In this document: positions 1 to 64,000 of the stretch, piece by piece
Numbering within the stretch: the first letter of the stretch is position 1
Layout of the letters: every line of letters starts with the position of its first letter
Assembly (NCBI RefSeq): GCF_050920415.1
Contig: NZ_CP169309.1
Reading direction: 5' to 3' (one strand)
From: Escherichia coli
Lineage (GTDB): Bacteria; Pseudomonadota; Gammaproteobacteria; Enterobacterales; Enterobacteriaceae
Length of the DNA: 64,000 bases
Notes under the pieces: generated by a model
Seen by the model: the letters and a program-made list of their open reading frames with translations, nothing else
What the model was told of the DNA's origin: nothing
The model's database searches: none
Position numbers and translations under genes: made by a program

Positions 1-196
1 GCCCTCGTCATGAGGGCTTTATCCTTATATTGCTCAAATCACCAGCAAACACCGACATATTTGCAACTCAATATTCACAACAACCTTACACTGCGACACT
101 ATTTTCGCTATGGTTATGCGTAAGCATTGCCGTTGCTTCGTCACGGCAATATAATGAGAATTATTATCATTAAAAGATGGTTTGAGGAGTAAGTAT

Positions 197-949
197 ATGG
201 CTGTAACTAAGCTGGTTCTGGTTCGTCATGGCGAAAGTCAGTGGAACAAAGAAAACCGTTTTACCGGTTGGTACGACGTGGATCTGTCTGAGAAAGGCGT
301 AAGCGAAGCAAAAGCAGCTGGTAAGCTGCTGAAAGAGGAAGGTTACAGCTTTGATTTTGCTTACACCTCTGTGCTGAAACGCGCTATCCATACCCTGTGG
401 AATGTGCTGGACGAACTGGATCAGGCATGGCTGCCCGTTGAGAAATCCTGGAAACTGAACGAACGTCACTACGGTGCGTTGCAGGGTCTGAACAAAGCGG
501 AAACTGCTGAAAAGTATGGCGACGAGCAGGTGAAACAGTGGCGTCGTGGTTTTGCGGTAACTCCGCCGGAACTGACTAAAGATGATGAACGTTATCCGGG
601 CCACGATCCACGTTACGCGAAGCTGAGCGAGAAAGAGCTGCCACTGACGGAAAGCCTGGCGCTGACCATTGACCGCGTGATCCCTTACTGGAATGAAACT
701 ATTCTGCCGCGAATGAAGAGCGGTGAGCGCGTGATCATCGCCGCACACGGTAACTCGTTACGTGCGCTGGTGAAATATCTCGATAATATGAGCGAAGAAG
801 AGATTCTTGAGCTGAATATCCCGACTGGCGTGCCACTGGTTTATGAATTCGACGAGAATTTCAAACCGCTGAAACGCTATTATCTGGGTAATGCTGACGA
901 GATCGCGGCGAAAGCAGCGGCCGTTGCTAACCAGGGTAAAGCGAAGTAA
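197..949 (+). CDS. gpmA: 2,3-bisphosphoglycerate-dependent phosphoglycerate mutase
   Basis: Translation from ATG 197 ([17 protein letters not shown]...) matches GpmA with the RHGE catalytic motif; GAGGAG RBS at 184-189; the track ORF starts 5 codons upstream at TTG. Confidence 0.95.
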
Positions 950-972
950 ACGTCATTCGCTTAAAAATGAGA

Positions 973-1003
973 AAGCCGACTGCAAGTGAGTCGGCTTTTT
1001 TGT
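973..1003 (+). terminator. Rho-independent terminator after gpmA
   Basis: Stem aagccgact/agtcggctt (973-981 / 989-997) followed by a T-run. Confidence 0.7.
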
Positions 1004-1107
1004 TGCTAACAATGGAGCACATTGCCTGATGCGACGCTGCGCGTCTTGTCAGGGCTACGGTGATTCATCAGATACGCCACTCTGACGGCGCATCCGACAA
1101 TTAAACC

Positions 1108-2160
1108 TTACCCGCGACGCGCTTTTACTGCATTCGCCAGTTGACGTAACAGAGCATCGGTATCTTCCCAGCCGATGCAGGCATCAGTGATGCTCTTACC
1201 GTAGGCCAGCGGCTCCCCGCTCTCGAGGCTCTGATTGCCTTCCACCAGATGGCTTTCCACCATCACGCCAATAATGGCCTTTTCGCCACCGGCAATCTGC
1301 TGGCAAACGTCAGCACAAACATCCATCTGCTTTTTGAATTGTTTCGACGAGTTAGCATGGCTGAAATCGATCATCACCTGTGCTGGCAGGCCTGCCTTGT
1401 TCAGCCCTTCTTTCACTTCAGCAACGTGCTTCGCGCTGTAGTTAGGCTCTTTACCGCCGCGCAGAATGATATGGCAATCGCCGTTACCGCTGGTGTTCAC
1501 GATCGCCGAATGCCCCCATTTGGTTACGGACAGGAAGCAGTGCGGCGCACCGGCGGCATTTATGGCATCGATAGCCACTTTAATCGTACCGTCGGTGCCA
1601 TTTTTGAAGCCGACCGGACAAGAAAGCCCAGACGCCAGTTCGCGGTGCACCTGCGATTCCGTTGTACGTGCGCCAATTGCGCCCCAGCTCATCAGGTCCG
1701 CGAGATATTGCGGGGTGATCATATCCAGGAATTCACCCGCCGCTGGCAGACCGCTGTCGTTAATATCGAGCAGCAATTTGCGGGCAATACGCAGACCGTC
1801 GTTGATCTGGAAGCTGTTATCCATATGCGGATCGTTAATCAGCCCTTTCCAGCCCACTGTGGTACGCGGCTTTTCAAAGTAGACGCGCATTACGATTTCC
1901 AGCTCATCTTTCAGCTCTTCACGCAGCGCCAGCAAGCGAGTGGCATACTCTTTAGCCGCGACGGGATCATGAATAGAACACGGACCAATCACCACCAACA
2001 GGCGATCATCATTACCTTTCAGGATCTTATGGATCGCTTTTCGGGCATGGGCAACCGTATTCGCGGCATTTTCAGTAGCGGGGAATTTTTCCAGCAATGC
2101 GACAGGAGGAAGTAACTCTTTGATTTCTTTGATTCGTAAATCGTCGTTCTGATAATTCAT
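1108..2160 (-). CDS. aroG: Phe-sensitive DAHP synthase
   Basis: 350-aa translation MNYQNDDLRIKEIKELLPP... matches AroG end to end. Confidence 0.95.
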   Translation of the reverse strand: MNYQNDDLRIKEIKELLPPVALLEKFPATENAANTVAHARKAIHKILKGNDDRLLVVIGPCSIHDPVAAKEYATRLLALREELKDELEIVMRVYFEKPRTTVGWKGLINDPHMDNSFQINDGLRIARKLLLDINDSGLPAAGEFLDMITPQYLADLMSWGAIGARTTESQVHRELASGLSCPVGFKNGTDGTIKVAIDAINAAGAPHCFLSVTKWGHSAIVNTSGNGDCHIILRGGKEPNYSAKHVAEVKEGLNKAGLPAQVMIDFSHANSSKQFKKQMDVCADVCQQIAGGEKAIIGVMVESHLVEGNQSLESGEPLAYGKSITDACIGWEDTDALLRQLANAVKARRG

Positions 2161-2230
2161 GTCTGTTCCAGTGTTGCCATACTTATCTTAGTGAATGCAA
2201 TACTTCCAATCTATATCTTCCGTCAGAATG

Positions 2231-2248
2231 TGTAAACGGGGTTTTACA
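2231..2248. promoter_or_regulatory. TyrR box upstream of aroG
   Basis: Perfect TGTAAA-N6-TTTACA palindrome 71-88 bp upstream of the aroG start codon. Confidence 0.6.
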
Positions 2249-2475
2249 CTATGAACGGATTAATCCTGGAATTAGCAAGAAAAACGCCAGATTGTCGCGA
2301 AAAACGAGATCTCTCCTACAATTTCTAACTGTAACTCCTTTGTTTGTTAATTATTTCAAGATTCTCTTCTGGGTATCTTTGCCTAGCTGAAATCTTAAAC
2401 AATTACTTTATATTCACCTGCAAATGCACTGTTGGAAGAGGTTATCCGACATAACGACCATAACAGGAGCATCCT

Positions 2476-2856
2476 ATGAAAATGACAAAACTGGCCACAC
2501 TATTTTTGACTGCCACTCTAAGCCTTGCCAGCGGTGCCGCACTGGCTGCCGATAGCGGAGCGCAAAGCAATAACGGCCAGGCAAACGCCGCAGCTGATGC
2601 GGGCCAGGTAGCCCCTGACGCCCGTGAAAATGTCGCGCCAAATAACGTCGACAATAACGGGGTAAATACCGGTTCTGGCGGCACAATGCTGCATCCGGAT
2701 GGTTCTTCAATGAACAATGACGGCATGACCAAAGATGAAGAGCACAAGAACACCATGTGCAAAGATGGTCGCTGCCCGGATATCAATAAAAAAGTCCAAA
2801 CCGGTGATGGCATCAACAATGATGTCGATACCAAAACCGACGGTACCACGCAGTAA
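2476..2856 (+). CDS. ybgS: Secreted Gly/Asn-rich protein YbgS
   Basis: Signal-peptide-like N-terminus ([24 protein letters not shown]), AGGAG RBS at 2465-2469, K-12 synteny. Confidence 0.85.
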
Positions 2857-2877
2857 CCCTGCGAAATAGCCAATAAT

Positions 2878-2905
2878 GGGAGAGCGGAGTCTCTCCTTTT
2901 TTATT
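2878..2905 (+). terminator. Rho-independent terminator after ybgS
   Basis: ggagag-cggagt-ctctcc hairpin followed by TTTTTT. Confidence 0.65.
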
Positions 2906-2969
2906 TTTCTCTTCTAAAAGCAGTATGATGTCATAAAGTTAAGTGAGAATAATTAAGGGATGACTCGTC

Positions 2970-3905
2970 ATGGCACACTCACACAGTTCCTCACACCTGC
3001 CAGAAGATAATAATGCTCGTCGCTTGTTATATGCTTTCGGCGTGACTGCCGGGTTTATGCTGGTAGAAGTCATTGGTGGTTTTCTTTCCGGTTCTCTGGC
3101 ATTGCTGGCCGATGCGGGTCATATGTTGACCGATACTGCCGCCCTGCTTTTCGCCCTACTCGCCGTGCAATTCTCCCGTCGTCCTCCCACCATTCGCCAC
3201 ACTTTCGGTTGGCTAAGATTGACCACGCTCGCGGCGTTTGTGAATGCCATCGCTCTGGTGGTGATTACCATTTTGATTGTCTGGGAGGCGATAGAACGCT
3301 TCCGCACGCCGCGTCCGGTCGAGGGTGGCATGATGATGGCTATTGCCGTGGCTGGGCTGCTGGCCAATATACTTTCTTTCTGGTTACTTCATCACGGTAG
3401 CGAAGAGAAAAACCTCAACGTGCGCGCAGCGGCACTGCATGTTCTCGGGGACCTACTGGGTTCGGTTGGGGCTATTATTGCCGCGTTGATTATTATCTGG
3501 ACCGGCTGGACACCTGCAGACCCCATTCTCTCGATACTGGTATCGCTTCTGGTTCTGCGCAGCGCCTGGCGGTTATTGAAAGACAGCGTGAATGAATTAC
3601 TTGAAGGTGCGCCCGTTTCGCTGGATATCGCTGAAATGAAACGCCGCATGTGCCGGAAAATCCCGGAAGTCCGCAATGTGCACCATGTACATGTGTGGAT
3701 GGTGGGCGAAAAGCCAGTGATGACGCTGCATGTGCAGGTGATCCCGCCACACGATCACGACGCGTTGTTGGATCAGATCCAACATTATCTGATGGATCAC
3801 TATCAGATTGCACACGCCACCATCCAGATGGAATATCAACCTTGTCATGGGCCAGAGTGCCACCTGAACGAAGGGGTGTCTGGCCATTCACATCATCATC
3901 ATTAA
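2970..3905 (+). CDS. zitB: Zn(II) efflux transporter, cation diffusion facilitator family
   Basis: Multi-TM CDF-like protein with His-rich N- and C-termini (SHSSSH ... HSHHHH); synteny. Confidence 0.9.
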
Positions 3906-4621
3906 TGGGACAGCGCGCGTGAACCTCTTTCGCGTGCGCTGTTGATCCACATCCGGCTGCCGTTGAGGGCAATAAAGGTCAGGATGATGTACTCCAGAGA
4001 CATGGCGTAAACGCCCTGAAGTGCAAAAATAACGACGCTAATCACGTTAATAATCACCCACAATAGCCAGTTTTCCACATACTTACGTGTCATCAGAATC
4101 ATTGCCACGATAGATAACACCATCATGCAGGAATCCCAGAACGGGAAGGCATCCGGTTGCAGTTCAGGCATTGCAACCTGTAATCCTAACGCTTGCATGA
4201 TCATAACTGCCACGCGGGTCAAAAATGCAAACACCGGATTGATAAATACCGTCATCAGACTAATCGAAACAACGCAAACCGCAATCCAGCTTAGCGCCTT
4301 CGGCAATGGCAACCAGCGAATTTTCAACTCCGCCTCGTTCTGACTGGTTTGTCGCGACCACGCATACCAACCGTAAATATTCGCGGCAAAGAAAAACACC
4401 TGTAATAGCAGGCTGGCATACAGCTGAATCTGAAAGAAAATAATGCCAAACAAGGTGACGTTGATCAGGCCAAAGAAGTAGTTGCTGATCTTCTCCAGAC
4501 TGGCAAGGCCAATACACAGCAACCCGGCGATCGTGCCTACCGCTTCGATCCATGAGAGATCATAACCGCCTGCTCCTATTGGTATATGTACCAGGATATT
4601 CTGCACACTAAAAAAATCCAT
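3902..4621 (-). CDS. pnuC: Nicotinamide riboside transporter
   Basis: 239-aa polytopic membrane protein matching PnuC; convergent with zitB, stops overlap by 4 nt. Confidence 0.9.
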
Positions 4622-4658
4622 CTTTCCCCCAAAGCGTAACGTGACGCCTTATTATTAG

Positions 4659-5702
4659 TTATCCACGTAGTGTAGCCGCAAAATCCAGCATACGATTGAG
4701 CGGCACCAGCGCCTTCTCTCGCAGCCTTTCCTCAACATGAACCTCGTGATTGCTTCCTTCCTGTTCTAATGCCTCTGCGATGGCCTGAAGGCCATTCATG
4801 GCCATCCACGGACAATGCGCGCAGCTGCGGCAGGTTGCGCCCTCACCCGCGGTTGGTGCTTCCCGTAACTCTTTATCTGGCACCGCCTGCTGCATTTTGT
4901 AGAAAATACCCCGATCGGTTGCCACGATAAGTCGCTGATGTGGCAATGTTTTCGCAGCAGCGATCAGTTGACTGGTGGAACCGACCGCATCCGCCATATC
5001 TACAATAGCTTGCGGTGATTCTGGATGCACCAGTATGGCAGCATCCGGGTATTCTTCTTGCAAGCGGGTTAACGCCTGAGTCTTAAACTCATCATGCACA
5101 ATGCAGGCACCCTGCCAGCATAAAATGTCTGCGCCCGTCTGTTTTTGCACGTAACGCCCCAGATGTTTGTCGGGAGCCCAGATGATTTTTTCCCCCAAAC
5201 TATCCAGATGATCAATAAGTTCGACGGCAATGCTTGAAGTTACCACCCAATCTGCGCGCGCTTTTACCGCAGCAGAAGTGTTGGCGTAGACGACGACAGT
5301 ACGATCGGGATGGGCATCGCAAAATGCGTTAAATTCTTCAACAGGGCAGCCGAGATCCAGTGAACATTCAGCCTGAAGTGTCGGCATCAGAATTGTTTTT
5401 TCCGGACTGAGAATTTTGGCGGTTTCTCCCATAAATCTCACCCCAGCGACTAACAACGTAGAAGCGGGATGCTTTGCACCGAAGCGCGCCATTTCCAGAG
5501 AATCAGAAATACAGCCACCCGTTTCTTCTGCCAGTTGTTGAATTTCGGGATCGGTATAGTAGTGGGCAACCATCACCGCATTACGTTCTTTTAGCAGACG
5601 TTTTATCTTCTCACGGTAATACGCTTTTTCATCAATACTTAACGGCGTCGGCTTCGGGGGGAAAGGATAAATCGCCGCTTCAGGATCAAACATCACGCTC
5701 AT
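4659..5702 (-). CDS. nadA: Quinolinate synthase
   Basis: 347-aa translation [18 protein letters not shown]... matches NadA. Confidence 0.95.
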
Positions 5703-5950
5703 CTTACCATCTCGTTTTACAGGCTTAACATTAAAACCGACATAAGCGTGATATTCGCTATTATCGGCATGATTTGTTTTATATGCTAAACAAGATAGTC
5801 GAATGGTGGGGAAAAGTCACTCGAAATACGTATGAGATGACGAATGCCACACTTTGCGTCTTATTCCTCCGACGTAGAGTCGTTTACGCAGCAAGCGCGG
5901 AGTATGTCATCAGGGTCAAGAATTGAAATTGAGAGATGCCTGAATAGCAA

Positions 5951-6130
5951 AAAAGCGCCTTTAGGGCGCTTTTTTACATTGGTGGGTCGTGCAGGATGAC
6001 TCACTTCGCTCGCCCTTCGGGCCGTCGCCGCGAGCGGCTCCGTTGTTTCGCTGCGCTCAACTCGAACCTGCTGCAGGTTCGAATCTTTGAATATCCCAGA
6101 TAGCAAAAAAGCGCCTTTAGGGCGCTTTTT
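5951..6130 (-). repeat. Duplicated terminator hairpin plus vestigial tRNA-Lys 3' end, distal to lysQ
   Basis: aaaagcgcctttagggcgcttttt occurs at about 5951-5975 and 6106-6131; TTGGTGGGTCGTGCAGGAT (tRNA-Lys 3' end) recurs at 5979-5997 without the rest of the tRNA. Confidence 0.7.
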
Positions 6131-6136
6131 TTACAT

Positions 6137-6212
6137 TGGTGGGTCGTGCAGGATTCGAACCTGCGACCAATTGATTAAAAGTCAACTGCTCTACCAACTG
6201 AGCTAACGACCC
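6137..6212 (-). tRNA. lysQ: tRNA-Lys (anticodon UUU)
   Basis: Reverse complement gives a 76-nt tRNA GGGTCGTTAGCTCAG...CTTTTAATC...CACCA; position 7 of the operon. Confidence 0.93.
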
Positions 6213-6344
6213 CTTGCGGGATTATGCTGCTTTAATCATTCAGGATGGTGGGTCGTGCAGGATGACTCGACTTCGTCTCGCCCTTCGGGCCGTTGCTGAC
6301 GCAACGTTATCCTTCACATTCTCTACCAGTAACCACCTTTAAAT

Positions 6345-6420
6345 TGGTGGGTCGTGCAGGATTCGAACCTGCGACCAATTGATTAAAAGTCAACTGCTCT
6401 ACCAACTGAGCTAACGACCC
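6345..6420 (-). tRNA. lysZ: tRNA-Lys (anticodon UUU)
   Basis: Identical 76-nt tRNA-Lys copy. Confidence 0.93.
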
Positions 6421-6566
6421 ATACGGGTGTTACCTGAATGATTTCTACTCGGGACCAATCTTTAATATTGGTGGATCGTGCAGGATGACTCGCTTCGCTC
6501 GCCCTACGGGCCGTTGCTGGCGCAACGTTATCCTTCACGCTTAACATCTGAGTTTGATGTTAAAAC

Positions 6567-6642
6567 TGGTGGGTCGTGCAGGATTCGAACCTGCGACCAA
6601 TTGATTAAAAGTCAACTGCTCTACCAACTGAGCTAACGACCC
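6567..6642 (-). tRNA. lysY: tRNA-Lys (anticodon UUU)
   Basis: Identical 76-nt tRNA-Lys copy. Confidence 0.93.
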
Positions 6643-6645
6643 GAG

Positions 6646-6721
6646 TGGTGGGTGATGACGGGATCGAACCGCCGACCCCCTCCTTGTAAGGGAGGTGCTC
6701 TCCCAGCTGAGCTAATCACCC
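6646..6721 (-). tRNA. valZ: tRNA-Val (anticodon UAC)
   Basis: Reverse complement gives GGGTGATTAGCTCAGCTGGGAGAGCACCTCCCTTACAAGGAGG...CACCA; 3 nt from lysY. Confidence 0.93.
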
Positions 6722-6771
6722 GATACTGCGCTGGATACTACAAACTACTTCCACCGAACCCACCGCATTAG

Positions 6772-6847
6772 TGGTGGGTCGTGCAGGATTCGAACCTGCG
6801 ACCAATTGATTAAAAGTCAACTGCTCTACCAACTGAGCTAACGACCC
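6772..6847 (-). tRNA. lysW: tRNA-Lys (anticodon UUU)
   Basis: Identical 76-nt tRNA-Lys copy. Confidence 0.93.
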
Positions 6848-6849
6848 GG

Positions 6850-6925
6850 TGGTGGGTGATGACGGGATCGAACCGCCGACCCCCTCCTTGTAAGGGAGGT
6901 GCTCTCCCAGCTGAGCTAATCACCC
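6850..6925 (-). tRNA. valT: tRNA-Val (anticodon UAC)
   Basis: Identical tRNA-Val copy, 2 nt from lysW. Confidence 0.93.
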
Positions 6926-7060
6926 GATACTACGCTGGATACTACAACTAACTAGGTTAGTGGTGGGTCGTGCAGGATGACTCGACTTCGTCTCGCCCTT
7001 CGGGCCGTTGCTGACGCAACGTTATCCTTCACGTTTTACTACCGCTTCCACCTTAGCGAT

Positions 7061-7136
7061 TGGTGGGTCGTGCAGGATTCGAACCTGCGACCAATTGATT
7101 AAAAGTCAACTGCTCTACCAACTGAGCTAACGACCC
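7061..7136 (-). tRNA. lysT: tRNA-Lys (anticodon UUU)
   Basis: First gene of the operon; identical 76-nt tRNA-Lys. Confidence 0.93.
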
Positions 7137-7300
7137 ACTTTTTCGTTGCTTTCGGTTTGTTTGATATCCCGTGGCAACGGCGGCATATATTACTGATTTC
7201 AGACTTGAGCGCAACAAAAATTTCGATGTAGATCACTCAACTGCTTATGATTCGCACGACACGACCAGAAATAATGCGACTTCTGGTCGTGTGTTATGCA

Positions 7301-8092
7301 TTACATCGCGTTCAGACGTTTTTGCGCCTGTTTTGCGCCATCAGTACCAGGGTATTTACTGATAACCTGCTGGTATACGGCTTTCGCTTTTGCGGTGTCA
7401 CCTTTCTCCTGCATGATGACGCCGACTTTAAACATCGCATCTGCAGCCTTCGGTGACTTCGGATAGTTTTTCACTACCGAAGCAAAATAATACGCCGCAT
7501 CATCTTTTTTACCCTTGTTGTAGTTTAACTGACCCAGCCAATAATTGGCGTTTGGCAGGTAAGTTGAATCAGGGTAATTTTTGATGAAATTCTGAAATGC
7601 CACCATTGCGTCATCCTGGCGGGATTTATCCTGCACCAGCGCAATAGCTGCATTGTAATCCGTGTTTGCATCACCGCTTTTCACCGGCGCGCCAGCATTC
7701 GCAGTACCAGCATCAGCTGTCGGCGTCGTTGATGCCGCCGCACCGCTTTGATCGCCGCTGGTTGATTGCGCCGCTGCACCACCGCTGCTGAGGCTATCGA
7801 TCTGCAACAGGATCTGCTTTTGCCGCTCCACGACCTGATTCAGTTGATACTGATTTTCCTGAATCTGACCACGCAGGGAATCAATATCGGATTGATTATC
7901 AGAGAGTTGTTGCTGGAGTTGGGTTAAAAGCTGGCTGTGAGCATTAGAAATACGCTCAAGTTGAGTGACGCGGTCTTCGACCGAGCCTGAGCCGACACTA
8001 CTGATTGGTGCCTGAGCAAAAGCGGCCCAGGGGGCCGCTATACCAACCAGTAACGACAGACTCAATAGTTGATGTCTGAAGTTACTGCTCAT
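7301..8092 (-). CDS. cpoB: Cell-division coordinator CpoB (YbgF), TPR protein
   Basis: 263-aa protein with signal peptide, coiled-coil/Q-rich region and C-terminal TPR repeats; last gene of tol-pal. Confidence 0.9.
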   Translation of the reverse strand: MSSNFRHQLLSLSLLVGIAAPWAAFAQAPISSVGSGSVEDRVTQLERISNAHSQLLTQLQQQLSDNQSDIDSLRGQIQENQYQLNQVVERQKQILLQIDSLSSGGAAAQSTSGDQSGAAASTTPTADAGTANAGAPVKSGDANTDYNAAIALVQDKSRQDDAMVAFQNFIKNYPDSTYLPNANYWLGQLNYNKGKKDDAAYYFASVVKNYPKSPKAADAMFKVGVIMQEKGDTAKAKAVYQQVISKYPGTDGAKQAQKRLNAM

Positions 8093-8101
8093 GCAATTCT
8101 C

Positions 8102-8647
<546 letters not shown>

Positions 8648-8657
8648 TTAATTATTA

Positions 8658-9950
8658 TCACAGATACGGCGACCAGGCAGGGAATTTGACCTGTCCATCA
8701 GTTGCCGGAAGACGCGCTTTGAAACGCCCATCTGTAGAAACCAAATTCAGCACGGATCCCATCCCCTGAGAAGAGCTGTAGATTACCATAGTGCCGTTAG
8801 GTGCCAGACTTGGCGTTTCATCCAGGAACGTGGACGACAGAACTTGTACGCCTCCCGTTGCCAGATCTTGTTTGGCAATGTGCTGCTGCCCACCATTGGA
8901 GCTGACCATTACCATAAATTTACCGTCGCTGCTGACATCCGCATCCTGGTTCTGCGAACCTTCCCAGGTAATACGTTGTGGCGCACCGCCGTTGATATTC
9001 ACTTTATAAACCTGCGGACGACCGGCCTGGTCAGAAGTAAATGCCAGGTTCTGGCTGTCCGGGAACCAGGTCGGTTCGGTATTGTTACTGCGACCATCAG
9101 TCACCTGGCGGATCTGACCAGAAGCCAAATCCATTACGTACAGGTTCAGGCTACCGGTTTTCGACAAGGCGAATGCCAGTTTGCTGCCGTCTGGCGAGAA
9201 TGCAGGGGCACCGTTGTGACGCGGGAATGAAGCCACCTGACGTACAGCACCATTTGCCAGCGTTTGAATAACCAGCGCTGAACGACCGCTCTCGAAAGTC
9301 ACATAGGCCAGTTTAGAACCATCCGGTGACCATGCCGGAGACATCAGCGGCTGCGGAGAACGGTGAACGACAAACTGGTTGTAACCGTCATAGTCAGATA
9401 CGCGCAGTTCATACGGGAACTGACCGCCGTTGGTCTGAACAACGTAGGCAATACGGGTACGGAACGCACCTTTAATGCCGGTCAGTTTTTCAAACACTTC
9501 ATCACTGGCGGTATGACCAGCATAACGCAGCCACTGCTTGTTCACTTTGTACGAGTTCTGAGCAAGTACAGTACCCGGTGCGCCGCCAGTGTCAACCAGC
9601 TGATAAGCAACATTGTAAGAGCCGTCCGGATTCGGAGTGACCTGGCCGACAACCACAGCGTCAATGCCCAGCGCAGACCATGCTGCTGGTTGTACTTCCT
9701 GTGCACTACCCGGCTGCTGTGGCAGACGAGCGCGATCTAATGGATTAAATTTACCGCTGTTACGCAAGTCAGCAGCAACGATGCCGCCAATATCTTCAGG
9801 TGCTGCACCAGGACCCGCCCACTGGAAAGGAACAACGCCAATAGGACGACCGGAATCTACACCGCTGTCGATCACAATGCGGACTTCAGCATGCAGAACT
9901 GATGCCCACAGTATGAGAAAACCAAATGCTACTCGTAATGCCTGCTTCAT
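8658..9950 (-). CDS. tolB: Tol-Pal system periplasmic beta-propeller protein TolB
   Basis: Matches TolB; start taken at the second Met ([12 protein letters not shown]...). Confidence 0.93.
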
Positions 9951-10082
9951 CATATCTCCCTTATCTGGACCGATGGCCCACGATAATTTAGCAGAATGTT
10001 AACAAACTAAAATACACAAAACTACCAGAACCCCGTGGCAACCGGTGTCTGATGTTGACCGTCGGAACAGTCAGCATCGCGA

Positions 10083-11348
10083 TTACGGTTTGAAGTCCAA
10101 TGGCGCGTTTTTGAACACTTCATATACTGCCTGGCTTGGTGGTTTCGGGATCTTCGCAAGTTTAGCTGCTGCCAACGCAGCCTGACAAAGTGCGGGATCG
10201 CCACCTTCAGGTTTGATATCCAGTAACATACCATCGGGTGCCAGTTTTATGCGCAGCGTACAGGTCTTGCCTGCATAGGACGATGCGTCATAGAACTTAC
10301 TTTCGATAGCAGATTTAATCTGCCCGGCATAGTTATTGATATCGGCCCCTGATGCGCCATTGTTTTTAGTATTACCACTCCCGGCAGGCGAAGCATTGTT
10401 CCCTTTCGCCCCTCCCCCCGTTTTCGGTGCATTCTTACCAGAGCTTAGCTCACCGAAAATATCATCTGCCTCTGCGGCCGCTTTTGCTGCAGCGGCTTTT
10501 TCAGCTGCAGCTTTTGCCGCTGCCGCTTTTTTGTCTGCGGCGGCTTTTTCTGCCGCTGCTTTCTTATCAGCTGCTGCCTTTTCAGCAGCCGCTTTTTCTG
10601 CTGCTTTTTTGTCGGCTGCAGCTTTCTCTGTCGCTGCTTTCTTATCAGCTGCAGCCTTTTCAGCAGCCGCTTTCTTCTCAGCTTCTGCCTTGGTTTTTTC
10701 AGCAGCTTCAGTTGCCGCTTTTTTTCTTGCTTCAGCTGCAGCTGCTTCTGCCGCTTCCGCTTTCTTCTTCAGCGCCGCAGCGGCTGCTTCGGCTTTTTTC
10801 TGCGCTTCGGCTGCGGCTTTGGCGGCTTCTGCTTCTGCTTTTTTCTTCGCGTCTGCAGCCGCTTTCTTCGCTGCTTCTTCCGCAGCTTTTGCATCCGCTT
10901 CAGCCTTCGCTTTAGCATCTGCCGCCGCTTTCGCTGCCGCCTCTTCCGCTTGCTTCTGCTTTAACTCGGCCTGTTTTGCGGCTTCTTCAGCCTGCTTTTT
11001 CTGCTCCTGAGCCGCTAACCGCTCTTTCTCAAGTTGCTTCAGGCGTTCCTGTTCAGCCGCTTGTTTCTCACGCAGTTCTTCCGCAGCCTGCTGTTCCTTC
11101 ATCTTGCGCTGCTCATCAGAACGCTTCGCGCTTGATTCCTGGCTTTGCATGCGTTTGTACTGCTCAACTACCGCACCTGAATCAACCATTACAGCGTCGA
11201 TGGACGAACCACCGCCGCCTCCGGCTGAAGCTTCTATATTCTCATCGAACGAACTCCAGATCAGCGCCGCAAATAAGATGACATGCAGCACTGCTGAAAT
11301 AATTATCGCCCGCTTGAGCTTGTCGTTTTGTTCGGTTGCCTTTGACAC
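10083..11348 (-). CDS. tolA: Tol-Pal system protein TolA
   Basis: 421-aa protein with N-terminal TM helix, long Ala/Lys/Glu-rich helical domain II (imperfect repeats about 10440-11050) and C-terminal domain III. Confidence 0.93.
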   Translation of the reverse strand: MSKATEQNDKLKRAIIISAVLHVILFAALIWSSFDENIEASAGGGGGSSIDAVMVDSGAVVEQYKRMQSQESSAKRSDEQRKMKEQQAAEELREKQAAEQERLKQLEKERLAAQEQKKQAEEAAKQAELKQKQAEEAAAKAAADAKAKAEADAKAAEEAAKKAAADAKKKAEAEAAKAAAEAQKKAEAAAAALKKKAEAAEAAAAEARKKAATEAAEKTKAEAEKKAAAEKAAADKKAATEKAAADKKAAEKAAAEKAAADKKAAAEKAAADKKAAAAKAAAEKAAAAKAAAEADDIFGELSSGKNAPKTGGGAKGNNASPAGSGNTKNNGASGADINNYAGQIKSAIESKFYDASSYAGKTCTLRIKLAPDGMLLDIKPEGGDPALCQAALAAAKLAKIPKPPSQAVYEVFKNAPLDFKP

Positions 11349-11412
11349 TCTCGGTTTCCAAAAACTGTTCGCCTGTTACCCGCTCTCTTTCAAGCAAGGG
11401 AAACGCAGATGT

Positions 11413-11841
11413 TTAGATAGGCTGCGTCATTAAACCAACCGATTTCACACCCGCACTATGTAACAAGTTCAGTGCTTTAATTATTTCATCGTAAGGCACA
11501 TCTTTTGCGCCACCGATCAGAAAGACCGTTTTCGGGTTGGCCTTGAAACGGCTGGACACTTCCGCCACCACCTGCTCTGGTGGTAAACGCTCCAGGCGAT
11601 CTTTCTCAACCATCACGGTGTACTGACCAATACCAGACACTTCAACAATCACTGGCGGATTATCGTTACTGCTCACCGCCTGTGATTCAGTAGCGTCTGG
11701 CAGATCGACCTCCACGCTCTGGGTGATGATGGGCGCTGTCGCCATAAAGATCAGCAACAGCACCAGCAGTACGTCCAGCAACGGTACAATGTTGATTTCG
11801 GACTTGAGATCGCGACGACCTCGTCCACGCGCTCTGGCCAT
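11413..11841 (-). CDS. tolR: Tol-Pal system protein TolR
   Basis: 142-aa ExbD/TolR-family protein. Confidence 0.93.
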   Translation of the reverse strand: MARARGRGRRDLKSEINIVPLLDVLLVLLLIFMATAPIITQSVEVDLPDATESQAVSSNDNPPVIVEVSGIGQYTVMVEKDRLERLPPEQVVAEVSSRFKANPKTVFLIGGAKDVPYDEIIKALNLLHSAGVKSVGLMTQPI

Positions 11842-11844
11842 GGC

Positions 11845-12938
<1,094 letters not shown>

Positions 12939-13087
12939 TTTACATCCCGGTAATGCAACAAAAGTTAGAGCTTTTAAACGCTGCTACTATACGCGCGCGA
13001 TTGAGGTTTGGGAATGAGGGCAAGTTAAGGGAGCGTAAAAATTTATGGGCCTGAAGCGGCCCATAAATTTTTAAAGAGAATTCTGAT

Positions 13088-13381
13088 TTAAAAGAAGAAG
13101 AAAATCAGCCCGACAATGAGAACAATATCGGCAAGCAAAGGGCAAAAAATCCCTTGCCAGAGAACCTTCTGCGGACGAAAGCCCACGCCGTGAATAACAC
13201 CAGCACAGACGGCCCACATCAGCAATAAACCATGCCAGATTTCCAGTTCACTGGTCTTCGCGGCGAAACGTGACGGGTCCCAAAACATACATCCTGCTAA
13301 CAGAAGCGCCATCACGAAGGAAAGCGCCCGCAGGGGGCGCTTGTCCATTACCGCATACAAGGTTGCGATAATCTTACTCAT
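13088..13381 (-). CDS. ybgE: cyd operon membrane protein YbgE
   Basis: 97-aa hydrophobic protein downstream of cydX. Confidence 0.85.
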   Translation of the reverse strand: MSKIIATLYAVMDKRPLRALSFVMALLLAGCMFWDPSRFAAKTSELEIWHGLLLMWAVCAGVIHGVGFRPQKVLWQGIFCPLLADIVLIVGLIFFFF

Positions 13382-13494
13382 CAGATGTCTTCTTGACCGG
13401 CTTTGCCTGATTCGACGTGCTCAAGCGCCAGCGCGGTGATTACCCCAAACGAACAGGCAAGAAGCGTTCCCAGAATCCATGCGAAATACCACAT
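13381..13494 (-). CDS. cydX: Cytochrome bd-I small subunit CydX (YbgT)
   Basis: Not in the ORF track (under 60 aa). Reverse strand translates to the 37-aa MWYFAWILGTLLACSFGVITALALEHVESGKAGQEDI; stop overlaps the ybgE start (ATGA). Confidence 0.85.
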   Translation of the reverse strand: MWYFAWILGTLLACSFGVITALALEHVESGKAGQEDI

Positions 13495-13508
13495 TTTTAG
13501 CTCCTTAC

Positions 13509-14648
13509 TTAGTACAGAGAGTGGGTGTTACGTTCAATATCTTCTTTGGTGATACGACCGAACATTTTCCAGTAGCACCAGGCGGTGTAGAGCAGAATGA
13601 TCGGTACCAGAACCACCGCAACCCAGGTCATGACGTTAAGCGTCAGCTGGCTGGAAGTTGCATCCCACATTGTCAGACTTGCGTTCATCATGGTGCTGGA
13701 CGGCATCACAAACGGGAACATTGCAATACCGGCAGTCAGGATGATGCAGGCCAGCGTCAGGGAGGAGAACACAAACGCCCACGCCGCTTTATCCATACGT
13801 GCAGTCAGAATGGTCAGCAGAGGCAGAACCACACCCAGTACCGGAATAGCCCACAGAATCGGCGTGTTGTTGAAGTTCACCAACCATGCGCCAGCTTCAC
13901 GAACCACTTCTTTATTCAGCGGGTTAGATGCCGCGTAATGGTCCATTGTTGATTTCACAACATAACCATCGATACCGTACATCACCCATACGCCAGCCAG
14001 TGCGAAGCAGACCAGTGTCACCAGAGCCGCCACCTGAGCCGTTGCACGAGTACGCAGGTGCAGTTCGCCCACGGTGCGCATCTGCAGATAAGTCGCGCCC
14101 TGTGTAATGATCATCCCTACGCTCACCACACCTGCCAGCAAGCCGAACGGGTTAAGCAGCTGGAAGAAGTTACCGGTGTAGTACAGACGCAGATATTCAT
14201 CCACGTTGAACGGTACGCCCTGCAACAGGTTACCAAACGCCACGCCAATCACCAGCGGCGGAACGAAGCTACCAATGAAGATGCCCCAGTCCCACATGTT
14301 ACGCCAGCGGGTTTCTTCAATCTTGGAGCGGTAGTCAAAACCGACCGGACGGAAGAACAGAGACGCCAGCACGAGGATCATCGCGACATAGAAGCCGGAG
14401 AACGCAGCGGCATAGACCATCGGCCAGGCAGCAAACAGAGCGCCACCCGCAGTGATCAGCCATACCTGGTTACCGTCCCAGTGTGGTGCGATGGAGTTAA
14501 TCATAATTCGACGCTCGGTGTCGTTACGACCGAGGAAACGGGTGAGCATGCCCACCCCCATGTCGAAACCGTCAGTGACTGCAAAACCAATCAGCAGAAC
14601 GCCAACCAGCAGCCACCAGATAAAACGCAATACTTCATAATCGATCAT
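13509..14648 (-). CDS. cydB: Cytochrome bd-I ubiquinol oxidase subunit II
   Basis: 379-aa match to CydB. Confidence 0.95.
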   Translation of the reverse strand: MIDYEVLRFIWWLLVGVLLIGFAVTDGFDMGVGMLTRFLGRNDTERRIMINSIAPHWDGNQVWLITAGGALFAAWPMVYAAAFSGFYVAMILVLASLFFRPVGFDYRSKIEETRWRNMWDWGIFIGSFVPPLVIGVAFGNLLQGVPFNVDEYLRLYYTGNFFQLLNPFGLLAGVVSVGMIITQGATYLQMRTVGELHLRTRATAQVAALVTLVCFALAGVWVMYGIDGYVVKSTMDHYAASNPLNKEVVREAGAWLVNFNNTPILWAIPVLGVVLPLLTILTARMDKAAWAFVFSSLTLACIILTAGIAMFPFVMPSSTMMNASLTMWDATSSQLTLNVMTWVAVVLVPIILLYTAWCYWKMFGRITKEDIERNTHSLY

Positions 14649-14663
14649 TTGACGACTCCTGTC

Positions 14664-16232
14664 TTAGCGTGCCGGCTGAGTAGTCGTGGAAGACTGCTCA
14701 AAGTGATAGCGACCGGTTTTCAGGCTGCTTGGGCCGAGGCGTGCAAACTTGAACATCAAGAACAATTCTGCCACCAGGAACAGGGTATACAGGCCACAAA
14801 TCAGCACCATCGAGAAGATGAGGTCGCCTGCGGTCAGTGACGAGTTCGCTACAGCTGTCGGCAGCACTTCACCGATAGCCCAAGGTTGGCGACCATATTC
14901 AGCCACGAACCAGCCCGCTTCTACAGCAATCCACGGCAGCGGAATACCGTACAGTGCGGCGCGCAGCAGCCATTTTTTCTCGCCAATACGGTTGCGGATG
15001 ACACTCCAGAAAGAGAGCGCGATGATTGCCAGCAGCAGGAAGCCACACGCCACCATGATACGGAACGCGAAGTACAGCGGCGCTACACGTGGAATGGAGT
15101 CTTTGGTTGCCTGTTGAATCTGCGCTTCAGTCGCATCCGCCACGTTTGGCGTGTAGCGTTTCAGCAACAGACCGTAACCGAGGTCTTTCTTCATGCTATT
15201 GAACTGGTCACGAACCGCCTGGTCAGTAGACCCAGAACGCAGTTGCTCGAGCAGAGAGTACGCCTTCATCCCGTTACGGATGCGTTCTTCATGCTGCACC
15301 ATCAGCTCTTTCAGGCCGATAACCGGGGTATCCACGGAACGCGTTGCAATGATGCCCAGCGCGTAAGGGATCTGGATCGCAAATTTGTTCGTCTCCTCTT
15401 CCTGATCAGGAATGCCGAACAGAGTAAAGGCAGCAGGTGCAGGTTGCGTTTCCCACTCGGCTTCAATAGCAGCCAGTTTGGTTTTCTGCACGTCGCCCAT
15501 TTCATAACCAGATTCATCACCCAGAACAATAACAGACAGAACGGCAGCCATACCGAAGCTGGCAGCGATAGCAAAGGAGCGTTTAGCGAAGGCGAAGTCA
15601 CGACCTTTCAGCATATACCATGCGCTGATACCGAGGATGAACATCGCGCCAGTCACATAACCAGACGCTACCGTGTGAACGAATTTCACCTGAGCAACCG
15701 GGTTAAGCACCAGCTCGGAGAAGCTCACCATCTCCATACGCATAGTTTCAAAGTTGAAATCGGACGCGATTGGGTTTTGCATCCAGCCGTTCGCAACCAG
15801 AATCCACAGCGCGGACAGGTTTGAACCGAGCGCCACCAGCCAGGTGACACACATATGCTGAACTTTACCCAGACGATCCCAACCGAAGAAGAACAGACCT
15901 ACAAAGGTGGATTCGAGGAAGAAGGCCATCAGACCTTCGATTGCCAGCGGCGCGCCGAAAATATCCCCTACATAGTGGGAATAGTAAGACCAGTTAGTCC
16001 CGAACTGGAACTCCATGGTCAGACCGGTTGCCACACCCAGAGCGAAGTTGATACCAAACAACTTGCCCCAGAACTTGGTCATATCTTTATAAATCTGTTT
16101 GCCGGAAAGGACGTAGACCGTTTCCATAATGGCCAGCAGGAACGCCATACCGAGCGTCAGTGGCACAAAAAGGAAGTGGTACATCGCGGTCAAGGCAAAC
16201 TGTAAGCGCGACAGTTCGACTATATCTAACAT
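14664..16232 (-). CDS. cydA: Cytochrome bd-I ubiquinol oxidase subunit I
   Basis: Match to CydA; start at the second Met of the track ORF ([15 protein letters not shown]...). Confidence 0.95.
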
Positions 16233-16568
16233 CATGACTCCTTGCTCATCGCATGAAGACTCCGAGAGTGAACCCCGTTAGAAAGGGTCACACGCATGCC
16301 CCAATACAAAATTATTTGCTCGCCTCTATCGCTGCCTTTTCCTCAAAAGTGGAAAAGACAATGATAAAAAGTTACAAATATGTTAATGAATAAACCAAAT
16401 TGATCCCGTAATTATATTACGCCGCAAAATCCTTACAATAAACAGGTTTTTATTGAGCAAATTTGCATTTTTCGACAGTGATCAATTTATAGCGAAATTG
16501 TCACGACCTCACCAATTTGATCTACGACAATTTATCGTGTTTTGCAGATTTTTTTCAAGAATTAAAAA

Positions 16569-16582
16569 TTGATTTATATCAA
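16569..16582. promoter_or_regulatory. FNR/CRP-family half-site palindrome in the cydA upstream region
   Basis: Perfect TTGAT-TTAT-ATCAA about 335 bp upstream of the cydA start, in a roughly 800-bp AT-rich leader/promoter region. Confidence 0.55.
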
Positions 16583-17035
16583 AACCAATCAAATATGTTA
16601 ATTATGTATAAACCATAGACCATTGGTAATTTTATTGTTAATTTATTGTGAAATATTTATGTAACACAATTATTACAATAAAAAGACATAGATAAAAAAC
16701 CAGTGTTTTATTTAACAGAATCGCCTTATCAACTTTTTATAATACCAATTGATTAGAGTAGCCAATTTGTTGCTATTTTACATAACATATTTTTATCAAA
16801 GTTAATTGATTGTTGCCTTTATGAGCATCGCCGTAAGACCGCCATGTTATTGTTTCATTTGTAATAATCACCAATAAGTATCGATGAGAGAGATATCGCT
16901 TAACAGAGGCGACTGTGTCTGCATGAACACAGGCAACTTTCGCCTGATAAACGAAAAATGAGCGATTTTTGCAAGTTAGTTTTTCTATAGCTGGGTACGC
17001 TGAGCGCCTCGCTTGATTACAATGAGGTTGCTGCC

Positions 17036-17980
17036 ATGGGTCTTGATAATATAGGTTCTGTTGTCAATCGCTTCTCTGGTTGGCCATCAAATGATCCTCT
17101 AAAAACAGATAACGAATCAATGACATCACCCGTGACTGTGCAGGTAATAAAGTTGATTGCCGCCATCCTTGACCCACATCGGATAGTCGTTGGTATCGAT
17201 ACACTCTATACAACGCAGCGCAAAACATTTACCTCAGAGGGTCAACAACTCATTGAATCAGCATTGAAAACACTTAATGTGATGAATTTAAATAACCTGG
17301 AAACAGATCGCGATGAGGAGGGTAACTATCTGGCTTTTGGATATAACGTTGACACTCCTGACAGAATAACCGTTTCTGCTTATAATGAAAAAAAACCTTT
17401 CTGTTATGGCCAATGTCTTTTAATACAGGATGAAGAACCAGATTTATTTAACCTGGTAAAAATTAAAACCTTTGAAGCCAGGCATAATTATGTTTCTAAA
17501 TTGATGAGCGATCCGGAATTTATGTTTAAATTCAGTTATAGCGCCCAACAAAATAGATTAGAACCTCATCTTCTGGTTCCCACTTATTTCCCTCTGAAAA
17601 CAAACCAACCGGTTACGCTAGAGGATTTACTGATACTTTATCGTTTCTTTAAAATGAATGGCGATTTTAATATATTAACATCAGATGAATACATGAGTAT
17701 CATGACACCTCTGATGAAGTGTGAGCGTAGTGTCCACGACCATAACAGGTATGTGACGGGCAAAGATGCTCTTCTTCTGGACAATCCTCCGTCTGGTAAC
17801 CAGATATATTTCCATATTTCCCCTGACGAATCAGCAACACTTGTCCTTTATTTTTCAGACAATAACCTTGAATCCTTCGTCTTTGAAAATGATATTCCGA
17901 GCCAGTATCGACATTTCAAAATGTTTACCAATTTAGCACTAGTTATTGATCAGTTAACCGACGCCAATCAAATACTTTAA
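17036..17980 (+). CDS. Hypothetical protein, 314 aa, acidic, no recognised domain
   Basis: Clean ORF with GAGG RBS 8 nt upstream of the ATG; strongly AT-rich codon usage (N/K/I/F/Y-rich) unlike the flanking core genes; no signal peptide or TM segment evident. Confidence 0.6.
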   Translation: MGLDNIGSVVNRFSGWPSNDPLKTDNESMTSPVTVQVIKLIAAILDPHRIVVGIDTLYTTQRKTFTSEGQQLIESALKTLNVMNLNNLETDRDEEGNYLAFGYNVDTPDRITVSAYNEKKPFCYGQCLLIQDEEPDLFNLVKIKTFEARHNYVSKLMSDPEFMFKFSYSAQQNRLEPHLLVPTYFPLKTNQPVTLEDLLILYRFFKMNGDFNILTSDEYMSIMTPLMKCERSVHDHNRYVTGKDALLLDNPPSGNQIYFHISPDESATLVLYFSDNNLESFVFENDIPSQYRHFKMFTNLALVIDQLTDANQIL

Positions 17981-18059
17981 TTTTCTATACAGCCCTGTGT
18001 AAAATATTGCTAAACAGTGCCCGGGGTTGATTTTTATTCCTCACGGTGATATTTAAATC

Positions 18060-18482
18060 ATGACACCATCTCAGCTCTCTTTTAATACTCTTCCTGTCAA
18101 TGCAACATGCACTTCAGAGATAACAGTAAACACACAAAAATTCTCTGACATCCTCTACTCAGTGGGGTATTCCCTAAAGGATCTGGCTTATCTGAGCAGA
18201 TGTCTGGCATCATTACACCCAACACTCGCCAAAAACATTTATGAAACGGAAAATCTCAGCGATCAAAAATTACTTTATATAGATTGCCGTAGTACAAATG
18301 AAATCAAGATAAATATATTTTTGGGTCAAAAAAGAGAAGAATTAATCGAAATTAGTTCTGATACAGTCATTTTTTCGATACTGTCTTCATTGATTGACTC
18401 AGCTATTTCTGAACATCGACATCAAATCACCGTTAATGATTCAAATAATTCTGAACTATTTTATGAGGATTATACTGATTAA
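18060..18482 (+). CDS. Hypothetical small acidic protein, 140 aa
   Basis: ORF 80 bp downstream of the previous gene, same strand and same AT-rich composition; about 21 acidic versus 10 basic residues; Ser/Thr/Asn-rich N-terminus. Confidence 0.5.
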   Translation: MTPSQLSFNTLPVNATCTSEITVNTQKFSDILYSVGYSLKDLAYLSRCLASLHPTLAKNIYETENLSDQKLLYIDCRSTNEIKINIFLGQKREELIEISSDTVIFSILSSLIDSAISEHRHQITVNDSNNSELFYEDYTD

Positions 18483-19024
18483 ATCCACTCTGTGCGAACC
18501 TGTCCTGCATTTATGCCAGAAGTATTAGAATCTTTGCTTAACGTTACTCATACAGTAGCACCTTCATGTGTCTCTCTTTTTTACGAACAATCAAAAGAAC
18601 TAACAAGGGGCATAATTCGTATAAATTATTAACCATTTGTTATATTCAACATTTTTTTACATTAAGCAGAGATGAATTGCAGTGAAATTCAAGTTAAATT
18701 TTACGAAATGTATTACTCATGGCTAAAAAATCTTCCCAAAATGCAAATTAGAAGTTGATCACAATTATCTCAATCCATCAAATCAAGATAATTTTAAAAA
18801 TTTAACATCAATGACAGCGGTTGGCATAACACACTGAATTAAAATGAAAATTTAAAAAACAATTTTTAAACAATCATTTCCCGAAAGACATTTTGAAAAT
18901 AGATCAATTGCAACATTACGGTCAGATAAAGACACTCCTCTGATATTAAACCTGTGCCGTTATGAACGGCCATAAATACGACGTGTGTAACTTAATTTAC
19001 TCTCTGTCTTACAAAGGATTACCC

Positions 19025-19474
19025 ATGAAGAAAGCAACACTTGTGATTGGCGTTATTGGCGCGGACTGCCATGCAGTAGGCAATAAAGTTCTGGACCGCG
19101 TTTTTAGCAACCATGACTTCAGAGTCATTAATCTGGGCGTAATGGTCAGCCAGGACGAATATATTGATGCTGCCATTGAAACTGGCGCTGACGCGATTGT
19201 CGTCTCCTCTATCTATGGGCATGGCGATATCGACTGTCTGGGCATGCGCGAACGCTGCATTGAGCGTGGCTTGGGGGACATCCTGCTCTATGTGGGCGGC
19301 AACCTGGTGGTCGGAAAACATGACTTCGCTGACGTGGAAACCAAGTTCAAAGAGATGGGATTTGATCGCGTCTTCGCCCCAAGTCATGACTTAGAAGATG
19401 TCTGCCAGCTGATGGCCCACGATATCAACCAACGTCATGGCGTTGAAACTTGCATTCTTGAAGAGGCAATCTGA
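19025..19474 (+). CDS. glmS: Glutamate mutase sigma (S) subunit, B12-binding (methylaspartate mutase small subunit)
   Basis: [24 protein letters not shown]... carries the DxHxxG cobalamin-binding motif and resembles clostridial GlmS/MutS end to end; symbol is glutamate-mutase nomenclature, not GlcN-6-P synthase. The track ORF is extended 21 codons upstream. Confidence 0.85.
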
Positions 19475-20862
19475 TGCAAATCGTCTCTGTCGATATTGGA
19501 TCGACGTGGACCAAAGCAGCCCTCTTCACCCGGGAGGGGGACGCGTTAACGTTGGTTAACCACGTTCTGACCCCAACCACCATCCATCATCTGGCAGAGG
19601 GATTTTTCTCCAGCCTTAACCAGGTGTTAAACGTAGATAATGCCCTCCCCCTGTTAAACCGCGGTGAGGTTGCATTGAAGTATTCCTCTTCTGCCAAAGG
19701 TGGGCTGGCGGTTGCCGCAATGGGAATAGTGCCTTCTATCACTCTGGAAACCGCGAAAGTAACCGCTCACTCTGCAGGTGCTAAAATTGCGCAATATTAC
19801 TCCTACAAGCTGAACCGCCGTGATATCCAGGCACTAGAAGAAACGCAGCCCGATATTCTCTTGTTCACCGGCGGCACCGACGGCGGAGAAGAAAGCTACG
19901 GACTGAATAACGCCCGTGTGCTGGCAGAATCCAAACTCGACTGCGCCATTATTTATGCCGGAAACCGGGATATTCAGGACAAGGTGCAGGAGACCCTCGG
20001 GCATAAAGACCTGACCATCGTCGACAACGTTCTGCCCGATCTTGACCATCCGAACCCTTTAGCTGCACGCCAGGCTATCTGCGACATATTCCTTAAACGC
20101 ATCGTTAAAGGGAAAGGGCTGGATGTCATTGTTGATAAAACAGGCGAAGAACCAATGCCGACACCATGGACGGTCTTTGAACTGGTGAAGGCAATCAGTA
20201 ACGTCGATCACAGCTGGAAAGAGTTCATGCTGATCGACATGGGCGGCGCAACCACCGATGTCTATTCCGCCTGTGCCAACACGCTCTCGCCCGACACTGT
20301 TTTACATGGCGTACCGGAACCCTTCGTAAAACGGACGGTGGAAGGCGATCTGGGAATGCGCGTCTCGGCAATGGTGGTTGGTGAAAGTGCGAAAGAGTTA
20401 GTCAGTGTGAATTTTGCTCAGCAACCCGCACAGTTGGACGCTTTTTATCATTACCTCCGTCATCTAGTCGCTCATCCCGACTACTTACCCGCGAATGCAG
20501 ATGAAAAATATTTCGATACCGTCCTGGCCGGACTGTGTGTGGGTTATGCCACCGAAAGACATGCGGGCACCAAAAAAGAGGTCTGCACCTGCGTCGGCAA
20601 TGTCGATTTACAGATGGGACGTGACCTGACAACCGTGCGTAAAGTCGTGGGTTCCGGCGGATGGCTCTCGCGTGCCAGTCAGTTCGATATGCATCACTGG
20701 TTGAAATACCGCGAGTTAAACGACGACGGTAAACGCATTCTCTTACCGACCGAATTTGAATATTACCGCGATTCCCGGGGGCTATTACCACTGCTGGCAA
20801 ACGTCGCCAGAGTCGATCCGCTGGCCGCCGCGCGCACCAGTATTCAATGCTTAACCCTATAA
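19474..20862 (+). CDS. glmL: Glutamate mutase-associated component L (MutL/GlmL-like, predicted actin/hexokinase-fold ATPase)
   Basis: 462-aa ORF translationally coupled to glmS (TGATG) in the conserved S-L-E order; N-terminal DIGSTWTKAA ATPase-like motif. Confidence 0.7.
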   Translation: MQIVSVDIGSTWTKAALFTREGDALTLVNHVLTPTTIHHLAEGFFSSLNQVLNVDNALPLLNRGEVALKYSSSAKGGLAVAAMGIVPSITLETAKVTAHSAGAKIAQYYSYKLNRRDIQALEETQPDILLFTGGTDGGEESYGLNNARVLAESKLDCAIIYAGNRDIQDKVQETLGHKDLTIVDNVLPDLDHPNPLAARQAICDIFLKRIVKGKGLDVIVDKTGEEPMPTPWTVFELVKAISNVDHSWKEFMLIDMGGATTDVYSACANTLSPDTVLHGVPEPFVKRTVEGDLGMRVSAMVVGESAKELVSVNFAQQPAQLDAFYHYLRHLVAHPDYLPANADEKYFDTVLAGLCVGYATERHAGTKKEVCTCVGNVDLQMGRDLTTVRKVVGSGGWLSRASQFDMHHWLKYRELNDDGKRILLPTEFEYYRDSRGLLPLLANVARVDPLAAARTSIQCLTL

Positions 20863-20880
20863 CAATTAAGGCTGCAATCA

Positions 20881-22326
20881 ATGGAACTTCGAAATAAGAA
20901 ATTAACCCATGACGAATTCATGACCGAGCGGCAACAGGTATTGAAAACCTGGGAAACCGGCAAGGATGTTGAAAACTTTGAAGATGGCGTTAAATACCAA
21001 CAAACCATTCCTGAGCATAAACGCTTCTCTCTTGCCCTGCTGAAAGCAGACAAGGAAGGTAAAACCCTTAGCCAACCGCGCGCAGGCGTGGCGCTGATGG
21101 ACGAACACATCGAACTACTGAAAACACTACAAGAAGAGTGCGATCTGCTGCCGAGCACTATCGATGCATATACCCGTCTGAATCGGTACGAAGAAGCGGC
21201 TGTAGGGATTAAAAAATCCATCGAAGCCGGAACCTCTAAACTGAACGGTTTACCGGTAGTTAACCACGGCGTCGCAGCTTGCCGTCGCCTCACCGAAACT
21301 CTGCAAAAACCGCTACAGATCCGCCACGGCACGCCTGATGCGCGTCTGCTGGCTGAAATCTCGATGGCCAGCGGCTTTACCAGTTATGAAGGCGGCGGCA
21401 TTTCCTACAATATTCCGTATGCCAAGCGCGTAACGCTGGAAAAATCGATCCGCGACTGGCAGTACTGCGATCGTTTAATGGGGATGTATGAAGAACACGG
21501 GATCCGCATCAACCGCGAACCGTTTGGCCCACTAACGGGTACGCTAATCCCGCCGTTTATCTCGCACTCTATCGCAATAATCGAAGGCTTGCTGGCACTG
21601 GAACAGGGTGTGAAGTCTATCACCGTTGGTTATGGTCAGGTCGGTAGCCTGACGCAGGATGTTGCGGCGATCCAGTCTCTGCGGGAACTTGCACACGAAT
21701 ATTTTCAGAGCTATGGCTATACCGACTACGAATTAAGTACCGTGTTTCACCAGTGGATGGGAGGCTTTCCGGAGGACGAATCGAAAGCGTTCGCCATTAT
21801 CTCCTGGGGTGCTGCCGTCGCGGGGATGTCTGGTGCTACCAAAGTCATCACCAAAAGTCCGCACGAAGCCTGGGGCATCCCGACTGCTGCTGCCAACATT
21901 CAGGGGCTAAAAGCCTCCCGCCAGATGCTCAACATGGTCAACGAGCAGAAATTCCCGCCGTGCCCGGCGGTTGAACTAGAAATTGAACTGATTAAGAGCG
22001 AGGTTCGCGCTGTACTGAACAAAGTGTTCGAACTGGGCAATGGTGATATTGCGCGCGGTACGGTGCTGGCATTTGAAGCGGGCGTACTGGATGTGCCGTT
22101 TGCGCCAGCCGCCTGCAACGCAGGCAAAATTCTTCCGGTCCGTGACAACACCGGCGCGATACGCGTACTGGAAGCCGGAGCCGTTCCATTGCCAAAAGAT
22201 ATTCTCGACCTCCACCACGATTACGTTGCTGAACGCGCGCGCTTTGAAGGACGCCAACCGACATTCCAGATGGTTGTAGATGACATCAATGCTGTATCCC
22301 ACAGTAAATTAATAGGAAGACCATAA
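20881..22326 (+). CDS. glmE: Glutamate mutase epsilon (E) catalytic subunit
   Basis: 481 aa; long colinear similarity to clostridial GlmE/MutE (LSQPRAGVAL, PSTIDAYTR, NREPFGPLTGTL, FQMVVDDI...). Confidence 0.88.
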   Translation: MELRNKKLTHDEFMTERQQVLKTWETGKDVENFEDGVKYQQTIPEHKRFSLALLKADKEGKTLSQPRAGVALMDEHIELLKTLQEECDLLPSTIDAYTRLNRYEEAAVGIKKSIEAGTSKLNGLPVVNHGVAACRRLTETLQKPLQIRHGTPDARLLAEISMASGFTSYEGGGISYNIPYAKRVTLEKSIRDWQYCDRLMGMYEEHGIRINREPFGPLTGTLIPPFISHSIAIIEGLLALEQGVKSITVGYGQVGSLTQDVAAIQSLRELAHEYFQSYGYTDYELSTVFHQWMGGFPEDESKAFAIISWGAAVAGMSGATKVITKSPHEAWGIPTAAANIQGLKASRQMLNMVNEQKFPPCPAVELEIELIKSEVRAVLNKVFELGNGDIARGTVLAFEAGVLDVPFAPAACNAGKILPVRDNTGAIRVLEAGAVPLPKDILDLHHDYVAERARFEGRQPTFQMVVDDINAVSHSKLIGRP

Positions 22327-23567
22327 TGAAAATAAAACAGGCCCTTTTTACCGCTGGCTACTCCTCATTCTATTTCGATGATCAGCAGGCGATAAAAAAC
22401 GGAGCGGGTCACGACGGCTTTTTTTATACCGGAGAGCCGGTAACACAGGGGTTTAACGCCGTACGTCAGGCCGGGGAGTGCGTTTCGGTTCAGTTGATTC
22501 TGGAAAACGGTGCGGTCGCCGTAGGCGACTGTGCTGCCGTACAGTATTCCGGGGCAGGCGGTCGCGATCCACTGTTCCTCGCAGAGCACTTTATTCCGTT
22601 CCTCAACGACCATATCAAGCCATTACTGGTAGGCCGCGATGTGGATGCTTTCCTGCCGAATGCCCGTTTCTTCGACAAATTGCGTATTGACGGAAACTTG
22701 CTGCATACCGCCGTACGTTATGGATTATCACAGGCGCTGCTTGATGCTACCGCGCTGGCAACCGGCCGTCTAAAAACTGAAGTGGTCTGTGATGAATGGC
22801 AGTTGCCACGCGTGGCGGAATCCATTCCATTATTTGGTCAGAGCGGAGACGATCGATATATCGCTGTCGATAAGATGATCCTTAAGGGCATCGACGTGCT
22901 ACCTCATGCGCTGATTAATAACGTCGAAGAGAAACTGGGCTTTAAAGGAGAAAAACTGCGCGAATATGTCCGTTGGCTATCCGATCGGATTCTAAGCAAA
23001 CGCACCAGCGCACGCTACCACCCTACCCTACACATCGATGTATACGGCACTATTGGTCTGATCTTCGATATGGATCCGCTTCGCTGTGCGCAATACATCG
23101 CCAGTCTGGAAAAAGAGGCGCAAGGCCTGCCGCTCTACATTGAGGGGCCGGTCGATGCCGGTAACAAGCCCGATCAAATCCGCCTGCTGACCGCGATTAC
23201 CAAAGAGCTGACGCGCCTCGGTTCCGGCGTGAAAATTGTGGCCGATGAATGGTGTAACACCTACCAGGATATTGTTGATTTCACTGATGCCGCCAGTTGC
23301 CACATGGTGCAAATCAAAACCCCGGATCTGGGCAGTATTCACAACATCGTCGATGCAGTTCTTTATTGCAACAGCCACAGCATGGAAGCGTACCAGGGCG
23401 GCACCTGCAATGAAACCGATGTCAGCGCCCGCACGTGTGTCCACGTCGCCCTTGCCGCTCGCCCCATGCGTATGCTGGTAAAACCGGGGATGGGCTTTGA
23501 CGAAGGCCTCGATATCGTCTTCAACGAAATGAATCGTACTATCGCGCTGTTGCAGGCTAAGGATTAA
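22326..23567 (+). CDS. mal: 3-methylaspartate ammonia-lyase (beta-methylaspartase)
   Basis: 413-aa enolase-superfamily protein of typical MAL length; start overlaps the glmE stop (TAATG). Confidence 0.85.
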   Translation: MKIKQALFTAGYSSFYFDDQQAIKNGAGHDGFFYTGEPVTQGFNAVRQAGECVSVQLILENGAVAVGDCAAVQYSGAGGRDPLFLAEHFIPFLNDHIKPLLVGRDVDAFLPNARFFDKLRIDGNLLHTAVRYGLSQALLDATALATGRLKTEVVCDEWQLPRVAESIPLFGQSGDDRYIAVDKMILKGIDVLPHALINNVEEKLGFKGEKLREYVRWLSDRILSKRTSARYHPTLHIDVYGTIGLIFDMDPLRCAQYIASLEKEAQGLPLYIEGPVDAGNKPDQIRLLTAITKELTRLGSGVKIVADEWCNTYQDIVDFTDAASCHMVQIKTPDLGSIHNIVDAVLYCNSHSMEAYQGGTCNETDVSARTCVHVALAARPMRMLVKPGMGFDEGLDIVFNEMNRTIALLQAKD

Positions 23568-23570
23568 CAA

Positions 23571-24941
23571 ATGGCTCGTTCTTTTAAAGTCTTATCGCCA
23601 ACGGCAATCCTCGGGTATGGATTCCCGGAAGAGAGCTTCCGCAAAGCGATGGCAGAATCGCCCGATCTGATCGCCGTTGATGCAGGATCTTCCGATCCAG
23701 GTCCCCACTACCTCGGGGCAGGCAAACCGTTTACCGATCGCGCAGGGGTCAAGCGCGATCTGCGCTATATGATCACCGCAGGCGTGCAAAATAATATACC
23801 GGTGGTGATCGGAACGGCCGGCGGTTCTGGTGCCGCTCCACACCTGGAGTGGTGCCGAGAAATAATTCATGAGATTGCCCGGGAAGAGCGCCTCGCGTTC
23901 TCGATGGCGCTGATCCCGGCAGACGTTGACAAAGCCATCGTCCACCAGGCGCTGGATAACGGCAAAATCACGGCGCTGGATTTTGTCCCGCCGTTAACCC
24001 ACGACTCGATTGACGAAAGTACGTATATCGTCGCGCAAATGGGCATCGAACCCTTCCAGCGGGCGCTGAAAGAAGGAGCGCAAGTGGTGCTGGGCGGGCG
24101 CGCTTACGACCCGGCCTGCTTTGCTGCGCTTCCGATCATGCAAGGCTTTGATGAAGGTCTGGCACTGCATTGTGGGAAAATCCTTGAATGTGCGGCAATC
24201 GCTGCAACACCCGGCTCAGGCTCTGACTGTGCGATGGGCATCATTGATGACAACGGCTTTACGCTGAAGACGTTTAATCCGAAGCGTAAATTTACCGAAA
24301 CGTCAGCTGCTGCACACACACTGTATGAGAAATCCGATCCCTACTTTCTGCCAGGACCTGGCGGCGTGCTAAACCTGAAAGGTTGCACATTTAAAGCGAT
24401 CAATGATGGCGAAGTGTACGTCAGCGGTTCTAAGCATGAAGAAACGCCCTATGCCCTGAAACTGGAAGGTGCGCGGCGGGTGGGTTTCCGCTGTTTGACC
24501 ATCGCCGGAACGCGCGACCCGATCATGATCGCCGGGATCGATAACATCATCGATGAAGTCAAAACCAGCGTTTCGCGTAATCTGTCCTTAGACGATGACA
24601 GCATTCGCATCAATTTCCACCTGTACGGCAAAAACGGGGTGATGGGTGACCATGAACCGATGCAAACTGCCGGGCATGAGCTGGGGATTGTCCTTGATGT
24701 AGTTGCACCGACCCAGGAAATTGCCAACAGCGTTTGCTCGCTGGTGCGCTCTACCATGCTGCACTACGGCTATGAAAACCGCATCGCTACCGCAGGCAAC
24801 CTGGCGTTCCCGTTCTCCCCTTCTGATATCCAGGGCGGGCCGGTATACGAATTTTCCATATATCACCTGATTGAAGCCAACGACGCTCTGCGTTTTGATT
24901 TCCATATTGAACAGGTGACGCCAGAAGGAGTTCAGGCATGA
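23571..24941 (+). CDS. Uncharacterised protein, probably DUF1446 (AtuA-like) family
   Basis: 456-aa soluble protein inside the operon, 4 bp after mal; family assignment is from memory of the AtuA-like family and is tentative. Confidence 0.5.
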   Translation: MARSFKVLSPTAILGYGFPEESFRKAMAESPDLIAVDAGSSDPGPHYLGAGKPFTDRAGVKRDLRYMITAGVQNNIPVVIGTAGGSGAAPHLEWCREIIHEIAREERLAFSMALIPADVDKAIVHQALDNGKITALDFVPPLTHDSIDESTYIVAQMGIEPFQRALKEGAQVVLGGRAYDPACFAALPIMQGFDEGLALHCGKILECAAIAATPGSGSDCAMGIIDDNGFTLKTFNPKRKFTETSAAAHTLYEKSDPYFLPGPGGVLNLKGCTFKAINDGEVYVSGSKHEETPYALKLEGARRVGFRCLTIAGTRDPIMIAGIDNIIDEVKTSVSRNLSLDDDSIRINFHLYGKNGVMGDHEPMQTAGHELGIVLDVVAPTQEIANSVCSLVRSTMLHYGYENRIATAGNLAFPFSPSDIQGGPVYEFSIYHLIEANDALRFDFHIEQVTPEGVQA

Positions 24942-25255
24942 AACAGTCAATTGTCTCACTGGCGCAAGTCATTCGTTCGAAAAATGCCGGACCTTACGAA
25001 CTGGTTTTAGATATTTTATTTAAAACGAAAGAAAACTATGAGCGAGTAAAATCATCAGGGCAATTAACCCCAGAACTGATTGCGCGCTTATATCATGTTG
25101 AACCTGACTTTATTCATCGTATTGTCTGGTTTGATCCTTCTAACGCAGTAAAAATTGTCATGCCACGAGATATTATCTCCGGGAATGTAGGTGACAATGA
25201 TGTCTATGGCGCACAGCAACATGCACCTTTATTAAATATGAGTTTCGATTTGTAA
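24938..25255 (+). CDS. Small uncharacterised protein, probably DUF4387-like partner of the preceding gene
   Basis: 105-aa ORF overlapping the upstream stop by 4 nt (ATGA coupling). Confidence 0.5.
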   Translation: MKQSIVSLAQVIRSKNAGPYELVLDILFKTKENYERVKSSGQLTPELIARLYHVEPDFIHRIVWFDPSNAVKIVMPRDIISGNVGDNDVYGAQQHAPLLNMSFDL

Positions 25256-25341
25256 AAATCCGAACACTTTTAGCCAACTGACATCCCGTCACTTATTGCA
25301 GCTCAACACTTCAGCTATTTGTAAGGTTGTTATAGCAGGTA

Positions 25342-25367
25342 GATGCCTGAATCTCTATTCAGGCATC
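25342..25367 (+). promoter_or_regulatory. Perfect 11-bp inverted repeat (stem-loop or operator) between the DUF4387-like gene and the transporter gene
   Basis: gatgcctgaat-ctct-attcaggcatc; no downstream T-run, so not a classic intrinsic terminator. Confidence 0.4.
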
Positions 25368-25415
25368 CACTTCTCCTGATTCTGATTTATCGCCGTGCAC
25401 CTGATGGAGGAAAAA

Positions 25416-26696
25416 ATGAAGAAAATAAGTTTAACTACGATGATTCTTTTGGCGCTGGTACTTGGAATGATTATCGGCGTAGTGCTCAATAACACTGCTT
25501 CACCGGAAACAGCAAAACTCTATGCGCAAGAAATATCGATATTCACGACGATTTTCTTACGACTGATAAAAATGATTATCGCTCCGTTAGTGGTCTCTAC
25601 CCTGGTGGTAGGTATTGCTAAAATGGGCGATGCCAAAGCCCTTGGTCGTATTTTTTCTAAAACACTCTTTTTATTTATTTGCGCCTCATTGCTGTCAATT
25701 GCCTTAGGCTTGATAACGGTAAATTTCTTCATGCCAGGCACAGGAATTAATTTTGTTGCACACGGTGCCGAAACCACCGGAGTGGTCGCGTCAGAACCCT
25801 TTACACTAAAAGTATTTATTTCGCATGCTTTCCCCACCAGCATTGTCGATGCCATGGCGCACAATGAAATTTTGCAAATCGTGGTGTTCTCAATTTTCCT
25901 CGGCTGTAGCCTGACGGCGATTGGTGAGAAAGGCAGCGCCATCGTTCACGCCTTAGATTCGCTGGCACATGCCATGTTAAAGCTCACTGGCTACGTCATG
26001 CTCTTCGCTCCCCTGACCGTATTCGCCGCTATTTCAGCATTGATTGCTGAACGAGGACTGGCAGTTATGGTGAGCGCCGGGATCTTTATGGGTGAATTTT
26101 ATTTCACCATGTTATTACTTTGGGTGCTGCTTATCGGTCTGGCCATCGTTTATGTCGGCCCCTGCATCAGACGCCTGACCCGCGCCCTTTCAGAACCCGC
26201 CCTGCTGGCATTTACCACATCCAGTTCTGAAGCTGCTTTTCCGGGAACGCTTGAAAAACTGGAGCAATTTGGCGTTTCCCCCAAAATTGCCAGCTTTGTC
26301 TTACCCATTGGCTACTCATTTAATCTCGTTGGATCAATGGCCTACTGCTCCTTCGCCACAGTTTTCATCGCCCAGGCCTGCAATATCCATTTATCCATCG
26401 GTGAGCAAATCACCATGCTGTTGATCCTGATGTTGACCTCGAAAGGAATGGCTGGCGTACCACGCGCCTCAATGGTGGTTATCGCCGCCACGCTCAACCA
26501 GTTCAATATTCCGGAAGCGGGGCTGATCTTGCTGATGGGCGTTGATCCGTTCCTTGATATGGGGCGTTCCGCGACAAACGTCATGAGCAACGCAATGGGC
26601 GCTGCGATGGTGAGTCGGTGGGAAGGCGAACATTTCGGCGAGGGTTGTCGGGGTAAAGCATTAAAACCCAATGAATCGAACGTTGCTCTGCCCTGA
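25416..26696 (+). CDS. Dicarboxylate/amino acid:cation symporter (DAACS/GltP-DctA family)
   Basis: Polytopic membrane protein with an AFTTSSSEAAFP motif typical of the family; GGAGG RBS 5 nt before ATG 25416; the track ORF starts at an upstream GTG. Confidence 0.8.
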   Translation: MKKISLTTMILLALVLGMIIGVVLNNTASPETAKLYAQEISIFTTIFLRLIKMIIAPLVVSTLVVGIAKMGDAKALGRIFSKTLFLFICASLLSIALGLITVNFFMPGTGINFVAHGAETTGVVASEPFTLKVFISHAFPTSIVDAMAHNEILQIVVFSIFLGCSLTAIGEKGSAIVHALDSLAHAMLKLTGYVMLFAPLTVFAAISALIAERGLAVMVSAGIFMGEFYFTMLLLWVLLIGLAIVYVGPCIRRLTRALSEPALLAFTTSSSEAAFPGTLEKLEQFGVSPKIASFVLPIGYSFNLVGSMAYCSFATVFIAQACNIHLSIGEQITMLLILMLTSKGMAGVPRASMVVIAATLNQFNIPEAGLILLMGVDPFLDMGRSATNVMSNAMGAAMVSRWEGEHFGEGCRGKALKPNESNVALP

Positions 26697-26803
26697 GGGG
26701 GATCTTAAGCAATCAGAAGCCAATGACTACGCATTTTTATAAGCCGGATCATGAAGTTAGACGGCAATTAAGTAACACTAACGTTTAAGGTGAAAAGTGA
26801 AAT

Positions 26804-28456
26804 ATGTCCAAACCATTTATCTGGCAAGAACCGTTTCTACAAAATAAAGACGGTACAGAATATACATTAATTAGCGATCAACATATTACAGTAACGGAAT
26901 TAGACGGCGAAGAAGTGATAAAAATCGCTCCTGAAGCATTAACGCTGCTTGCCCGGCAGGCATTTTATGAAGCCTCTTTTTTCTTACGTTCCGCTCATTT
27001 GCAACAGGTCGCCAGCATTCTTAGCGATCCGCAGGCCAGTAGTAATGATAAATACGTTGCGTTGCAGTTATTACGTAATGCTGAAGTCTCAGCAAAAGGG
27101 GTATTACCCAACTGTCAGGATACCGGCACCGCAACTATTGTTGCCAGTAAAGGGCAACAGATATGGACGGGAGGTAACGACGCTGAAGCCTTAAGCAAAG
27201 GCATTTACAGTACTTTCCAGGAAAATAATCTGCGCTTTTCACAAAATGCGCCGCTGGATATGTATACCGAAGTCAATACGCAAACCAATCTCCCGGCGCA
27301 GATTGATATCAGCGCTGTCGCTGGTAATGAGTACCATTTTCTCTGTGTTAATAAAGGGGGCGGCTCCGCCAATAAAGCCGCGCTTTATCAGGAAACCAAA
27401 TCCTTATTGCAACCAGAAAAACTGACCGCGTTTTTAATCGACAAAATGAAATCGTTGGGCACGGCCGCCTGCCCGCCCTACCACATCGCCTTTGTCATCG
27501 GAGGGCTTTCAGCCGATCAAACCTTAAAAGTTGCCAAGCTGGCCTCTACGAAATATTACGACAATTTGCCCACCAGCGGAAACGAGCAGGGACAAGCATT
27601 CCGTGATATTGAGCTGGAAAAAGCGTTGCTCGAAGCCAGTCAGCAATTTGGTATTGGTGCGCAATTTGGGGGTAAATATTTCGCTCATGATATTCGCGTC
27701 ATTCGTCTGCCGCGTCACGGTGGCTCTTGCCCGATAGCTATGGCGCTCTCCTGTTCTGCCGATCGCAATATCAAAGCAAAAATTAACAAGCACGGTATCT
27801 GGCTGGAAAAACTCGAACACAATCCGGGGCAATATATTCCAGCCTCATTGCGGGAAGAAAATCACGCGCAACATGTACACCTGGATCTAAACCGTCCGTT
27901 GCGTGACGTGATGCAGGATCTCGCCAGATTACCGGTAGGTACCCGCGTGTCGTTAAGTGGTCCCATCGTAGTGGCGCGCGATATCGCCCACGCAAAAATA
28001 AAAGCGCGGCTGGATAGCGGCGAATCGATGCCGGATTACCTGAAGCATCATATTGTCTATTACGCTGGCCCGGCGAAAACACCGGAGAACATGGCCTGCG
28101 GTTCACTGGGTCCAACCACGGGCGGTCGAATGGACGGTTATGTCGAAACCTTCCAGGCGGCTGGCGGCAGTCTGGTAATGTTATCGAAAGGTAACCGCAG
28201 CCAGCAGGTCACCGATGCCTGTCACAAACATGGCGGCTTCAATCTGGGAAGTATTGGCGGTGCAGCTGCGTTACTGGCGCAAGAATATGTCAAAAGTCTG
28301 CGTTGCCTGGAATACCCGGAGCTGGGTATGGAGGCGGTGTGGATGATGGAAGTGGAAAATCTGCCCGCATTCATCCTGGTCGATGATAAAGGCAATAATT
28401 TCTTTAGTCAGTTTGAGCAGCAACACCGCTGCGCCAGTTGCCCTGCGGGACATTAA
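26804..28456 (+). CDS. fumD: Class I (Fe-S) fumarate hydratase paralogue, mesaconase-type
   Basis: 550 aa, colinear with FumA/FumB ([45 protein letters not shown]); the fumD name is by analogy to the O157:H7 mesaconase, as I recall it. Confidence 0.8.
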
Positions 28457-28465
28457 GGAAAATGA

Positions 28466-29068
28466 ATGGAAGCGCGAATTTCAACTGAACGGCATGTGCA
28501 GCGCCAGCAGAAATTGAAGGAACAGGTCGATACGCGCGTCGCGGCGGCGATAGAGAAAAAAGGGATCTTGATTGTTTTCACCGGCAACGGCAAAGGGAAA
28601 TCCACTGCCGCGTTTGGTACTGTGACGCGCGCGGTGGGTCATGGCAAAACGGTGGGGGTTGCACAGTACATCAAGGGGCAATGGGACAACGGCGAATACA
28701 ACCTTCTCCAGCCGCTGGGGGTTGAGTTTCATATTATGGGAACCGGTTTTACCTGGGAGACTCAGAACCGGCAAGCGGATATCGATGCGGCGAAAGAGGT
28801 CTGGTCGGAAAGCAAACGGATGCTGGCTGACAAGCGTTACGACTTAGTGGTGCTTGATGAGCTCACCTATATGCTGGCTTACCATTATCTGGATACAGAA
28901 GAAGTGATCACTTCTCTGCAAAACCGTCCGGCACAACAAAGTGTCATTGTCACCGGACGCGGTTGCCACAGTCAGATATTAAAAATGGCGGATACGGTAA
29001 GTGAAATCCGCCCCGTCAAACATGCTTTTGATAACGGCATTCAGGCCCAGCCGGGGATCGACTGGTAA
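28466..29068 (+). CDS. Cob(I)alamin adenosyltransferase (CobA/BtuR family) paralogue
   Basis: 200 aa with P-loop VFTGNGKGKST; colinear with E. coli BtuR. Confidence 0.85.
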   Translation: MEARISTERHVQRQQKLKEQVDTRVAAAIEKKGILIVFTGNGKGKSTAAFGTVTRAVGHGKTVGVAQYIKGQWDNGEYNLLQPLGVEFHIMGTGFTWETQNRQADIDAAKEVWSESKRMLADKRYDLVVLDELTYMLAYHYLDTEEVITSLQNRPAQQSVIVTGRGCHSQILKMADTVSEIRPVKHAFDNGIQAQPGIDW

Positions 29069-29071
29069 TAA

Positions 29072-29105
29072 CTGCGCCTGGCATCCCGCCAGGCGCAGGT
29101 TTTAC
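29072..29105. terminator. Bidirectional hairpin terminator between the cobA-like and LysR genes
   Basis: ctgcgcctgg-catcccg-ccaggcgcag with flanking T/A runs; lies between convergent stop codons. Confidence 0.6.
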
Positions 29106-30007
29106 ATCTCCTGCGGTACGACCGATTTCGCCAGCAACCATTCACGAAATTGCTGCAAGTGCGGAGAGTCAGACTTCTCTTCCTGCCACGTCATAATAAA
29201 ACGATTACCGGTACGAATAGGCACATCACAGGGGATCACCATATCGCCACTATCCAAATCATGTTGAATAGCGAACCGTGGTAACAGCGCCACGCCGAGA
29301 TTAGAGCGCACGGCGGCAATCAGCATTGAAAGCAAATCGAAACGTGGTCCGTTATTGACCAGCGGACTGCTAACGCCAGATAAAGCAAACCACTCTTCCC
29401 AGCCAGTAATACGGGTGCTTTGATGCAGAAGTGGTAACTCAGTAAGCAGTTCTGCCACTGACAGTTTTTGATCGGACATTGCAAGCAAACTGCCGCTGCA
29501 TACCGGCAAAATCTCCTCTTCAAAGAGATATTCTACTTCCGCCCAGGGCGCGCAAAAATTTTCGCGCATAATGACAGCATCGTACTCCCGATTAAGAAAA
29601 TCGCCGTTATTAGCTAAAGAATGAATATTAACAATAATATCGGGATGTAACTTTGTGAATTCATGTAAATTTGGGATTAACCAGTGGGTACTAAACGTAG
29701 GATTAACGGCAAGTTCAATAACCTGAACCGTAGGCTGCCAGGTCATAATCGTATTGGTATCGCGTTCCAGCTTATTTAATGTTTCTTTTACTATCCCCAG
29801 GTAATACTTCCCTGCATCATTAAGAAAAATGCGTTTTTTAGAGTGTGAAAATAACGGAGTATGTAAAAATTCCTCCAGCGCACTTACTTGTCTGAATACA
29901 GCACTTTGGGTTAACGCTAACTCCTCAGCCGCTCTGGTATAACTTTCATGTCGTGCGACGACCTCAAAAGTCACCAGCAGCTCCGTTTTAGGTATTTTTC
30001 CTCGCAT
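29102..30007 (-). CDS. LysR-family transcriptional regulator
   Basis: N-terminal helix-turn-helix (YTRAAEELALTQSAVFRQV) plus co-inducer-binding domain; start chosen at the internal Met (MRGKIP...), the track ORF extends to 30037. Confidence 0.8.
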   Translation of the reverse strand: MRGKIPKTELLVTFEVVARHESYTRAAEELALTQSAVFRQVSALEEFLHTPLFSHSKKRIFLNDAGKYYLGIVKETLNKLERDTNTIMTWQPTVQVIELAVNPTFSTHWLIPNLHEFTKLHPDIIVNIHSLANNGDFLNREYDAVIMRENFCAPWAEVEYLFEEEILPVCSGSLLAMSDQKLSVAELLTELPLLHQSTRITGWEEWFALSGVSSPLVNNGPRFDLLSMLIAAVRSNLGVALLPRFAIQHDLDSGDMVIPCDVPIRTGNRFIMTWQEEKSDSPHLQQFREWLLAKSVVPQEM

Positions 30008-30596
30008 AATGCCGTCCGTGAAAAAATAACAACTCAAAAATTATTTTATAAAAAACAGTAGCACTAATGAATATCATAATTCAAATAAACAAACCAGTCA
30101 GCTATATGTCTAACCAGGAAAATAAAGTGACAATAATCCTAAAACAGGAATTTCACCTCAGTTATCCGCATGCAATACTTTAAAGCTATTATTGCAAGAA
30201 TATTATTCATATACATGAATATACTCTAAATAAGTCAAGTTGCAGGAAGGGAACAAATAATGAATTTCCAGAAGCTTACATAAGTAAGTGACCTGGGTGA
30301 GCGAACATCGATGCAGCACATGCAACTTGAATTATGACAAGTATACAATGATAAATTTATATACCCTATGTTATATATTATCTATGTCCGGTTAAATTGA
30401 ATGAGTCATAGCCTTAAAAGACTTCACAAAAGATAATTCCTCTTTAACAATAAGCCAGATTTACCACTTGTAAAACTTGCTATCGCCACATACACTACGC
30501 GCGTTTTCTTTCCCTTTTGCTGGCTGCTGACCGGAAAGACAAAATTACCCTCGCAATACAGGGGGTTGTTTAACGTCTATATTTCAGGACAGCGTT

Positions 30597-31994
30597 ATGC
30601 ATCATCTTTTAAGGCTTGATAAAGCCTTTCTGCGCAAAGGGATCCAACTTTCCCGTGCCAACAATATTGTTTCATTATGTCGTCCATCAGGAGCCAGTGC
30701 CCGCGTACTGCTGCCGGACGAACTGCCGCTGGAAGAAAAAGCAGTGACACAACTGCTTGATTTTGCAGAAGTGAAGATACCAGGCCATCCAGGTTACGTA
30801 CGCCAGACGTGCGCGACGCCAGATTTTCATCCCGGCAATGGCGTCCCCGTTGGCGCGGTGGTGGCCTCAACGCCGGATTTAGTCATTCCCGCCGCCATCG
30901 GCACCGATATTTCTTGTGGCATGCGGCTGCTGACGACCGGATTAACACTTGAGCAAGCCGAAGCGCATAAAGACGTCATCGCTCAGCGGTTAACGCAAGT
31001 GCTACTGCAAAATGAGCGCGATGTTCCGTTATCCGCACAGGCGTTCACCGCGCTTTTTGATGGCGGACCGGCAGATTGCGTGTCGACCTTGCCATCAGCA
31101 GGTCTCTGGACACGCACGAATATCCCCCGAATGGTACAAGAGATTGACCGCTGCATTGGGCTTAACGAGCATAACAGTCATTCGCGTTATGCCCCACCCG
31201 CCCTGCTGGCAACGGACCGCGCATTACTCCGCGATCCTTGTCTGGGTACGCCGGGTTCAGGTAATCATTTTATTGAACTTCAGGTCGTTGATAGCGTGGT
31301 TGATCGCCATGTAGCCTGGCAACAAGGGCTGAAAACAGGCGATATTGTGGTGATGATCCACAGTGGATCGCGAGATGTTGGCTTTTACGTCGGAAGACGC
31401 TGGATGGATCGCGCCCGTGCTGAATGGCCCACCGGACATAAACATCCACAAAGCGGGTTATATGGTCTGGCAGGCGGACTGGCGGAGGAATATCTACAAG
31501 CGATAGGAATGGCGGCGCGTTACGCGTGGTTAAATCGCGTGACAATTGCCGAAATGGTGCGCGTATGTCTTGCCAATCTCTTTCATCAGGACAATTCGCA
31601 TCTGGTGGTGGATGTGCCACATAACATCATCCTTCGCGAGCATGAAATGAATATTCATCGCAAAGGCGCAACACCGGCACGAGTGGGCAATCTGGCGTTA
31701 ATCCCTGGTTCAATGGGCGATTATTCGTGGCTTGCGGTAGGTTGCGGCAACCCGGAGTGGCTGTGGTCATGCAGTCACGGAGCAGGACGCAGCCAGCGTC
31801 GGCAGGCCATGCGCTCACGCGCGACTGAAGAGTCAACGCTGCCGTGGCAATGCGTCACATTGCGCGAAGAACGACGTCTTGAAGAAGCGCCAGCGGCTTA
31901 TAAAGATATTGGTCCGGTTATCGAAGCTCAACAAGAAGCCGGATTAATTCAGCCAGCGGTCAGATTTCGACCGTGGTTAACGTTTAAAGCATAA
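30597..31994 (+). CDS. RtcB-family RNA ligase paralogue (3'-phosphate/5'-OH ligase)
   Basis: 465 aa with the RtcB signature blocks IPAAIGTDISCGMRL, GSGNHFIEL, MIHSGSRDVG, IPGSMGDYS and CSHGAGR; about 30-aa N-terminal extension relative to K-12 RtcB. Confidence 0.8.
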   Translation: MHHLLRLDKAFLRKGIQLSRANNIVSLCRPSGASARVLLPDELPLEEKAVTQLLDFAEVKIPGHPGYVRQTCATPDFHPGNGVPVGAVVASTPDLVIPAAIGTDISCGMRLLTTGLTLEQAEAHKDVIAQRLTQVLLQNERDVPLSAQAFTALFDGGPADCVSTLPSAGLWTRTNIPRMVQEIDRCIGLNEHNSHSRYAPPALLATDRALLRDPCLGTPGSGNHFIELQVVDSVVDRHVAWQQGLKTGDIVVMIHSGSRDVGFYVGRRWMDRARAEWPTGHKHPQSGLYGLAGGLAEEYLQAIGMAARYAWLNRVTIAEMVRVCLANLFHQDNSHLVVDVPHNIILREHEMNIHRKGATPARVGNLALIPGSMGDYSWLAVGCGNPEWLWSCSHGAGRSQRRQAMRSRATEESTLPWQCVTLREERRLEEAPAAYKDIGPVIEAQQEAGLIQPAVRFRPWLTFKA

Positions 31995-32091
31995 AAAAGG
32001 CCATCATATGATGGCCAACCATGTCGAAACCGACAGCCCTTCGCCATTCCTGTAGAGGGAAGCGGCGAGGGCTATTTCTTATTACAAGTAT
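31993..32091 (-). ncRNA. sdhX: 3'-UTR-derived sRNA SdhX (RybD) with the sucD terminator
   Basis: About 97 nt directly after the sucD stop, ending in the ggccatcat-atgatggcc hairpin plus U-run (31993-32016); assigned from position relative to sucD, sequence identity to K-12 not verified. Confidence 0.45.
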
Positions 32092-32961
32092 TTATTTCAG
32101 AACAGTTTTCAGAGCTTCACCGATGTCAGCCAGGCTGCGAACGGTTTTCACGCCTGCGGCTTCCAGAGCAGCGAATTTCTCATCCGCAGTCCCTTTCCCA
32201 CCGGCAATGATGGCACCCGCGTGGCCCATACGTTTGCCTTTCGGCGCAGTTACACCAGCGATGTAACCTACAACTGGCTTGGTAACGTGCTCTTTGATGT
32301 ACGCAGCCGCTTCTTCTTCAGCGCTACCGCCGATCTCACCGATCATCACGATCGCTTCGGTCTGCGGATCTTTTTCGAACATTTCGAGGATGTCGATAAA
32401 GTTAGAACCAGGGATCGGGTCGCCGCCGATACCGACACAGGTCGACTGACCGAAACCGTAATCCGTGGTCTGTTTAACCGCTTCATAGGTCAGTGTACCG
32501 GAACGGGAAACGATACCCACTTTACCCGGTTTGTGAATGTGACCAGGCTGGATGCCGATTTTACATTCACCCGGAGTGATAACGCCCGGGCAGTTCGGGC
32601 CGATCATGCGTACGCCAGCTTCGTCCAGTTTCACTTTCACCGTCAGCATATCCAGCGTCGGGATGCCTTCAGTGATGGTGATAATCAGTTTGATACCTGC
32701 GTCGATGGCTTCCAGAATGGAGTCTTTGCAGAACGGAGCCGGTACGTAGATAACAGAAGCGGTAGCGCCAGTGGCAGCAACGGCTTCACGCACGGTGTTG
32801 AACACCGGCAGACCAAGGTGGGTAGTACCGCCTTTACCTGGGGTTACGCCGCCAACCATTTTAGTGCCGTATGCAATGGCCTGTTCAGAGTGGAAAGTCC
32901 CCTGGCTACCAGTAAAGCCCTGGCAGATAACCTTGGTGTTTTTATCAATTAAAATGGACAT
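32092..32961 (-). CDS. sucD: Succinyl-CoA synthetase alpha subunit
   Basis: 289-aa match to SucD. Confidence 0.95.
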
Positions 32962-34127
32962 TATTTCCCCTCCACTGCGGCAACAACCTGCTGAGCTGCA
33001 TCCGTCAGACCTTTTGCTGCAATAATATTCAGGCCGCTGTCAGCCAGTTTCTTCGCGCCGAGTTCGGCGTTGTTACCTTCCAGACGTACCACGACCGGTA
33101 CGTTAACACCCACTTCCGCTACCGCGCCGATGATACCGTCAGCGATCAGGTCGCAACGAACGATACCGCCGAAGATGTTAACCAGAACGGCTTTCACTTT
33201 GTCGTCAGAGAGGATGATTTTGAATGCTTCGGTTACACGTTCTTTGGTTGCGCCACCGCCAACGTCCAGGAAGTTAGCCGGTTCGCCGCCGTGCAGTTTA
33301 ACGATGTCCATGGTGCCCATCGCCAGACCTGCGCCGTTAACCATACAACCGATGTTACCGTCCAGCGCAACGTAGTTCAGTTCCCACTGTGCAGCCTGTG
33401 CTTCACGTGGATCTTCCTGCGACTGGTCGCGCATTTCGCGCAGATCAGGCTGGCGGAACAGTGCGTTGCCGTCAGCGCCCAGTTTGCCGTCGAGGCAAAT
33501 CAGATCGCCCTGTTTGGTGATGACCAGCGGGTTGATTTCGATCAACGCCAGGTCGCGCTCCAGGAAAATGGTCGCCAGGCCCATGAAGATTTTGGTGAAC
33601 TGCTGAACCAGTTTACCTTCCAGACCCAGTTTGAACGCCAGCTCGCGTCCCTGATACGGCATCGGGCCAGTCAGCGGATCAAGCGCAACTTTGTGGATCA
33701 GGTGCGGAGTTTCTTCCGCCACTTTTTCGATTTCCACGCCGCCTTCGGTGGAGGCCATAAAGACCACGCGACGGGAACTACGGTCTACAACGGCACCAAG
33801 ATACAGCTCTTTAGCGATATCGGTCGCTGCTTCAACCAGAATCTGGTTAACCGGTTGACCATTGGCATCTGTTTGATACGTTACCAGACGCTTGCCCAGC
33901 CAGTTTTCTGCAAAAGCACGGATGTCTTCTTTGCTGTTTACAACTTTCACACCGCCCGCTTTACCGCGGCCACCAGCGTGAACCTGACATTTCACTACCC
34001 ACGGACCGGCACCGATTTTTGAAGCGGCTTCTTCTGCTTCGCGCGGAGTAGTACAGGCATAACCCACCGGTGCTGGTAAGCCATAGCGGGCAAACAGTTG
34101 TTTTGCCTGATATTCATGTAAGTTCAT
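32961..34127 (-). CDS. sucC: Succinyl-CoA synthetase beta subunit
   Basis: 388-aa match to SucC. Confidence 0.95.
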
Positions 34128-34209
34128 GTGTTCTGTCCATCCTTCAGTAATCGTTATCTTTTAAACCGTAGACCGAATATTTCGTATCGCTTCCGGGTAT
34201 TGTCGGTCA

Positions 34210-34380
34210 CCCGTAGGCCTGATAAGACGCGCAAGCGTCGCATCAGGCATCGCGTGTCGGATGCGGCGCGAGCGCCTTATCCGACCTACATCGGTGCTTC
34301 CCGTAGGCCTGATAAGACGCGTTAAGCGTCGCATCAGGCTTCAATTGCCGGAGAAAGCGATAATGCCTCATCCGGTCTAC
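34210..34380. repeat. REP/BIME cluster in the sucB-sucC spacer
   Basis: Three or more REP palindromes of the gcctgataagacgcg...cgtcgcatcaggc / gccggatgcggcg types. Confidence 0.75.
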
Positions 34381-34402
34381 AGTGCAGGTGAAACTTAAAC
34401 TA

Positions 34403-35620
34403 CTACACGTCCAGCAGCAGACGCGTCGGATCTTCCAGCAACTCTTTGATCGTTACCAGGAAGCCCACGGACTCGCGACCATCGATCAGACGGTGATCGT
34501 AGGACAGCGCCAGGTACATCATCGGCAGGATCTCAACCTGACCATTCACTGCCATCGGACGATCTTTGATAGCGTGCATACCCAGAATTGCGCTCTGCGG
34601 CGGGTTGATGATAGGCGTAGACATCAGGGAACCGAACACACCACCGTTGGTGATGGTAAAGTTACCACCGGTCAGATCTTCAACCGTCAGCTTGCCGTCA
34701 CGGCCTTTAACTGCCAGCTCTTTAATTTTCTTCTCGATGTCTGCCATGCCGAGGGTATCGACATCACGCAGAACCGGCGTCACCAGGCCGCGCGGCGTAG
34801 ATACCGCCATGCTGACGTCGAAATAGTTGTGGTAAACCACATCATCGCCGTCGATAGAAGCATTCACTTCCGGATAACGTTTCAGGGCTTCAACCACTGC
34901 TTTAACGTAGAAGGACATAAAGCCCAGACGGATGCCGTGACGTTTTTCAAACGCTTCACCATACTGCTTACGCAGATCCATAATCGGCTTCATGTTGACT
35001 TCGTTGAACGTGGTCAGCATGGCAGTAGAGTTTTTCGCTTCCAGCAGACGCTCTGCCACACGCTTACGCAGGCGAGTCATCGGAACACGTTTTTCGCTAC
35101 GTGCAGCCAGAGCCGGTTGCGCCGCCGTAGTAGCTGCTGCTGGTGCAGACTCTTTCGCCGGGGCTTTCGCCAGATGTTTTTCCACATCTTCACGGGTCAG
35201 ACGACCACCTACACCGGTGCCTTTAATGGCGCTGGCATCAAGATTGTGTTCAGCCAAAAGGCGACGGATCGCCGGGCTTAAGGCATCGTTGTTTTGCTCT
35301 TCCAGAGACGCCTGTTGGCGTTGTGCCGGAGTTGACGCTTTCTCTTCAGATTTGGCGCTGGTTTCTTTACCGGCGCTGTTGCCTTCACGCAGGCGACCAA
35401 GGATCTGACGAGACGTTACGGTTGTACCTTCATCTTCCAGAACCGCATCCAGAATGCCGTCTGCTGATGCCGGTACTTCCAGTACCACTTTGTCAGTTTC
35501 GATTTCTACCAGCACTTCATCACGTACGACTGCGTCGCCGGGTTTTTTATGCCAGGTTGCGACGGTGGCATCGGCTACGGATTCAGGCAGGTCAGGGACC
35601 AGAATATCTACGCTACTCAT
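34403..35620 (-). CDS. sucB: 2-oxoglutarate dehydrogenase E2 (dihydrolipoyl succinyltransferase)
   Basis: 405 aa with lipoyl domain and catalytic core. Confidence 0.95.
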
Positions 35621-35634
35621 TGTGTATCCTTTAT

Positions 35635-38436
35635 TTATTCGACGTTCAGCGCGTCATTAACCAGATCTTGTTGCTGTTTCTGGTGAACGGACATATACCC
35701 TACCGCCGGAGAGGCGGAGGCCGGGCGGCCTGCATAACGCAGAGAAGCCCCAAACGGAATCACTTCACGGAAATGATGCTGGCTACAGTACCATGCGCCC
35801 TGGTTGAGCGGCTCTTCCTGGCACCAGACAAAATCCTTGACGTGAGCAAACTGCTGCAACACTTCCTGCATCGCTTTATGCGGGAACGGGTAGAGTTGCT
35901 CGATACGCACGATGGCGACATCGTGTTGATTGTTCTTACGACGTTGTTCCAGCAGGTCGTAATAAACCTTACCAGAACACATCACTACGCGCTTCACGCC
36001 CTTCGGATCAAGCTCGTCGATTTCACCAATGGCAGGCAGGAAGGTGCCGTTCGCCAGTTCTTCGAGGCTGGAAACCGCCAGCGGATGACGCAGCAGGGAT
36101 TTCGGCGACATCACCACCAGCGGACGACGCATCCCGCGCAGCGCCTGACGACGCAGCATATGGTAAACCTGTGCCGGGGTAGACGGTACGCACACCTGCA
36201 TGTTTTGTTCAGCACAAAGTTGCAGATAACGTTCCAGACGCGCGGAGGAGTGCTCCGGCCCTTGCCCTTCATACCCGTGCGGCAGCAGCATTACCAGACC
36301 ACACATCCGGCCCCATTTCTGTTCGCCAGAGGAGATGAACTGGTCGATAACCACCTGCGCACCGTTAGCGAAGTCACCAAACTGCGCTTCCCAGATGGTC
36401 AGCGTGCGCGGCTCTGCGGTGGCATAACCGTATTCAAACGCCAGCACTGCTTCTTCAGACAGTACGGAGTCCCAGACGCGGAACGCGCCCTGACCATTAT
36501 GGATATGTTGCAGCGGCGTGTAAGTGGAACCGTTGGACTGATTGTGGATCACCGCATGACGATGGAAGAAGGTACCGCGACCGGAGTCTTCACCCGACAG
36601 GCGGACCGGAATGCCTTCATCAACCAGCGTGGCGTAAGCGAGGTTTTCCGCGCCGCCCCAGTCGAACAGTTTCTCACCGGCAGCCATTGCCTGGCGATCG
36701 CCATAAATCTTGGCAACGCGAGACTGCATTTCAACCGCTTCCGGCACCGTACTGATACGTTTAGCCAGTTCCTGCAGGCGCTTCATCTCAACTTTGTTCG
36801 GGTACTCTTCGTCCCATTCGTGGTTGAGGTACGGCGACCAGGTGAAAGAGTGCATGTTCATCGGACGCCACTCTGCTACCACGCAATCGCCAGCATCCAG
36901 CGCATCACGGTACAGGTTAACCATCTCGGTGGCATCTTCCAGCGTCGCGACTTTTTCCTGCTCCAGCTTGTCAGCGTAGATTTTGCGCGGCGTCGGATGT
37001 TTTTTGATTTTCTGATACATCAGCGGCTGAGTTGCACTCGGCTCGTCGGCTTCGTTGTGGCCGTGACGGCGGTAGCACACCAGGTCGATGAAGACATCAC
37101 GTTTAAAGGTGTTACGGAAATCGAGCGCCAGACGGGTCACAAAGGCAACGGCTTCCGGATCATCCGCATTAACGTGGAAAATCGGTGCCTGTACCATCTT
37201 GCCGATATCAGTACAGTACGGCGTAGAACGGGCATCCAGCGGGTTAGAGGTAGTGAAACCGACCTGGTTGTTGATAACGATACGTACCGTACCGCCAACT
37301 TCATAACCACGCGCTTTCGACATGTTCAGGGTTTCCTGAACCACGCCCTGCCCGGTCACTGCGGCGTCACCGTGGATGGTGATTGGCAGCACTTTGTTGC
37401 TGCTCGGCTCATCGAGTCTGTCCAGACGGGCGCGAACAGAACCGATAACTACCGGGCTTACAATCTCAAGGTGAGACGGGTTAAACGCCAGCGCCAGGTG
37501 AACCAGGCCGCCGTCGGTCTGGAAGTCAGACGAGAAGCCCATGTGGTATTTCACGTCGCCCGTGCCGAGGTGTTCTTTATGTTTACCGGCAAACTCGTCG
37601 AACAAGTCTTGCGGTTTTTTACCCAGCACGTTAACCAGCACGTTCAGACGACCACGGTGCGCCATCCCGAGAACCACTTCACGGGTGCCGCTATTGCCAG
37701 CATGGCGGATAATCTCTTTAAGCATCGGGATTAACGCGTCACCGCCTTCCAGCGAGAAGCGTTTTGCGCCAGGGAATTTTGCGCCGAGGTAACGTTCAAG
37801 GCCTTCAGCGGCGGTCAGTTCGCTTAAGAAGCGTTTTTTCTCTTCGCTATTGAAAGTCGCGCGACCAGACTCGATACGCTGTTGGATCCAGCGTTTTTCT
37901 TCGGTGCTGGTAATGTGCATGTACTCGGCACCAATCGGGCCGCAGTAGGTTTGCTTGAGGGCTTCCAGCAGCTCGCCGAGTTTCATGGTTTCTTTGCCGC
38001 TGGCAAATGAACCGACGTTGAAGGTCTCCTGGAAGTCTGCTTCGGTCAGATCGTGGAAAGACGGATCCAGATCGGCCACTTTATCTTGCTGCCACAGTCC
38101 CAGCGGATCGAGATTCGCATGCTGGTGACCGCGGAAGCGGTATGCGTTAATGAGCTGCAGGACTTTAACCTGCTTCACATTGGTGTCAGGGTCGGAGATC
38201 GTTGAAGAGTAACGTGAAGCGTCTTTCGCCAGGCGGCGGAAATATTCACGCGTTTGAGAGTGGAATTGATCCGGTTTGACTCCCGTACCAGGTAACTGCT
38301 GGAACGTCGAACGCCAGTTAGCGTCAACCGAGTCAGGATCGGTTAAGAAGTCTTCATAGAGCTGTTCTATCCAGCTCTGGTTTGCGCCAGAGAGGTAAGA
38401 AGAGTCCAACCAGGCTTTCAAAGCGCTGTTCTGCAT
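35635..38436 (-). CDS. sucA: 2-oxoglutarate dehydrogenase E1
   Basis: 933-aa match to SucA. Confidence 0.95.
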
Positions 38437-38609
38437 CGTGATCCCTTAAGCATCTTTTTTATGCTTACTTCGCCGTGGATACTACCACGCACAGTGATGT
38501 GCGTGCCGGGGTTCACTTGCGAGCTCTTGTCTACGTAGTGGCTCGCGAAGGAACCTTTAAAAACTGTCTTAGTGTCAGGGGCAGTTTTTAAAGATTTCCT
38601 GCATTTCTT

Positions 38610-38688
38610 TTGTAGGCCGGATAACGCATTCACGCCGCATCCGGCACTGGTTGCCTGATGCGACGCTTGTGCGTCTTATCAGGCCTGG
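38610..38688. repeat. REP pair in the sdhB-sucA spacer
   Basis: Two REP palindromes; an additional aaaaactg...cagttttt hairpin lies at about 38556-38590. Confidence 0.7.
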
Positions 38689-38690
38689 GT

Positions 38691-39407
38691 TTACGCATTA
38701 CGCTGCAACAACATCGACTTGATATGGCCGATGGCGCGCGTCGGGTTCAGCCCCTTCGGACATACACTGACGCAGTTCATGATGCTGTGACAGCGGAATA
38801 CACTGAATGCATCGCTCAAACCGTCGAGGCGGCTGTCAGTCTCGGTATCACGGCTATCGATCAGGAAACGATATGCCGCTAACAAGCCTGCCGGGCCGAT
38901 AAACTTATCGGGATTCCACCAGAAAGACGGACAAGAGGTTGAACAACATGCGCAGAGAATACATTCATACAGCCCGTCGAGTTTTTCGCGCTGCTCTGGC
39001 ATCTGTAAATGCTCGCGAGCTGGCGGATTTTGTCCATTATTCAACAGGTAAGGCTTAATTTTCTCATATTGCGCATAGAATTGTCCCATGTCTACCACCA
39101 AATCGCGGATCACCGGTAAACCTGGCAGCGGGCGAATCACAATCTTCTTGCCCGGCTGGTTGAGTGCCGAAATCGGGGTAATACAGGCCAGACCATTCTT
39201 ACCGTTCATGTTCAGACCGTCGGAACCGCACACACCTTCACGGCAGGAACGACGGAACGACAGGCTGGGATCTTTCTCTTTCAACTGGATAAGCGCATCC
39301 AGCAGCATCATGTCGCGACCTTCTTCCGCTTCCAGGGTGTAATCCTGCATACGCGGAGCATCATCAACATCCGGGTTATAGCGATAAATTGAAAACTCGA
39401 GTCTCAT
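38691..39407 (-). CDS. sdhB: Succinate dehydrogenase iron-sulfur subunit
   Basis: 238 aa with Cys clusters. Confidence 0.95.
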   Translation of the reverse strand: MRLEFSIYRYNPDVDDAPRMQDYTLEAEEGRDMMLLDALIQLKEKDPSLSFRRSCREGVCGSDGLNMNGKNGLACITPISALNQPGKKIVIRPLPGLPVIRDLVVDMGQFYAQYEKIKPYLLNNGQNPPAREHLQMPEQREKLDGLYECILCACCSTSCPSFWWNPDKFIGPAGLLAAYRFLIDSRDTETDSRLDGLSDAFSVFRCHSIMNCVSVCPKGLNPTRAIGHIKSMLLQRNA

Positions 39408-39422
39408 TTTCCTGTCTCCGCA

Positions 39423-41189
39423 TTAGTAAGTACGAATCTTCGGCGGGAATGCCGGGCGCAGTTTCGGTTCCATGTTGACGCTTCGGCGCGTCATGGATTC
39501 CGACTCTGGCAGATACAGGGAGTGGCACAGCCAGTTTTCATCATCACGATCTGGGAAGTCGAAGCGGCTATGCGCGCCACGGCTTTCGGTACGGAAGTTG
39601 GCAGAAACAGCCGTTGCATACGCCGTTTCCATCAGGTTATCCAGTTCCAGGCATTCAACGCGCTGGGTGTTGAACTCGCTGGAAGTGTCATCCAGACGGG
39701 CATTTTTCAAACGCTCGCGGATCACTTTCAACTGCTCAAGCCCTTTTGCCATCGCATCACCTTCACGGAAGACCGAGAAGTTATGCTGCATACATTCTTG
39801 CAGTGCTTTACGAATCGCCACTGGATCTTCACCATTACGGTTGTTGTTCCAGCGATTCAGACGCTCCAGAGACGCTTCAACATCAGACTCGCTGGCATCG
39901 CGCAGTGCGCCCTGCTCGGCAATAGACTCTTGCAGATGCAGGCCCGCTGCGCGACCAAAGACCACCAGGTCCAGCAGCGAGTTGCCGCCAAGACGGTTAG
40001 CGCCGTGTACCGATACACAAGCGATTTCACCTACCGCGAACAGCCCCGGAACAACCACATCTTCGCCTTTCTCGTTCACCGTCAGCGCCTGACCGGTCAC
40101 TTTGGTCGGAATACCGCCCATCATGTAGTGACAGGTTGGGATAACCGGAATCGGCTCTTTCACCGGATCGACGTGTGCGAAGGTACGGGAGAGTTCAAGG
40201 ATACCCGGCAGACGGGATTCGAGAACTTCTTTACCCAGGTGGTCGAGTTTCAGTTTTGCATGTGGCCCCCATGGACCATCACAGCCGCGACCTTCACGGA
40301 TTTCGATCATGATGGAACGCGCCACCACGTCACGGCCCGCCAGATCTTTGGCGTTCGGCGCATAACGCTCCATAAAGCGTTCGCCATGTTTGTTCAGCAG
40401 ATAACCGCCTTCACCACGGCAACCTTCGGTGACCAGTACGCCCGCACCTGCTATACCGGTCGGGTGGAACTGCCACATTTCCATATCCTGCACAGGTACA
40501 CCTGCACGGATAGCCATGCCGACGCCATCGCCGGTGTTAATGTGCGCGTTGGTGGTGGACTGATAAATACGCCCTGCCCCGCCGGTTGCCAGCACAGTCG
40601 CACGGGCTTTGAAGTAAACCACTTCACCGGTTTCGATGCACAGTGCGGTACAACCAACTACCGCGCCATCCTGGTTCTTCACCAGATCCAGCGCATACCA
40701 CTCGGAGAAAATGGTGGTGTGGTTTTTCAGGTTCTGCTGATAAAGCGTGTGCAACAGTGCGTGACCGGTACGGTCAGCTGCCGCCGCAGTACGTGCCGCT
40801 TGCTCGCCACCGAAGTTTTTCGACTGGCCGCCAAACGGACGTTGATAGATACGACCATCATCAAGACGCGAGAACGGTAGCCCCATGTGTTCCAGTTCCA
40901 GAATCGCTTCCGGCCCGGTTTTACACATATATTCAATCGCGTCCTGGTCACCGATATAGTCCGACCCTTTTACGGTGTCGTACATATGCCATTCCCAGTT
41001 ATCTTCATGGGTATTACCCAGCGCAACGGTAATGCCGCCTTGCGCAGAAACGGTATGGGAACGGGTCGGGAAGACTTTGGAGAGCAGCGCACAGGTTTGG
41101 CCGCTCTGGGAAATTTGCAGCGCCGCGCGCATACCTGCGCCACCGGCACCAATCACAACTGCATCAAATTCTCTGACTGGCAATTTCAT
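39423..41189 (-). CDS. sdhA: Succinate dehydrogenase flavoprotein subunit
   Basis: Start at [19 protein letters not shown] (FAD-binding motif); the track ORF is 4 codons longer. Confidence 0.95.
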
Positions 41190-41536
41190 CACACACCCCA
41201 CACCACAACGAATCCATAAATCACGTAAACCACCAGTGCAACGACAATCACCAGTTGCAGCATCAGGCGCAAAGCCAGTGGTTTAACGTAGTCGGTCAAC
41301 ACCTGCCACATGCCGATCCAGGCATGGATCAAGATAGAAAACAGCGCCAGCAGGGTGAACACTTTGGTGAACGCAGAGGCGAAGAAACCAATCCAGACTT
41401 CATATGTCAGCTCGCCACTGGTAGCGAAAAAACCGACCATATAAATGATGTAGAGCGTCAGGACGATAGCGGTAGCGCGAACGAGGATAAAATCATGTAC
41501 GCCATTGCGTCCTAATGCGGAGGCGTTGCTTACCAT
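41189..41536 (-). CDS. sdhD: Succinate dehydrogenase membrane anchor subunit
   Basis: 115-aa hydrophobic protein. Confidence 0.93.
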
Positions 41537-41919
41537 ACGAGGACTCCTGCGAGAAGTGAAAGCACGACAGTAATAACAAAGGAGATTTTGGCGGAGCGTT
41601 TACCCGCTTCGAATGTTTCTTCCAGATAGCCAAAATCCATCATCATGTGGCGAATACCTACGACGACGTGATACGCCAGAGCGGTAAGGATGCCCCACAT
41701 GATAAATTTGACGAAGAAGCTGCCCATAATCGCGGAAGCTTGCTCGAAACCTTCAGGGGAAGAGAGGCTGGTACCCAGAAGCCACAGCAGGATGCCCACT
41801 GCAACAAAGGTGATCACACCGGAAACGCGATGGAGAATGGACGCTATCGCCGTGACGGGGAACCGGATGGTCTGTAGGTCCAGATTAACAGGTCTTTGTT
41901 TTTTCACATTTCTTATCAT
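41530..41919 (-). CDS. sdhC: Succinate dehydrogenase cytochrome b556 subunit
   Basis: Start at [15 protein letters not shown]; the track ORF is 5 codons longer. Confidence 0.93.
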
Positions 41920-42627
41920 GAATAACGCCCACATGCTGTTCTTATTATTCCCTGGGGACTACGGGCACAGAGGTTAACTTTCTGTTACCTGGAGACGTCG
42001 GGATTTCCTTCCTCCGGTCTGCTTGCGGGTCAGACAGCGTCCTTTCTATAACTGCGCGTCATGCAAAACACTGCTTCCAGATGCGAAAACGACACGTTAC
42101 AACGCTGGGTGGCTCGGGATTGCAGGGTGTTCCGGAGACCTGGCGGCAGTATAGGCCGTTCACAAAATCATTACAATTAACCTACATATAGTTTGTCGGG
42201 TTTTATCCCGAACAGTGATCTGGGTCACGATAACAACATTTATTTAATTTTTAATCATCTAATTTGACAATCATTCAACAAAGTTGTTACAAACATCACT
42301 AGGAAAAGCATATAATGCGTAAAAGTTATGAAGTCAGTATTTCACCTAAGATTAACTTATGTAACAGTGTGGAAGTATTGACCAATTCATTCGGGACAGT
42401 TATTAGTGGTAGACAAGTTTAATAATTCGGATTGCTAAGTACTTGATTCGCCATTTATTCGTCATCAATGGATCCTTTACCTGCAAGCGCCCAGAGCTCT
42501 GTACCCAGGTTTTCCCCTCTTTCACAGAGCGGCGAGCCAAATAACAAACGGGTAAAGCCAGGTTGATGTGCGAAGGCAAATTTAAGTTCCGGCAGTCTTA
42601 CGCAATAAGGCGCTAAGGAGACCTTAA

Positions 42628-43911
42628 ATGGCTGATACAAAAGCAAAACTCACCCTCAACGGGGACACAGCTGTTGAACTGGATGTGCTGAAAGGCACGC
42701 TGGGTCAAGATGTTATTGATATCCGTACTCTCGGTTCAAAAGGTGTGTTCACCTTTGACCCAGGCTTCACTTCAACCGCATCCTGCGAATCTAAAATTAC
42801 TTTTATTGATGGTGATGAAGGTATTTTGCTGCACCGCGGTTTCCCGATCGATCAGCTGGCGACCGATTCTAACTACCTGGAAGTTTGTTACATCCTGCTG
42901 AATGGTGAAAAACCAACTCAGGAACAGTATGACGAATTTAAAACTACGGTGACCCGTCATACCATGATCCACGAGCAGATTACCCGTCTGTTCCATGCTT
43001 TCCGTCGCGACTCGCATCCAATGGCAGTTATGTGTGGTATTACCGGCGCGCTGGCGGCGTTCTATCACGACTCGCTGGATGTTAACAATCCTCGTCATCG
43101 TGAAATTGCCGCGTTCCGCCTGCTGTCAAAAATGCCGACCATGGCCGCGATGTGTTACAAGTATTCCATTGGTCAGCCATTCGTTTACCCGCGCAACGAT
43201 CTCTCCTATGCCGGTAACTTCCTGAATATGATGTTCTCCACGCCGTGCGAACCGTATGAAGTTAATCCGATTCTGGAACGTGCTATGGACCGTATTCTGA
43301 TCCTGCACGCTGACCATGAACAGAACGCCTCTACCTCCACCGTGCGTACCGCTGGCTCTTCGGGGGCGAACCCGTTTGCCTGTATCGCAGCAGGTATTGC
43401 TTCGTTGTGGGGACCAGCGCACGGTGGTGCTAACGAAGCGGCTCTGAAAATGCTGGAAGAAATCAGCTCCGTTAAACACATTCCGGAATTTGTTCGTCGT
43501 GCGAAAGACAAGAATGACTCTTTCCGCCTGATGGGCTTCGGTCACCGCGTGTACAAAAACTACGACCCGCGCGCCACCGTCATGCGTGAAACCTGCCACG
43601 AAGTCCTGAAAGAGCTGGGCACGAAGGATGACCTGCTGGAAGTAGCTATGGAGCTGGAAAATATCGCGCTGAACGACCCGTACTTTATTGAGAAAAAACT
43701 GTACCCTAACGTCGATTTCTACTCTGGTATCATCCTGAAAGCGATGGGTATTCCGTCTTCCATGTTCACCGTCATATTCGCTATGGCACGTACAGTTGGC
43801 TGGATCGCCCACTGGAGCGAAATGCACAGTGATGGCATGAAGATTGCCCGTCCACGTCAGCTGTATACCGGCTATGAAAAACGCGATTTTAAAAGCGACA
43901 TCAAACGTTAA
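42628..43911 (+). CDS. gltA: Citrate synthase
   Basis: 427-aa match to GltA; divergent from sdhC across a 708-bp regulatory region. Confidence 0.95.
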
Positions 43912-43940
43912 CTGCTGATTCCTAAGCTGTAAATTCTGTT

Positions 43941-43971
43941 AACCCGCCTTTAAAAGGCGGGTTAATTTTTA
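43941..43971 (+). terminator. Rho-independent terminator after gltA
   Basis: aacccgcctttaaaaggcgggtt hairpin followed by a T-run. Confidence 0.7.
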
Positions 43972-44302
43972 TCTACCTGAACACAAAAAATGTAAAAATA
44001 AAATTAATTAACCGGCTGACATTAATATTGAAAAATAATAGAATTGTTCATTTTATCGGCAAAATAATAAATTTTAATTAAGGTATCTGCTTTTAGTTAC
44101 ATTTATAACCTCATGAAAATGAGGTATATCTCTCTCATTCCCCCCGATAACATTCATTAAATTATTAATTCATCACATCAATTAGTTAACCTTGCATTTA
44201 ATATAATTAATAATATTTTTAAGTAAAACTAAAAACATTCGACAATCAAATAAGATATTCTGATATCGCTATACTTTTTCTATTTCTGTAAAGGACTCAG
44301 TT

Positions 44303-44869
44303 ATGTTTAAAGGACAAAAAACATTGGCCGCATTGGCCGTATCTCTGTTATTCACTGCACCGGTTTATGCAGCTGATGAAGGTTCTGGTGAAATTCACTT
44401 TAAAGGTGAGGTTATAGAAGCACCATGTGAAATACATCATGATGATATTGATAAAGAAATTGAGCTAGGTCAGGTGACCACCAGCCACATTAATCAGTCT
44501 CATCACAGCGATGCGGTTGCTGTCGACCTGCGTTTAATCAACTGCGACCTGGAAAACTCTAATAACGGTTCCGGTGGCAAGATTTCTAAAGTCGCGGTCA
44601 CCTTCGATAGCTCAGCGAAAACCACTGGCGCAGATCCGATACTCAACAATACCAGCACTGGCGAAGCCACCGGTGTCGGCGTGCGTTTAATGAATAAGGA
44701 TCAAAGCAATATCATTTTAGGCACTGCTTCTCCGGATATCGACCTCGCACCAACGTCCAGTGAACAAACACTGAACTTCTTTGCCTGGATGGAACAAATT
44801 GATCAAGCGACACCAGTAACGGCAGGGGCTGTTACAGCGAATGCAACCTACGTACTGGATTATAAATAA
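44303..44869 (+). CDS. ybgD: Fimbrial subunit (chaperone-usher fimbriae)
   Basis: 188 aa with signal peptide and the conserved fimbrin Cys pair; preceded by a 340-bp AT-rich region. Confidence 0.85.
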   Translation: MFKGQKTLAALAVSLLFTAPVYAADEGSGEIHFKGEVIEAPCEIHHDDIDKEIELGQVTTSHINQSHHSDAVAVDLRLINCDLENSNNGSGGKISKVAVTFDSSAKTTGADPILNNTSTGEATGVGVRLMNKDQSNIILGTASPDIDLAPTSSEQTLNFFAWMEQIDQATPVTAGAVTANATYVLDYK

Positions 44870-44918
44870 GCGTTATTGGGCGGCATCACTGCCGCCTTTC
44901 TTAAAATATTTATCTGGT

Positions 44919-45431
44919 ATGGACACCGTGAATATTTATCGACTCTCTTTTGTATCCTGCCTGGTCATGGCGATGCCTTCCGCCATGGCGGTTGAATTCA
45001 ACCTGAATGTCCTCGACAAATCGATGCGTGAGCGCATTGATATTTCATTATTAAAGGAAAAAGGTGTCATTGCTCCCGGTGAATATTTTGTCAGCATTGC
45101 AGTAAATAATAACCAAATCAGTAATGGGCAAAAAATTAACTGGCAAAAAAAGGGTGACAATACCATTCCGTGCATCAATGATTTATTGGTCGATAAATTT
45201 GGCTTAAAACCTGAAGTCCGTCAGTCGTTACCCCTGATTAATCAGTGCGTCGATTTTAGCACCCGACCAGAAATGCTCTTCAATTTTGATCAGGCCAGTC
45301 AGCAACTGAATATCACCATCCCACAGGCCTGGCTGGCGTGGCACTCAGATAACTGGACTCCACCCTCCACATGGAAAGAAGGTGTCCCCGGTGTCCTGAT
45401 GGATTACAACTTGTTTGCCAGCAGCTACCGC
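44919..45431 (+). pseudogene. ybgQ: Fimbrial usher gene, 5' fragment, truncated by the IS21-family insertion
   Basis: Usher N-terminal domain (MDTVNIYRLSFVSCLVMAMPSAMA...) runs in frame up to the IS terminus, then meets a stop 5 codons into the IS. Confidence 0.8.
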
Positions 45432-45532
45432 TGTCAGCGCCAATGATATAAGACAGTAATTCACCATTTGGATTGTCCGCTCCACCCAACATGTTGTTTC
45501 CTTAAGGTTCCTACACCACAAAGGGAACACTC

Positions 45533-46579
45533 ATGCTGAGCAGAGAGGACTTTTACATGATAAAGCAAATGCGCCAGCAAGGTGCGTATATTGTTGATAT
45601 TGCCACTCAGGTTGGTTGCTCTGAGCGGACTGTCAGACGGTACCTGAAATACCCGGAACCTCCGGCCAGAAAAACACGCCACAAAATGGCCAAACTCAAG
45701 CCGTTCATGGACTATATCGACATGCGTCTGGCTGAGAATGTCTGGAACGGCGAGGTCATCCTGGCGGAAATCAAAGCGATGGGTTATACCGGTGGCCGTT
45801 CCATGTTGCGTTACTACATCCAGCCCAAACGTAAGATGCGGCCATCGAAGAAAACGGTTCGCTTCGAAACTCAGCCCGGTTACCAGCTACAGCATGACTG
45901 GGGAGAAGTTGAGGCTGAGGTTGCCGGGCAACGATGCAGGGTTAACTTCGCGGTTAATACGCTGGGGTTCTCACGTCGCTTCCATGTCTTCGCGGCACCA
46001 AAGCAGGATGCTGAACATACCTATGAGTCACTGGTCCGCGCCTTTCGCTACTTCGGCGGCAGCGTGAAAACCGTGCTGGTCGATAACCAGAAAGCCGCAG
46101 TGCTGAAAAATAACAACGGGAAGGTGGTGTTCAACTCCGGGTTCCTGCTGCTGGCCGATCACTATGGCTTCCTGCCACGGGCCTGCCGTCCACGAAGGGC
46201 CAGAACCAAAGGTAAGGTGGAACGGATGGTGAAATACCTCAAGGAAAACTTCTTCGTCCGGTACCGCCGGTTCGACAGCTTCGCCCATGTTAATCAGCTA
46301 CTGGAGCAGTGGATGGCTGACGTTGCCGACAGGCGGGAACTTCGCCAGTTCAGGCAGACACCGGAACAGCGCTTCACGCAGGAACAGGTGCATCTGCAGG
46401 CGCTGCCAGGTACGGACTTCGATACCAGCTACTTCGATATCCGTCATGTCTCCTGGGATGGCTATATCGAGGTTGGCGGGAACCGTTACAGCGTGCCGGA
46501 AAGCCTGTGTGGCCAGCCGGTATCAATACGGATCTCGCTGGATGATGAACTGCGATTTACAGTAATGAGCAACAGGTAG
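45533..46579 (+). pseudogene. istA: IS21-family transposase istA, C-terminally truncated
   Basis: MLSREDFYMIKQMRQQGAYIVDIATQVGCSERTVRRYL... with HTH; ORF ends about 40 codons before the expected overlap with istB at about 46701. Confidence 0.7.
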
Positions 46580-46700
46580 CATCGCACCGTCTCTGTTCGG
46601 CTGTATACGGCTGGCAGACCGTGCCGGAGCATCACGCCCCACTCTGGCAGCAGGTCAGTCAGGTGGAACACAGGCCGTTGAGTGCCTATGAGGAGCTGTT

Positions 46701-47499
<799 letters not shown>

Positions 47500-47556
47500 T
47501 GACCAATAGCGGACATTAAAAATGGCGAAAAACGGCCAATAATCTTGGCGTTGACA

Positions 47557-49508
47557 ACCGCCCACAGGATGGCAGCAGCAGCACTAATCTTAACGCCTAC
47601 GGAACAGCCGGAATTAACGCGGGGGCATGGCGCTTACGCAGTGACTATCAGTTGAATCAAAATGATGGCAATGATAACCATGAACAGTCAGGCGAAATAT
47701 CACGTACCTATCTTTTTCGCCCGCTACCGCAATTAGGTTCAAAATTAACCCTCGGCGAAACGGATTTTAGTTCCAATATTTTCGACGGTTTTTCTTATAC
47801 CGGCGCGGCACTGGCGAGTGACGACCGGATGTTACCGTGGGAACTGCGCGGCTACGCTCCACAAATTAGCGGTATTGCACAAACCAATGCCACGGTGACG
47901 ATCAGTCAATCAGGCCGCGTCATCTACCAGAAAAAAGTCCCGCCAGGTCCGTTTATCATTGATGACCTTAATCAGTCCGTCCAGGGTACGTTGGATGTCA
48001 AAGTGACGGAAGAAGATGGTCGGGTGAACAATTTCCAGGTTTCGGCAGCATCGACGCCTTTCCTTACGCGCCAGGGGCAGGTTCGCTATAAACTTGCTGC
48101 CGGTCAGCCGCGAACATCTATGTCTCATCAAACTGAAAATGAAACCTTTTTTAGCAATGAAGTTTCCTGGGGGATGCTGTCAAATACCTCGCTGTACGGC
48201 GGCCTGCTGATTTCGGGTGACGACTACCATTCTGCCGCAATGGGTATCGGGCAAAATATGCTCTGGCTTGGCGCGCTATCGTTTGATGTCACCTGGGCCA
48301 GTAGTCAGTTTGATACTCAGCAGGACGAGCGGGGCTTAAGTTACCGCTTTAATTACAGCAAACAAGTGGATGCCACTAACAGCACGATTTCGCTCGCCGC
48401 TTATCGCTTCTCAGATCGTCATTTTCACAGCTACGCCAACTATCTGGATCACAAATACAACGACAACGATGCGCAGGACGAAAAACAGACGATCAGCTTA
48501 TCCGTGGGGCAACCGATTACCCCACTGAACCTCAATCTGTACGCCAACCTGCTGCATCAAACCTGGTGGAATGCAGACGCCTCCACGACCGCCAACATCA
48601 CGGCGGGTTTTAATGTTGATATTGGTAACTGGAGAGATATCTCTATTTCGACGTCATTCAATACAACCCATTACGAAGATAAAGATCGCGACAACCAGAT
48701 TTACCTGTCGATTTCGCTTCCCTTCGGTAACGGTGGTCGGGTCGGTTATGACATGCAAAACAGTAGCCACAGCACCACACACCGCATGTCGTGGAACGAT
48801 ACGCTGGATGAACGAAATAGCTGGGGGATGTCTGCTGGACTACAATCCGACCGTCCGGACAATGGAGCCCAGGTGAGCGGTAACTATCAGCACCTGAGTT
48901 CAGCGGGTGAGTGGGATCTTTCTGGTACTTATGCTGCCAATGACTACAGTTCTGTTAGCAGCAGCTGGAGTGGTTCTTTCACGGCGACGCAATATGGTGC
49001 AGCCTTCCATCGCCGCAGCTCCACCAATGAACCACGCCTGATGGTCAGCACCGATGGCGTGGCAGATATTCCGGTTCAGGGCAATCTCGACTACACCAAC
49101 CATTTTGGCATTGCAGTGGTACCGCTGGTTTCCAGTTATCAACCTTCCACCGTGGCCGTGAACATGAACGACTTACCCGACGGCGTGACGGTGACAGAAA
49201 ACGTCATCAAAGAAACGTGGATTGAAGGCGCAATAGGTTACAAATCACTGGCATCCCGTTCCGGTAAAGACATTAACGTCATCATTCGCAACGCCAGCGG
49301 TCAGTTCCCTCCCCTCGGTGCGGATATCCGTCAGGATGGCAGCAGCATTAGCGTGGGGATGGTTGGCGAGGAAGGACACGCCTGGTTAAGCGGAGTCGCT
49401 GAAAATCAAAAGTTTACCGTGGTCTGGGGTGATAGTCAGCGTTGCTCGATCCATCTTCCTGAACATATGGAAGACACCGCAAATCGCCTGATTTTACCTT
49501 GTCATTAA
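47557..49508 (+). pseudogene. ybgQ: Fimbrial usher gene, 3' fragment
   Basis: Usher reading frame resumes immediately after the IS (..RPQDGSSSTNLNAYGTAGINAGAWRLRSDYQLN..) and continues to the stop at 49508. Confidence 0.8.
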
Positions 49509-49522
49509 TTAAGGAAATGAAA

Positions 49523-50254
49523 ATGACATTTATGAAAGGACTTCCCCTTTTGTTGTTGGTTACCAGTCTGTGTAGCCACGCTGCACTACAACCCGACCGC
49601 ACTCGCATTGTGTTTAACGCTAATGATAAAGCTACCAGTCTGCGAGTAGATAATCGTAGCGATAAACTCCCCTACCTCGCTTATTCCTGGCTCGAAAATG
49701 AAAAAGGGGAGAAAAGCGACGATCTTCTGGTCGCCCTGCCACCGATACAACGTCTGGAACCGAAAGCAACAACGCAGGTGCGGATAGTCAAGCAAGCCTC
49801 GACCGCGAAATTACCGGGCGATCGCGAAACGCTATTTTTCTACAATATGCGTGAAATTCCTCCCGCCCCGGAAAAAAACAGCGACCATGCCGTTCTGCAA
49901 GTCGCCATCCAGAGCCGTATCAAGGTGTTCTGGCGACCGTCTGCATTACGCAAGAAAGCAGGAGAAAAGGTCGAACTGCAGTTACAGGTCAGCCAGCAGG
50001 GCAATCAGCTTAGCTTAAAAAACCCTACTGGCTATTATCTGACCATCGCGTATCTTGGGCGAAATGAGCAAAGCGTTCTCCCGGGCTTCAAAACTGTGAT
50101 GATTGCGCCTTTTAGTACAGTAAGTACAACCACTGGAAATTATAGTGGCAGCCAGTTTTATCTCGGTTATATGGATGATTATGGCGCATTACGCATGACA
50201 ACGCTCAACTGTAACGGGCAATGCCGTTTACAGGCTGTGGAGGCGAAGAAATGA
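49523..50254 (+). CDS. ybgP: Periplasmic fimbrial chaperone (PapD-like)
   Basis: Signal peptide and chaperone fold signature; AAGGA RBS; start chosen at ATG 49523. Confidence 0.85.
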
Positions 50255-51312
50255 GTGCTGGCAAGGGATTGTTGCTCATCATCTGTCTGTTATTTCTACC
50301 GTTAAAATCTGCGCTTGCCCTGAACTGTTACTTTGGTTCATCCGGTGGTTCGGTAGAAAAATCGGAATCTATTCAACCATTTGCTGTGCCAGGGAATGCC
50401 AAACCCGGCGATAAGATCTGGGAGTCTGACGATATTAAAATTCCCGTCTATTGTGACAACAATACTAACGGCAACTTTGAGAGCGAGCATGTCTACGCCT
50501 GGGTAAACCCGTACCCGGGAATTCAGGATCGCTATTATCAACTCGGCGTAACTTACAATGGTGTTGATTATGATGCTAACCAGGGAAAAAGCCGCATCGA
50601 CACTAACCAGTGCATCGACAGCAAAAACATTAATATTTATACCCCTGAGCAGATCATCGCGATGGGATGGCAGAACAAAATTTGCTCTGGTGATCCCAAT
50701 AATATTCATATGTCGCGTACGTTTCTCGCTCGCATGCGGTTATACGTCAAGATACGAGAGATACCGCCGCATGATTATCAAAGTACGCTCAGCGATTACA
50801 TTGTGGTGCAATTTGATGGCGAAGGAAGCATTAATGAGGACCCAACCGCCCAAAACCTGAAATATCATATTACCGGTCTGGAAAACATTCGGGTATTGGA
50901 TTGCAGCGTCAATTTTTCTATTACCCCAGCCAACCAGGTCATTGATTTTGGTAAATTTAATGTACTGGATATCCGGCGACACAACATGACAAAAACATTC
51001 GGTATTAAAACGACAAAATCACAAAACGATCAATGTACCGACGGATTCAAAGTCAGCTCCTCGTTTTATACCGAAGAAACGTTGGTTGAAGAAGATAAAG
51101 CATTGCTGATTGGTAATGGTCTGAAACTACGTTTACTGGATGAAAACGCTTCGCCCTATACCTTCAACAAATACAGCGAATATGCCGACTTCACCAGTGA
51201 CATGCTGATCTACGAAAAAACCTATACGGCTGAACTTTCGTCTATTCCCGGCACTCCCATTGAGGCTGGCTCCTTCGATACCGTGGTGCTTTTTAAGATT
51301 AACTATAACTAA
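50251..51312 (+). CDS. ybgO: Fimbrial protein or tip adhesin
   Basis: 353-aa secreted protein from [31 protein letters not shown]; overlaps the ybgP stop. Confidence 0.8.
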
Positions 51313-51462
51313 TTTCCCATGATGCCCTTTGCAACCGAAAGGGCATCTCTTTCAGAAAATTGCTGATTTTCCCCTTTTCCTTGATTGCTGTTATTTTTTC
51401 CTGGCCCGGCTTTCTTTATGCTGTATCGATACACCAAAGAGAAAATAATGAGGAAGCGAAGG

Positions 51463-52509
51463 ATGCCAGTTTTGCAGTGGGGAATGTTATGTGTGCTTTC
51501 ACTTCTCCTTTCTATTGGCTTCCTCGCGGTACATCTTCCGGCGGCACTATTACTTGGGCCAATGATCGCCGGAATCATCTTTAGTATGCGCGGAATTACT
51601 CTGCAACTTCCCCGATCCGCTTTTCTCGCCGCCCAAGCCATTCTTGGCTGCATGATTGCACAAAACCTAACCGGTTCGATTCTCACCACGCTAGCGGTGA
51701 ACTGGCCGATTGTGTTAGCTATTTTACTGGTGACGTTACTTTCCAGCGCCATCGTGGGTTGGTTATTGGTGCGCTATAGCTCACTGCCTGGAAATACCGG
51801 TGCCTGGGGTTCTTCTCCTGGCGGCGCGGCGGCAATGGTCGCTATGGCGCAAGATTACGGCGCAGATATTCGCCTGGTGGCATTTATGCAATATCTGCGA
51901 GTGCTGTTCGTCGCGGGGGCCGCTGTTCTGGTCACCCGCATGATGCTGGGCGATAACGCTGAAGCGGTTAACCAGCAGATCGTCTGGTTCCCGCCAGTGA
52001 GCATTAATCTCCTGCTTACAATTTTGCTCGCGGTCGCTGCCGGTACGGCGGGATGCTTGCTACGTCTTCCTTCCGGCACGATGCTCATCCCGATGCTGGC
52101 AGGCGCGCTGCTCCAGTCTGGTGAGTACATAACCATCGAACTACCGGAATGGCTTCTGGCGATAGCCTATATGGCAATTGGCTGGCGGATTGGTCTTGGT
52201 TTCGATAAACAAATATTACTGCGAGCATTGCGCCCGCTACCGCAAATCTTGCTGTCGATTTTTGCTCTGCTGGCTATTTGTGCAGGTATGGCGTGGGGAC
52301 TGACCCGGTTTATGCATATTGATTTTATGACTGCCTACCTCGCCACCAGTCCCGGCGGGCTTGATACCGTGGCGGTCATCGCCGCAGGGAGCAATGCCGA
52401 TATGGCGCTTATTATGGCGATGCAAACCCTACGCCTGTTCAGTATTTTGCTGACGGGGCCAGCCATTGCGCGGTTTATTTCAACCTATGCGCCGAAGCGG
52501 TCGGCCTAG
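51463..52509 (+). CDS. abrB: AbrB-family membrane protein (putative regulator/transporter)
   Basis: 348-aa polytopic membrane protein from [14 protein letters not shown]...; the track ORF is extended upstream. Confidence 0.85.
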
Positions 52510-53297
52510 TGCTGGCAGCCTGGACACCAGTAAAACGGGCGCGAGGACAACGTGGTTTTCTCAATGATGCTGCCACAACGTTCGCACGGTTCGCCATCAC
52601 GATGAAAAACCTTAAAGCGAAACAGCGCCCCATGATGTTTATTCTCATCCACCTGCCCCCGCGTAGCGTAAGAAAGTCGAGGAATCTCCAGTAACGCGTG
52701 TGCGAGTGCATCCAGTTGCGCCGCATTGAGATCTTTCGCTTTATGATTGCCGGTTAACCCCACCTGCCAGAGGATCTCCACCCGCAAATAATTGCCAAGC
52801 CCAGCCAGAAACGCCTGATCGAGTAGTAATCCAGCAAACTGACGGTTACGAAAGCGCGGCGACAATAACCGTTCTTTCGCCGCCTCCGGCGTCAGTTTCG
52901 GATCCAGCACATCGGGGCCAACGCGTTGTAAAAACGGATGCGTGGTCAGTTGTTCCGGGGTCAACATCTCAATATCCGAGGCGCTATAAAGCAGAATGGT
53001 TTTGTCAGCCGTTTGCAGTTTTACCCGCAATACTCGCGTGGTCTGCGGCTCTTCGCCGGTATCAACCACGCGCCAGACGCCGTAAAGCTGATTATGGCTG
53101 TAGAGCGTTAACCCGTTGGAAAAATGAGTTAACAACGCCTTACCTCGCGTTTCCACATGGGTAACGTGTTGACCGATAAGTTGTGATTGATAAGGTTTTA
53201 ACTGCGGGAAGGCAAACCAGACATCAGTTAGAGGTTTGCCTTTGATCGCCGCCTCCAGGTTATCCGCTGCACGGCGGATCTCCGGGCCTTCAGGCAT
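52506..53297 (-). CDS. nei: Endonuclease VIII
   Basis: [15 protein letters not shown]... (Fpg/Nei N-terminal Pro-Glu) with a C-terminal zinc finger. Confidence 0.95.
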
Positions 53298-53332
53298 GGT
53301 GATATCCTTTTTTCATTCTTTATTAAGCGGGG

Positions 53333-54067
53333 TTATGCTGCGACAACAATCCCCTTTTCGGCAAATGTAGAGCGTAGTCGGCGGGCGAACGCCAGTGCGT
53401 GTTCTCCATCGCCATGCAGGCAGACCGTTTGCGCCGTGACCGTTGCCCATTCGCCGTTGATACTTTTGACTCTGCCGTGTTGCACCATCTCCAACGTTTG
53501 CGCCAGCGCCTGTTCTTCGTTTTCAATCAACGCGCCTGGCTGGCTTCGCGGCACCAGCGAGCCGTCAGCCTGATAACCGCGATCGGCAAACACTTCCTCG
53601 CGCGTTGTCAGGCCATATTGCTTGCCTGCACGAATCAGCTCGCTTCCCGCCAGCCCGACGAGAATCAATGCCGGATCGCAAGCGTAAACCGCTCTGGCGA
53701 TGGCGTCTGCCAGTTGTGCCTCTTTCGCCGCCTGGTTGTATAACATGCCGTGCGGTTTGACATGACGCATTACGCCGCCTTGCGCACGGGCAATCGCTGC
53801 CAGCGCGCCAATTTGATACAGCGTCTGGGCATAAACGGTTTCTGGCGGCAGCTGCATAGCGCTGCGACCAAAATTTTCCCTGTCGGGAAAACTCGGATGA
53901 GCGCCAATCGCGACACCATTTTTTATTGCTTCACGCACGCAAGCGTGCATGATTTGCGCATCGCCAGCATGAAATCCACAGGCAATATTGGCAGAGGAAA
54001 CCAGCGTTAATAGCTCTGCGTCGCTGACACAGCCTTCGCCCAGATCGGCGTTCAGGTCAATTTTCAT
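53333..54067 (-). CDS. pxpA: 5-oxoprolinase subunit A (LamB/YcsF family)
   Basis: 244 aa; K-12 ybgL equivalent. Confidence 0.9.
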
Positions 54068-54989
54068 TGTGCAGCCGCCACGCTAATTGTTCGAAATAAC
54101 GTTGCTGATCTTGCCGTGCTTTCAGTGCCTCTTCCAGTGAACACTGGACAAAATGAATCGGCTGACCGAGCGGAATTTGCGCCAGATGGTACATATCAGC
54201 CTCAATGATACAGGCAATACGCGGATAACCACCGGTGGTCTGTGCGTCGTTCATCAATACAATCGGCTGGCCGTTATGCGGCACCTGCACCACGCCCGGC
54301 AACAAACCATGAGATAACAGTTCGCGATCGGTGGTGCGTTTTAAAATTTGCCCCTGTAAGCGATAACCCATACGGTTACTTTGCGGACTAAGCTGCCACG
54401 GCGAACGCCAGAATGCATCCTGCGAGGCGCGATCGAACTCATGATATTCCGGCCCCGGCAAGGCGCGAATGCGGTTGCCCCACAGCAGCTGTTTAACGCC
54501 CTGCGCTTCCATAAAATCACGCTTCGATTTGCCCATCGGGAGTCGGTCACCATCCTTCAGTAAACGGCCTTCCAGCCCACCAATCCCCACTTTAAGATCG
54601 GTACTGCATGACCCCATTACCGGCGGAACATCAATACCACCCGCGACCGCCAGATAACTGCGCATCCCGTGCTGCGGGCGTTTAAGCGTTAAACGCTGGC
54701 CTGCTTTCATCGGCAATCGCCAGCCAGTCCAGACGGCATTATCATCCAGCCGCGCTTCGCAACCTGCCCCCGTCAGGGCAAACCAACCATCAGTTTCGAA
54801 CTCTACCGTTAACTGACCGAGCGTTATCTCCAGCGCGGGGGCATTGGCGTCATTACCCACCAGCAGGTTAGCAATGCGTAACGCAGGCATATCCAGTGCG
54901 CCGCAGTGGCTGATACCAGACTGGCGAAAACCGTGACGACCGCCATCCTGCACAGTGGTATACATGCCCGCACGAATAATCTTCAGCAT
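54057..54989 (-). CDS. pxpC: 5-oxoprolinase subunit C
   Basis: 310 aa; K-12 ybgK equivalent. Confidence 0.9.
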
Positions 54990-55639
54990 ACTCCCTCCTT
55001 CTGCGGTACAAAGCGCACGCTGTCTCCCGGACGTAATAAGATGGGTTCGTCACGCGCCGGATCAAACAGGCTGAGTGAGGTATGACCAATCAACTGCCAG
55101 CCGCCCGGCGTTGCCAGCGGATAAACACCGGTCTGCGGCCCGCCGATCCCGACAGAACCTGCCGGAACGAGCAAGCGCGGTTCAGCGCGCCGTGGCGTGT
55201 GTAGTTGTTCCGGCAAACTCCCGAGATACGGGAAGCCCGGTTGAAAACCTAAAAACCAGACCACGTATTCCACAGAGGAGTGCAATTCAACAACCTGTTT
55301 TTCGCTCAATCCACAATGCGCCGCGACCACCGCCAAATCCGGTCCGCCTGCGCCACCGTAAACCACCGGAATTTCAATAAAACGAGACTCCGGCTCCAGC
55401 GCCTCACTCTCCTCCCACCAGCGTTGCAAACGCTCTATGGCATCCAGCGCCAGCGACTCAGGATTACGTAAAATCACCGTGATATTGTTCATGCCGGGAA
55501 TGGCTTCAACCACATTCGGCATATCCACCAGACGCTGCGCCAGTCGCCAGATCCGTTTCTGGCTAGCCAGCGTCACCGGCGGTTCCAGCTCCAGCACTAC
55601 CGCCGTTTCACCTATCAGATAACAACGCGCTCGTTGCAC
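54983..55639 (-). CDS. pxpB: 5-oxoprolinase subunit B
   Basis: 218 aa; K-12 ybgJ equivalent. Confidence 0.9.
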
Positions 55640-55661
55640 TTTCGATCCCTCTGATTATTCG

Positions 55662-56405
55662 TTATGCAGGATTAGGAATATCAATAAAGGTCACATCAAG
55701 ATCGGTATTTTCATTCAGCCACTCACTCAATGCGCGAATACCACCGCGTTCAGTGGCATGGTGACCCGCAGCATAAAAATGCAATCCCTGCTCGCGGGCT
55801 GAATGAATGGTCTGTTCAGAAACTTCGCCAGTAATAAAAGCATCCACGCCAAAACGCGCGGCGCTATCGATAAAACTTTGCCCGCCGCCCGTGCACCAGG
55901 CAACGCGCTGAATCACCTCAGGTCCGGTATCGCCACACCATAACGGCTTACGTCCCAGACGCGCTTCAATCCAGGAAGCCAATTCCAGTCCCGGCACAGG
56001 CATAGTCAGTTCGCCCCACGGCACTAACGGCTCAATTTCACCCAAGACCGTAATCCCAAGTAACGCCGCCAGCTGTGCGTTATTGCCCAGCTCCGGATGC
56101 GCGTCCAACGGCAGATGCCAGCCATACAGGTTGATATCATTCGCCAACAATGTTTTTAAGCGGTTACGCTTCATACCGCGAATTACTGGCGATTCCCCTT
56201 TCCAGAAATAACCATGATGCACAATGACCGCATCCGCGCCCAGACGCACCGCTTCATCGAGCAAAGCCTGGCTGGCGGTGACACCGGTAACAATTTTTTG
56301 CACCGTCTCTTTGCCTTCCACCTGCAAACCATTCGGCGCGTAATCACTAATCGCCGCGCTGTTCAGTTTTTCGTTAATCAGTTGTTCCAGTTCGGTGTTT
56401 TTCAT
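55662..56405 (-). CDS. ybgI: Nif3-family dinuclear metal-centre protein (GTP cyclohydrolase 1 type 2 homologue)
   Basis: 247-aa match to YbgI. Confidence 0.9.
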   Translation of the reverse strand: MKNTELEQLINEKLNSAAISDYAPNGLQVEGKETVQKIVTGVTASQALLDEAVRLGADAVIVHHGYFWKGESPVIRGMKRNRLKTLLANDINLYGWHLPLDAHPELGNNAQLAALLGITVLGEIEPLVPWGELTMPVPGLELASWIEARLGRKPLWCGDTGPEVIQRVAWCTGGGQSFIDSAARFGVDAFITGEVSEQTIHSAREQGLHFYAAGHHATERGGIRALSEWLNENTDLDVTFIDIPNPA

Positions 56406-56492
56406 CTTCGCGCCTTCCGTATTCTGATAGCTACACCGTTAACATAGCGTTACCTCGCCTGTTCGTCGATAGCCAATCTTTTGACATATTAA

Positions 56493-58157
<1,665 letters not shown>

Positions 58158-58169
58158 CAGGCCAGCACC

Positions 58170-58285
58170 GATGCCTGATAAGACGCTTAATGCGTCTTAT
58201 CAGGTCTGGATGTCCCTGCAATATATTGAATTTGCACTATTTGCCAGGCCGGAGAAGGCGTTCACGCAGTATCCGGCATCCGGGC
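58170..58285. repeat. REP elements after dtpD
   Basis: gatgcctgataagacgcttaatgcgtcttatcaggtc palindrome plus a second REP-like unit. Confidence 0.7.
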
Positions 58286-58305
58286 AAGATTGCCTGACGC
58301 GTCTG

Positions 58306-59724
58306 TTATTTCCCCTTCCTCGCCGCCTCATACGCTGCTAACGTTCGTACTCTCGCTTCTTTGTGATCGACTATCGGTTGCGGATAATCCAGCGTCACAC
58401 CTGCTTTCTGCGCCCACTTCCACGGTTCATGCACCGCTTTCCCTGGTACATCACGCAACTCTGGTAACCACTGGCGGATAAACTCACCTTCGTGGTCAAA
58501 TTTCTCGCCCTGAGTTGTCGGGTTGAAAATACGGAAATACGGTGCAGCATCAGTTCCAGTAGAAGCCGCCCATTGCCAGCCACCGTTATTGGCTGCCAAA
58601 TCACCATCAATCAGTTGCGACATGAAATATCGCTCGCCTTCCCGCCAGTCGATCAGCAAATCTTTCACCAGAAAACTGGCAGTAATCATCCGCAGGCGAT
58701 TATGCATCCAGCCAGTGCTGTTAAGCTGACGCATGGCCGCATCAACAATCGGGTATCCCGTTTTGCCTTCCTGCCAGGCCTTTAAATGGGCGGGATTGCT
58801 TTGCCATTGCACGCGGTCGGTCCAGGCAATAAACGGTCGATGTTTACACAACGAGGGGTAATACGTCATCAGATGACGGTAGAACTCGCGCCAGATCAAC
58901 TCATTAAGCCAGACGCTACCGGCCCCACCGTCCAGCGCCTGCGGCTGTTCCGCCAACAGGCGATGCAGACACTGGCGAGGCGATAACCCGCCCGTTGCCA
59001 GGCTGGCGGACAAACGGCTGGTGCCTTCCACTGCAGGAAAATCTCGTTGTTGCTCGTACTCCCCTGCTCCGCTCTGGCAAAACTGGCGTAATTGCGCAAT
59101 CGCCGCTTTCTCTTCCACCGGGAAATGCGCAGTATCGAAAGGCTGACGAGGATAATTCAGCGTAATGGATGGCGCGGCTTCTATCATTACGCTACTACGT
59201 ACTTTTGGCGCAGCGACGCACTCCGGCACCCCTTCTCGCAGCCGTTTCAGCCAGGCGTTTTTAAATGGAGTAAAGACTTTGTACATCTCATGATTACCAG
59301 TCATCACCGCCCCCGGCGGCAGGATCACGCTGTCATCAAATCCTTCACACACCACGTTACGCAGCGTTCTCTCAACCTGCACATCCCGCGCCCGCTCATT
59401 CACCTCATACTGATAGTTATAAAACAGATGAGTAACACGATTTTCCGCGCACACCTGTTTAACTATTTCGACGCTGGCGGCAAAGTCATCCACTTCATGA
59501 AACAGCAAAGGAATGCCTTTTTCCGCCAGCGCGATTTGTAGCCCGTTCAGTTGTGCATTGATAAATTCAGCCTGACGCGGCGACACATTATGCGCCGCCC
59601 ACTGGCGTGGTGTAGCGATATACAACGCCAGCACGCGTGCAGACGAATTGCGGCAGGCGGCAGCAAGCGCGAGATTGTCGTGCAGACGTAAATCCTGGCG
59701 AAACCAGACCAGATGGGTAGTCAT
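58306..59724 (-). CDS. phr: Deoxyribodipyrimidine photolyase
   Basis: 472-aa match to photolyase. Confidence 0.95.
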   Translation of the reverse strand: MTTHLVWFRQDLRLHDNLALAAACRNSSARVLALYIATPRQWAAHNVSPRQAEFINAQLNGLQIALAEKGIPLLFHEVDDFAASVEIVKQVCAENRVTHLFYNYQYEVNERARDVQVERTLRNVVCEGFDDSVILPPGAVMTGNHEMYKVFTPFKNAWLKRLREGVPECVAAPKVRSSVMIEAAPSITLNYPRQPFDTAHFPVEEKAAIAQLRQFCQSGAGEYEQQRDFPAVEGTSRLSASLATGGLSPRQCLHRLLAEQPQALDGGAGSVWLNELIWREFYRHLMTYYPSLCKHRPFIAWTDRVQWQSNPAHLKAWQEGKTGYPIVDAAMRQLNSTGWMHNRLRMITASFLVKDLLIDWREGERYFMSQLIDGDLAANNGGWQWAASTGTDAAPYFRIFNPTTQGEKFDHEGEFIRQWLPELRDVPGKAVHEPWKWAQKAGVTLDYPQPIVDHKEARVRTLAAYEAARKGK

Positions 59725-60230
59725 AAAACTCCTGCATGGCGCAAGTTAATCACCCGCGGCCAAAGTTCGAAATAACGCTGCTCTGAAAGCCAGGCGTCAG
59801 GATAAAGCGCCATATAGTGTTTGATACGCATCAGCGGCGCAAGAAGCGGTTGCTCGCCACGGCGATAACTGTCGATAAGCGCCGCCAGTTGTAGACGTGC
59901 TGCGGAGTCAAGGTGTGGGCGAAAATAACCCTGAACGTGCATCAAAACGTTTGTATGATCGCGCCGATTGGCGGGATGAGAAAGCAAAACAATGACGCGT
60001 TGGCGGTACTGGTTGTAATAATCATCCAGATTTTGCCACTGGTGAATATCTGCCACAAACGGGCCAAGTTTGCGGTATTCCGGCTGGGAATGGGCCAGAA
60101 AGACGAGTTTATAGCGGCTGTGATAATCGAGAAGCGCCCCGCGCGTTAAGCCGTGTGATTTCAGTCGATGTAACTCATGAAGGGCGAAGATACGGATTAG
60201 AGTGCTGTCATCAAATCGTTGCTGATTCAT
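59721..60230 (-). CDS. ybgA: DUF1722-family protein YbgA
   Basis: 169 aa, overlapping the phr start; K-12 synteny. Confidence 0.9.
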   Translation of the reverse strand: MNQQRFDDSTLIRIFALHELHRLKSHGLTRGALLDYHSRYKLVFLAHSQPEYRKLGPFVADIHQWQNLDDYYNQYRQRVIVLLSHPANRRDHTNVLMHVQGYFRPHLDSAARLQLAALIDSYRRGEQPLLAPLMRIKHYMALYPDAWLSEQRYFELWPRVINLRHAGVL

Positions 60231-60347
60231 TACTGCTCCTGAACGGTTTACAGGAGTAAGTGTAGACGTTGGGAAATGATATTTGTGAAGTTAATCCTGT
60301 TGTAGCAGGGCAAGATTACGAAAGCCCGCTCCCCGCAAGGACTGACG

Positions 60348-60893
60348 TCAGCTAGTTTCTGTCCATAGCTGCCCTTTCCATTCAAACGTGAAATCAATAA
60401 GTTCATCAGGGACATCGCAAACAATGTGAAGACGGATTTCTTCTCTGCCGTGACTCTTTTCACTAATTGCGTAACTGTCATGCTCTGGATTATTTAATTC
60501 TTTCAGCGGAAATTTTTCCTCGAAGGCTTTATTTAGCCGCCCCTGGTTTCCTTTTACAGCGAATAAATAATCACCTCCCTGTTTTTGTATCTTCTCTGCA
60601 ATATCTTTCTGGCAACCCATCGCATCAGTTGTGATGATTTTTCCTTTAATATCCAGCATGTTAAGAAGTTCCGGGGTAGCTGTAATCTCAATACCATTTT
60701 CAAAATCACCATATTGCTTCAAAAAATCGAGATGTGTTTCCCCAAAATCCTCTATATCTTCCCAACCTTCCGCACCCGAAATAACGGCGCAAATAGTCAA
60801 CAGTAGAATATCCGATAATTTATGCTCCACTTTCCAGGCTTGTCTGTAATCGGGGATAATAGAAATATGTTCCATCAATTTTTTAAGTTCCAT
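60348..60893 (-). pseudogene. ybfD: H-repeat-associated (ISAs1-family transposase-like) protein, shortened copy
   Basis: N-terminal 70 aa and a later block ([47 protein letters not shown]) match H-repeat proteins, but the ORF is 181 aa with an apparent internal deletion and early stop. Confidence 0.6.
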
Positions 60894-61099
60894 TTTGTTC
60901 TCCTTAATTATGTAAGGAGTATTTGATCATGTATAAGCAATAAAAAACAGCTTCAGGTAATGAGGAATATCTCAATTTTTAAACATAAAATGCGAATTAT
61001 TTAGTACAAAAAAGCAGCGTTAAGTGAGTAGGCCACCGGAACCTCCCCGACAGCCTCTCGCAGAACCGTACGTGAAACTCTCGCTTCATACGGCTCCCG

Positions 61100-62353
61100 T
61101 CAGGCAAACGCGCTTCCTGGTCCTGCTTTCCAGTGGGCAAACAACTCCGGCTTCTCTTTTGACAGCCTTTCCATTAGCTGACACGCCTTCGTCTTTCTAT
61201 ACCGCAGGGTTTTATATTTCTTTCTCGCCCACGCAATCAGCGTCAGATTAATATATCTGCATACTTTCTTCATCGCTGATTTGTGGTATCTCGCGTAATA
61301 ATTCAGCCACCCCGATATTATCGGATTCAGCCACTTCGCAATATCTTCGAGACTCATCTCCACCCTGCGTCTGATCCACAGTTTCCTGAGTTTTCCAATC
61401 ATGCCTTTCTGCGCACGGTTACTCGCCGCCGGGCTGAAACTCGTAAAGAGGTTTCCCCGCCGGTGGTTACGTGCTCTTCGCGCTCTGAACGTATACCCCA
61501 GAAAATCAAACTGCACTGTTTCATGGTTCGCCTGTCGTTCGCTGTCTTTGCAGTAAACTACTTTCGTTTTCTCCGGATGTAATTCCAGTCCACATTCCTG
61601 AAAACGTTTTGCCAGCTTATTCAGTAATTCCTCTGCCTGTTGTTTACTGCCACAATGAATTAATCCATCATCTGCATAACGGCACCAGGGAATTTCCGGA
61701 TAATGTAACGTCAGCCATTTATCAAACACATAGTGCAGAAATAAATTCGCCAGTACCGGGCTGATGACTCCACCCTGTGGCGTACCTTTATTTCTTTCCT
61801 TCAGTGTTCCATCCGGCATCTGCACCGGCGCTGTCAGCCACCGGCGAATAGACAGTCTTACCCATTTATCCGCACAATGTTTATCTACTGCCCTGAGTAA
61901 TAAATCGTGGGAGATATTATCGAATAACCCTTTAATATCAAACTCAAGACACCAGTCGTATTGCCAGCAACGTTTTCTGGTGACTGCTATTGCATCCAGC
62001 GCTGATTTTCCATGCCGGTATCCGTATGAATCATTCAGGAAATAACGCTCCACTAATGGTTCAAACGTTACCAGCACCGTCATCTGCGCTATTCGATCGC
62101 TTACTGTCGGTATTCCTAAAAGTCTTTTGCTGCCATCCTTCTTCGGAATTTCCACCGCACGCACTGGCGGCGGCATCCAGCTTCCCGACGATAACCTGTT
62201 CCAGATTTTGTACAGATTTCCTTTCAGATCCCGCTCAAAATCTTTCAGCGTCTGGTTATCCACTCCGGCAGCTCCGGCATTCGCCTTTATCCGCCGGTAC
62301 GCTTCCACCACATGCAATTTACTGACCTGAAACGGTTTTGTCTGTTCACACAC
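61100..62353 (-). CDS. Group II intron-encoded reverse transcriptase/maturase
   Basis: 417 aa; RT blocks (PVRAVEIPKKDGSKRLLGIPTVSDRIAQ, GTPQGGVISPVLANLFL, YADD) and maturase X domain (ISGWLNYYARY); GTG start with AGGAGGAGG RBS. Confidence 0.8.
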   Translation of the reverse strand: MCEQTKPFQVSKLHVVEAYRRIKANAGAAGVDNQTLKDFERDLKGNLYKIWNRLSSGSWMPPPVRAVEIPKKDGSKRLLGIPTVSDRIAQMTVLVTFEPLVERYFLNDSYGYRHGKSALDAIAVTRKRCWQYDWCLEFDIKGLFDNISHDLLLRAVDKHCADKWVRLSIRRWLTAPVQMPDGTLKERNKGTPQGGVISPVLANLFLHYVFDKWLTLHYPEIPWCRYADDGLIHCGSKQQAEELLNKLAKRFQECGLELHPEKTKVVYCKDSERQANHETVQFDFLGYTFRARRARNHRRGNLFTSFSPAASNRAQKGMIGKLRKLWIRRRVEMSLEDIAKWLNPIISGWLNYYARYHKSAMKKVCRYINLTLIAWARKKYKTLRYRKTKACQLMERLSKEKPELFAHWKAGPGSAFA

Positions 62354-62481
62354 AGCCTCCTCCTGCCTACAGTTGGGCTGTGATGCAGACTAGACTGGCC
62401 CCCTGAATCTCCAGACAACCAGTATCACTTAAATAAGTGATAGTCTTAATACTAGTTTTTAGACTAGTCATTGGAGAACAG

Positions 62482-62847
62482 ATGATTGATGTCTTAGGGC
62501 CGGAGAAACGCAGACGGCGTACCACACAGGAAAAGATCGCAATTGTTCAGCAGAGCTTTGAACCGGGGATGACGGTCTCCCTCGTTGCCCGGCAACATGG
62601 TGTAGCAGCCAGCCAGTTATTTCTCTGGCGTAAGCAATACCAGGAAGGAAGTCTTACTGCTGTCGCCGCCGGAGAACAGGTTGTTCCTGCCTCTGAACTT
62701 GCTGCCGCCATGAAGCAGATTAAAGAACTCCAGCGCCTGCTCGGCAAGAAAACGATGGAAAATGAACTCCTCAAAGAAGCCGTTGAATATGGACGGGCAA
62801 AAAAGTGGATAGCGCACGCGCCCTTATTGCCCGGGGATGGGGAGTAA
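62482..62847 (+). CDS. insC: IS2 OrfA (InsC) HTH protein
   Basis: [53 protein letters not shown]... Confidence 0.9.
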
Positions 62848-63710
62848 GCTTAGTCAGCCGTTGTCTCCGGGTGTCGCGTGCGCAGTTGCACGTCATTCTC
62901 AGACGAACCGATGACTGGATGGATGGCCGCCGCAGTCGTCACACTGATGATACGGATGTGCTTCTCCGTATACACCATGTTATCGGAGAGCTGCCCACGT
63001 ATGGTTATCGTCGGGTATGGGCGCTGCTTCGCAGACAGGCAGAACTTGATGGTATGCCTGCAATCAATGCCAAACGTGTTTACCGGATCATGCGCCAGAA
63101 TGCGCTGTTGCTTGAGCGAAAACCTGCTGTACCGCCATCGAAACGGGCACATACAGGCAGAGTGGCCGTGAAAGAAAGCAATCAGCGATGGTGCTCTGAC
63201 GGGTTCGAGTTCTGCTGTGATAACGGAGAGAGACTGCGTGTCACGTTCGCGCTGGACTGCTGTGATCGTGAGGCACTGCACTGGGCGGTGACTACTGGCG
63301 GCTTCAACAGTGAAACAGTACAGGACGTCATGCTGGGAGCGGTGGAACGCCGCTTCGGCAACGATCTTCCGTCGTCTCCAGTGGAGTGGCTGACGGATAA
63401 TGGTTCATGCTACCGGGCTAATGAAACACGCCAGTTCGCCCGGATGTTGGGACTTGAACCGAAGAACACGGCGGTGCGGAGTCCGGAGAGTAACGGAATA
63501 GCAGAGAGCTTCGTGAAAACGATAAAGCGTGACTACATCAGTATCATGCCCAAACCAGACGGGTTAACGGCAGCAAAGAACCTTGCAGAGGCGTTCGAGC
63601 ATTATAACGAATGGCATCCGCATAGTGCGCTGGGTTATCGCTCGCCACGGGAATATCTGCGGCAGCGGGCTTGTAATGGGTTAAGTGATAACAGATGTCT
63701 GGAAATATAG
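62805..63710 (+). CDS. insD: IS2 OrfB (InsD) DDE transposase domain, normally expressed by -1 frameshift from insC
   Basis: 301-aa integrase-core ORF overlapping insC in the -1 frame. Confidence 0.9.
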
Positions 63711-64000
63711 GGGCAAATCCACAGACTGCCCGACGCTGTCCCTTCGCTCCACGTTCATTACAAACGCTTCCTCACTACTACGAACAGCTCTGCCCCGGTT
63801 TCGCACATCGATACTCTCATACTCATAATTTCGGTTATTTGTATTTCTCTCTTGAAATTGCGACGACCGGTTCCCGTAGTTCCTGCAAAGAGCCTGATAC
63901 AGCGTCATGCCTGCTATACACCGGACACCATTCACGCAGCATTCGGAATTCACCCGTAAATTAATCCCGGCGGTATCACGAAACCTCCGGTTTTGATGTC

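Follow-up and report, generated by a model that had tools for sequence, protein, structure and literature searches.

tRNA-linked repeats of the RtT family in the lysT operon of an Escherichia coli genome

Four segments in the spacers of the lysT tRNA operon of this Escherichia coli genome are tRNA-linked repeats (TLRs) and belong to the Rfam family RtT; three of them are short internal forms and one is a long form. The operon was studied within a window, the whole stretch of 64,000 nucleotides that was analysed. TLRs in the lysT operon are already known and the present work re-finds a feature that was catalogued decades ago: the repeats go back to Egan & Landy 1978, were catalogued by Rudd 1999 and are summarised in PMC8144298, and our literature searches returned no newer TLR work beyond that paper. 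K-12 carries 22 TLR copies at 10 loci, with one to five copies per locus (PMC8144298); its lysT locus is one of these ten, and five TLRs were counted there in the K-12 sequence. Taken as a whole, the TLR/RtT identity together with the account of loss and processing proposed below is, in our estimate, right with a probability of about three in four.

All features of the operon lie on the minus strand, which corrects the earlier account of this locus, and ARAGORN calls seven intact tRNA genes, which are transcribed in the order Lys-Val-Lys-Val-Lys-Lys-Lys, as the first-pass annotation had stated. The first gene is lysT (tRNA-Lys(UUU), 7061–7136; Rfam tRNA 79.2 bits), and behind it come TLR 1, a short form in the lysT-valT spacer (6961–7060), and a stretch of 35 nt (6926–6960) that follows the TLR or, in TLR-free strains, stands directly after the tRNA. 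The next genes are valT (tRNA-Val(UAC), 6850–6925) and lysW (tRNA-Lys(UUU), 6772–6847), then the lysW-valZ spacer (6722–6771), which is an empty TLR site here and holds a fifth TLR in K-12, and then valZ (tRNA-Val(UAC), 6646–6721) and lysY (tRNA-Lys(UUU), 6567–6642). TLR 2, a short form in the lysY-lysZ spacer (6469–6566), precedes lysZ (tRNA-Lys(UUU), 6345–6420), and TLR 3, another short form in the lysZ-lysQ spacer (6246–6344), precedes the last gene of the operon, lysQ (tRNA-Lys(UUU), 6137–6212). Beyond lysQ lie a trailer with the first intrinsic terminator T1 (6100–6136), the distal long-form TLR 4 (5980–6099), and a second copy of the trailer and terminator, T2 (5944–5979). It had been noticed earlier that the terminator and the tRNA fragment are duplicated distal to lysQ, and this is correct: 5944–5975 equals 6100–6131 in 32/32 nt, and when ACAT and the tRNA-derived 18-mer are added the repeats measure 54 versus 55 nt and differ in a single T of the T-run. 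The T1 hairpin is AAAAAAAGCGCC-CUAA-AGGCGCUUUUUU, which was also scored as a palindrome, and T1 is treated as the operon terminator in the literature. The calls of T1 and T2 as terminators rest on sequence and literature; the terminator scan missed both on the minus strand and flagged only plus-strand P4 hairpins, and the promoter scan found nothing.

There are nine copies of the 3' end of tRNA-Lys (TGGTGGGTCGTGCAGGAT in plus-strand spelling) in the window, five of them inside tRNA-Lys genes; 100 shuffles gave a chance expectation of none. The four copies outside the tRNAs end the four units, at 18/18 in 5980–5997, 6246–6263 and 6961–6978 and at 17/18 in 6469–6486, where the mismatch is an A at 6475. 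Fragments of this kind had been proposed at about 5979, 6248, 6468 and 6960 with a length of 19 nt; the four copies are real and the positions now stand at 5980, 6246, 6469 and 6961, but the length is 18 nt. This block corresponds to tRNA positions 59–76, from the T-loop to the CCA, and the base beyond it is T in tRNA-Lys and G in the fragments. The conserved segment that was said to adjoin each fragment is found as well, with 89–100% identity over 48–94 nt between copies, and the core CGGCCCGAAGGGCGAG has exactly four copies; on realignment the spacer units keep both the tRNA-derived 18-mer and the shared core.

All four units are located directly downstream of tRNA-Lys genes, the distal one after T1, and they carry the same family core as the tyrT, lysV-distal and rrnB units of K-12. 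Against the RtT model (RF00391), TLR 1 and TLR 3 score 60.6 bits each, TLR 2 scores 54.2 and TLR 4 scores 49.9, all above the gathering score of 45, which the internal units pass only with the upstream tRNA aligned to the 5' part of the model. The TLR 1 spacer alone gives a 5'-truncated match of 42.3 bits over model positions 51–130. The distal unit passes the threshold alone, over the full model and without a tRNA, and it is labelled 'RtT sRNA' by PGAP in an identical genome. A tRNA pseudogene was considered and rejected, since neither ARAGORN nor the Rfam tRNA model calls anything besides the seven intact genes. Compared with the TLRs of K-12, the units share the position after the tRNA, the 18-nt tRNA end and the core, and they differ in nothing essential; this strain has four units rather than five, an empty lysW-valZ site and one 18-mer with a SNP. 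The RtT RNA of the tyrT operon was reportedly described by Bösl and Kersten in 1991. The distal unit follows the long-form plan of RtT/rttR, namely T-arm hairpin, tandem-GA, core and tRNA 3' end, but the units here carry the end of tRNA-Lys instead of tRNA-Tyr, the internal ones lack model positions 1–50, no tpr-like ORF has a start codon, and the lysT operon units are known from sequence and not as released RNA.

The TLR module measures roughly 100–120 nt on the transcribed strand and begins with a variable 5' part. A closing helix, P1, joins a 5' strand to the T-stem portion of the tRNA-derived 18-mer, and the core consists of the hairpins CGUUGC/GCAACG and GCCC/GGGC and a variable third one. 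In TLR 1 the order is a variable 5' hairpin, P1 (GUGAAGGAU with AUCCUGCAC), the hairpins P4, P5 and P6, and the 18-mer. The long forms contain extra tRNA-derived pieces, 8–10 nt of the T-arm 5' half with its complement; in TLR 4 a hairpin at 6062–6085 holds this 5' half of the tRNA-Lys T-arm (GCAGGUUCGA), and behind it come a tandem-GA hairpin, a variant P4, P5, P6 and then the 18-mer. A covarying tandem-GA motif in RtT has been reported by an independent paper.

In two alignments, one of which includes TLR 4 as a row, 94.1% and 93.9% of the cells are paired, against 29–50% with slid partners, and two-sided changes are seen in 6 and 12 pairs, respectively. P1, P4 and P5 are recovered in MFE folds. 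The fold thus appears to be maintained by compensatory changes, including changes in P1 that go with the type of tRNA. As the search pattern itself prescribed most of the two best-conserved hairpins, their invariance is partly by construction, and the covariation of P1 reflects largely a few switches of tRNA type rather than many independent events. The fold z-score of TLR 2 is −3.1; z-scores are alike on both strands, with the distal unit weak at −1.4 and −1.7, and both strands fold about equally well; the G-U versus A-C pairs in the helices, at 8:5 and 17:23, do not single out a strand either. Correction of hairpins or palindromes at the DNA level could mimic RNA covariation. P1 in the Lys units is only 7–10 bp long, and cutting of P1 by RNase P as a minihelix is speculation.

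Each TLR is an independent indel of approximately 100 nt that is bounded exactly by two 18-nt direct repeats. Among 13 E. coli loci we found ten architectures with five to seven tRNAs and zero to five TLRs, including one with seven tRNAs and no TLR at all, and whole blocks of tRNA-Lys/Val units are lost or duplicated between strains. This comparison of tRNA copy number and spacers across strains agrees with the previous proposal that the array expands and contracts, and the repeats mark its break points. An empty spacer is an exact match to what stands after the 18-mer in a filled one; the lysT-valT spacer of O157:H7, for example, equals the 6926–6960 stretch. Across 5,426 E. coli genomes single TLRs occur at frequencies of 33–75%: TLR 1 is present in 3545, TLR 2 in 4054, the common variant of TLR 3 in 1790 and the SNP variant of the window in 7, and the K-12-type lysW-valZ unit in 2310. 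The TLR 3 count was redone with the K-12 spelling, as the SNP of the window breaks the 28-nt megablast word. Since strains without any TLR in the lysT operon exist, AVS0283 among them, the modules are dispensable.

The core is not derived from tRNA and is common to modules behind tRNA-Lys, tRNA-Pro, tRNA-Arg, tRNA-Tyr and 5S rRNA genes, and each module closes with the 3' end of the gene next to it. A scan for the core in 100,044 species genomes gave 109 stretches, nearly all of them in Enterobacterales. When a tRNA lies closely upstream, 79 units end in an exact copy, 17–19 nt long, of the 3' terminus of that tRNA (18–19 nt in all but one), which is tRNA-Lys, Pro-CGG, Pro-UGG or Arg-ACG, and the fragment even follows lineage-specific variants of the tRNA in Hafnia and Pragia. 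The junction with the tRNA is fixed at A58/A59 of the T-loop for Lys, Pro, Arg and Tyr. Both the plan and the core recur in the tyrT and rrnB units, and the module of TLR 4 is also found after lysV in K-12. The lysT-valT unit occupies the same site in Salmonella, Citrobacter, Kluyvera, Enterobacter and others, and at the syntenic cpoB-nadA locus of other genera TLRs are found at varying sites. The 5' parts are unlike between sites yet conserved between genera at one site, which indicates old, vertically inherited copies. The core also exists without a tRNA, as units of 74–76 nt and as tandem arrays in Pectobacterium (10.9 copies), Marinobacter, Alloalcanivorax and Pseudomonas; these free-standing units match no Rfam family.

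An earlier suggestion was that the segments are no more than traces of unequal recombination, in which crossing-over between tRNA-Lys genes left truncated tRNA ends and junk without an identity in the spacers. The loss and duplication of tRNA-Lys/Val blocks between strains and the further tRNA-derived pieces in the long forms speak for such scars, but most of each unit is core sequence that does not come from tRNA, is conserved across genera and recurs behind other tRNAs and 5S rRNA, the units match a curated RNA family, the helices stay paired through compensatory changes, and the lysT-valT unit keeps its site from Salmonella to Enterobacter. The shared core largely refutes this reading, and we regard it as very improbable. 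Many tyrosine integrases use the sublocation from the T-loop to the CCA. The identity block spans precisely this part, and the units resemble integrase att sites in tRNA genes in having a direct repeat that begins in the T-loop of the tRNA 3' part, so that they might be remnant att sites of phages or islands targeting tRNA-Lys; seeding of attachment sites had also been raised in the first-pass annotation. However, the repeats are only 82–138 nt apart with nothing but mechanical ORFs between them, the insert of about 100 nt has a conserved core that is shared behind unrelated tRNAs, and there is neither integrase nor cargo here. A phage collection held no TLR save in mislabelled Salmonella contigs and no attP-type partial match to the tRNA-Lys 3' end. 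The units are therefore not members of that class, and the att reading is effectively refuted and hardly credible. Least plausible of all, to the point of being nearly dismissed, are genes for small basic peptides like tpr of the tyrT repeats: Arg-rich frames exist, with a GTG ORF MKDNVASATARRARRSRVILHDPP in two units and a Tpr-like frame RQQRPEGR, but here the Tpr frame lacks a start codon, the frames of the units are put out of register by a 2-nt indel, all ORFs are mechanical, and conservation lies in the helices and not in the codons.

A small non-autonomous DNA element that inserts at the 3' end of stable-RNA genes and duplicates 18–19 bp of target, or a template switch at the T-arm hairpin, would account for the direct repeats of local sequence on either side of every unit, for the fixed A58/A59 junction, for the free-standing and tandem cores without tRNA, and for a fold that is not clearly assigned to one strand. 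Against this, the site-specific 5' parts kept between genera point to old vertical inheritance, no transposase or recombinase is associated and no phage or plasmid carrier was found. A target duplication of 18–19 bp is also unusual for known bacterial transposition, and we think this explanation improbable. It is somewhat less doubtful, though still unlikely, that the TLR core is an autonomous structured module which is copied or inserted at the 3' ends of stable RNAs by an undescribed mechanism; the fixed junction and the helix strands re-tailored to each tRNA would be explained just as well by strong selection for mimicry of the tRNA end.

The units might instead be stable trans-acting sRNAs that are excised and act on Hfq, CsrA or mRNAs like RrA, RrB and RrF, the TLRs located between the dual terminators of rrnA, rrnB and rrnD (PMC8144298). 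The distal unit resembles these in lying between two terminators (T1-unit-T2) after the last stable-RNA gene, exactly as rrB does, and in its AACGUUGCG...GCAACGGCCCG.AGGG core; the fold is conserved, and RtT, the tyrT relative, is annotated as rttR, an RNA of 171 nt. The rrn relatives differ in ending in the 5S rRNA 3' end and in carrying GGA motifs, and while RrA, RrB and RrF bind Hfq and CsrA in vitro, the CsrA-sponge predictor InvenireSRNA gives less than 0.01 for all 19 TLRs of tRNA operons (PMC8144298). Moreover, the units are missing from many strains. With probes for all four K-12 lysT spacers, Northern blots showed nothing but large precursors, seen in RNase P mutants, and a small spacer RNA was not reported for the wild type (PMC4176162); the TLR fold may thus never exist as a free RNA. 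Spurious processing at the fragments had been raised as well in the first-pass annotation. The sole published RtT phenotype was retracted (PMC8144298). The 3'ETS-leuZ sponge RNAs (PMC8144298) are likewise by-products of a tRNA operon with a potential second life; there is no sequence relation to them, they have no copy of a tRNA end, and there is no evidence of target pairing here. A trans-acting sRNA is on the whole quite unlikely, and for the internal units it is the least likely of the functions considered.

Under the preferred TLR/RtT reading, the internal modules would be transcribed within a precursor of about 1100 nt, in line with the K-12 spacer probes that hybridise to a lysT transcript of this size, and they would be removed as 3' trailers once RNase P cuts the next tRNA (PMC4176162). 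Transcripts would reach the distal module only when T1 is read through, a route that has been reported for the TLRs of rrn operons. The 18-nt repeats probably allow modules to be lost, by slippage or by recombination between them, while tRNA numbers may change through recombination between identical tRNA genes. Intervening hairpins favour such repeat-bounded deletions. Because a module ends in the 18 nt of its tRNA and runs into the spacer that would otherwise stand behind the tRNA itself, its presence or absence would leave the leader of the next tRNA unchanged, and hence the operon would tolerate either the filled or the empty state. We favour a role in cis, in which the module may act as a structured mimic of the tRNA end within the precursor; the next option is a neutral, self-maintaining passenger.

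The lysT operon is among the more variable tRNA loci of E. coli, which affects tRNA gene counts, assembly and annotation. If either an insertion mechanism or the mimicry of a tRNA end holds true, the TLRs would be something unlike passive recombination debris, and the filled and empty alleles provide natural, isogenic-like contrasts that can be used for testing their function.

ARAGORN and the Rfam tRNA model place seven intact tRNA genes in the lysT operon, which is encoded on the minus strand; in transcription order they are lysT (7136–7061), valT (6925–6850), lysW (6847–6772), valZ (6721–6646), lysY (6642–6567), lysZ (6420–6345), and lysQ (6212–6137). Four extragenic copies of ATCCTGCACGACCCACCA (tRNA-Lys positions 59–76) start on the plus strand at 5980, 6246, 6469 (one mismatch), and 6961, where chance would give none. 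The first-pass annotation had placed tRNA-Lys 3′ ends at these four spacer sites and was right except in their length, since they agree with the tRNA over 18 rather than 19 nt: the base beyond is T in the gene but G in the fragments. The conserved segment it saw beside each fragment is also real, and precedes the 18-mer in the RNA sense. Beyond lysQ, where it had described a duplicated terminator and fragment, trailer, terminator, and 18-mer do occur twice, over 54 and 55 nt with the central 32 nt identical. The lysY-lysZ 18-mer differs from the tRNA end at 6475 (A for G, plus strand); the corresponding unit of the close relative Escherichia sp. E1V33 (locus L111) keeps the unmutated form.

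These repeats are real and already known. They are tRNA-linked repeats (TLRs), first described in 1978, whose hallmark is that the repeat and the tRNA or rRNA upstream of it share their last 18–19 bp; a 1999 catalog of K-12 counted 22 copies at ten loci, one to five at each, and the sole reported phenotype has since been retracted (PMC8144298). The Rfam model of RtT RNA (RF00391) matches all four units with 49.9–60.6 bits against a gathering score of 45, the three internal units (lysT-valT, lysY-lysZ, and lysZ-lysQ) passing only with the 5′ third of the model on the T-arm of the upstream tRNA; without that tRNA, the spacer scores 42.3 bits against model positions 51–130. Because the threshold needs the upstream tRNA, the internal units count as short-form members of the family. 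The long form is represented, at full length, by the distal unit, which PGAP labels “RtT sRNA” in a genome identical over the stretch.

The core, the conserved non-tRNA hairpin segment of each unit, was searched as the pattern GCGNNAGCAACGGCCCGNAGGG in 100,044 species, one genome each, yielding 109 stretches, Enterobacterales nearly throughout, and was found behind tRNA-Lys(UUU), tRNA-Pro(CGG), tRNA-Pro(UGG), and tRNA-Arg(ACG). It is also part of the tyrT repeats (rttR) of K-12 and of the rrnB T1-T2 interval. Among 79 units kept by a filter of at least 17 nt identity between unit end and upstream tRNA, 78 end in 18 or 19 nt of their own upstream tRNA's 3′ end, and in Hafnia and Pragia, where tRNA-Lys and tRNA-Arg, respectively, are lineage-specific variants, the fragment changes with them. 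A core shared behind such different genes, each unit ending in its own tRNA, speaks against the earlier view of a mere recombination footprint. In the short form the closing strand lies immediately 5′ of the core. The long form sits after a terminator, is followed by a second terminator copy, and holds 8–10 nt of the 5′ half of the cognate T-arm, ending at A58 and lying 61–66 nt ahead of the fragment, and thus resembles a tRNA 3′ end with the core placed in the T-loop. The window's distal unit shows this plan between its terminators T1 and T2. A near-identical module stands behind lysV of the K-12 valU operon (L118, 930–1120), which accounts for the median of two sites per E. coli genome that the distal unit hits as a query.

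Short and long forms alike have small hairpins enclosed by a closing helix, in which a 5′ strand pairs with the T-stem portion of the fragment; the closing strands are GUGAAGGAU/AUCCUGCAC for Lys, GGGAGGAU/AUCCUCCC for Arg, GAGGAU/AUCCUC for Pro, and GGGGAAGGAU/AUCCUUCCCC for Tyr. Aligned short forms (26 sequences) are paired in 94.1% of cells, against 29–50% with the 3′ partners slid, and long forms (23 sequences, including the distal unit) in 93.9% against 33–50%, the two central hairpins being largely fixed by the search pattern. Changes on both sides affect 6 pairs in the former and 12 pairs (37 cells) in the latter, although closing-helix covariation reflects few independent events and the fold evidence fits either strand. 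The helices are recovered in minimum free energy folds of the window units (z-scores −2.5 to −3.1), and the covarying tandem-GA motif that an independent study observed in RtT is present here too.

The array has expanded and contracted, as first proposed: thirteen E. coli loci show ten architectures with 5–7 tRNAs and 0–5 TLRs, so that tRNA copy number and spacers both vary between strains, and coverage of the window operon reaches 80% or more in only 950 of 5,426 complete E. coli genomes. O157:H7 has Lys-Val-Lys-Val-Lys and AVS0283 seven tRNAs, both without a TLR. Strains 300444 (L121, 1080–1355) and CB8671 (L122, 1225–1506) carry the distal terminator-TLR module twice in tandem (T-TLR-T-TLR-T), an arrangement like that of the 178-bp repeats present in several copies behind K-12 tyrV. 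The window has four TLRs at this locus and K-12 five because the lysW-valZ spacer (6722–6771), filled in K-12, is an empty site. Empty spacers match exactly the part of filled spacers after the 18-mer, and therefore each TLR is an indel of about 100 nt between two 18-nt direct repeats. As lower bounds, megablast requiring an exact 28-nt word, the lysT-valT unit occurs in at least 3545 of the 5,426 genomes, the K-12-type lysW-valZ unit in at least 2310, lysY-lysZ in at least 4054, lysZ-lysQ in at least 1790 (plus 7 with the window's SNP variant), and the distal type, whose query also matches the copy behind lysV, in at least 3238. At the syntenic cpoB-nadA locus, sampled through core matches and hence only in species that have a TLR, TLR sites vary in Salmonella, Citrobacter, Kluyvera, Enterobacter, Phytobacter, Atlantibacter, and Superficieibacter, and the lysT-valT unit is usually present. 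The units thus appear to be old. Hairpins between direct repeats promote deletion, and most empty E. coli sites would have arisen by precise deletion between the 18-nt repeats, while whole tRNA blocks may have been gained or lost through recombination between identical tRNA genes. In E. coli IH5 (L008, NZ_CP168949.1, 1054–2244), lysT is the sole tRNA left after cpoB and yrdA/aroE follow directly instead of nadA, which is a chromosomal rearrangement, or a misassembly, with its break point inside the operon.

Other readings of the fragments fare poorly. Attachment-site remnants, akin to the initial idea that the fragments could seed such sites, are contradicted by repeats only 82–138 nt apart and by the lack of an integrase or phage homology; tRNA pseudogenes by units without a match to the tRNA models of ARAGORN and Rfam; and Tpr-like peptides by the missing start codon of the tpr frame in these units and by a 2-nt indel that shifts frames between them. 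The 18-mer/core junction creates an antisense ATG (GCAGG-ATG-ACTC) opening short plus-strand ORFs (MTRLRLALRAVADATLSF...) in three units (6977–7102, 6214–6342, 5996–6103), which are probably meaningless. The tRNA-Lys genes (6139–6212 and others) match on the plus strand the plastid ycf2 5′UTR family at 28.5 bits, below its gathering score of 65.7, almost certainly a tRNA-derived artefact of that model.

The K-12 lysT operon yields a transcript of about 1100 nt, from which RNase P works from the 3′ end, removing the terminator and then freeing each tRNA 5′ end; long spacers are regarded as exonuclease-trimmed 3′ trailers. With probes to all four spacers, the sole signals were large precursors, seen when RNase P was mutant (PMC4176162). 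Both this result and the CsrA-sponge score below 0.01 of tRNA-operon TLRs (PMC8144298) speak against the internal units yielding free RNAs in abundance. The distal unit would be made only via T1 read-through, as shown for relatives in rrn operons (PMC8144298). After the module's 18-mer the spacer is the same as after a bare tRNA; the next tRNA's leader is unaltered, which would explain why filled and empty states are both tolerated. We favor a TLR that would either act in cis, as a structured tRNA-end mimic, or be a neutral passenger.

In Pectobacterium, Marinobacter, Alloalcanivorax, and Pseudomonas, TLR core hairpins are also found detached from tRNA and rRNA ends, as free-standing units of 74–76 nt flanked by ATAAAAAA, singly and in arrays. 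Pectobacterium polonicum has a 10.9-copy tandem array (L102, 5832–6637), and other loci are L104 (~2693), L105 (~1231), L019 (431), L064 (772/848), L024 (550), and L034 (1319); none matches an Rfam family at E ≤ 0.01. These units bear extra hairpins with GGA loops in a layout resembling the rrnB T1-T2 unit, and the tRNA-free core is the one loose end worth noting beside an otherwise known feature.

Follow-up and report, generated by a model that had tools for sequence, protein, structure and literature searches.

In 2015 Kronen & Berg described a gene cluster for glutamate fermentation that Escherichia coli O157:H7 shares with other Enterobacteriaceae (PMC4682846). FumD from this cluster was assayed in that work and shown to prefer mesaconate; no function was given for the DUF1446/DUF4387 genes. 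In the one O157:H7 strain tried, neither methylaspartase activity nor glutamate-dependent anaerobic growth was seen, and extracts of citrate, acetate or propionate cultures had no citramalate lyase activity, the cluster not being expressed in the assayed cells (PMC4682846). The same chemistry is carried out by the clostridial methylaspartate operon (C. tetanomorphum / C. tetani type), in which the mesaconase is the two-subunit MesAB, citramalate is cleaved by a CitDEF-type acyl-carrier-protein complex and the regulator is of the GntR type. The haloarchaeal methylaspartate cycle likewise uses glutamate mutase and methylaspartase, but it serves acetate assimilation and passes through mesaconyl-CoA by means of a CoA-transferase and a hydratase. 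In E. coli K-12 the chromosomal interval concerned, from the sucD hairpin to the 5' region of cydA, is taken up by genes of unrelated function, mngB-mngA-mngR, for a 2-O-alpha-mannosyl-D-glycerate PTS and hydrolase.

The stretch of E. coli DNA analysed here (64 kb; “the window”) is 100% identical to strain MFDS1022581; gene content and coordinates agree with the RefSeq annotation of that strain and with the list of open reading frames. Between cydA (14664-16235, minus strand) and sucD (32092-32961, minus strand) lie glmS-glmL-glmE-mal, cmlA, cmlB, a DAACS transporter gene, fumD, cobO, lysR and an rtcB-family gene. From the orphan ORFs at the left edge through lysR these are the same genes in the same order as in O157:H7, also between cydA and sucD, and the encoded proteins are 97-100% identical, save those of the orphan ORFs at only 84-86%. 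The cluster is therefore already known and is no new kind of system; the analysis corrects its annotation and makes its evolutionary history clearer. Taken together, the evidence makes us confident that the interval is the enterobacterial methylaspartate-pathway cluster, apparently complete for glutamate breakdown, and that it has long occupied the gap between cydA and sucD, as one of several alleles found there.

The genes for the first two enzymes are tightly packed on the plus strand. GlmS (19025-19474), the B12-binding sigma subunit of glutamate (methylaspartate) mutase, matches the NF002612 and TIGR01501 equivalogs and carries the base-off/His-on motif DxHxxG as D14-C-H16-A-V-G19. It overlaps by 1 nt with glmL (mutL; 19474-20862), whose product, the accessory or reactivating protein of the mutase, scores 505.7 bits against the NF040745 equivalog (cutoff 475). 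GlmE (20881-22326), the catalytic epsilon subunit, scores 865 bits with TIGR01503, and alignment to the 6H9E and 1CCW chains shows that the motifs QPRAG, DAYTR, RHGTPD and EGGGISYNxPY are all conserved; we take these to hold the equivalents of R66, R100, R149, E171 and Y181 of the C. cochlearium enzyme, that is, the substrate-binding arginines and Glu171/Tyr181. After a further overlap of 1 nt comes mal (22326-23567), encoding 3-methylaspartate ammonia-lyase (TIGR01502), which matches PDB 1KKO over its full length and keeps Q73, Q172, H194, D238, E273, D307, Q329, K331, T360, C361 and L384; the Mg2+ ligands D238/E273/D307 and the bases K331/H194 have the same numbering as in 1KCZ/1KKO. An earlier note, made from the sequence of the window, had proposed a B12-dependent cluster for glutamate catabolism, and the NCBIfam equivalogs found for GlmS, GlmL, GlmE, Mal and FumD bear this out, as does the presence of every catalytic residue of glutamate mutase and methylaspartase that was examined. 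It is also clear that the note was right about gene order, since glmS-glmL-glmE-mal is the order in clostridial operons (Firmicutes loci L061 and L065).

The two genes that follow, which the note could leave only as unassigned, are indeed present, and are now predicted to encode a two-subunit citramalate lyase, CmlAB. The gene cmlA (23571-24941, plus strand), 3 nt beyond mal, specifies a large subunit of the AtuA/DUF1446 family (PF07287) and overlaps by 4 nt with cmlB (24938-25255, plus strand), which specifies a small DUF4387 subunit (PF14330). The products match PDB 9ERQ_A, named “Citramalate lyase, subunit A (cmlA)” (E 5.6e-293), and 9ERQ_B, named “subunit B (cmlB)” (E 5.2e-57), and each aligns collinearly with its 9ERQ/9EVF chain from end to end (456 and 105 aa; about 92% identity). 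9ERQ/9EVF and the Raoultella planticola enzyme share this two-gene arrangement, and a preprint in which Raoultella planticola CmlAB was used gives pyruvate and acetate as the products (bioRxiv 10.64898/2026.01.16.699985). Because literature searches found no primary paper on CmlAB, the lyase assignment rests on the PDB molecule names and this one preprint; by homology, the protein of the window would cleave citramalate to pyruvate and acetate.

Next on the plus strand is the gene for a dicarboxylate/amino acid:cation symporter of the DAACS family (25416-26696), scoring 302 bits as GltP, the name given to it by Kronen & Berg (PMC4682846), and 312 bits as DctA, both under the cutoffs. It is presumed to import glutamate. 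FumD (26804-28456, plus strand) is a class I fumarase/mesaconase that scores 1273.8 bits with the NF011921 equivalog (cutoff 1060) and shares 98% identity with the O157:H7 allele whose product was assayed, and it is predicted to act as a mesaconase, converting mesaconate to (S)-citramalate. After a gap of 9 nt follows cobO (28466-29068, plus strand), encoding a cob(I)alamin/cob(I)yrinic acid a,c-diamide adenosyltransferase (equivalog-level match to TIGR00708, 246 bits against a cutoff of 167.75). A strong, terminator-like hairpin (29072..29098; 11 bp stem with 9 GC pairs) separates cobO from the convergent lysR (29102-30007, minus strand), a GcvA-like gene which reaches 221 bits with the GcvA subfamily model NF008352, under its cutoff of 288. 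The LysR protein, whose gene adjoins cobO in other genera too, likely regulates the cluster. No B12 riboswitch was seen, since scanning 15800-32500 with Rfam at E<=1 gave no hit, and a consensus search found no FNR site upstream of glmS. Compared with the clostridial operon, the cluster of the window thus has a single-chain mesaconase, FumD, in place of MesAB, CmlAB in place of the CitDEF-type complex and a LysR in place of a GntR regulator, and it has, unlike that operon, a built-in transporter and adenosyltransferase. The mesaconyl-CoA genes of the haloarchaeal cycle are absent from the window.

In the route that these genes would form, glutamate would be imported by the DAACS symporter and rearranged to (2S,3S)-3-methylaspartate by the adenosyl-B12-dependent GlmS/GlmE, which GlmL would keep active, with CobO forming the adenosyl-B12 cofactor from salvaged corrinoid; Mal would then deaminate methylaspartate to mesaconate, FumD would hydrate mesaconate to (S)-citramalate and CmlAB would split citramalate into pyruvate and acetate. 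The note had followed the route as far as citramalate, and the enzymes for that part are present; because the two unassigned genes match CmlA and CmlB, the cluster encodes, on paper, every step by which glutamate would become pyruvate, acetate and ammonia. Gene identities, catalytic residues, synteny and close homology to assayed or solved proteins are shown directly; we infer flux through the route, the substrate of the transporter, the target of the regulator and physiological use in E. coli. The note had also called the pathway characterised in O157:H7. It was described there (PMC4682846; also the locus of O157:H7 strain Z1832), but of its enzymes only FumD was assayed, and neither expression nor growth on glutamate was obtained.

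These published results admit a different function, first raised by Kronen & Berg (PMC4682846): the cluster may not be catabolic, with mesaconate or (S)-citramalate being instead its end product, for example as a secreted metabolite that affects the host. The O157:H7 extracts lacked citramalate lyase activity, and the fate of citramalate was open in 2015 (PMC4682846). However, the assays of that year used cells that did not express the cluster, cmlAB adjoins mal in the same operon and accompanies glmSLE-mal across phyla, and CmlAB matches solved structures that bear the name citramalate lyase, with pyruvate and acetate as the reported products; an end-product role is consequently quite unlikely. 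Somewhat less improbable, though still unlikely, is that the cluster is in E. coli a silent, decaying relic without present function. Conditions for its expression were not found for O157:H7 (PMC4682846), the 540 bp before glmS are AT-rich (30% GC), the neighbouring hut and rtcB genes are decayed in most carriers, and gltP and cobO have been lost in some relatives within Escherichia (L036, L050). Against decay, none of the ten core genes is disrupted in the alleles examined, dN/dS is far below 1, catalytic residues are conserved, and at least 80% of glmE-cmlA is kept in 1121 genomes. Purifying selection is clear relative to the O157-type allele, with dN 0.001 and dS 0.15 for glmE and dN 0.002 and dS 0.17 for mal.

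Alignment to K-12 placed the limits of the interval. The note had stated that the cluster sits in place of mngRAB, and indeed K-12 holds mngB-mngA-mngR between the same flanks and has no DNA matching 16607-31987 of the window. To the left, the window is identical to K-12 only as far as about 16307, which is some 70 bp before the start codon (ATG) of cydA. To the right, the junction is sharp and, as the note had it, just past the sucD terminator: it falls at about 31992, at the hairpin GGCCATCATATGATGGCC, around 75 nt beyond the sucD stop, and is common to all alleles of the interval, which converge on this sucD-side terminator-like hairpin (31999..32016, minus strand). The flanks themselves, at about 96% identity to K-12, had been considered as a sign of a local recombination tract; this was rejected, since identity to K-12 is 93.6-98.2% throughout the 64-kb window, the strain being simply a divergent one.

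A recent genomic island, inserted into an mng-type E. coli ancestor by a mobile element or by site-specific integration, is a rival explanation, and the patchy occurrence of the cluster (21% of complete E. coli genomes) and the AT-rich edges at both ends would fit with it. The searches for the machinery of such an event were empty, as the note had also observed: no tRNA to serve as an attachment site lies in the 10-40 kb part of the window, no integrase or transposase is found among the ORFs of at least 80 aa in 16236-32016, each of which is accounted for, and no convincing flanking repeats are present, those seen being at most 26 nt, imperfect and at chance level, and the only one that spans the borders being inverted. 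The latter, a 19-nt repeat linking 17077-17095, in the orphan ORF hypA, to 32003-32021, in the sucD hairpin, was considered as an att-like scar and rejected as probably due to chance; its left arm is only 16/19 in common alleles and its right arm is simply the sucD terminator, conserved in many genera. Furthermore, the composition of the cluster is not atypical as that of an island would be: the GC of the core genes (0.49-0.55) is host-like beside flanks at 0.53-0.55 and a window average of 0.50, and the AT-rich parts of the interval are solely the edge ORFs, cmlB and the spacers.

The cluster also fills the gap from cydA to sucD in Klebsiella, Citrobacter, Salmonella arizonae/diarizonae and other Escherichia, and at least 5 genera share this position. 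Its dS between genera is 1.1 to more than 3, which is saturated, against 0.45-0.8 for the flanks, and outgroup Escherichia have the island-type cydA upstream region rather than that of K-12. Because of this shared position and the saturated synonymous divergence, the cluster is an old resident locus, and recent insertion is very improbable. The age is drawn from synteny and dS rather than from a dated phylogeny, and genera may also have exchanged the cluster long ago by recombination in the conserved flanks. More widely, the six-gene core glmSLE-mal-cmlAB is conserved across Proteobacteria, Firmicutes and Dictyoglomaceae. Among complete E. coli genomes, the cluster is found in 1121 of 5426 (a carrier being a genome that holds at least 80% of glmE-cmlA) and mngAB in 3880 of 5426; the alleles that alternate in the interval are the glm cluster, mngRAB or a TPR gene. 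The cluster would be an old occupant that strains have probably exchanged or lost through homologous recombination within the conserved cyd/suc flanks. Allelic replacement, preferred in the note to site-specific integration, is thus upheld in that there is no integrase or tRNA, but the cluster appears as the old resident allele and not as the incoming DNA.

The gene list given in the note stands. The edges of the interval were added to later, within Escherichia, by hypA/hypB, the hut operon and rtcB. The two left-hand ORFs are AT-rich, as the note had remarked: hypA (17036-17980, plus strand; 314 aa) has a GC of 0.38 and hypB (18060-18482, plus strand; 140 aa) of 0.34. Neither has a family match in Pfam, NCBIfam or PADLOC. 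Homologues of hypA were found in Escherichia only; it is intact, and comparison with other alleles in E. coli gives dN/dS values of 0.37 (0.29-0.35 for hypB), and an AF2 model from a 6-sequence alignment was unusable (pLDDT 48.6).

To the right of lysR is an AT-rich spacer of 463 bp (30026..30488) specific to the sub-allele of the window (144 genomes), which holds an ERIC-like repeat at about 30220-30345 (inverted repeat I2; the ERIC2 primer matches with 2 mismatches, where 0 matches are expected by chance); in other strains an 8.6-kb hut operon replaces it. Beyond it a stand-alone gene for an rtcB-family RNA ligase (30597-31994, plus strand) is intact, whereas local BLAST against the O157-type allele finds there only pieces of rtcB and of a HAL gene. 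The PF01139 domain covers residues 63-464, full length, and the motifs TDISCG, GSGNHF, IHSGSR, PHN and SHGAGR are visible in the translation; presumably these are the metal-binding Cys/His residues and the nucleotidylated His motif, which places the protein in the RtcB family. Its scores are under the NF007153 and TIGR03073 cutoffs, outside the curated subfamilies (the rtcBA/RtcR and PrfH-linked types), and no rtcA, rtcR or prfH partner lies near it. Homologues in Pseudomonas and Ralstonia are likewise solitary, and no functional link was found via their neighbours. The gene is full length in 289 of the roughly 1121 carriers, decayed in O157:H7, and is an edge addition outside the pathway.

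At the cydA side the alleles differ in the upstream, regulatory region itself (16308..17035 in the window). Past the left junction, identity to K-12 drops to about 79% over some 375 bp, beyond which homology is lost; a perfect match to the FNR consensus lies at 16569-16582. Around 3178 genomes have the K-12 type of upstream region, to which mngRAB is tied, and around 2245 that of the window, with hardly any intermediates. The two haplotypes, about 80% identical, are as distant as those of different genera, and the K-12 type varies so little (at least 99% identity in all carriers) as to be nearly clonal, which suggests an import that spread recently. It is possible, and we put it forward only tentatively, that recombination has long maintained a polymorphism at sucD-cydA, with the metabolic cargo tied to either of two sharply distinct cydA regulatory haplotypes. 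If the haplotypes drive expression of cytochrome bd-I differently, carriers of the glutamate cluster would regulate respiration, too, in another way than K-12.

Around one fifth of E. coli, O157:H7 included, would thus have the genes to convert glutamate to pyruvate, acetate and ammonia, given B12. Histidine could enter the same route where the hut operon is present, and both amino acids are plausible nutrients in the gut. Naming the two former DUF genes as a putative citramalate lyase closes the gap left in 2015 and so makes the pathway testable from end to end.

The interval between cydA (14664-16235, minus strand) and sucD (32092-32961, minus strand) was laid out from the ORF list of the window and from the annotation of the E. 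coli strain MFDS1022581 chromosome, which is 100% identical to positions 14000-34000. Two AT-rich hypothetical genes, here called hypA (17036-17980) and hypB (18060-18482), are followed on the same plus strand by glmS (19025-19474), glmL (19474-20862), glmE (20881-22326), mal (22326-23567), an AtuA-family gene (cmlA, 23571-24941), a DUF4387 gene (cmlB, 24938-25255), a dicarboxylate/amino acid:cation symporter gene (gltP, 25416-26696), a class I fumarate hydratase gene of the FumD type (26804-28456) and the adenosyltransferase gene cobO (28466-29068). A LysR gene (29102-30007, minus strand) is convergent with cobO, with a strong hairpin between the two, and an RtcB-family gene (30597-31994, plus strand) completes the interval. 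This is the inventory given in an earlier note on this DNA, and the coordinates agree with it also where start and stop codons overlap or abut. The K-12 interval contains mngB-mngA-mngR, and window positions 16607-31987 have no match in K-12 DNA; the cluster here stands in place of mngRAB, as had been proposed.

NCBIfam equivalog models are satisfied by GlmS, GlmL, GlmE, Mal, the FumD-type fumarase and the adenosyltransferase. The glm and mal ORFs had been read as glutamate mutase and methylaspartase, and the catalytic residues are indeed present in GlmS, GlmE and Mal: GlmS has D14-x-H16-x-x-G19, GlmE retains all of the QPRAG, DAYTR, RHGTPD and EGGGISYNxPY motifs, and Mal retains Q73, Q172, H194, D238, E273, D307, Q329, K331, T360, C361 and L384 (numbering of the solved enzymes). 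For the two genes previously left unassigned, Pfam confirmed AtuA (PF07287) and DUF4387 (PF14330), and both proteins match PDB entries 9ERQ/9EVF over their full length at around 92% identity, the first to chain A, ‘Citramalate lyase, subunit A (cmlA)’ (E 5.6e-293), and the second to chain B, ‘subunit B (cmlB)’ (E 5.2e-57). On the evidence of these PDB and Pfam matches, the cluster would encode the whole route from glutamate via methylaspartate, mesaconate and (S)-citramalate to pyruvate and acetate. A literature search found no primary paper on CmlAB.

Kronen & Berg 2015 (PMC4682846) reported that 26.5% of E. coli strains, and 90.6% of those of O157:H7, carry the cluster, and showed that FumD prefers mesaconate; the function of the DUF1446 gene downstream of mal was unknown to them, and in their view it was unclear what becomes of (S)-citramalate. 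The glutamate cluster is real and its earlier interpretation mainly correct; it had, however, been published already, and the one gap left in the published pathway has since been filled by others. The six genes glmSLE-mal-cmlAB form a conserved block in Enterobacterales, Aromatoleum/Azoarcus, Telmatospirillum, Desulfotomaculum, Clostridiales MAGs and Dictyoglomaceae. Upstream of glmS, neither a B12 riboswitch nor an FNR site was found. The GC content of cmlB (24938-25255) is 0.39 and that of the adjacent genes 0.55; across the enterobacterial loci sampled, cmlB is 10-16 points lower than the genes beside it, except in Escherichia sp. ESNIH1 (around 9 points). The Aromatoleum, Telmatospirillum, Desulfotomaculum and Clostridiales copies show no such difference, or one of no more than 6 points.

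At the right border, five interval alleles (the window, K-12, the O157 type, the type carrying the histidine-utilisation operon, hut, and a B2 strain that has just a TPR gene) converge at around 31992, at the hairpin GGCCATCATATGATGGCC, around 75 nt beyond the sucD stop; this hairpin 3' of sucD is also kept in Citrobacter and Klebsiella. At the left border the window and K-12 are the same up to around 16307, a position about 70 bp 5' of the cydA start codon; identity is then around 79% across around 375 bp, a stretch with well-conserved blocks, one of which has a perfect FNR consensus, and beyond this the sequences are unrelated. The interval contains no tRNA and no convincing flanking repeats, and neither the ORF list nor the annotation shows a recombinase ORF in it; the GC content of the core (0.49-0.55) is like that of the flanks. 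A 19-nt inverted repeat (17077-17095 and 32003-32021, 18/19 complementary) brackets the cluster from the start of hypA to the sucD terminator hairpin; it is weaker (16/19) in common alleles and is probably due to chance.

Scanning one genome per species with CmlA gave 61 loci, onto which the window proteins were mapped. In Klebsiella michiganensis and K. grimontii the locus includes both flanks and places the cluster between cydA and sucD. Salmonella enterica subsp. arizonae, Pseudescherichia vulneris, Escherichia whittamii, other non-coli Escherichia and many species of Citrobacter have it in this position too. For K. oxytoca and K. spallanzanii the fetched stretch takes in the cydA flank but not that of sucD, and for S. 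enterica subsp. diarizonae the sucD flank but not that of cydA. Measured against the copies in Salmonella, Citrobacter and Klebsiella, the window's cluster has a saturated dS (1.1 to >3), compared to 0.45-0.8 for cydAB and sucCD; there is accordingly no sign of a recent inter-genus transfer. Among E. coli, cluster and flanks differ little in dS (0.03-0.17). Older recombinational exchange between genera via the conserved flanks may nevertheless have occurred; the Escherichia genome MOD1-EC7003 carries a mosaic copy, with dS of 1.3-1.7 in its right half against 0.3-0.9 in its left half. The simplest reading is that the cluster is an old resident locus, repeatedly lost or replaced. The earlier preference for homologous recombination over site-specific integration stands, but not its implied direction: given the same position in other genera and the saturated dS, the glm cluster is no newcomer in an mng-type site. 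Klebsiella and Citrobacter loci (L010, L016-L018, L021, L056 and others among those fetched) have around 1.1 kb more than E. coli between the transporter gene and fumD; the extra DNA is probably the glutaminase gene shown in Kronen & Berg's drawing. Both gltP and cobO are missing from E. whittamii and Escherichia sp. E1V33.

The newest element of the findings concerns the cydA regulatory region (window 16308-16700; 3305-3700 of the K-12 locus, L002), which in E. coli comes in two clearly separate types that go together with the interval alleles. The K-12 type, in around 3178 genomes, is nearly clonal, with mutual identity of at least 99%; the window type, in around 2245 genomes, is 90-100% identical and is common to B2 strains, E. 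whittamii and other non-coli Escherichia. The two types share around 80% identity with hardly any intermediates, a distance equal to that of either to Salmonella, Citrobacter or Klebsiella.

No family match was found for hypA or hypB, nor any homologue outside Escherichia, and the loci of Klebsiella, Citrobacter and Salmonella lack both. They are intact in E. coli (dN/dS around 0.3-0.37) and pseudogenes in one relative; the AF2 model of hypA was too poor for use. This segment (17036-18482) evolves at a much higher rate than the remainder of the cluster: the DNA of most E. coli copies is only 80-90% identical to the window, compared with 95-99% in the core. The RtcB protein contains the full RtcB domain and shows the expected motifs, yet falls under the curated subfamily cutoffs, and no link to glutamate catabolism was seen. 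Its closest relatives outside Escherichia (60-67% identity) are encoded by solitary genes in Pseudomonas and Burkholderiales. No enterobacterial relatives occur from 82% down to 67% identity and the next-closest proteins are from Pseudomonas, Chitinivorax, Variovorax, Ralstonia and Burkholderia, a pattern that points to acquisition of rtcB from outside the Enterobacteriaceae. The lysR-rtcB spacer contains an ERIC-like (enterobacterial repetitive intergenic consensus) element (30220-30345), with a match to the ERIC2 primer sequence at 30282-30303 (2 mismatches) flanked by 25-nt inverted arms. Elsewhere in the window, an IS21-family element absent from K-12 (45431-47557; istA and a frameshifted istB) splits the fimbrial usher gene ybgQ into pieces at 44841-45446 and 47652-49508.

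Alleles were counted in 5426 complete E. coli genomes, a genome being scored if it held at least 80% of the query. The core glmE-cmlA was present in 1121 and the two left ORFs in 1134, mngAB in 3880 and full-length rtcB in 289; 144 carry a hut operon between lysR and rtcB, and 144 have in its place the 463-bp spacer of the window. The source strain stands out by its divergence: blocks of the window match K-12 at 93.6-98.2% identity, and no more than 2 of the 5426 genomes reach at least 99% identity over 14000-34000. The O157:H7 allele retains fragments of a histidine ammonia-lyase (HAL) gene and of rtcB, and therefore derives by deletion from the form with hut and rtcB. A divergent Escherichia assembly (L072) lacks the glutamate cluster; from cydA to sucD it has a 62% hypA homologue, what is left of hypB, a short piece of the hutU-rtcB spacer and an unrelated gene of 258 aa, and so appears to be a further product of deletion. 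In strain 806883-9-2019 (L004:17286-25027) the hut operon consists of hutU, a permease gene, a hutD-like gene, hutI, hutG and a HAL-family lyase gene; it directly adjoins the glutamate cluster, so that histidine could feed the glutamate route.

Follow-up and report, generated by a model that had tools for sequence, protein, structure and literature searches.

Layout of the sucD-cydA locus

Cytochrome bd-I subunit I is encoded by cydA at 14664-16232 on the minus strand of the window, the 64,000-nucleotide stretch of Escherichia coli DNA analysed here (NCBIfam PRK15097, 1179 bits; RefSeq annotation of E. coli MFDS1022581, which is 100% identical to the window). RefSeq places the cydA start at 16232, with a further in-frame ATG at 16235, and the gene shares 97.8% nucleotide identity with cydA of K-12 and encodes an identical protein. 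The sequence upstream of cydA is AT-rich, as an earlier description from the sequence alone (the original prediction) had it, with a G+C content of 22-41% across 16200-16900, a low of 22% at 16500-16800, and an unbroken run of 22-45% from 16300 to 18900. It contains a perfect TTGAT-N4-ATCAA palindrome at 16569-16582 (TTGATTTATATCAA), and the partial copies reported with it are real, with two or fewer mismatches at 16472-16485, 16517-16530 and 17013-17026. Past the palindrome, a 314-aa open reading frame (ORF1, 17036-17980, plus strand) diverges from cydA, also as described, and a 140-aa reading frame (ORF2, 18060-18482) lies on the same strand.

Between cydA and sucD, the window carries an RtcB-family gene, a LysR-type regulator gene, cobO, fumD, a transporter gene, DUF4387, AtuA-family genes, a methylaspartate ammonia-lyase gene, mutE, glmL, glmS and two hypothetical ORFs, with no integrase or tRNA annotated in this interval. 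Farther away, at about 45000-64000 (16300-36001 of the identical-strain locus), the RefSeq annotation of MFDS1022581 lists a fimbrial usher gene broken by the IS21-family element ISEc62, a group II intron reverse transcriptase with a frameshift, a fragment of an ISAs1 transposase, and a gene for an S-type pyocin domain protein next to that for its immunity protein.

The FNR-1 palindrome and the cydAB control module

Perfect TTGAT-N4-ATCAA palindromes occur twice in the 64-kb window against 0.10 expected, and the probability of at least one perfect match arising by chance in the 803-bp intergenic region is about 0.004 (20,000 composition-preserving shuffles, 0.4%). TTGAT and ATCAA pentamers number 11 against 3.2 expected, a count reached in 0 of 1000 shuffles. 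The second perfect palindrome (33532-33545, TTGATTTCGATCAA) falls within the coding sequence of sucC; the sucC gene of K-12 lacks it, and it is probably a chance occurrence.

Global alignment of the cydA upstream region places the palindrome column for column on K-12 770333-770346 (U00096.2; TTGATATTTATCAA) and 16517-16530 on K-12 770385-770398 (TTGTTCTCGATCAA). Both K-12 sequences are listed as FNR motifs beneath the cydA FNR ChIP-seq peak (Myers 2013, PMC3688515), and the same study counts cydAB among the operons that FNR represses directly, giving a site at -53.5 (Myers 2013 Table 1, PMC3688515). Homology to K-12 passes 16569, reaching 16607 by megablast and about 16656 by blastn, and since it extends through the palindrome rather than ending well before it, the alignment does not tell against the original prediction.

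To sample other genera, species-representative genomes were scanned with the exact 24-nt sequence of a hairpin in the cydA 5'-UTR (below), which leaves species with a divergent UTR outside the sample; E. albertii, E. fergusonii, E. marmotae, S. enterica and K. pneumoniae were not among the species returned. The scan yielded 29 loci from Escherichia, Citrobacter, Klebsiella, Raoultella, Salmonella arizonae, Superficieibacter and Enterobacter. Because the palindrome lies 290 nt away from the 24-mer, selection on the latter introduces no bias on the former. A perfect palindrome stands 289-295 nt upstream of the UTR hairpin in every species with enough upstream DNA (28/28, six genera); its half-sites are invariant, the N4 spacer reads ATAA, ATTT, TTAA, TTAT or TTTA, and the module around it is merely 72-85% identical across species. 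The alignment also conserves the right half-site of FNR-2, the P1 hexamers, a third FNR-like block, the proximal promoter, the ArcA boxes and the UTR, each described below. Between genera, homology on the cydA side ends at 16582-16649; the conserved control module stops about 70-100 bp past the palindrome, and the DNA distal to it is lineage-variable. In the window this distal DNA is of Escherichia type as far as 16885 and is followed by a low-GC cassette and then by the methylaspartate operon (below).

That the palindrome is a functionless product of AT-rich sequence could be argued from the base composition and from the match in sucC, which K-12 lacks. The local probability of about 0.004, the retention of its position in 28 of 28 species while the spacers vary, and the occupancy of its K-12 ortholog by FNR in vivo all speak against this, and on the strength of this conservation and of the ChIP-seq results in K-12 we regard a chance palindrome as effectively refuted.

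The best explanation, to which we assign a probability of roughly 0.9, is that the cydAB operon has its FNR-1 operator in the palindrome at 16569-16582. FNR-type control of cydAB had been proposed from the palindrome alone, and the alignment upholds it, the site being the exact ortholog of K-12 FNR-1. The FNR-1 element of cydAB is already known, and the site in the window is orthologous to an FNR operator that ranks among the best studied. The FNR-1 and FNR-2 sites of the K-12 cydAB promoter were reportedly described by Cotter and colleagues in 1997 and by Govantes and colleagues in 2000. A P2-P5 nomenclature is also in use for cydAB promoters. Experimental evidence for binding by FNR and ArcA, and for repression, comes solely from K-12, from which we infer the behaviour of the present strain.

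The promoter that FNR-1 would control, P1 (16529-16558, minus strand), has a -35 hexamer TTGAAA at 16553-16558 and a -10 hexamer TAAATT at 16529-16534, found by promoter scan and conserved, at the spacing expected from FNR-1 and FNR-2. Its start is put at 16522, back-calculated from the -53.5 position of FNR-1 (Myers 2013 Table 1), which centres FNR-1 at -53.5. The FNR-2 ortholog at 16517-16530 (TTGTCGTAGATCAA in the cydA orientation) is centred at -1.5 of P1, 52 bp centre to centre from FNR-1 as in K-12, and its right half-site GATCAAATTG is invariant across the aligned sequences. With two mismatches in the window against one in K-12, FNR-2 could differ in the strength of repression that it confers. 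A third FNR-like block with two mismatches (16472-16485; TTGATCACTGTCGA in the cydA orientation) is near-invariant across genera, with the conserved pattern TTGATCAC-N-GTCGAA. This block falls between P1 and the proximal promoter, and it is not among the FNR motifs in the parts of Myers 2013 available to us.

A proximal sigma-70 promoter (16411-16438, minus strand; TTGTAA, 16-nt spacer, TATAAT; 10/12 in the promoter scan) has its predicted start at about 16404. It is near-invariant in 31 sequences and matches the DNA upstream of the mapped K-12 transcription start site, given as 770509, with a 172-nt UTR before the ATG (Kim 2012 supplement). Transcription from this second conserved promoter would accordingly begin about 172 nt upstream of the cydA ATG in the window. 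The 172-nt 5'-UTR thus delimited by the K-12 start site and the 31-sequence alignment (16233-16404, minus strand) contains a hairpin at about 16322-16372 with covarying, compensatory changes across 32 sequences (Alifold pair counts; fold z = -2.6). Beside the cydA ATG, a near-invariant block of about 85 nt, conserved in six genera, holds the hairpin GTGACCCTTTCTAACGGGGTTCAC (GTGACCC...GGGGTTCAC, 16268-16291). A search of 15800-19200, the cydA UTR included, against Rfam at E <= 1 returned no match. A candidate 21-codon upstream ORF (ATGCGTGTG...TCATGA), read by eye, overlaps the cydA start. The conserved structured UTR is a modest side finding.

ArcA sites were sought with a position weight matrix built from 115 ArcA boxes read off Park 2013 Table S3, the title of which gives 128 boxes. 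Eight matches of at least 11 bits were obtained against 0.86 expected, and they include orthologs of K-12 ChIP-seq sites. The box at 16369-16386 (plus strand, 20.5 bits) aligns to K-12 770526-770556, the 'cydA3' site, and is conserved across genera, and the cluster at 16595-16678 (plus strand, 13.0-20.5 bits) aligns to K-12 770260-770311, the 'cydA2' site, whose ortholog is placed at 16595-16652, and forms the distal end of the module conserved between genera. Two distal ArcA-like boxes at 16782-16816 (17.3 and 14.0 bits) lie in Escherichia-specific DNA and are placed like K-12 'cydA1' but are not homologous to it; the segment is common to E. whittamii, Escherichia sp. E1V33, E. coli E69 and strains carrying a TPR gene in the interval, and is not found in K-12.

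Under anaerobiosis, dimeric [4Fe-4S]-FNR would bind FNR-1, centred at -53.5, and the presumably weaker FNR-2, centred at -1.5 over the P1 start, and occupancy of both would jointly repress P1. In K-12, H-NS represses cydAB and ArcA relieves this repression (Park 2013 citing Govantes 2000). Phosphorylated ArcA on 16369-16386, on 16595-16678 and probably on 16782-16816 would counteract silencing of the AT-rich region by H-NS, and the combination of FNR repression with ArcA anti-silencing would give maximal cytochrome bd expression in microaerobiosis.

The control module is the same in the window and in K-12 as to the position of the site relative to the cydA ATG, P1 and FNR-2, the perfect half-sites, ArcA sites II and III, the P1 hexamers, the proximal promoter and the 5'-UTR. 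The two differ in the FNR-1 spacer (ATAA in the window, ATTT in K-12), and the surrounding module is about 71-80% identical; beyond about 16656 the two sequences are unrelated, K-12 ArcA site I falling in this part, although the ArcA-like boxes of the window lie at a similar distance. FNR-repressed promoters with tandem operators, such as ndh, are likewise repressed through two or more FNR sites that lie upstream of the core promoter or around it, but differ from cydAB in spacing and partner regulators.

Neighbouring genes and the low-GC cassette

What lies between sucD and cydA is hypervariable among E. coli strains: in K-12 it is mngR-mngA-mngB, in others a TPR gene with or without mngB. Divergent from cydA, glmS and the methylaspartate ammonia-lyase gene stand beside it in most of the retrieved Citrobacter and Klebsiella species, and the same arrangement of these genes occurs in a Raoultella MAG, S. 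arizonae, E. whittamii, Escherichia sp. E1V33 and MOD1-EC7003; mngB adjoins cydA in Superficieibacter, C. sedlakii and one C. amalonaticus. E. coli E69, with the order sucD-TPR-cydA, keeps two short glmS fragments beside its cydA upstream region (2927-3032 of the retrieved locus), a sign that this lineage has lost the methylaspartate cluster by deletion or replacement. Synteny across genera and these leftover fragments together mark the cluster as an old neighbour that was lost or replaced in many E. coli, and we conclude that it is an ancient syntenic neighbour of cydA and not a new acquisition. The methylaspartate operon has a G+C content of 46-55%, like the core genome, compared with 26-45% in a cassette at 16886-18730.

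This bears on the description of the first gene beyond the cydA upstream region as a newly acquired island gene. Given the divergent methylaspartate cluster next to cydA in at least five genera, that description does not hold for the cluster and fits only the 16886-18730 cassette. The upstream region had also been taken for the left junction of the island. Sequence shared with K-12 does stop shortly past the palindrome, but an insertion junction at that point (about 16610-16656) was considered and rejected because all genera lose homology about there, so that the fading of K-12 homology marks the distal edge of the conserved module and not an insertion scar.

The gene set matches the glutamate-fermentation (methylaspartate or FumD) cluster known from E. 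coli O157:H7 and other Enterobacteriaceae (Kronen and Berg 2015, PMC4682846). Common to the window and this known cluster are glmS, glmL, mutE, methylaspartate ammonia-lyase, DUF1446/AtuA-like genes, a transporter, the class I fumarase FumD, a cobalamin adenosyltransferase and a LysR regulator. The frequency of the cluster in E. coli is 21% here versus 26.5% in that study, and neither the synteny with cydA across genera nor the two-ORF cassette is found in the parts of the paper available to us (Kronen and Berg 2015, PMC4682846).

On the far side of the cassette, homology to other genera sets in again at about 18731-18870. In comparison with E. whittamii and E1V33, 18731-23925 is about 88.6% identical, versus about 94% on the cydA side. 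A conserved promoter module of glmS and the methylaspartate operon occupies 18731-19024 (plus strand), recognised by invariant blocks in a 19-species alignment. One block invariant in these species, ATATT(T/C)TGAAAATAGATCAATTGC, lies about 105-130 nt before the glmS ATG and is an imperfect palindrome, possibly a site for the LysR-type regulator; another, GATCACAAA, lies about 260 nt before the ATG and is a possible CRP half-site on the other strand.

The lineage-specific cassette itself (16886-18730, plus strand, 1.85 kb, delimited by blastn breakpoints) contains ORF1 and ORF2 and stands in place of about 430 bp in E. whittamii and E1V33, to which the window is homologous from the methylaspartate operon as far as 18731 and, past the cassette, from 16885 (16871 in E1V33) on into cydA. 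The boundary at 16885/16886 is the only true insertion junction; it is distal to both the palindrome, at 303 bp from it, and the outermost predicted ArcA box, at 70 bp, and no repeats were found at the cassette boundaries 16886 and 18730. ORF1 and ORF2 gave no matches in NCBIfam, Pfam or PADLOC, and homologs of ORF1 form just five Escherichia-type clusters among 5.8 billion proteins, without a functional clue. Both reading frames are intact, and dN/dS between alleles is 0.35-0.37, that is, moderate purifying selection, with a dS of 0.18-0.24, about twice that of the flanking cydA and glmS. The ORF1 ortholog of MOD1-EC7003 has a protein identity of merely 49-66%. The cassette occurs in 1135/5426 E. 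coli genomes, and the window allele of ORF1 and its leader is rare, matched at 99% identity or more in 16 genomes and at 90-95% in 1117, O157:H7 included.

The original prediction held that the new gene might share the cydA regulatory region or disturb it. Sharing would make FNR-1 bifunctional, repressing cydA P1 and activating a divergent plus-strand promoter toward ORF1, or toward glmS elsewhere. The divergence of cydA and ORF1 agrees with this, as does a -10-like hexamer TATAAA at 16607-16612, seen by eye, which would put the FNR centre at about -43, near a class II position; glutamate fermentation is moreover an anaerobic pathway (Kronen and Berg 2015, PMC4682846). Yet that hexamer lies inside a conserved ArcA box, which accounts for its conservation, and a consensus scan of 16200-17100, in itself weak evidence, finds no promoter-like site on the plus strand. 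The ORF1 ATG is 454 bp from the palindrome, and in species free of the cassette glmS is more than 1 kb away. The palindrome is kept equally beside glmS, convergent mngB, the TPR gene or ORF1, and the roughly 300 nt before the glmS ATG hold a conserved promoter module belonging to that gene, where the 19-species alignment holds no conserved canonical FNR site (the invariant block has a 5-bp spacing or three mismatches). With no promoter-like site facing ORF1 in 16200-17100, a distance of 454 bp, a palindrome independent of its neighbour and a glmS promoter of its own, sharing is unsupported, and we consider a bifunctional FNR-1 very improbable.

Disturbance could also be indirect, the cassette lengthening an H-NS domain and so changing aerobic silencing of cydAB or its relief by ArcA. 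Silencing by H-NS and its relief by ArcA in K-12 (Park 2013 citing Govantes 2000) make such an effect conceivable, the low G+C content is unbroken from 16300 to 18900, and the cassette opens only 70 bp past the most distal predicted ArcA box. Against it, the core module and every predicted site are intact and conserved, and about 21% of E. coli genomes, together with another Escherichia lineage, carry the cassette at the same place, which suggests that it is tolerated. We judge an indirect effect of this kind unlikely, if less so than a shared operator. FNR-1 as the operator of cydAB, independent of the gene next to it, remains our preferred reading; the original prediction was right in outline on regulation, and its evolutionary framing is largely not supported.

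Promoter alleles in E. coli

Across 16293-16656, E. coli has two alleles of the cydA promoter region, the K-12 type in 3182/5426 genomes (59%) and the window type in 2244, of which 1135 also carry the cassette. The 3182 were counted as carriers of the K-12-specific distal DNA, and 96% of them have it at 99% identity or more. Measured over a core module of 338 columns, alleles of the window type (E. coli, MOD1-EC7003, E1V33, E. whittamii and E69) lie at a distance of 0.04-0.09 from the window, whereas the K-12 allele lies 0.26-0.29 from all others, Escherichia and Citrobacter alike, and forms a long branch outside the Escherichia clade. For comparison, dS in cydA is about 0.09 between the window and strain 57_142493. 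With cydA itself 97.8% identical between the window and K-12, the discontinuity begins just upstream of the invariant UTR block, at about 16293-16310, and the alleles are least alike at 16323-16379, which forms the stem of the compensated UTR hairpin. By these sequence distances K-12 is the outlier in its promoter allele, and it is a poor island-free reference and not ancestral. Whether the K-12 cydAB control region, which differs by 26-29% from the allele of the remaining E. coli and of four other Escherichia-lineage representatives returned by the scan, is a xenologous allele, tied to the distal DNA specific to mngRAB, we put at even odds. The promoter-allele dimorphism is a modest side finding.

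Together these comparisons delimit a minimal conserved cydAB control module, consisting of FNR-1 and FNR-2, ArcA sites II and III, two promoters and a structured UTR, and the presence of the palindrome suggests that oxygen control of cydAB is intact in this strain. If the K-12 allele is indeed xenologous, the sucD-cydA interval would be an old replacement hotspot in which the methylaspartate cluster, mngRAB and the TPR gene were swapped along with part of the cydA promoter, while selection kept just the FNR, ArcA, promoter and UTR-structure elements, and distal features of K-12, ArcA site I among them, would not hold for E. coli as a whole. Should the dimorphism affect expression, what is known of cytochrome bd regulation from K-12 may not transfer fully to the roughly 41% of E. 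coli, O157:H7 included, that carry the other allele.

Follow-up and report, generated by a model that had tools for sequence, protein, structure and literature searches.

A pair of AT-rich genes at the edge of the Escherichia coli glutamate-fermentation island is probably genus-restricted, as old as the island, and dispensable

We investigated two adjacent open reading frames, ORF1 and ORF2, that lie in an AT-rich block, with cydA on one side and the glm (methylaspartate mutase) operon on the other, in a 64,000-nt stretch of Escherichia coli DNA, called the window throughout. Taken as a whole, the data make it fairly likely that these are genus-restricted orphan genes with an age linked to that of the neighboring island, and that they are silent, weakly constrained, and dispensable, with silencing that would be of the H-NS type. 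Thousands of genomes already list these genes as hypothetical proteins. To this we add that the pair is Escherichia-only in our searches and island-aged, that it is silent in published EDL933 RNA-seq data and fast-evolving at replacement sites, and that its two members are separable. The layout of the block is as follows.

16236..17035: cydA–ORF1 divergent intergenic region, with GC content down to 26%
17036..17980, + strand: ORF1, ATG start, 314 aa, 36 kDa, acidic, and probably soluble; WP_000522008.1; Sakai ortholog ECs_0767
17981..18059: ORF1–ORF2 spacer, 79 nt
18060..18482, + strand: ORF2, ATG start, 140 aa, 15.9 kDa, acidic, with a Ser/Thr/Asn-rich N-terminus; WP_072157015.1; Sakai ortholog ECs_0766
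18483..19024: ORF2–glmS spacer, 542 bp, AT-rich at ~29% GC; the annotated glmS start is 19025

In E. coli MFDS1022581, whose chromosome is 100% identical over the region, and in O157:H7 Sakai, whose ECs0766/ECs0767 interval spans 853.7–856.0 kb, both ORFs carry the annotation hypothetical protein. A preliminary description of the window reported two same-strand ORFs of 314 and 140 aa, which agrees with the ORF list, and placed them 80 bp apart, which we correct to 79 nt. It also noted a strong AT-rich contrast with the cyd genes and the glm operon. This is borne out by the composition profile, as GC content is 0.26–0.43 in every 400-nt segment from 16200 to 19199 versus 0.51–0.57 in cydAB and 0.49–0.58 in the glm operon. 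The GC content is 0.38 for ORF1 and 0.34 for ORF2, and the continuous AT-rich tract, including the cydAB upstream region, is 2.7 kb long. The gene order is cydA (divergent), ORF1, ORF2, glmS-glmL-glmE, methylaspartate ammonia-lyase, AtuA, DUF4387, a transporter, and fumarase. The pair forms the AT-rich, cydA-proximal edge of the glm island. Homology to other genome types continues from the cydA side and ends at ~16607 for K-12-type genomes and at ~16872 for O16:H6 (B2-type) genomes. Therefore, on its cydA side the AT-rich block consists of the cydAB upstream region common to other forms of the locus, and only the ~160–430 bp nearest ORF1 in the cydA–ORF1 intergenic region are confined to genomes having ORF1.

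A six-frame ORF list of the block contains nothing longer than 56 aa in any frame beyond ORF1 and ORF2, and an Rfam search of 16000–19300 returned no RNA family at E ≤ 1. Repeats flanking the block are short AT-rich chance pairs only, with no insertion scars, and a promoter and terminator scan gave counts at the shuffled expectation. The 79-nt spacer has no terminator-like hairpin, the sole terminator-like site being inside ORF1 at 17758, and co-transcription of the two genes is plausible from this arrangement. The larger sucD–cydA interval is a variable hotspot with at least four alternative contents, listed below. The cydA-side breakpoints (~16607 and ~16872) differ among these forms.

Form 1: mngR-mngA-mngB, in K-12
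Form 2: a single TPR protein, in an O16:H6 strain
Form 3: the 15-kb ORF1-ORF2-glm island, in the window strain and O157
Form 4: ORF1 and a 258-aa protein without a family match, in E. albertii lineage L003 (an E. albertii-like contig, SRR11658232)

We estimated synonymous (dS) and replacement (dN) divergence of both genes by the Nei-Gojobori method, using the O157-type allele and E. albertii for comparison.

ORF1 versus O157-type allele: dS 0.18, dN 0.068, dN/dS 0.37, Fisher p 8e-5
ORF2 versus O157-type allele: dS 0.24, dN 0.084, dN/dS 0.35, Fisher p 2e-3
ORF1 versus E. albertii: dS 0.60, dN 0.228, dN/dS 0.38, Fisher p 2e-9
ORF2 versus E. albertii: dS 0.70, dN 0.320, dN/dS 0.46, Fisher p 6e-4

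The dN/dS of both genes, 0.35–0.46 (0.37–0.45 for ORF1), is significantly below 1 (Fisher p 2e-3 to 2e-9). At the local base composition, with a stop probability of 0.067 per codon, the chance of an open frame is ~3e-10 for 314 codons and ~6e-5 for 140 codons. The two E. coli alleles and four E. albertii loci (L003–L006) all have an ORF1 of 314 codons, free of indels. A GAGG at 17024–17027 is the ribosome-binding site of ORF1, 8 nt 5′ of the ATG, and ORF2 has only a weak GGTGA upstream, 10 nt before its start. From the dN/dS below 1, the low chance of an open frame, the absence of indels in ORF1, and the ribosome-binding site, we conclude that ORF1 and ORF2 are genuine protein-coding genes. 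Both are under weak purifying selection, and the dN/dS of ~0.36 between the E. coli alleles shows that some function is still selected.

These values also bear on whether the ORFs are non-functional relics, meaning open frames from which E. coli has ceased to make a useful protein or has never made one. Such relics would be expected to show near-zero transcription, as is seen in 11 conditions, and the repeated pseudogenization in sister lineages, the high dN/dS relative to neighbors, and the very low AlphaFold confidence all point in the same direction. However, dN/dS is significantly below 1 also between the two E. coli alleles (0.37, p = 8e-5; 0.35, p = 2e-3), ORF1 stays free of indels across a dS of ~0.6, ~58 of 60 sampled genomes have both ORFs annotated as intact, and a 314-codon open frame in 36% GC DNA has a chance of 3e-10. 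We consider it unlikely that the pair is a relic.

Both proteins are acidic, with a pI of 4.84 for ORF1 and 4.65 for ORF2, and both have polar N-termini; 17 of the first 30 residues of ORF2 are S/T/N/P/Q. Neither has a segment of transmembrane strength (maximum Kyte-Doolittle 19-residue means of 1.35 for ORF1 and 1.39 for ORF2) or a signal-peptide-like N-terminus. The preliminary description was accurate on all of these points, including the acidity, the Ser/Thr/Asn-rich start of ORF2, and the absence of a recognizable motif, and it left the function unassigned, as do our searches of Pfam, NCBIfam, PADLOC, PHROGs, and the PDB. Both proteins are probably soluble, alpha/beta, and cytoplasmic, without a recognizable catalytic, DNA-binding, secretion, or membrane module.

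The profile searches that had been suggested for the pair (Pfam, PDB, and defense HMMs) gave no match for either protein. Pfam left both unmatched even at E ≤ 10, NCBIfam and PHROGs matched neither, and PADLOC (PADLOC-DB v2) returned 0 families for both at E ≤ 1. A profile search of PDB sequences found no match for ORF1 or ORF2, with a best E of 1.3 for ORF2. The best family-library scores for both proteins (E = 0.09–2) are at chance level. An exhaustive hmmsearch with the ORF1 profile against 1.84 billion representatives gave 14 matches, all of them Escherichia fragments of the same protein, and a word-indexed homolog search found ORF1 in Escherichia only. Homolog searches for ORF2 returned only Escherichia/Shigella entries. 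A scan of GTDB, at one genome per species, detected ORF1 in four records, namely E. albertii, Escherichia sp. MOD1-EC7003, and two MAG contigs. Both genes thus appear, across these searches, to be orphan genes restricted to the genus Escherichia (including Shigella).

The two MAG contigs are labeled “Collinsella sp.” (JAIJJM010000209.1; L010) and “Citrobacter sp.” (DXKH01000067.1; L011). Their ORF1 and ORF2, 81–88% identical to the window, are of the common E. coli allele, and the contigs have 87–88% identity to the E. coli protein; most likely, these are E. coli contigs mis-binned into Collinsella and Citrobacter MAGs. No copy of the pair was found among phage records. “Plasmid” matches were limited to PLSDB entries NZ_CP141089.1 (4.94 Mb), NZ_CP134663.1 (4.90 Mb), and CP088669.1 (0.73 Mb), and we rejected plasmid carriage, as these three records are chromosome-sized or chromosomal fragments that are mislabeled.

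AlphaFold2 models built on shallow alignments have a mean pLDDT of 42.8 for ORF1 and 39.7 for ORF2, which is too poor for fold evidence, and either protein may yet prove to have a known fold. A Foldseek search of the PDB with these low-confidence models gave nothing at E ≤ 0.001, with TM scores ≤ 0.25, and was set aside as meaningless. The same models show a similar helix-helix-three-strand-helix order in both proteins. Paralogy of ORF1 and ORF2 was considered by comparing ORF2 with the halves of ORF1 and was rejected (hhalign probability 0.8%, BLASTP E = 4.1). ORF1 could be the founder of a family and fold with no relatives among ~15 billion predicted proteins, retained by basal E. coli phylogroups and E. 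albertii for a role tied to a particular host or niche. Such a role might be, for example, that of a LEE or ETT2 type III substrate with ORF2 as its dedicated helper, or that of a conditional modulator at the adjacent cydAB/glm regulatory region. We hold this to be a long shot.

The preliminary description had suggested that the block was acquired separately from, and probably more recently than, its surroundings. Fast evolution is confined to the block: nucleotide identity within E. coli is 84–93% for the block and 95–99% for the flanks, and against E. albertii it is 62–78% for the block and 81–98% for the flanks. The dS of cydA, cydB, and the glm genes is 0.06–0.17 versus the O157 type, and versus E. 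albertii it is 0.70–1.12 for the glm genes and lower, 0.24–0.28, for cydA and cydB. The dN/dS of these neighbors is 0.006–0.19, so that the values for ORF1 and ORF2 are roughly 2- to 60-fold higher. Because dS is comparable and dN is raised, the 3- to 4-fold excess divergence of the block reflects amino-acid replacements and not a different history. Furthermore, E. albertii and Escherichia sp. MOD1-EC7003, a cryptic lineage, share the order cydA-ORF1-ORF2-glmS, and the pair and glmL-glmE are each present in 1135 complete E. coli genomes, out of 5426. The dS values like those of the glm genes, the colinearity, and the equal genome counts indicate that the pair is of the same age as the glm island and not a later acquisition, contrary to the earlier suggestion.

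Of 60 carriers picked to spread across the set, 58 have both ORFs annotated as intact hypothetical proteins; the two exceptions are an IS903B insertion and a partial match covering 71% of the query. Carriers span O157:H7, O145, O78, O139:H1, and O7:K1 CE10, as well as ESBL, wastewater, and animal isolates. The pair falls into two deep allele classes; the window allele (≥95% match) is rare, in 18 complete genomes, and a ~90.5%-identical allele is in ~1100. Strain TW10509, from a cryptic clade, has a protein with 95% identity to the ORF2 of the window.

The pair decays repeatedly outside E. coli. In two E. albertii loci (L004 and L006), codon 36 of ORF2 is a stop and ORF1 is intact, and the ORF2 match in a third (L005) has the same extent and identity, as judged from the untranslated similarity match. 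Only a 31-aa remnant of ORF2 is left in E. albertii L003 and in the type strain (L012). ORF1 is intact in L003 despite this deletion, and also without any glm island; in the type strain, it is frameshifted near residue 180. In MOD1-EC7003 (L013), ORF1 is degraded by many stops and an ERIC element, recognized by an ERIC2 primer motif at 6387–6408 of that locus with one mismatch and zero chance expectation, and ORF2 is cut to its 47 C-terminal residues, beside intact glmS, glmL, and glmE. A second ERIC-like translated stretch is present in the ORF2 remnant of this locus (ORF 7058–7318, − strand). There is also a fragment in Shigella dysenteriae. Since ORF1 survives the loss of ORF2 and both decay beside intact glm genes, we conclude that both genes are dispensable and do not make up an obligate two-component system. 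The co-occurrence that had been proposed as a check on the pair thus holds within E. coli (1135 genomes) and fails outside it, where the pair breaks up.

This pattern also allows us to evaluate whether the pair is an accessory or regulatory factor that serves glutamate fermentation by the island, acting, for instance, in its expression or in B12-enzyme handling. The ORFs are on the same strand as glmS and immediately 5′ of it, the pair and glmL-glmE have equal counts in E. coli (1135 and 1135), and the two sets of genes are of the same evolutionary age, all as would be expected of such a factor. However, E. albertii L003 keeps ORF1 without the glm island, MOD1-EC7003 has both ORFs destroyed with glmS, glmL, and glmE intact, and ORF2 and glmS lie 542 bp apart, across an AT-rich gap. 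A LysR-type regulator, an adenosyltransferase, and GlmL are encoded in the island itself, and selection constrains the pair far less than the glm genes. We therefore consider it improbable that the pair acts in glutamate fermentation.

In published RNA-seq data from EDL933, RPKM is 0–12 over the interval in 11 conditions. The EDL933 interval is annotated with four Z tags that are not matched one-to-one to ORF1 and ORF2, and the low signal holds for the interval as a whole. The O157 interval is essentially silent in these 11 conditions. H-NS-bound genes have been reported to show a higher dN and a similar dS (Higashi et al., PMC4720273), in a study of strains SE15, SE11, and K-12; ORF1 and ORF2 are not among the genes in its supplements. 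A literature search for H-NS ChIP or hns-mutant data covering ECs0766/0767 found none. The AT-richness, the near-zero transcription, and the raised dN with an ordinary dS fit H-NS-type silencing, and the AT-rich tract is probably subject to such xenogeneic silencing. The preliminary description had named three findings that would count against its reading of the block, namely homology, non-expression, and lack of conservation as a pair. Two of them were found, as the interval is silent in the 11 EDL933 conditions and the pair is not conserved outside E. coli, while homology was not.

The pair most closely resembles the taxonomically restricted orphan genes that sit where enterobacterial genomic islands have AT-rich edges and that are typically silenced by H-NS, as this pair probably is. 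It shares with them a GC content of 34–38% versus ~52% in the flanks, a lack of homologs beyond the genus, very low transcription, and patchy loss among lineages, and it shares with the H-NS-bound genes of PMC4720273 a raised dN and an ordinary dS. Unlike most such orphans, ORF1 is unusually long (314 aa) and has been free of indels since before the E. coli–E. albertii split.

The acidity of both proteins and the Ser/Thr/Asn-rich start of ORF2 had led the preliminary description to suggest, as one possibility, a secreted effector and its chaperone. ORF1 could be a type III secretion substrate with ORF2 as its small acidic chaperone, or both could be substrates, of LEE or ETT2. Both O157:H7 and E. 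albertii carry T3SSs, and the genes are found in both. As in a T3SS effector with a class I chaperone of the CesT/SycE type, a 16-kDa acidic protein (15.9 kDa, pI 4.65) is encoded beside a larger acidic one, in AT-rich DNA and with polar N-termini (17 of 30 residues S/T/N/P/Q in ORF2). These features are non-specific, as AT-rich coding alone enriches Asn, Ser, and Thr. Unlike CesT/SycE chaperone–effector pairs, ORF1 and ORF2 match no chaperone or effector family, as the Pfam search at E ≤ 10 included both the CesT-type chaperone and the effector families and no PDB sequence matched. Nor are they co-conserved, since E. albertii keeps ORF1 where ORF2 is nonsense-mutated or deleted. The carriers also include many LEE-negative strains, among them O7:K1 CE10 and O139:H1. 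We find a secreted pair still harder to credit than the alternatives considered above.

The least probable alternative, which was also raised previously, is a toxin-immunity, toxin-antitoxin, or anti-phage defense pair in the sucD–cydA hotspot, which has in its favor a same-strand cassette of two adjacent genes at a locus with lineage-variable content, but against it the lack of any PADLOC match at E ≤ 1 or of a nuclease, ATPase, toxin, antitoxin, immunity, or other known defense domain, a 79-nt gap in place of an overlap, vertical inheritance with a metabolic island at a clock-like dS and without turnover, neighbors that are metabolic and not defense or secretion genes, an interval that is almost untranscribed, and the loss of the smaller gene, ORF2, alone with ORF1 intact, which is not what an antitoxin or immunity gene would show if it were essential. 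Neither of these two earlier suggestions, which had been offered as speculation, gains support from our results.

We therefore return to the reading of ORF1 and ORF2 as old, silenced orphan genes. The two genes would have entered or arisen with the glutamate-fermentation (glm/methylaspartate) island before the E. coli–E. albertii split and would have been inherited vertically with it thereafter. H-NS-type silencing of the 2.7-kb tract would keep them off in laboratory and simple environmental conditions. Any activity would then be a conditional, niche-specific accessory role in which ORF1 takes the lead and ORF2 is an optional partner.

The analysis clears the pair as neither a recent module nor a recognizable defense, toxin, or effector system, and the findings point to no new mechanism. 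The block offers an example of an AT-rich island edge at which dS equals that of the neighbors and dN/dS is ~2- to 60-fold higher, in keeping with the pattern published for H-NS-bound genes. A 314-aa orphan that is free of indels across a species split is also a reasonable target for work on orphan-gene origin and function in O157:H7.

Two further observations concern the rest of the island. A 465-aa ORF at 30597–31994 (+ strand) lies between the LysR-type regulator of the island (29102–30037, − strand) and sucD. It matches RtcB-family RNA ligase models over residues ~213–464 only, at 206 bits versus a curated cut-off of 407. In Sakai, the corresponding stretch from sucD to ECs_0755 is no more than a 667-bp gap, and the island of the window strain thus carries an extra, divergent RtcB-like gene. 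Additionally, the AtuA-family and DUF4387 genes at 23571–25255 of the window, 3′ of the methylaspartate ammonia-lyase gene, correspond to Sakai ECs_0760 and ECs_0759. These are named “3-methylaspartate ammonia-lyase” and “acyl-CoA synthetase,” respectively, in Sakai, and both product names look wrong.

Follow-up and report, generated by a model that had tools for sequence, protein, structure and literature searches.

The 64-kb stretch of Escherichia coli DNA analysed here (hereafter the window) matches the E. coli chromosome NZ_CP169399.1 at 100% identity and contains a chromosomal island bounded by cydA and sucD, which occupies the site held by mngR-mngA-mngB in most other strains. The island carries the gene order glmS-glmL-glmE-mal-cmlA-cmlB-gltP-like-fumD-cobO, accompanied by a LysR-type regulator gene that converges on the operon (Table 1) and that is kept at the same position in most enterobacterial loci. 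The cluster is the one described by Kronen & Berg (2015, PMC4682846), who gave no assignment to its DUF1446 gene and did not settle what becomes of citramalate. The symporter of the cluster was called GltP by Kronen & Berg 2015 (PMC4682846), and the protein in the window has NCBIfam similarity to both DctA and GltP, in each case below the cut-off. The product of the neighbouring fumD has been characterised as a mesaconase in E. coli O157:H7 (Kronen & Berg, PLoS One 2015, PMC4682846).

Table 1 Features of the operon and its surroundings, with positions counted from the first nucleotide of the window
Feature	Position	Strand	Basis or details
glmS, glutamate (methylaspartate) mutase subunit S	19025..19474	+	RefSeq annotation
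glmL, glutamate mutase accessory/reactivating protein	19474..20862	+	RefSeq annotation
glmE, glutamate mutase subunit E	20881..22326	+	RefSeq annotation
mal, 3-methylaspartate ammonia-lyase	22326..23567	+	RefSeq annotation
cmlA, predicted citramalate lyase large subunit, AtuA/DUF1446 family	23571..24941	+	456 aa, ATG start
cmlB, predicted citramalate lyase small subunit, DUF4387	24938..25255	+	105 aa, ATG start
gltP/dctA-like dicarboxylate/amino acid:cation symporter, presumed glutamate uptake	25416..26696	+	Annotation
fumD, class I fumarase/mesaconase, mesaconate to (S)-citramalate	26804..28456	+	NCBIfam NF011921, 1273.8 bits, above cut-off
cobO/cobA, cob(I)alamin adenosyltransferase, coenzyme B12 for the mutase	28466..29068	+	NCBIfam TIGR00708 and NF004637, above cut-offs
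Terminator-like hairpin, operon end	29072..29098	+	11 pairs, 9 of them G-C, T-rich tail
LysR-type regulator, convergent with the operon	29102..30007	-	Annotation

The two genes that lacked an assignment, referred to here as cmlA and cmlB, are both annotated as CDSs in RefSeq, and their organisation is that of a tightly coupled pair. Downstream of the mal stop (TAA, 23565-23567), a spacer of 3 nt (CAA) leads to the cmlA ATG at 23571, the fourth base past the stop, while at the other end of cmlA the cmlB ATG (24938-24940) overlaps the cmlA TGA (24939-24941) in the tetranucleotide ATGA (24938-24941). Both the open reading frame calls and a direct reading of the sequence bear out the initial annotation, which had described ORFs of 456 and 105 aa joined by an ATGA overlap and a start 4 bp after mal. 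Each start is preceded at a distance of 7 nt by a Shine-Dalgarno-like sequence, AAGGA (23559-23563) for cmlA and AAGGAG (24925-24930) for cmlB. The hairpin behind cobO (29072-29098) is the strongest terminator-like site between 16.2 and 30.7 kb of the window, with nothing comparable between mal, cmlA, cmlB and gltP, and the presence of a single strong hairpin after cobO fits one transcript running from glmS to cobO. We found no cobalamin riboswitch or other RNA element in the operon at the Rfam gathering score, no CoA-transferase or ligase gene in the operon, and no defence systems in a search of the neighbouring hypothetical genes.

At the level of protein families, CmlA matches the Pfam family AtuA (PF07287, formerly DUF1446) over residues 63-394 with an E-value of 1.5e-18, and CmlB matches DUF4387 (PF14330) with an E-value of 2.9e-39, so that the two family names given in the initial annotation prove to be correct. 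The score of 67.3 bits for CmlA marks it as a divergent member of the AtuA family, on the evidence of the profile match. The family as a whole is large, comprising at least 2,384 clusters at 50% identity. Among its 150 best representatives, all 18 of the proteins longer than 600 aa carry DUF4387 C-terminal to the AtuA-like part, i.e. as natural fusions of the two halves that are separate genes here.

The names currently attached to the pair derive from these families. More than 1,100 complete E. coli genomes carry the pair in RefSeq under the product names ‘acyclic terpene utilization AtuA family protein’ and ‘DUF4387 domain-containing protein’, and there is no NCBIfam model for either CmlA or CmlB. 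The term ‘DUF4387’ itself occurs in no paper covered by our full-text literature search. No atu genes (geranyl-CoA carboxylase etc.) or thn genes lie near the pair, the neighbours of which are glmSLE, mal, gltP, fumD and cobO, and since the pair does not stand in an atu context the RefSeq name is misleading.

A far closer match is available among solved structures. In a search of PDB sequences, CmlA aligned with chain A of entries 9ERQ and 9EVF (9erq_A/9evf_A) over all 456 residues, with 419 of the 456 identical (91.9%, E-value 5.6e-293), and CmlB aligned with chain B of the same entries (9erq_B/9evf_B) with 88 of 104 residues identical (84.6%, E-value 5.2e-57). The molecule names given by the depositors are ‘Citramalate lyase, subunit A (cmlA)’ for chain A and ‘subunit B (cmlB)’ for chain B. 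One entry, released 2025-10-08, is titled ‘Citramalate lyase - ADP - pyruvate complex’, and the other, released 2025-10-22, ‘Citramalate lyase - AMPPNP - citramalate complex’. An AF2 model superposed on 9evf_A gave a TM score of 0.90. As a stand-in for the active site we used the columns that are invariant within the orthologue group: all 158 columns that do not vary among 22 orthologues (62-89% identity) are kept in both the CmlA of the window and the CmlA of the PDB entries. The crystallised CmlA is 100% identical to the gene product in a Klebsiella michiganensis locus (L006), the cluster of which matches that of the window (glmS-glmL-glmE-mal-cmlA-cmlB-gltP-fumD-cobO-LysR). The orthologues of CmlA and CmlB co-crystallise, and together with the natural fusions this establishes that the two proteins form one unit.

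The association of the pair with the methylaspartate pathway is not restricted to enterobacteria. Scanning a single genome per species gave 561 relatives, of which we analysed the best 80 (CmlA identity of at least 60%), which span Enterobacterales, Rhodocyclales, Riflebacteria, Lentisphaerae, Spirochaetes, Aminicenantes/Acidobacteriota, Oligoflexales and others. Across these best 80 of 561 relatives from many phyla, the order mal-cmlA-cmlB hardly varies: mal is the gene immediately before cmlA in 76 of the 80 loci (76 of 78 where the contig reaches upstream), and a CmlB-like ORF lies 3' of cmlA in 77 of 80, the remainder (L002, L057, L062) being short contigs. Among the same best 80 of 561, glmS-glmL-glmE precede mal wherever the contig is long enough, and a FumD-like gene is present in 55 loci (56 of 81 when the window's own locus, L001, is counted). 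Four loci are without mal. Two of them are contigs that end too near cmlA, and two are true exceptions: in a member of the Holophagaceae (L071) cmlAB is followed by a two-subunit class I fumarase-type hydratase, a mesaconase-like neighbour, and in Accumulibacter (L050) an orphan pair sits between RND efflux and malQ genes and is uninformative. Phylogenetic profiling against glutamate mutase and methylaspartase genes, which the initial annotation had proposed as a check on a role in this pathway, thus places the pair beside those genes in 76 of 80 loci. A lack of such co-occurrence, which the initial annotation had named as a ground for refutation, is clearly not what these loci show.

Taken together with published work on the enzyme, these observations allow the pair to be placed in a complete route. 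We consider it very probable, given the close sequence match to the crystallised proteins, that cmlA and cmlB encode CmlAB, a heteromeric (S)-citramalate lyase that needs neither CoA nor ACP and that would catalyse the last step of the methylaspartate pathway. Glutamate would be imported by the GltP-like symporter and converted to 3-methylaspartate by GlmSE with the help of GlmL and of coenzyme B12 made by CobO. Mal would then release ammonia to give mesaconate, FumD would hydrate mesaconate to (S)-citramalate, and CmlAB would split (S)-citramalate to yield pyruvate and acetate. For the E. coli pair, both this last conversion and the binding of an adenine nucleotide are predicted from the orthologue, and the PDB titles of that orthologue point to CmlAB being a nucleotide-binding enzyme.

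The enzyme assignment itself draws on the depositors' molecule names, the entry titles and one preprint in which the enzyme is used. In that preprint, cmlAB of Raoultella planticola served in vivo for the conversion of citramalate into pyruvate and acetate: growth of an E. coli acetyl-CoA auxotroph on mesaconate depended on plasmid-borne cmlAB, and label from mesaconate was traced into acetyl-CoA in the cmlAB strain (10.64898/2026.01.16.699985). Our full-text literature search returned only this preprint using the enzyme and no primary biochemical paper on CmlAB. The initial annotation had offered the pair as a candidate either for a missing step that disposes of citramalate or for an accessory function; the first suggestion is supported by the CmlAB identity, by the citramalate and pyruvate complexes and by the in vivo use of the enzyme, and given this assignment the second is not needed.

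The chemistry of the cleavage deserves separate consideration. A carbanion beside a free carboxylate is a very poor leaving group, and it is for this reason that citrate lyase and classical citramalate lyase use a thioester. Formation of an acyl phosphate from ATP is favoured on the same grounds, because the C4 carboxylate needs activation if the carbanion is to depart. In such a scheme, ATP would phosphorylate the C4 carboxylate of citramalate to give citramalyl phosphate, which would be cleaved to pyruvate and acetyl phosphate, and the phosphoryl group would be handed back to ADP on the enzyme itself or via acetate kinase (AckA), with pyruvate and acetate as the net products. The ligands of the orthologue are in keeping with this scheme, since non-hydrolysable AMPPNP is found with citramalate and ADP with pyruvate, which suggests turnover of ATP with citramalate. 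On balance, we lean slightly towards a chemical role for ATP as opposed to a purely structural or allosteric one. The more ambitious proposal, that ATP is a true co-substrate in a reaction proceeding through citramalyl phosphate to pyruvate and acetyl phosphate, and that such a reaction is the general function of AtuA+DUF4387 proteins, including AtuA and ThnQ/ThnS, is one that we advance tentatively and think somewhat more liable to fail than to hold. If it were true, the step would be energy-neutral via acetate kinase as well as independent of CoA and ACP, and ATP-driven cleavage of tertiary beta-hydroxy acids would be the general activity of AtuA+DUF4387 proteins. Nothing relevant to a mechanism for citramalate involving ATP, acetyl phosphate or citramalyl phosphate was present in the literature searched.

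The main alternative accepts that CmlAB is a citramalate lyase, but regards the nucleotide as merely structural or allosteric, such that a metal- or base-catalysed retro-aldol reaction would release acetate with no acyl phosphate being formed. This reading agrees with the preprint, in which cleavage leads directly to pyruvate and acetate, the Cml route is termed CoA-independent and ATP is nowhere mentioned (10.64898/2026.01.16.699985). It also agrees with the behaviour of the evolved strains of that study, in which Acs was up-regulated even though pta and ackA were intact (10.64898/2026.01.16.699985): a need for Acs in such a background argues that free acetate, and not acetyl phosphate, is released, and this in turn favours either return of the phosphoryl group on the enzyme or a non-chemical role for the nucleotide. 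Set against it are the pairing of AMPPNP with the substrate and of ADP with the product in the two complexes, and the unfavourable departure of a carbanion from beside a free carboxylate. We regard a structural or allosteric nucleotide as a credible possibility with a rather less than even chance of being right.

Whichever role the nucleotide plays, candidate sites for ligand binding may be proposed in CmlA. Three glycine-rich segments are invariant, namely D37-x-G-S-x-D-P-G-P, G81-x-x-G-G-x-G-A-x-x-H91 and P214-G-S-G-x-D, and two of the three are the only low-confidence loops in the AF2 model. From their conservation, we suggest these segments as candidate ligand-binding loops.

A second alternative concerns the host and not the enzyme. 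The pair in E. coli, and with it the whole island, could have been acquired and now be silent or in decay, serving no function there today, although the orthologue in Klebsiella and Raoultella is active. In the cluster of E. coli ATCC 700728, no conditions for expression were found and glutamate brought no growth benefit (PMC4682846), and the island is accessory, being present in about 1,116-1,125 of 5,426 complete E. coli genomes, with 1,125 as the count for the pair itself. However, the genes themselves speak against decay: the ORFs are intact and have good ribosome-binding sites, every family-invariant residue is retained, and 1,121 genomes carry at least 80% of the pair at 95-100% identity. 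In comparisons with orthologues from Escherichia sp., Klebsiella, Citrobacter and Salmonella, dN/dS was 0.03-0.06 for cmlA and 0.03-0.10 for cmlB, as against 0.02-0.05 for mal, and the two genes are under strong purifying selection on a par with that acting on mal. The earlier biochemical data from E. coli must also be read with the assay in mind. Kronen & Berg (2015, PMC4682846) found no citramalate lyase activity for citrate lyase, isocitrate lyase or methylisocitrate lyase in E. coli, and their citramalate lyase assay was run without ATP and without Mg2+ on cells that were not expressing the operon (PMC4682846), for which reasons it could not have detected CmlAB. A functionless island is, on this evidence, very improbable.

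A further source of confusion is that several homologues (such as P0002, P0060 and P0071), and many database entries for the large protein, are labelled ‘3-methylaspartate ammonia-lyase’, a naming habit that Kronen & Berg noted to exist ‘for unknown reason’ (PMC4682846). We rejected such an identity for CmlA, as a BLASTP comparison with the Mal protein of the operon gave a best E-value of 0.1 and CmlA has no Pfam MAAL domain; to judge from the sequences, the label looks like an annotation carried over from the adjoining mal gene. The idea that the pair acts on another substrate of the pathway (methylaspartate or mesaconate), has an accessory role, or is a CoA-ester lyase of the kind proposed for AtuA and ThnQ/ThnS could appeal to this label and to the ties of other AtuA-family members to CoA esters, but it is highly unlikely in view of the lack of significant similarity between CmlA and Mal, the presence of free citramalate and pyruvate and of no CoA esters in the crystals, the CoA-independence of the route reported in the preprint, and an operon that offers neither a CoA-transferase nor a ligase.

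The identity of CmlAB is already public, through the PDB (October 2025) and the preprint (January 2026), and credit for its function belongs to the depositors of 9ERQ/9EVF. With CmlAB as the citramalate lyase, the gap noted in 2015 in the enterobacterial methylaspartate pathway, i.e. the fate of citramalate, would be closed, and the island, which is found in about a fifth of E. coli genomes, would encode every step that leads from glutamate to pyruvate, acetate and ammonia. In practical terms, the result is of use for annotation, which could be updated in more than 1,100 E. coli genomes.

Among known systems, the nearest relative of the pair is CmlAB of Raoultella planticola and Klebsiella, with which it shares the two-subunit architecture, fold, gene order and operon context. 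It differs from the CmlAB of 9ERQ/9EVF by 37 substitutions in CmlA, none of which falls at an invariant position, by 16 substitutions in CmlB, and by its host species. AtuA of Pseudomonas aeruginosa and ThnQ/ThnS of anaerobic naphthalene degraders are more distant; they belong to the same Pfam families and have the same layout of a large and a small part, either as two genes or fused, yet they are linked to CoA esters, whereas the substrate of CmlA would be a free C5 dicarboxylate. For ThnQ/ThnS, C-C cleavage (ring opening) at a tertiary alcohol next to a carbon bearing a free carboxyl group has been described, cited as unpublished (PMC12016498), and by analogy this report suggests that the AtuA-type family may share one type of reaction.

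The comparison with the classical citramalate and citrate lyases (CitDEF with CitC, CitX and CitG; EC 4.1.3.22 and 4.1.3.6), known from Clostridium tetanomorphum and enterobacteria, is of a different nature. Membership of the pair in the CitDEF family was rejected, since homology was tested for and not found, and homologues of CitC, CitD, CitE, CitF, CitX and CitG are absent from all 80 loci and from the 64-kb window, in line with the remark in the initial annotation that no recognisable citramalate lyase was present. In clostridial clusters, the CitDEF genes stand at the position held here by cmlAB (PMC4682846). The classical citramalate lyase relies on thioester activation on an acyl carrier protein, according to the account of Buckel & Bobi (1976) given in PMC4682846. 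CmlAB would accordingly share its net reaction and its place in the pathway with that ACP-dependent lyase while being unrelated to it, and would represent both a non-homologous replacement of the classical enzyme and a functional entry point into a large, uncharacterised family.

The insert between cydA and sucD (window 16236-32091) occupies the site at which most E. coli carry mngR-mngA-mngB, and at least 80% of it is present in 1,116 of 5,426 complete genomes. Immediately 5' of glmS, a stretch of 33-38% GC holds two open reading frames of 314 and 140 aa (see table), neither of which was matched by NCBIfam or PADLOC; the two have the look of cargo that the island's edge gained in a separate acquisition. 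Towards the other end, and still inside the island, a solitary RtcB-family gene, with no adjacent rtcA, is flanked by the LysR regulator gene on one side and sucD on the other. Between these lies the 139-nt spacer that separates cmlB from the gltP-like gene, in which we find a 14-nt inverted repeat (window 25339-25370; 13/14 positions complementary, loop of 4 nt) lacking a T-run. This repeat could be an mRNA-stabilising hairpin, a processing hairpin or a regulator-binding site.

Mobile elements and bacteriocin genes are found elsewhere in the window, and one of the former, ISEc62, has inserted into the ybgO/ybgP fimbrial operon, where it splits an usher gene.

Coordinates of additional features in the window and at locus L071
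Feature	Position	Strand	Remarks
ORF, 314 aa	window 17036-17980	+	annotated hypothetical
ORF, 140 aa	window 18060-18482	+	annotated hypothetical
RtcB-family gene, 465 aa	window 30597-31994	+	scores under NCBIfam cut-offs
IS21-like element ISEc62 (istA + frameshifted istB)	window about 45533-47498	+	
Group II intron, RNA-family match	window 61023-61098	-	Rfam RF00029, 62.8 bits
ltrA reverse transcriptase/maturase gene	window about 61099-62420	-	adjoins RF00029 match; annotated frameshifted
S-type pyocin domain protein + bacteriocin immunity gene	window about 63005-64000	-	right window edge
ORF, 323 aa	L071 11367-12338		no assigned function
ORF, 295 aa	L071 13816-14703		no assigned function

Two of the related loci deserve comment. 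The first, L003, is a 7.3-kb contig from a metagenome-assembled genome labelled 'Collinsella sp.' (JAIJJM010000101.1) that carries mal, cmlA, cmlB, gltP, fumD and cobO, whose proteins are 98-100% identical to those of E. coli. Almost certainly this contig belongs to Escherichia and was mis-binned, and does not represent a copy in an actinobacterium. The second, the Holophagaceae locus L071, lacks both glutamate mutase and mal, and just 3' of its cmlAB genes a two-subunit fumarase-type hydratase is encoded between the 323-aa and 295-aa reading frames. This locus may represent a mesaconate/citramalate module that is fed from another source.

Follow-up and report, generated by a model that had tools for sequence, protein, structure and literature searches.

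The 160-nt spacer between the DUF4387 gene and the transporter gene of an accessory methylaspartate operon in E. coli contains a strong hairpin, which is very probably a selected structure of the sense-strand RNA. Most likely, it is an ordinary element for mRNA stability or attenuation within the operon and not a protein-binding operator. As for the specific mechanism, our analysis assigns a probability of roughly one in two to a barrier that may stop exonucleases behind the enzyme genes. Elements of this kind are already known; this one is newly documented at its locus and reveals no new mechanism.

The operon and its internal hairpin

The window, by which we mean the whole stretch of 64,000 nucleotides that was analyzed, is a part of the E. 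coli chromosome in which an accessory island sits between cydA and sucD. The island codes for the breakdown (fermentation) of glutamate by the methylaspartate (mesaconate) route, with the gene order glmS, glmL, glmE, methylaspartate ammonia-lyase (mal), an AtuA-family gene (atuA), the DUF4387 gene, the spacer, a DAACS (GltP-like) transporter gene, fumD, and cobA. The product of fumD is the class I fumarase FumD; the names of the pathway and of FumD follow a published study, and the island may have a role in gut glutamate use (PMC4682846). Around 1124 of 5426 complete E. coli genomes (~21%) carry the island, and it is present in most O157:H7 strains. A LysR-type gene lies at 29102-30037 on the minus strand, convergent with cobA and ~4 kb from the hairpin. 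Between this gene and sucD there is an RtcB-family gene (30597-31994), which is not at that position in O157:H7 Sakai (L115). The names deposited for two Sakai genes, ECs_0759 ("acyl-CoA synthetase" for the DUF4387 gene) and ECs_0760 ("3-methylaspartate ammonia-lyase" for the AtuA-family gene), conflict with the Pfam/NCBIfam assignments.

Table 1. Positions of the spacer features and of the flanking genes in the window
Feature	Position	Strand	Remark
DUF4387 gene, last of the enzyme block glmS-glmL-glmE-mal-atuA-DUF4387	24938..25255	+	Stop codon 25253-25255
Full predicted RNA stem-loop, 16 positions per arm	25337..25372	+	A.C mismatch 25341/25368
Left arm of the 11-bp repeat, GATGCCTGAAT	25342..25352	+	Read from the sequence
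Loop CTCT, 4 nt	25353..25356	+	Read from the sequence
Right arm of the 11-bp repeat, ATTCAGGCATC	25357..25367	+	Read from the sequence
Tail 3′ of the stem, CTCCTGATTCTGATTTA, pyrimidine-rich and G-poor	25373..25389	+	Read from the sequence
Transporter Shine-Dalgarno sequence GGAGG	25406..25410	+	Within a (C)YGATGGAG block that is near-invariant between genera
DAACS (GltP-like) transporter gene, first of the block transporter-fumD-cobA	25416..26696	+	
Terminator-like hairpin at the operon end, 3′ of cobA, 11-bp stem, tail GTTTTACATC	29072..29098	+	Delimits the downstream segment on its 3′ side

The perfect 11-bp inverted repeat with a 4-nt loop that the preliminary description had placed at 25342-25367 was matched exactly in the window sequence. 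Its arms lengthen to 14 nt (25339-25352/25357-25370) with a single A.C mismatch at 25341/25368, and the RNA stem extends further, by a G.U and an A-U pair, to 25337-25372, with a folding energy of −19.1 kcal/mol for the window allele. The hairpin begins 84 nt past the stop codon of DUF4387, and its end is 45 nt short of the transporter ATG (25416). Its position in O157:H7 Sakai is 846,818-846,849 of NC_002695.2 (complement). The loop is TTTT in some E. coli strains and 8-11 nt long in the orthologues of the Citrobacter group.

The window contains nine perfect hairpin repeats with a stem of 11 bp or more and a loop of 3-10 nt, compared with 0.15 expected from a first-order Markov simulation. 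This excess and the covariation of the stem between genera place the repeat beyond chance. The clearest other hairpins of that size in the window have T-run tails, including the one at 29072-29098. The best local hairpin of the spacer had a z-score of −3.7 with the window allele and −5.9 with the common allele, and none of 60 shuffled sequences was equally stable. Three other spacers checked in the E. coli operon showed no unusual hairpin (transporter-fumD, z +0.9; glmL-glmE, +1.7; upstream of glmS, −0.8), and the hairpin is the sole strong internal RNA structure found in this operon.

Variation of the stem within and between species

Alleles of the hairpin in E. coli were counted as exact 42-mer matches among 1124 records, the genomes of which are not phylogenetically independent. 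The perfect, fully paired stem was found in 611 records, a right-arm A-to-G allele giving a U.G wobble in 316, and a left-arm A-to-G allele giving a G.U wobble in 96. An A.C mismatch is produced by two further alleles, namely a left-arm G-to-A change (2 records) and the T25368C change carried by the window (16 of the 1124 records). All four variant alleles are transitions, and the wobble-preserving ones (412) are around 20-fold commoner than the disruptive ones (18), which is the direction predicted by selection on a helix in the sense-strand RNA. Most E. coli strains, including O157:H7 and 042, have T at 25368, which yields a perfect 14-bp repeat (16 bp as RNA) with a folding energy of −23.7 kcal/mol; the C of the window costs the stem ~4.6 kcal/mol. 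The window haplotype, a minority form in which the hairpin is weakened, combines T at 25331 with C at 25368, in place of the A and T of ~98% of island-positive E. coli. E. coli 100416 (L005, locus 1749-2500) has lost the DUF4387 gene together with the first ~86 nt of the spacer, and an IS1 copy stands exactly within the left arm of its hairpin.

A scan with the DUF4387 protein, using one genome per species, yielded 58 loci. The alignment A2 contains 36 orthologous spacers, taken from Escherichia, Citrobacter, Klebsiella, Enterobacter, Salmonella, and others. Spacers of ~165 nt that could be aligned to that of E. coli were present in Citrobacter, Klebsiella, Enterobacter, Salmonella arizonae/diarizonae, Buttiauxella, Lelliottia, Pluralibacter, and Raoultella. 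At the aligned position, the non-Escherichia genera have a hairpin of 15-17 bp, typically GGCGTGCGTCTGAGC-loop-GCTCAGGCGCACGCC, and the main helix was recovered by RNAalifold. Twelve of the 13 stem pairs, or 13 of 15 in the extended stem, were changed on both sides among the 36 sequences, with 94%-95% of the stem cells paired, compared with 16%-48% in slid controls. None of 500 shuffles matched the observed covariation score or the percentage of paired cells. Among the cells outside Watson-Crick pairing, G.U outnumbered A.C by 44 to 9 (55 to 14 in the extended stem), which indicates a helix in the RNA of the plus (sense) strand and argues against a recognition site in duplex DNA. In E. coli and the Citrobacter group, the hairpin lies 41-45 nt ahead of the transporter ATG and ~80 nt past the upstream stop codon. 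The transporter itself is orthologous (76%-89% identity, frame 25416-26693) in every Enterobacterales locus that has one.

Conservation in the non-Escherichia genera extends beyond the stem. Two unpaired, near-invariant blocks, TTCATGCGGTTGGTCACAACAGG and CCCTACAC, flank the hairpin (A2 columns 61-88 and 129-137; around 6380-6460 in locus L042). In the Citrobacter group, the 26 nt that directly precede the hairpin have a pairwise identity of 0.91, about that of first and second codon positions (0.67 at third positions), and CCCTACAC follows just 3′ of the hairpin. A further helix, P0, was found at A2 columns 24-60, 20-60 nt past the DUF4387 stop codon; 5 of its 8 pairs are changed on both sides, and at the pair 30-54, for example, 21 sequences have U-A and 14 have C-G. 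P0 is not formed in E. coli.

Hairpins were also present where the spacers could not be aligned. In all 15 lineage representatives, the best local hairpin of the spacer had a z-score between −2.4 and −9.3, with 0-2 of 60 dinucleotide shuffles equally stable, and these boundary hairpins are built from at least five unrelated sequences. The hairpin stands 8-45 nt past the DUF4387 stop codon in several lineages, and in lineages other than E. coli and the Citrobacter group it is close to that codon and 51-220 nt from the next start codon. A divergent Escherichia lineage has TATGAGTGGCATA-GTTTT-TATGCCACTCATA, 15 nt past the stop codon, and the Pseudescherichia group has GGGGTACGC...GCGTACCCC. In Yersinia, the hairpin CGGTGCATTG...TGATGCACCG is followed by TTTTTTCT and was called as a canonical terminator with a T6 tail, and the Morganella spacer has two hairpins, the second with the T-rich tail TCATTTTTCT. 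The transporter gene is absent from Escherichia sp. E1V33 and E. whittamii (L009, L010), in which DUF4387 is followed by a spacer of 270-290 nt and then fumD; a hairpin of 13 bp or more is still present after DUF4387. Judged from these comparisons, selection appears to act on the hairpin as such, with its sequence, its loop, and even its position being free, and its place always at the boundary after DUF4387. The locus is thus a clean natural case of a structure that was kept and a sequence that was replaced, with at least five unrelated hairpins at one gene boundary in different Enterobacterales, and lends support to the general view of hairpins inside operons as features under selection.

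Several differences between the loci of other genera were also recorded. ERIC/IRU-like insertions lengthen the DUF4387-transporter spacer to 282 and 364 nt in two K. oxytoca loci (L018, L029). The Citrobacter, Klebsiella, and Enterobacter loci have, between the transporter gene and fumD, a glutaminase gene (PF04960; 7917-8918 in L042) that is absent from E. coli; the spacers on both sides of it contain REP-like GCCGGAT...ATCCGGC hairpins. One contig labelled as a Collinsella sp. MAG (L007) encodes proteins 98%-100% identical to those of the E. coli island and is probably a binning contaminant.

Candidate functions of the hairpin

In the mechanism that we propose, the repeat would be transcribed within the polycistronic glmS...cobA mRNA and fold into a stable sense stem-loop, which would act as an operon-internal boundary element irrespective of its sequence. 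Following an endonucleolytic cut in the unstructured, U-rich transporter leader or further 3′, the stem-loop would stop 3′-to-5′ exonucleases (PNPase, RNase II), so that the enzyme segment (glutamate mutase, methylaspartate ammonia-lyase, AtuA/DUF4387) would outlive the transporter-fumD-cobA segment. The hairpin may additionally cause some pausing or leaky termination. The sequences GA|UUC and GA|UUU in the E. coli tail fit the degenerate RNase E motif RN|WUU (PMC5927463), which is weak evidence, as a prediction only, for cleavage there. Conserved protective structures at operon segment boundaries have been described in E. coli, Salmonella, and Enterobacter (PMC5927463). The closest parallel is the protective 3′ structure between malE and malF (Dar & Sorek, 2018; PMC5927463). 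Both are stable stem-loops without a U-tract between soluble-protein genes and a membrane-transporter gene, both are conserved between enterobacterial genera, and sequence-independent action is expected of both. However, the malE-malF element is a REP sequence from a multi-copy family, whereas the present hairpin is single-copy and unrelated in sequence, and its differential decay is inferred.

One of the two proposals of the preliminary description had been that the hairpin, as an element for RNA processing or stability, determines the enzyme-to-transporter ratio. The structure, the selection on it, and the sense strand fit this proposal; differential mRNA stability or attenuation is what we infer as the effect of the hairpin, and the same applies to the ratio. 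The retention of a structure at the DUF4387 boundary even where the transporter gene was lost counts in favor of the barrier. On the other side, the hairpin of E. coli and the Citrobacter group is nearer to the transporter start than to the upstream stop codon, so that a role in a 5′ untranslated region fits equally well, and a generic exonuclease barrier leaves the conserved single-stranded blocks of the Citrobacter group unexplained. The logic of high enzyme and low transporter levels is also incomplete, because the downstream block encodes enzymes as well (FumD, CobA). The literature and its supplements yielded no transcript, 3′-end, or half-life data for ECs0757-0761, Z0888-0893, or Sakai 8467xx-8469xx. 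Since it is the sole strong internal structure found in the E. coli operon and is under selection, the hairpin is the obvious place to ask how the stoichiometry of the B12-dependent enzymes relative to transporter-FumD-CobA is controlled.

Three other roles in the RNA were weighed against the exonuclease barrier. The hairpin could be a leaky terminator or attenuator, at which RNA polymerase pauses and partly terminates, intrinsically or with NusA, NusG, or Rho, so that fewer transporter-fumD-cobA transcripts are made. Like an intrinsic terminator, the sense transcript has a stable, GC-containing stem of 14-16 bp (−19 to −24 kcal/mol) with a 4-nt loop. The E. coli tail is pyrimidine-rich, its region being C-rich and G-poor as in rut sites, and at the same boundary Yersinia has its canonical terminator and Morganella its T-rich one. 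However, a U-tract (at least 5 T in 8 nt) was not found 3′ of the stem, the tail being TTCTCCTG or CTCCTGAT with 3-4 T in 8, and the terminator scan did not call the full stem with either allele, which bears out the earlier statements that a U-tract is absent and that the hairpin is not an obvious intrinsic terminator. The homologous tail of the Citrobacter group, ACCCTACAC, is clearly without a U-tract (1 T in 8). Moreover, FumD, which is needed for the same pathway, is encoded downstream in the same operon, and strong termination would therefore be counterproductive; we consider this role unlikely. A 5′ element of the transporter mRNA is also unlikely. It would either cap transporter-fumD-cobA after an RNase E cut upstream, as in the papBA model of a 5′ stem-loop that stabilizes the downstream cistron after RNase E cleavage (PMC5927463), or lower translation through masking of the transporter Shine-Dalgarno sequence by CUCC. 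As in papBA, the hairpin is intercistronic, has AU-rich single-stranded RNA just 5′ of it, and ends ~45 nt from the next start codon (41-45 nt in E. coli and the Citrobacter group). The Shine-Dalgarno sequence is predicted to be mostly paired (probability of being unpaired, 0.26-0.28), its predicted partner being the CTCC of the tail (CUCC 25373-25376). Nevertheless, the CUCC/GGAGG pairing, although predicted in E. coli, was rejected as a model because its segment is not conserved: the linker evolves in a neutral-like manner, with an identity of 0.58 and with indels. Unlike in papBA, the hairpin also survives deletion of the transporter gene (L009, L010), and in other lineages it hugs the upstream stop codon, at 51-220 nt from the next start. 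Finally, the spacer might be part of a larger, locus-specific and undescribed cis-regulatory leader RNA of the enterobacterial methylaspartate operon, which would gate the transporter in response to a metabolite or other ligand or to a protein, with the E. coli hairpin as its most conserved helix and surviving core. Such an RNA is suggested by the form shared by Citrobacter, Klebsiella, and Salmonella, with two covarying helices (P0 and the hairpin) and near-invariant unpaired blocks (UUCAUGCGGUUGGUCACAACAGG, CCCUACAC), and by a possible closing helix GGTTGGT/ACCAGCC (94% paired); GCTGGT/ACCAGC also occurs in the Pseudescherichia group. Yet the changes in the closing helix are one-sided only, and neither P0 nor CCCTACAC nor the 3′ strand of that helix is present in E. 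coli. No Rfam family gave a credible match in the E. coli or Citrobacter spacer, and of 34 exact matches to the conserved block in metagenomes, 20 were this spacer and 14 lay in unrelated, mostly coding-looking contexts. We regard the leader RNA as quite unlikely.

The other proposal of the preliminary description, a palindromic operator for an internal promoter, was not upheld. A dimeric regulator (ArgR-like, Cra-like, or the LysR-type protein of the island) would bind the palindrome and control that promoter, and we consider this most improbable. The core TGAAT-N4-ATTCA matches the conserved core of the ARG box, and CTGAAT resembles a Cra half-site. The ARG box consensus is the 18-bp TNTGAATWWWWATTCANW. 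Against it, TGAAT and ATTCA are exact, but two of the four central W positions are C (the center is CTCT, not A/T-rich) and both outer T/W positions fail. The second ARG box 3 bp away is absent, as the flanking 18-mers on both sides are unlike a box; no promoter-like site was found, and the Cra spacing is off by 2 bp. LysR-type proteins bind odd-spaced dyads with T-N11-A, which the even 4-nt center, giving T-N4-A or T-N12-A, makes impossible; the earlier suggestion of the LysR protein also meets a gene that is convergent with cobA and distant from the site. A promoter scan found no sigma-70-like promoter on the plus strand of the spacer with either allele. The orthologues do not keep the box, having CTGAGC-N8-11-GCTCAG or unrelated stems; their arms vary freely between genera with compensation (GCGTGCGTCTGAGC in one, GTAGATGCCTGAAT in another), and the loop ranges from 4 to 11 nt. 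The preference for G.U over A.C would be senseless for duplex DNA. The palindrome is thus a single box with a C-containing center, a wrong Cra spacing, and the variation pattern of a paired RNA, and the operator reading is not supported. It is very unlikely, too, that the hairpin is without function, whether as a palindrome that is selfish or arose by chance or as what is left of a mobile or repeat element. The IS1 copy in the left arm of one strain and the ERIC-like and REP-like elements in neighboring spacers of other genera lend this view something. REP/BIME and ERIC sequences likewise are imperfect palindromes in intergenic spacers of enterobacterial operons, but those of the neighboring spacers look different from the present hairpin, which has no similarity to REP/naRNA4 or ERIC. 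The 42-nt query matched one locus per genome, only in 1123 island-positive genomes of the 5426, by which a dispersed repeat family of the REP/BIME type was rejected. The naRNA4 (REP) matches of the window start at 34216 and 38615 and not at the hairpin, and a permissive scan of 24800-25700 gave nothing relevant. The covariation and the allele spectrum point to purifying selection on pairing.

Rejected candidates and further observations

Some other readings of the spacer were discarded. The common allele contains a −10-like hexamer, TGTAAT, which is without a −35 partner and not conserved. A sigma-54 −24/−12 reading of GGTTGGTCAC...GC, made by eye, has a spacing that is off by one. A small ORF of the Citrobacter group, from the ATG of TTCATGCGG through the hairpin, was excluded by loop indels that are not multiples of three and by the covariation of the stem. 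The conserved 5′ block is not a wider regulatory motif, its exact metagenome matches being confined to this spacer or to unrelated contexts.

Elsewhere in the window, Rfam matches above the gathering score were found at 5980-8201, 34216-34286, 38615-38685, and 61023-61098, comprising a tRNA/RtT cluster, the CpoB/ybgF thermometer, the two naRNA4 (REP) copies, and a group II intron fragment. Upstream of the E. coli glmS, GCGGTTGGCATAACACAC (18815-18834) resembles the Citrobacter-group block 5′ of the hairpin; the resemblance is probably coincidental, because the glmS upstream regions of other genera do not keep this sequence. In Citrobacter and Klebsiella, CCCTACA stands directly 5′ of the glmS Shine-Dalgarno sequence (CAGCCCTACAGAGGA). 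A 22-nt block, ATTTTGAAAATAGATCAATTGC, lies upstream of glmS at around 18893-18914 of the window (columns 294-315 of alignment A3) and is invariant in E. coli, Citrobacter, Klebsiella, and Salmonella. Its FNR/CRP-like half-sites (TTGAA...ATCAA) have a non-canonical spacing; the block is a likely site for the main regulator of the operon.

Follow-up and report, generated by a model that had tools for sequence, protein, structure and literature searches.

CobA-type enzymes convert cob(I)alamin and ATP into adenosylcobalamin (AdoCbl) and triphosphate. The pdu and eut operons are B12-dependent catabolic operons, and each has its own adenosyltransferase and reactivase (PduO with the PduGH reactivase in pdu, EutT with EutA in eut), an arrangement that provides local recycling of damaged cofactor. 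E. coli has no de novo synthesis of B12, and because it makes no corrin ring the corrinoid must be imported. The gene cluster discussed here was described by Kronen and Berg in 2015 (PLoS One, PMC4682846), who characterized FumD biochemically and gave its frequency as 26.5% among E. coli and 90.6% among O157:H7 strains. None of the conditions that they tried led to expression of the O157:H7 cluster, cobalamin addition included, and they called it unclear what becomes of citramalate in E. coli (PMC4682846). The legend of their Fig. 5 labels "CobA, cob(I)alamin adenosyltransferase" and an LTTR. The CobA so labelled is the gene studied here, in this very cluster, and the paper does not characterize it. 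A literature search returned no paper characterizing the island CobA paralogue itself. FumD is ECs0757 in O157:H7 Sakai, and a search for expression data under the locus tags ECs0756-0763 and Z0896/7 gave nothing relevant; neighbouring tags go unmentioned. Island cobA is already known at the level of annotation, from the published cluster map and from RefSeq, where it is named cobO, cob(I)yrinic acid a,c-diamide adenosyltransferase (WP_000388209.1).

The window that we analysed is a stretch of 64,000 nucleotides of E. coli chromosomal DNA, in which the cluster lies as a strain-variable island segment at about 16.3-32.0 kb, between cydA and sucD. K-12 has mngR-mngA-mngB at the same site (sucD/sdhX to cydA) in place of the glutamate mutase cluster. 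Therefore, the placement of cobA within an island, beside glmL, which the first-pass annotation had put forward, holds. The island genes are co-directional, in the order glmS-glmL-glmE-mal-AtuA-DUF4387-symporter-fumD-cobA, with cobA as the last. All are on the plus strand. The gene glmS (19025..19474; TIGR01501/NF002612, with the start from RefSeq) encodes the B12-binding subunit S of glutamate (methylaspartate) mutase, glmL (19474..20862) the reactivase-type accessory protein (NF040745 accessory_GlmL, 506 bits with a cut-off of 475), and glmE (20881..22326; TIGR01503, 865 bits) the catalytic subunit E, which shares 59% identity with the epsilon subunit of glutamate mutase in PDB 6H9E. The mutase subunits GlmS and GlmE and the accessory protein GlmL are all encoded in the same cluster as cobA. 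They are followed by mal for methylaspartate ammonia-lyase (22326..23567; TIGR01502, 544 bits), an AtuA-family (DUF1446) gene (23571..24941) and a DUF4387 gene (24938..25255), the last two named from RefSeq annotation and from Pfam labels in orthologous loci. Next come a GltP/DctA-like dicarboxylate/amino acid:cation symporter gene (25416..26696; NCBIfam matches below equivalog cut-offs, RefSeq) and fumD for a class I fumarase/mesaconase (26804..28456; NCBIfam NF011921, 1274 bits). A LysR-family regulator gene (29102..30007, minus strand; Pfam HTH_1 and LysR_substrate) is convergent with cobA, and its position is kept across genera. The cydA-side edge of the island is AT-rich (GC 0.33-0.39). 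Two ORFs at that edge, of 314 aa (17036..17980, +) and 140 aa (18060..18482, +), are both hypothetical in RefSeq, and the 314-aa ORF had no NCBIfam match.

Based on gene content and conservation, we consider the island gene to be most likely a functional second CobA-type adenosyltransferase, the last gene of the methylaspartate-pathway island, that supplies or regenerates AdoCbl for glutamate mutase; we put the probability of this reading at about 0.7. The gene itself, at 28466..29068 on the plus strand, corresponds to exactly one ORF in the ORF list, with an ATG and 200 codons, stop included. Its product was assigned as a CobA-type ATP:co(I)rrinoid adenosyltransferase of 200 aa, a cobA/cobO paralogue, on the basis of the ORF, the profiles and the alignment with 1G5R. 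It aligns with the whole of the Pfam profile PF02572 CobA_CobO_BtuR (positions 1-172 of 172), with an E value of 5.3e-64 and 216 bits, where the cut-off is 25.7 bits, and it scores 246 bits against the NCBIfam equivalog TIGR00708 cobA (curated cut-off, 168) and 295 bits against NF004637 (curated cut-off, 185). The match with the S. enterica CobA structures 1G5R/1G5T/1G64/4HUT is gapless (E value of 2.5e-88), with 68% identity to 1G5R over residues 2-196 and 0 gaps. The absence of a P-loop had been named beforehand as a refutation of this identity. The P-loop is intact, as GNGKGKST at residues 40-47 (28583..28606, +), read from the sequence and aligned to GNGKGKTT at residues 36-43 of S. enterica CobA, and it has the form GxGKGK(T/S)(T/S) expected for MgATP binding. 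The island ORF is, judged by these profile and structure matches, an intact member of the CobA/BtuR/CobO family, as the earlier reading of a BtuR/CobA-like adenosyltransferase at this place had it. Chance is excluded as the source of the ORF, profile, P-loop and island-location matches. A pseudogene or chance ORF, also considered as a candidate, was ruled out by the PF02572 and NCBIfam matches and by purifying selection.

The gene had also been called a paralogue, and here as well the sequence data agree. The housekeeping BtuR is 67% identical to island CobA, and carriers of the island have both copies. The BtuR locus is arranged as sohB|yciK-cobO|rluB. This yciK-btuR context is absent around island cobA, which sits after fumD in the sucD-cydA island, and because the context differs we regard the island gene as a paralogue and not as the housekeeping orthologue. 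BtuR is 89% identical to S. enterica CobA, whereas both are only 67-68% identical to the island copy, which indicates that the island copy is older than the Escherichia/Salmonella split. An NJ tree, built to tell duplication within Enterobacterales from transfer, joined the island-type and housekeeping proteins of enterobacteria to the exclusion of the 50%-identity representatives, but with weak bootstrap support (44-62%); this grouping would fit recruitment by duplication within Enterobacterales. The closest relatives of island CobA are 200-aa proteins with 82-86% identity in Citrobacter, Enterobacter, Salmonella and others, and the allele in the window is 98% identical to the O157:H7 allele. 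When matches by megablast were counted at an identity of at least 95% with at least 80% of the gene covered, island cobA was present in 1121 of the 5426 complete E. coli genomes (20.7%), compared to the 26.5% of E. coli reported for the cluster (PMC4682846). A sensitive blastn search found a btuR-type copy, with about 67% identity, in 5422 of the same 5426 genomes. Each of the listed island carriers has two such places, and the 6546 places in all fit one extra place per carrier; in the 1121 carriers the island copy is always additional to the btuR-type copy. One of the 1122 near-identical island cobA matches falls on a plasmid-classed record and not on a chromosome.

The signals around cobA suggest that it would share a transcript with fumD and that translation of the two is probably coupled. 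The stop codon of fumD (TAA) is at 28454..28456, and the cobA ATG begins 9 nt after it. A Shine-Dalgarno sequence, AAGGA (28455..28459, +; read from the sequence), overlaps the fumD stop and lies 6 nt before the ATG. This junction, 'gacattaaggag..ATG' with its 9-nt gap, is kept in Salmonella, Citrobacter and Enterobacter. Directly after cobA, before the convergent LysR gene, lies an intrinsic terminator-like hairpin (29072..29098, +) of 11 pairs, 9 of them G-C, followed by GTTTT, which is the strongest such site in 16200..32100. Further upstream there are intergenic gaps of 160 nt 5' of the symporter gene and 107 nt 5' of fumD, and given these gaps the cobA transcript may include glmSLE or fumD only. 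An Rfam scan of the whole window at the gathering threshold detected neither a cobalamin riboswitch nor any other RNA element that would control the island.

With the island expressed, CobA would raise the capacity of the cell to convert reduced cobalamin and ATP into adenosylcobalamin. The cobalamin would come either from import or from inactivated glutamate mutase after its release by GlmL. The GlmS/GlmE mutase may thereby stay loaded with coenzyme, and the extra adenosylation capacity would serve a highly expressed, inactivation-prone B12 enzyme. That the enzyme is active, is co-expressed with the pathway and serves glutamate mutase is inferred, and the most likely role of island CobA is AdoCbl supply or regeneration for glutamate mutase alongside the GlmL reactivase. 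The logic is the same as in pdu and eut, with an own adenosyltransferase and a reactivase next to the B12 enzyme. There are differences as well. PduO and EutT belong to protein families unrelated to CobA, whereas the island enzyme is a CobA-type paralogue, and the island encodes no dedicated corrinoid reductase (PduS-like). Because the activating enzyme and the reactivase adjoin the mutase, only the corrinoid would have to be scavenged. About one-fifth of E. coli (O157:H7 included), many Citrobacter, Klebsiella and Enterobacter and some Salmonella could thus run a B12-dependent conversion of glutamate to mesaconate/citramalate in the gut.

Synteny beyond E. coli points in the same direction. 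Salmonella enterica, Citrobacter amalonaticus and Enterobacter cloacae share the order glmL-glmE-mal-AtuA-DUF4387-SDF-(glutaminase)-fumD-cobA|LysR. Activity of methylaspartate ammonia-lyase has been reported for C. amalonaticus (Kato and Asano, as cited in PMC4682846). The glutaminase gene between the symporter gene and fumD is extra in these Salmonella, Citrobacter and Enterobacter clusters, and the E. coli island is without it (26697..26803). In the Salmonella and Citrobacter versions a SumT-like tetrapyrrole methylase gene and a PocR-domain AraC regulator gene lie beyond the LysR gene. A GlmE alignment was used to scan 100,044 species, each represented by a single genome, and 80 loci were examined together with flanks of 10 kb. 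Among these 80 loci, the cluster followed by the fumD-cobA pair is present in Escherichia, Citrobacter, the Klebsiella oxytoca group, Enterobacter, Lelliottia, Raoultella, Salmonella arizonae/diarizonae and Yokenella, and the shared gene order recurs in Klebsiella, Lelliottia, Raoultella and Yokenella. In Yersinia (three species) the pair is on the other side of the cluster and on the opposite strand, still as LysR-fumD-cobA, and adjoins a tetrapyrrole methylase gene and a GHMP-kinase gene. The test of operon linkage therefore found cobA encoded in, and conserved with, the glmSLE-mal cluster in Enterobacteriaceae and Yersinia. The dN/dS between genera is 0.03-0.06 (Nei-Gojobori), and by such measures the fumD-cobA pair is under strong purifying selection in Enterobacteriaceae and Yersinia. 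Synteny and dN/dS support the view that cobA is functional and under joint selection with fumD and the glm cluster.

Conservation is not complete. In Escherichia whittamii, cobA is reduced by two deletions to an internal fragment of about 100 bp (15842..15938 of locus L010). The deletions are equivalent to 28467..28834 and 28932..29040 of the window, and the flanking fumD and LysR genes are 86-89% identical to those of the window. This remnant is a natural knockout and can be used to address whether cobA is dispensable. Pseudescherichia vulneris and Escherichia sp. ESNIH1 have no cobA, and there fumD is directly followed by the LysR gene. Within 10 kb of the glm cluster, no CobA homologue was found in Morganella and Budvicia, nor in the sampled Firmicutes, Aminicenantes, Lentisphaerae, Spirochaetes and Betaproteobacteria. 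A rough motif search of all ORFs of the 80 loci found no PduO-type N-terminal motif either. The absence of cobA from the sampled clusters outside Enterobacterales and its loss in relatives indicate that it is an Enterobacterales-specific addition that is dispensable in some lineages. The first-pass annotation had called the gene dedicated to the pathway, and its interpretation is supported in part. The adjacency of fumD and cobA across genera and the low dN/dS speak for a tie to the pathway, but exclusivity does not follow, as btuR is nearly universal and cobA has been lost in relatives. "Dedicated" is too strong a word for a gene that is deleted or absent in some relatives and missing from every glm cluster sampled outside Enterobacterales.

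As the housekeeping btuR is nearly universal, the island copy may be redundant. It could be an active enzyme without a pathway-specific role that rides along with fumD, BtuR being enough for glutamate mutase. We consider this spare-copy explanation unlikely, although likelier than the other alternatives. In its favour, btuR is present in all but four of the complete genomes, cobA has been lost from clusters that are otherwise retained, and most glm clusters in nature are without an adenosyltransferase gene within 10 kb. It is hard to reconcile a neutral passenger, however, with a kept position and a dN/dS of 0.03-0.06 in genera that all have the housekeeping copy. In addition, the fumD-cobA pair stayed joined when it was rearranged in Yersinia.

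The protein retains the catalytic residues of its family. All family-invariant positions are kept in the alignment, namely, K39, K41, R51, F91, W93, E128 and R161 in S. enterica numbering, and Lys39 and Lys41 are invariant in every aligned family member. F95 and W97 of island CobA, in the motif TGFTWETQ, are the Phe91/Trp93 pair, kept throughout the 116 island-type orthologues and all representatives. Moore et al. are said to have reported in 2012 that this pair removes the lower ligand, leaving cob(II)alamin four-coordinate. The equivalents of R9, an Arg of the N-terminal helix (R13 in island CobA), and of D195 are both retained. Overall, S. enterica CobA and E. coli BtuR belong to the same family and length class as island CobA, align with it without gaps at 68% and 67% identity, respectively, and share with it the P-loop, the R9 equivalent, F91/W93, E128, R161 and D195. 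The island enzyme differs from them by four extra N-terminal residues, by S, T or A in place of Arg165, and by 27 differences fixed in its clade.

The position of Arg165 received most attention. According to Buan and Escalante-Semerena, reportedly in J Biol Chem in 2005, Arg165 of S. enterica CobA is critical for docking of the flavodoxin FldA, and R9 is said to be a docking arginine as well. The equivalent residue in island CobA is Ser169. In the Enterobacteriaceae clade the position holds S, T or A in 112 of the 116 island-type orthologues and R in none. The T42 position is fixed as Ser in 116 of 116 island-type orthologues. Such changes could point to a specialized variant that uses an electron donor other than FldA, hands AdoCbl over directly to GlmS/GlmL or prefers another corrinoid, and the 27 further positions that are fixed differently from the housekeeping pair would fit this. 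It seems improbable to us, however. Family-wide, several residues occur at position 165 (D, K, P, E and A in the 50%-identity representatives), the cluster-linked copies of Yersinia keep Arg, Ser at T42 is the family-wide majority state, and a search of island CobA for a partner-specific motif found none. We therefore downgraded R165S and T42S as marks of a specialized enzyme after the representative alignment, and we read them as ordinary divergence, because position 165 varies family-wide and Ser42 is the majority state. A more elaborate form of specialization is equally speculative. In it, the island-type CobA clade would be the cofactor-recycling partner of GlmL/GlmS, taking cob(II)alamin from inactivated mutase, using a non-FldA reductant and returning AdoCbl directly. 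If this were true, it would be the first CobA-family enzyme shown to be an enzyme-dedicated B12 chaperone, a role that to our knowledge is so far known for PduO-type enzymes. Finally, that the gene is non-functional or decaying is very hard to believe: cluster expression was not seen in O157:H7 (PMC4682846) and E. whittamii has the deleted remnant, but the frame is intact here, all 1121 E. coli matches have at least 80% coverage and at least 95% identity, purifying selection is strong, and the catalytic residues are all retained. We keep to the interpretation of a functional second adenosyltransferase that would supply glutamate mutase.

Some questions raised by the island have more weight than cobA: the inducer, the fate of citramalate and the role of AtuA/DUF4387. 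The AtuA (DUF1446) and DUF4387 genes form a pair directly 3' of the methylaspartate ammonia-lyase gene (23571..25255, +), and such a pair also follows mal in distant phyla, with examples in Aminicenantes, Lentisphaerae/Victivallaceae, Spirochaetales, Betaproteobacteria, Rifleibacterium and UBP9. Loci with the pair are L041, L046, L047, L049, L052, L057, L075, L078, L079 and L085, and the pair is absent from the sampled Firmicute glm-mal clusters. A literature search on DUF4387 found no paper. As a subject for follow-up, this pair is preferable to cobA. An RtcB-family RNA ligase-like gene of 465 aa (30597..31994, +) lies at the island's sucD-side edge. Its scores with NCBIfam RtcB are below the equivalog cut-offs, and its N-terminal part of about 210 aa is outside the best-matching stretch. 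The gene is absent at that position in the Salmonella, Citrobacter and Enterobacter versions. Elsewhere in the window, Rfam gave a group II intron match (RF00029, 62.8 bits) at 61023..61098 on the minus strand. A 417-aa ORF at 61100..62353 (-) adjoins this match and possibly encodes the intron-encoded protein.
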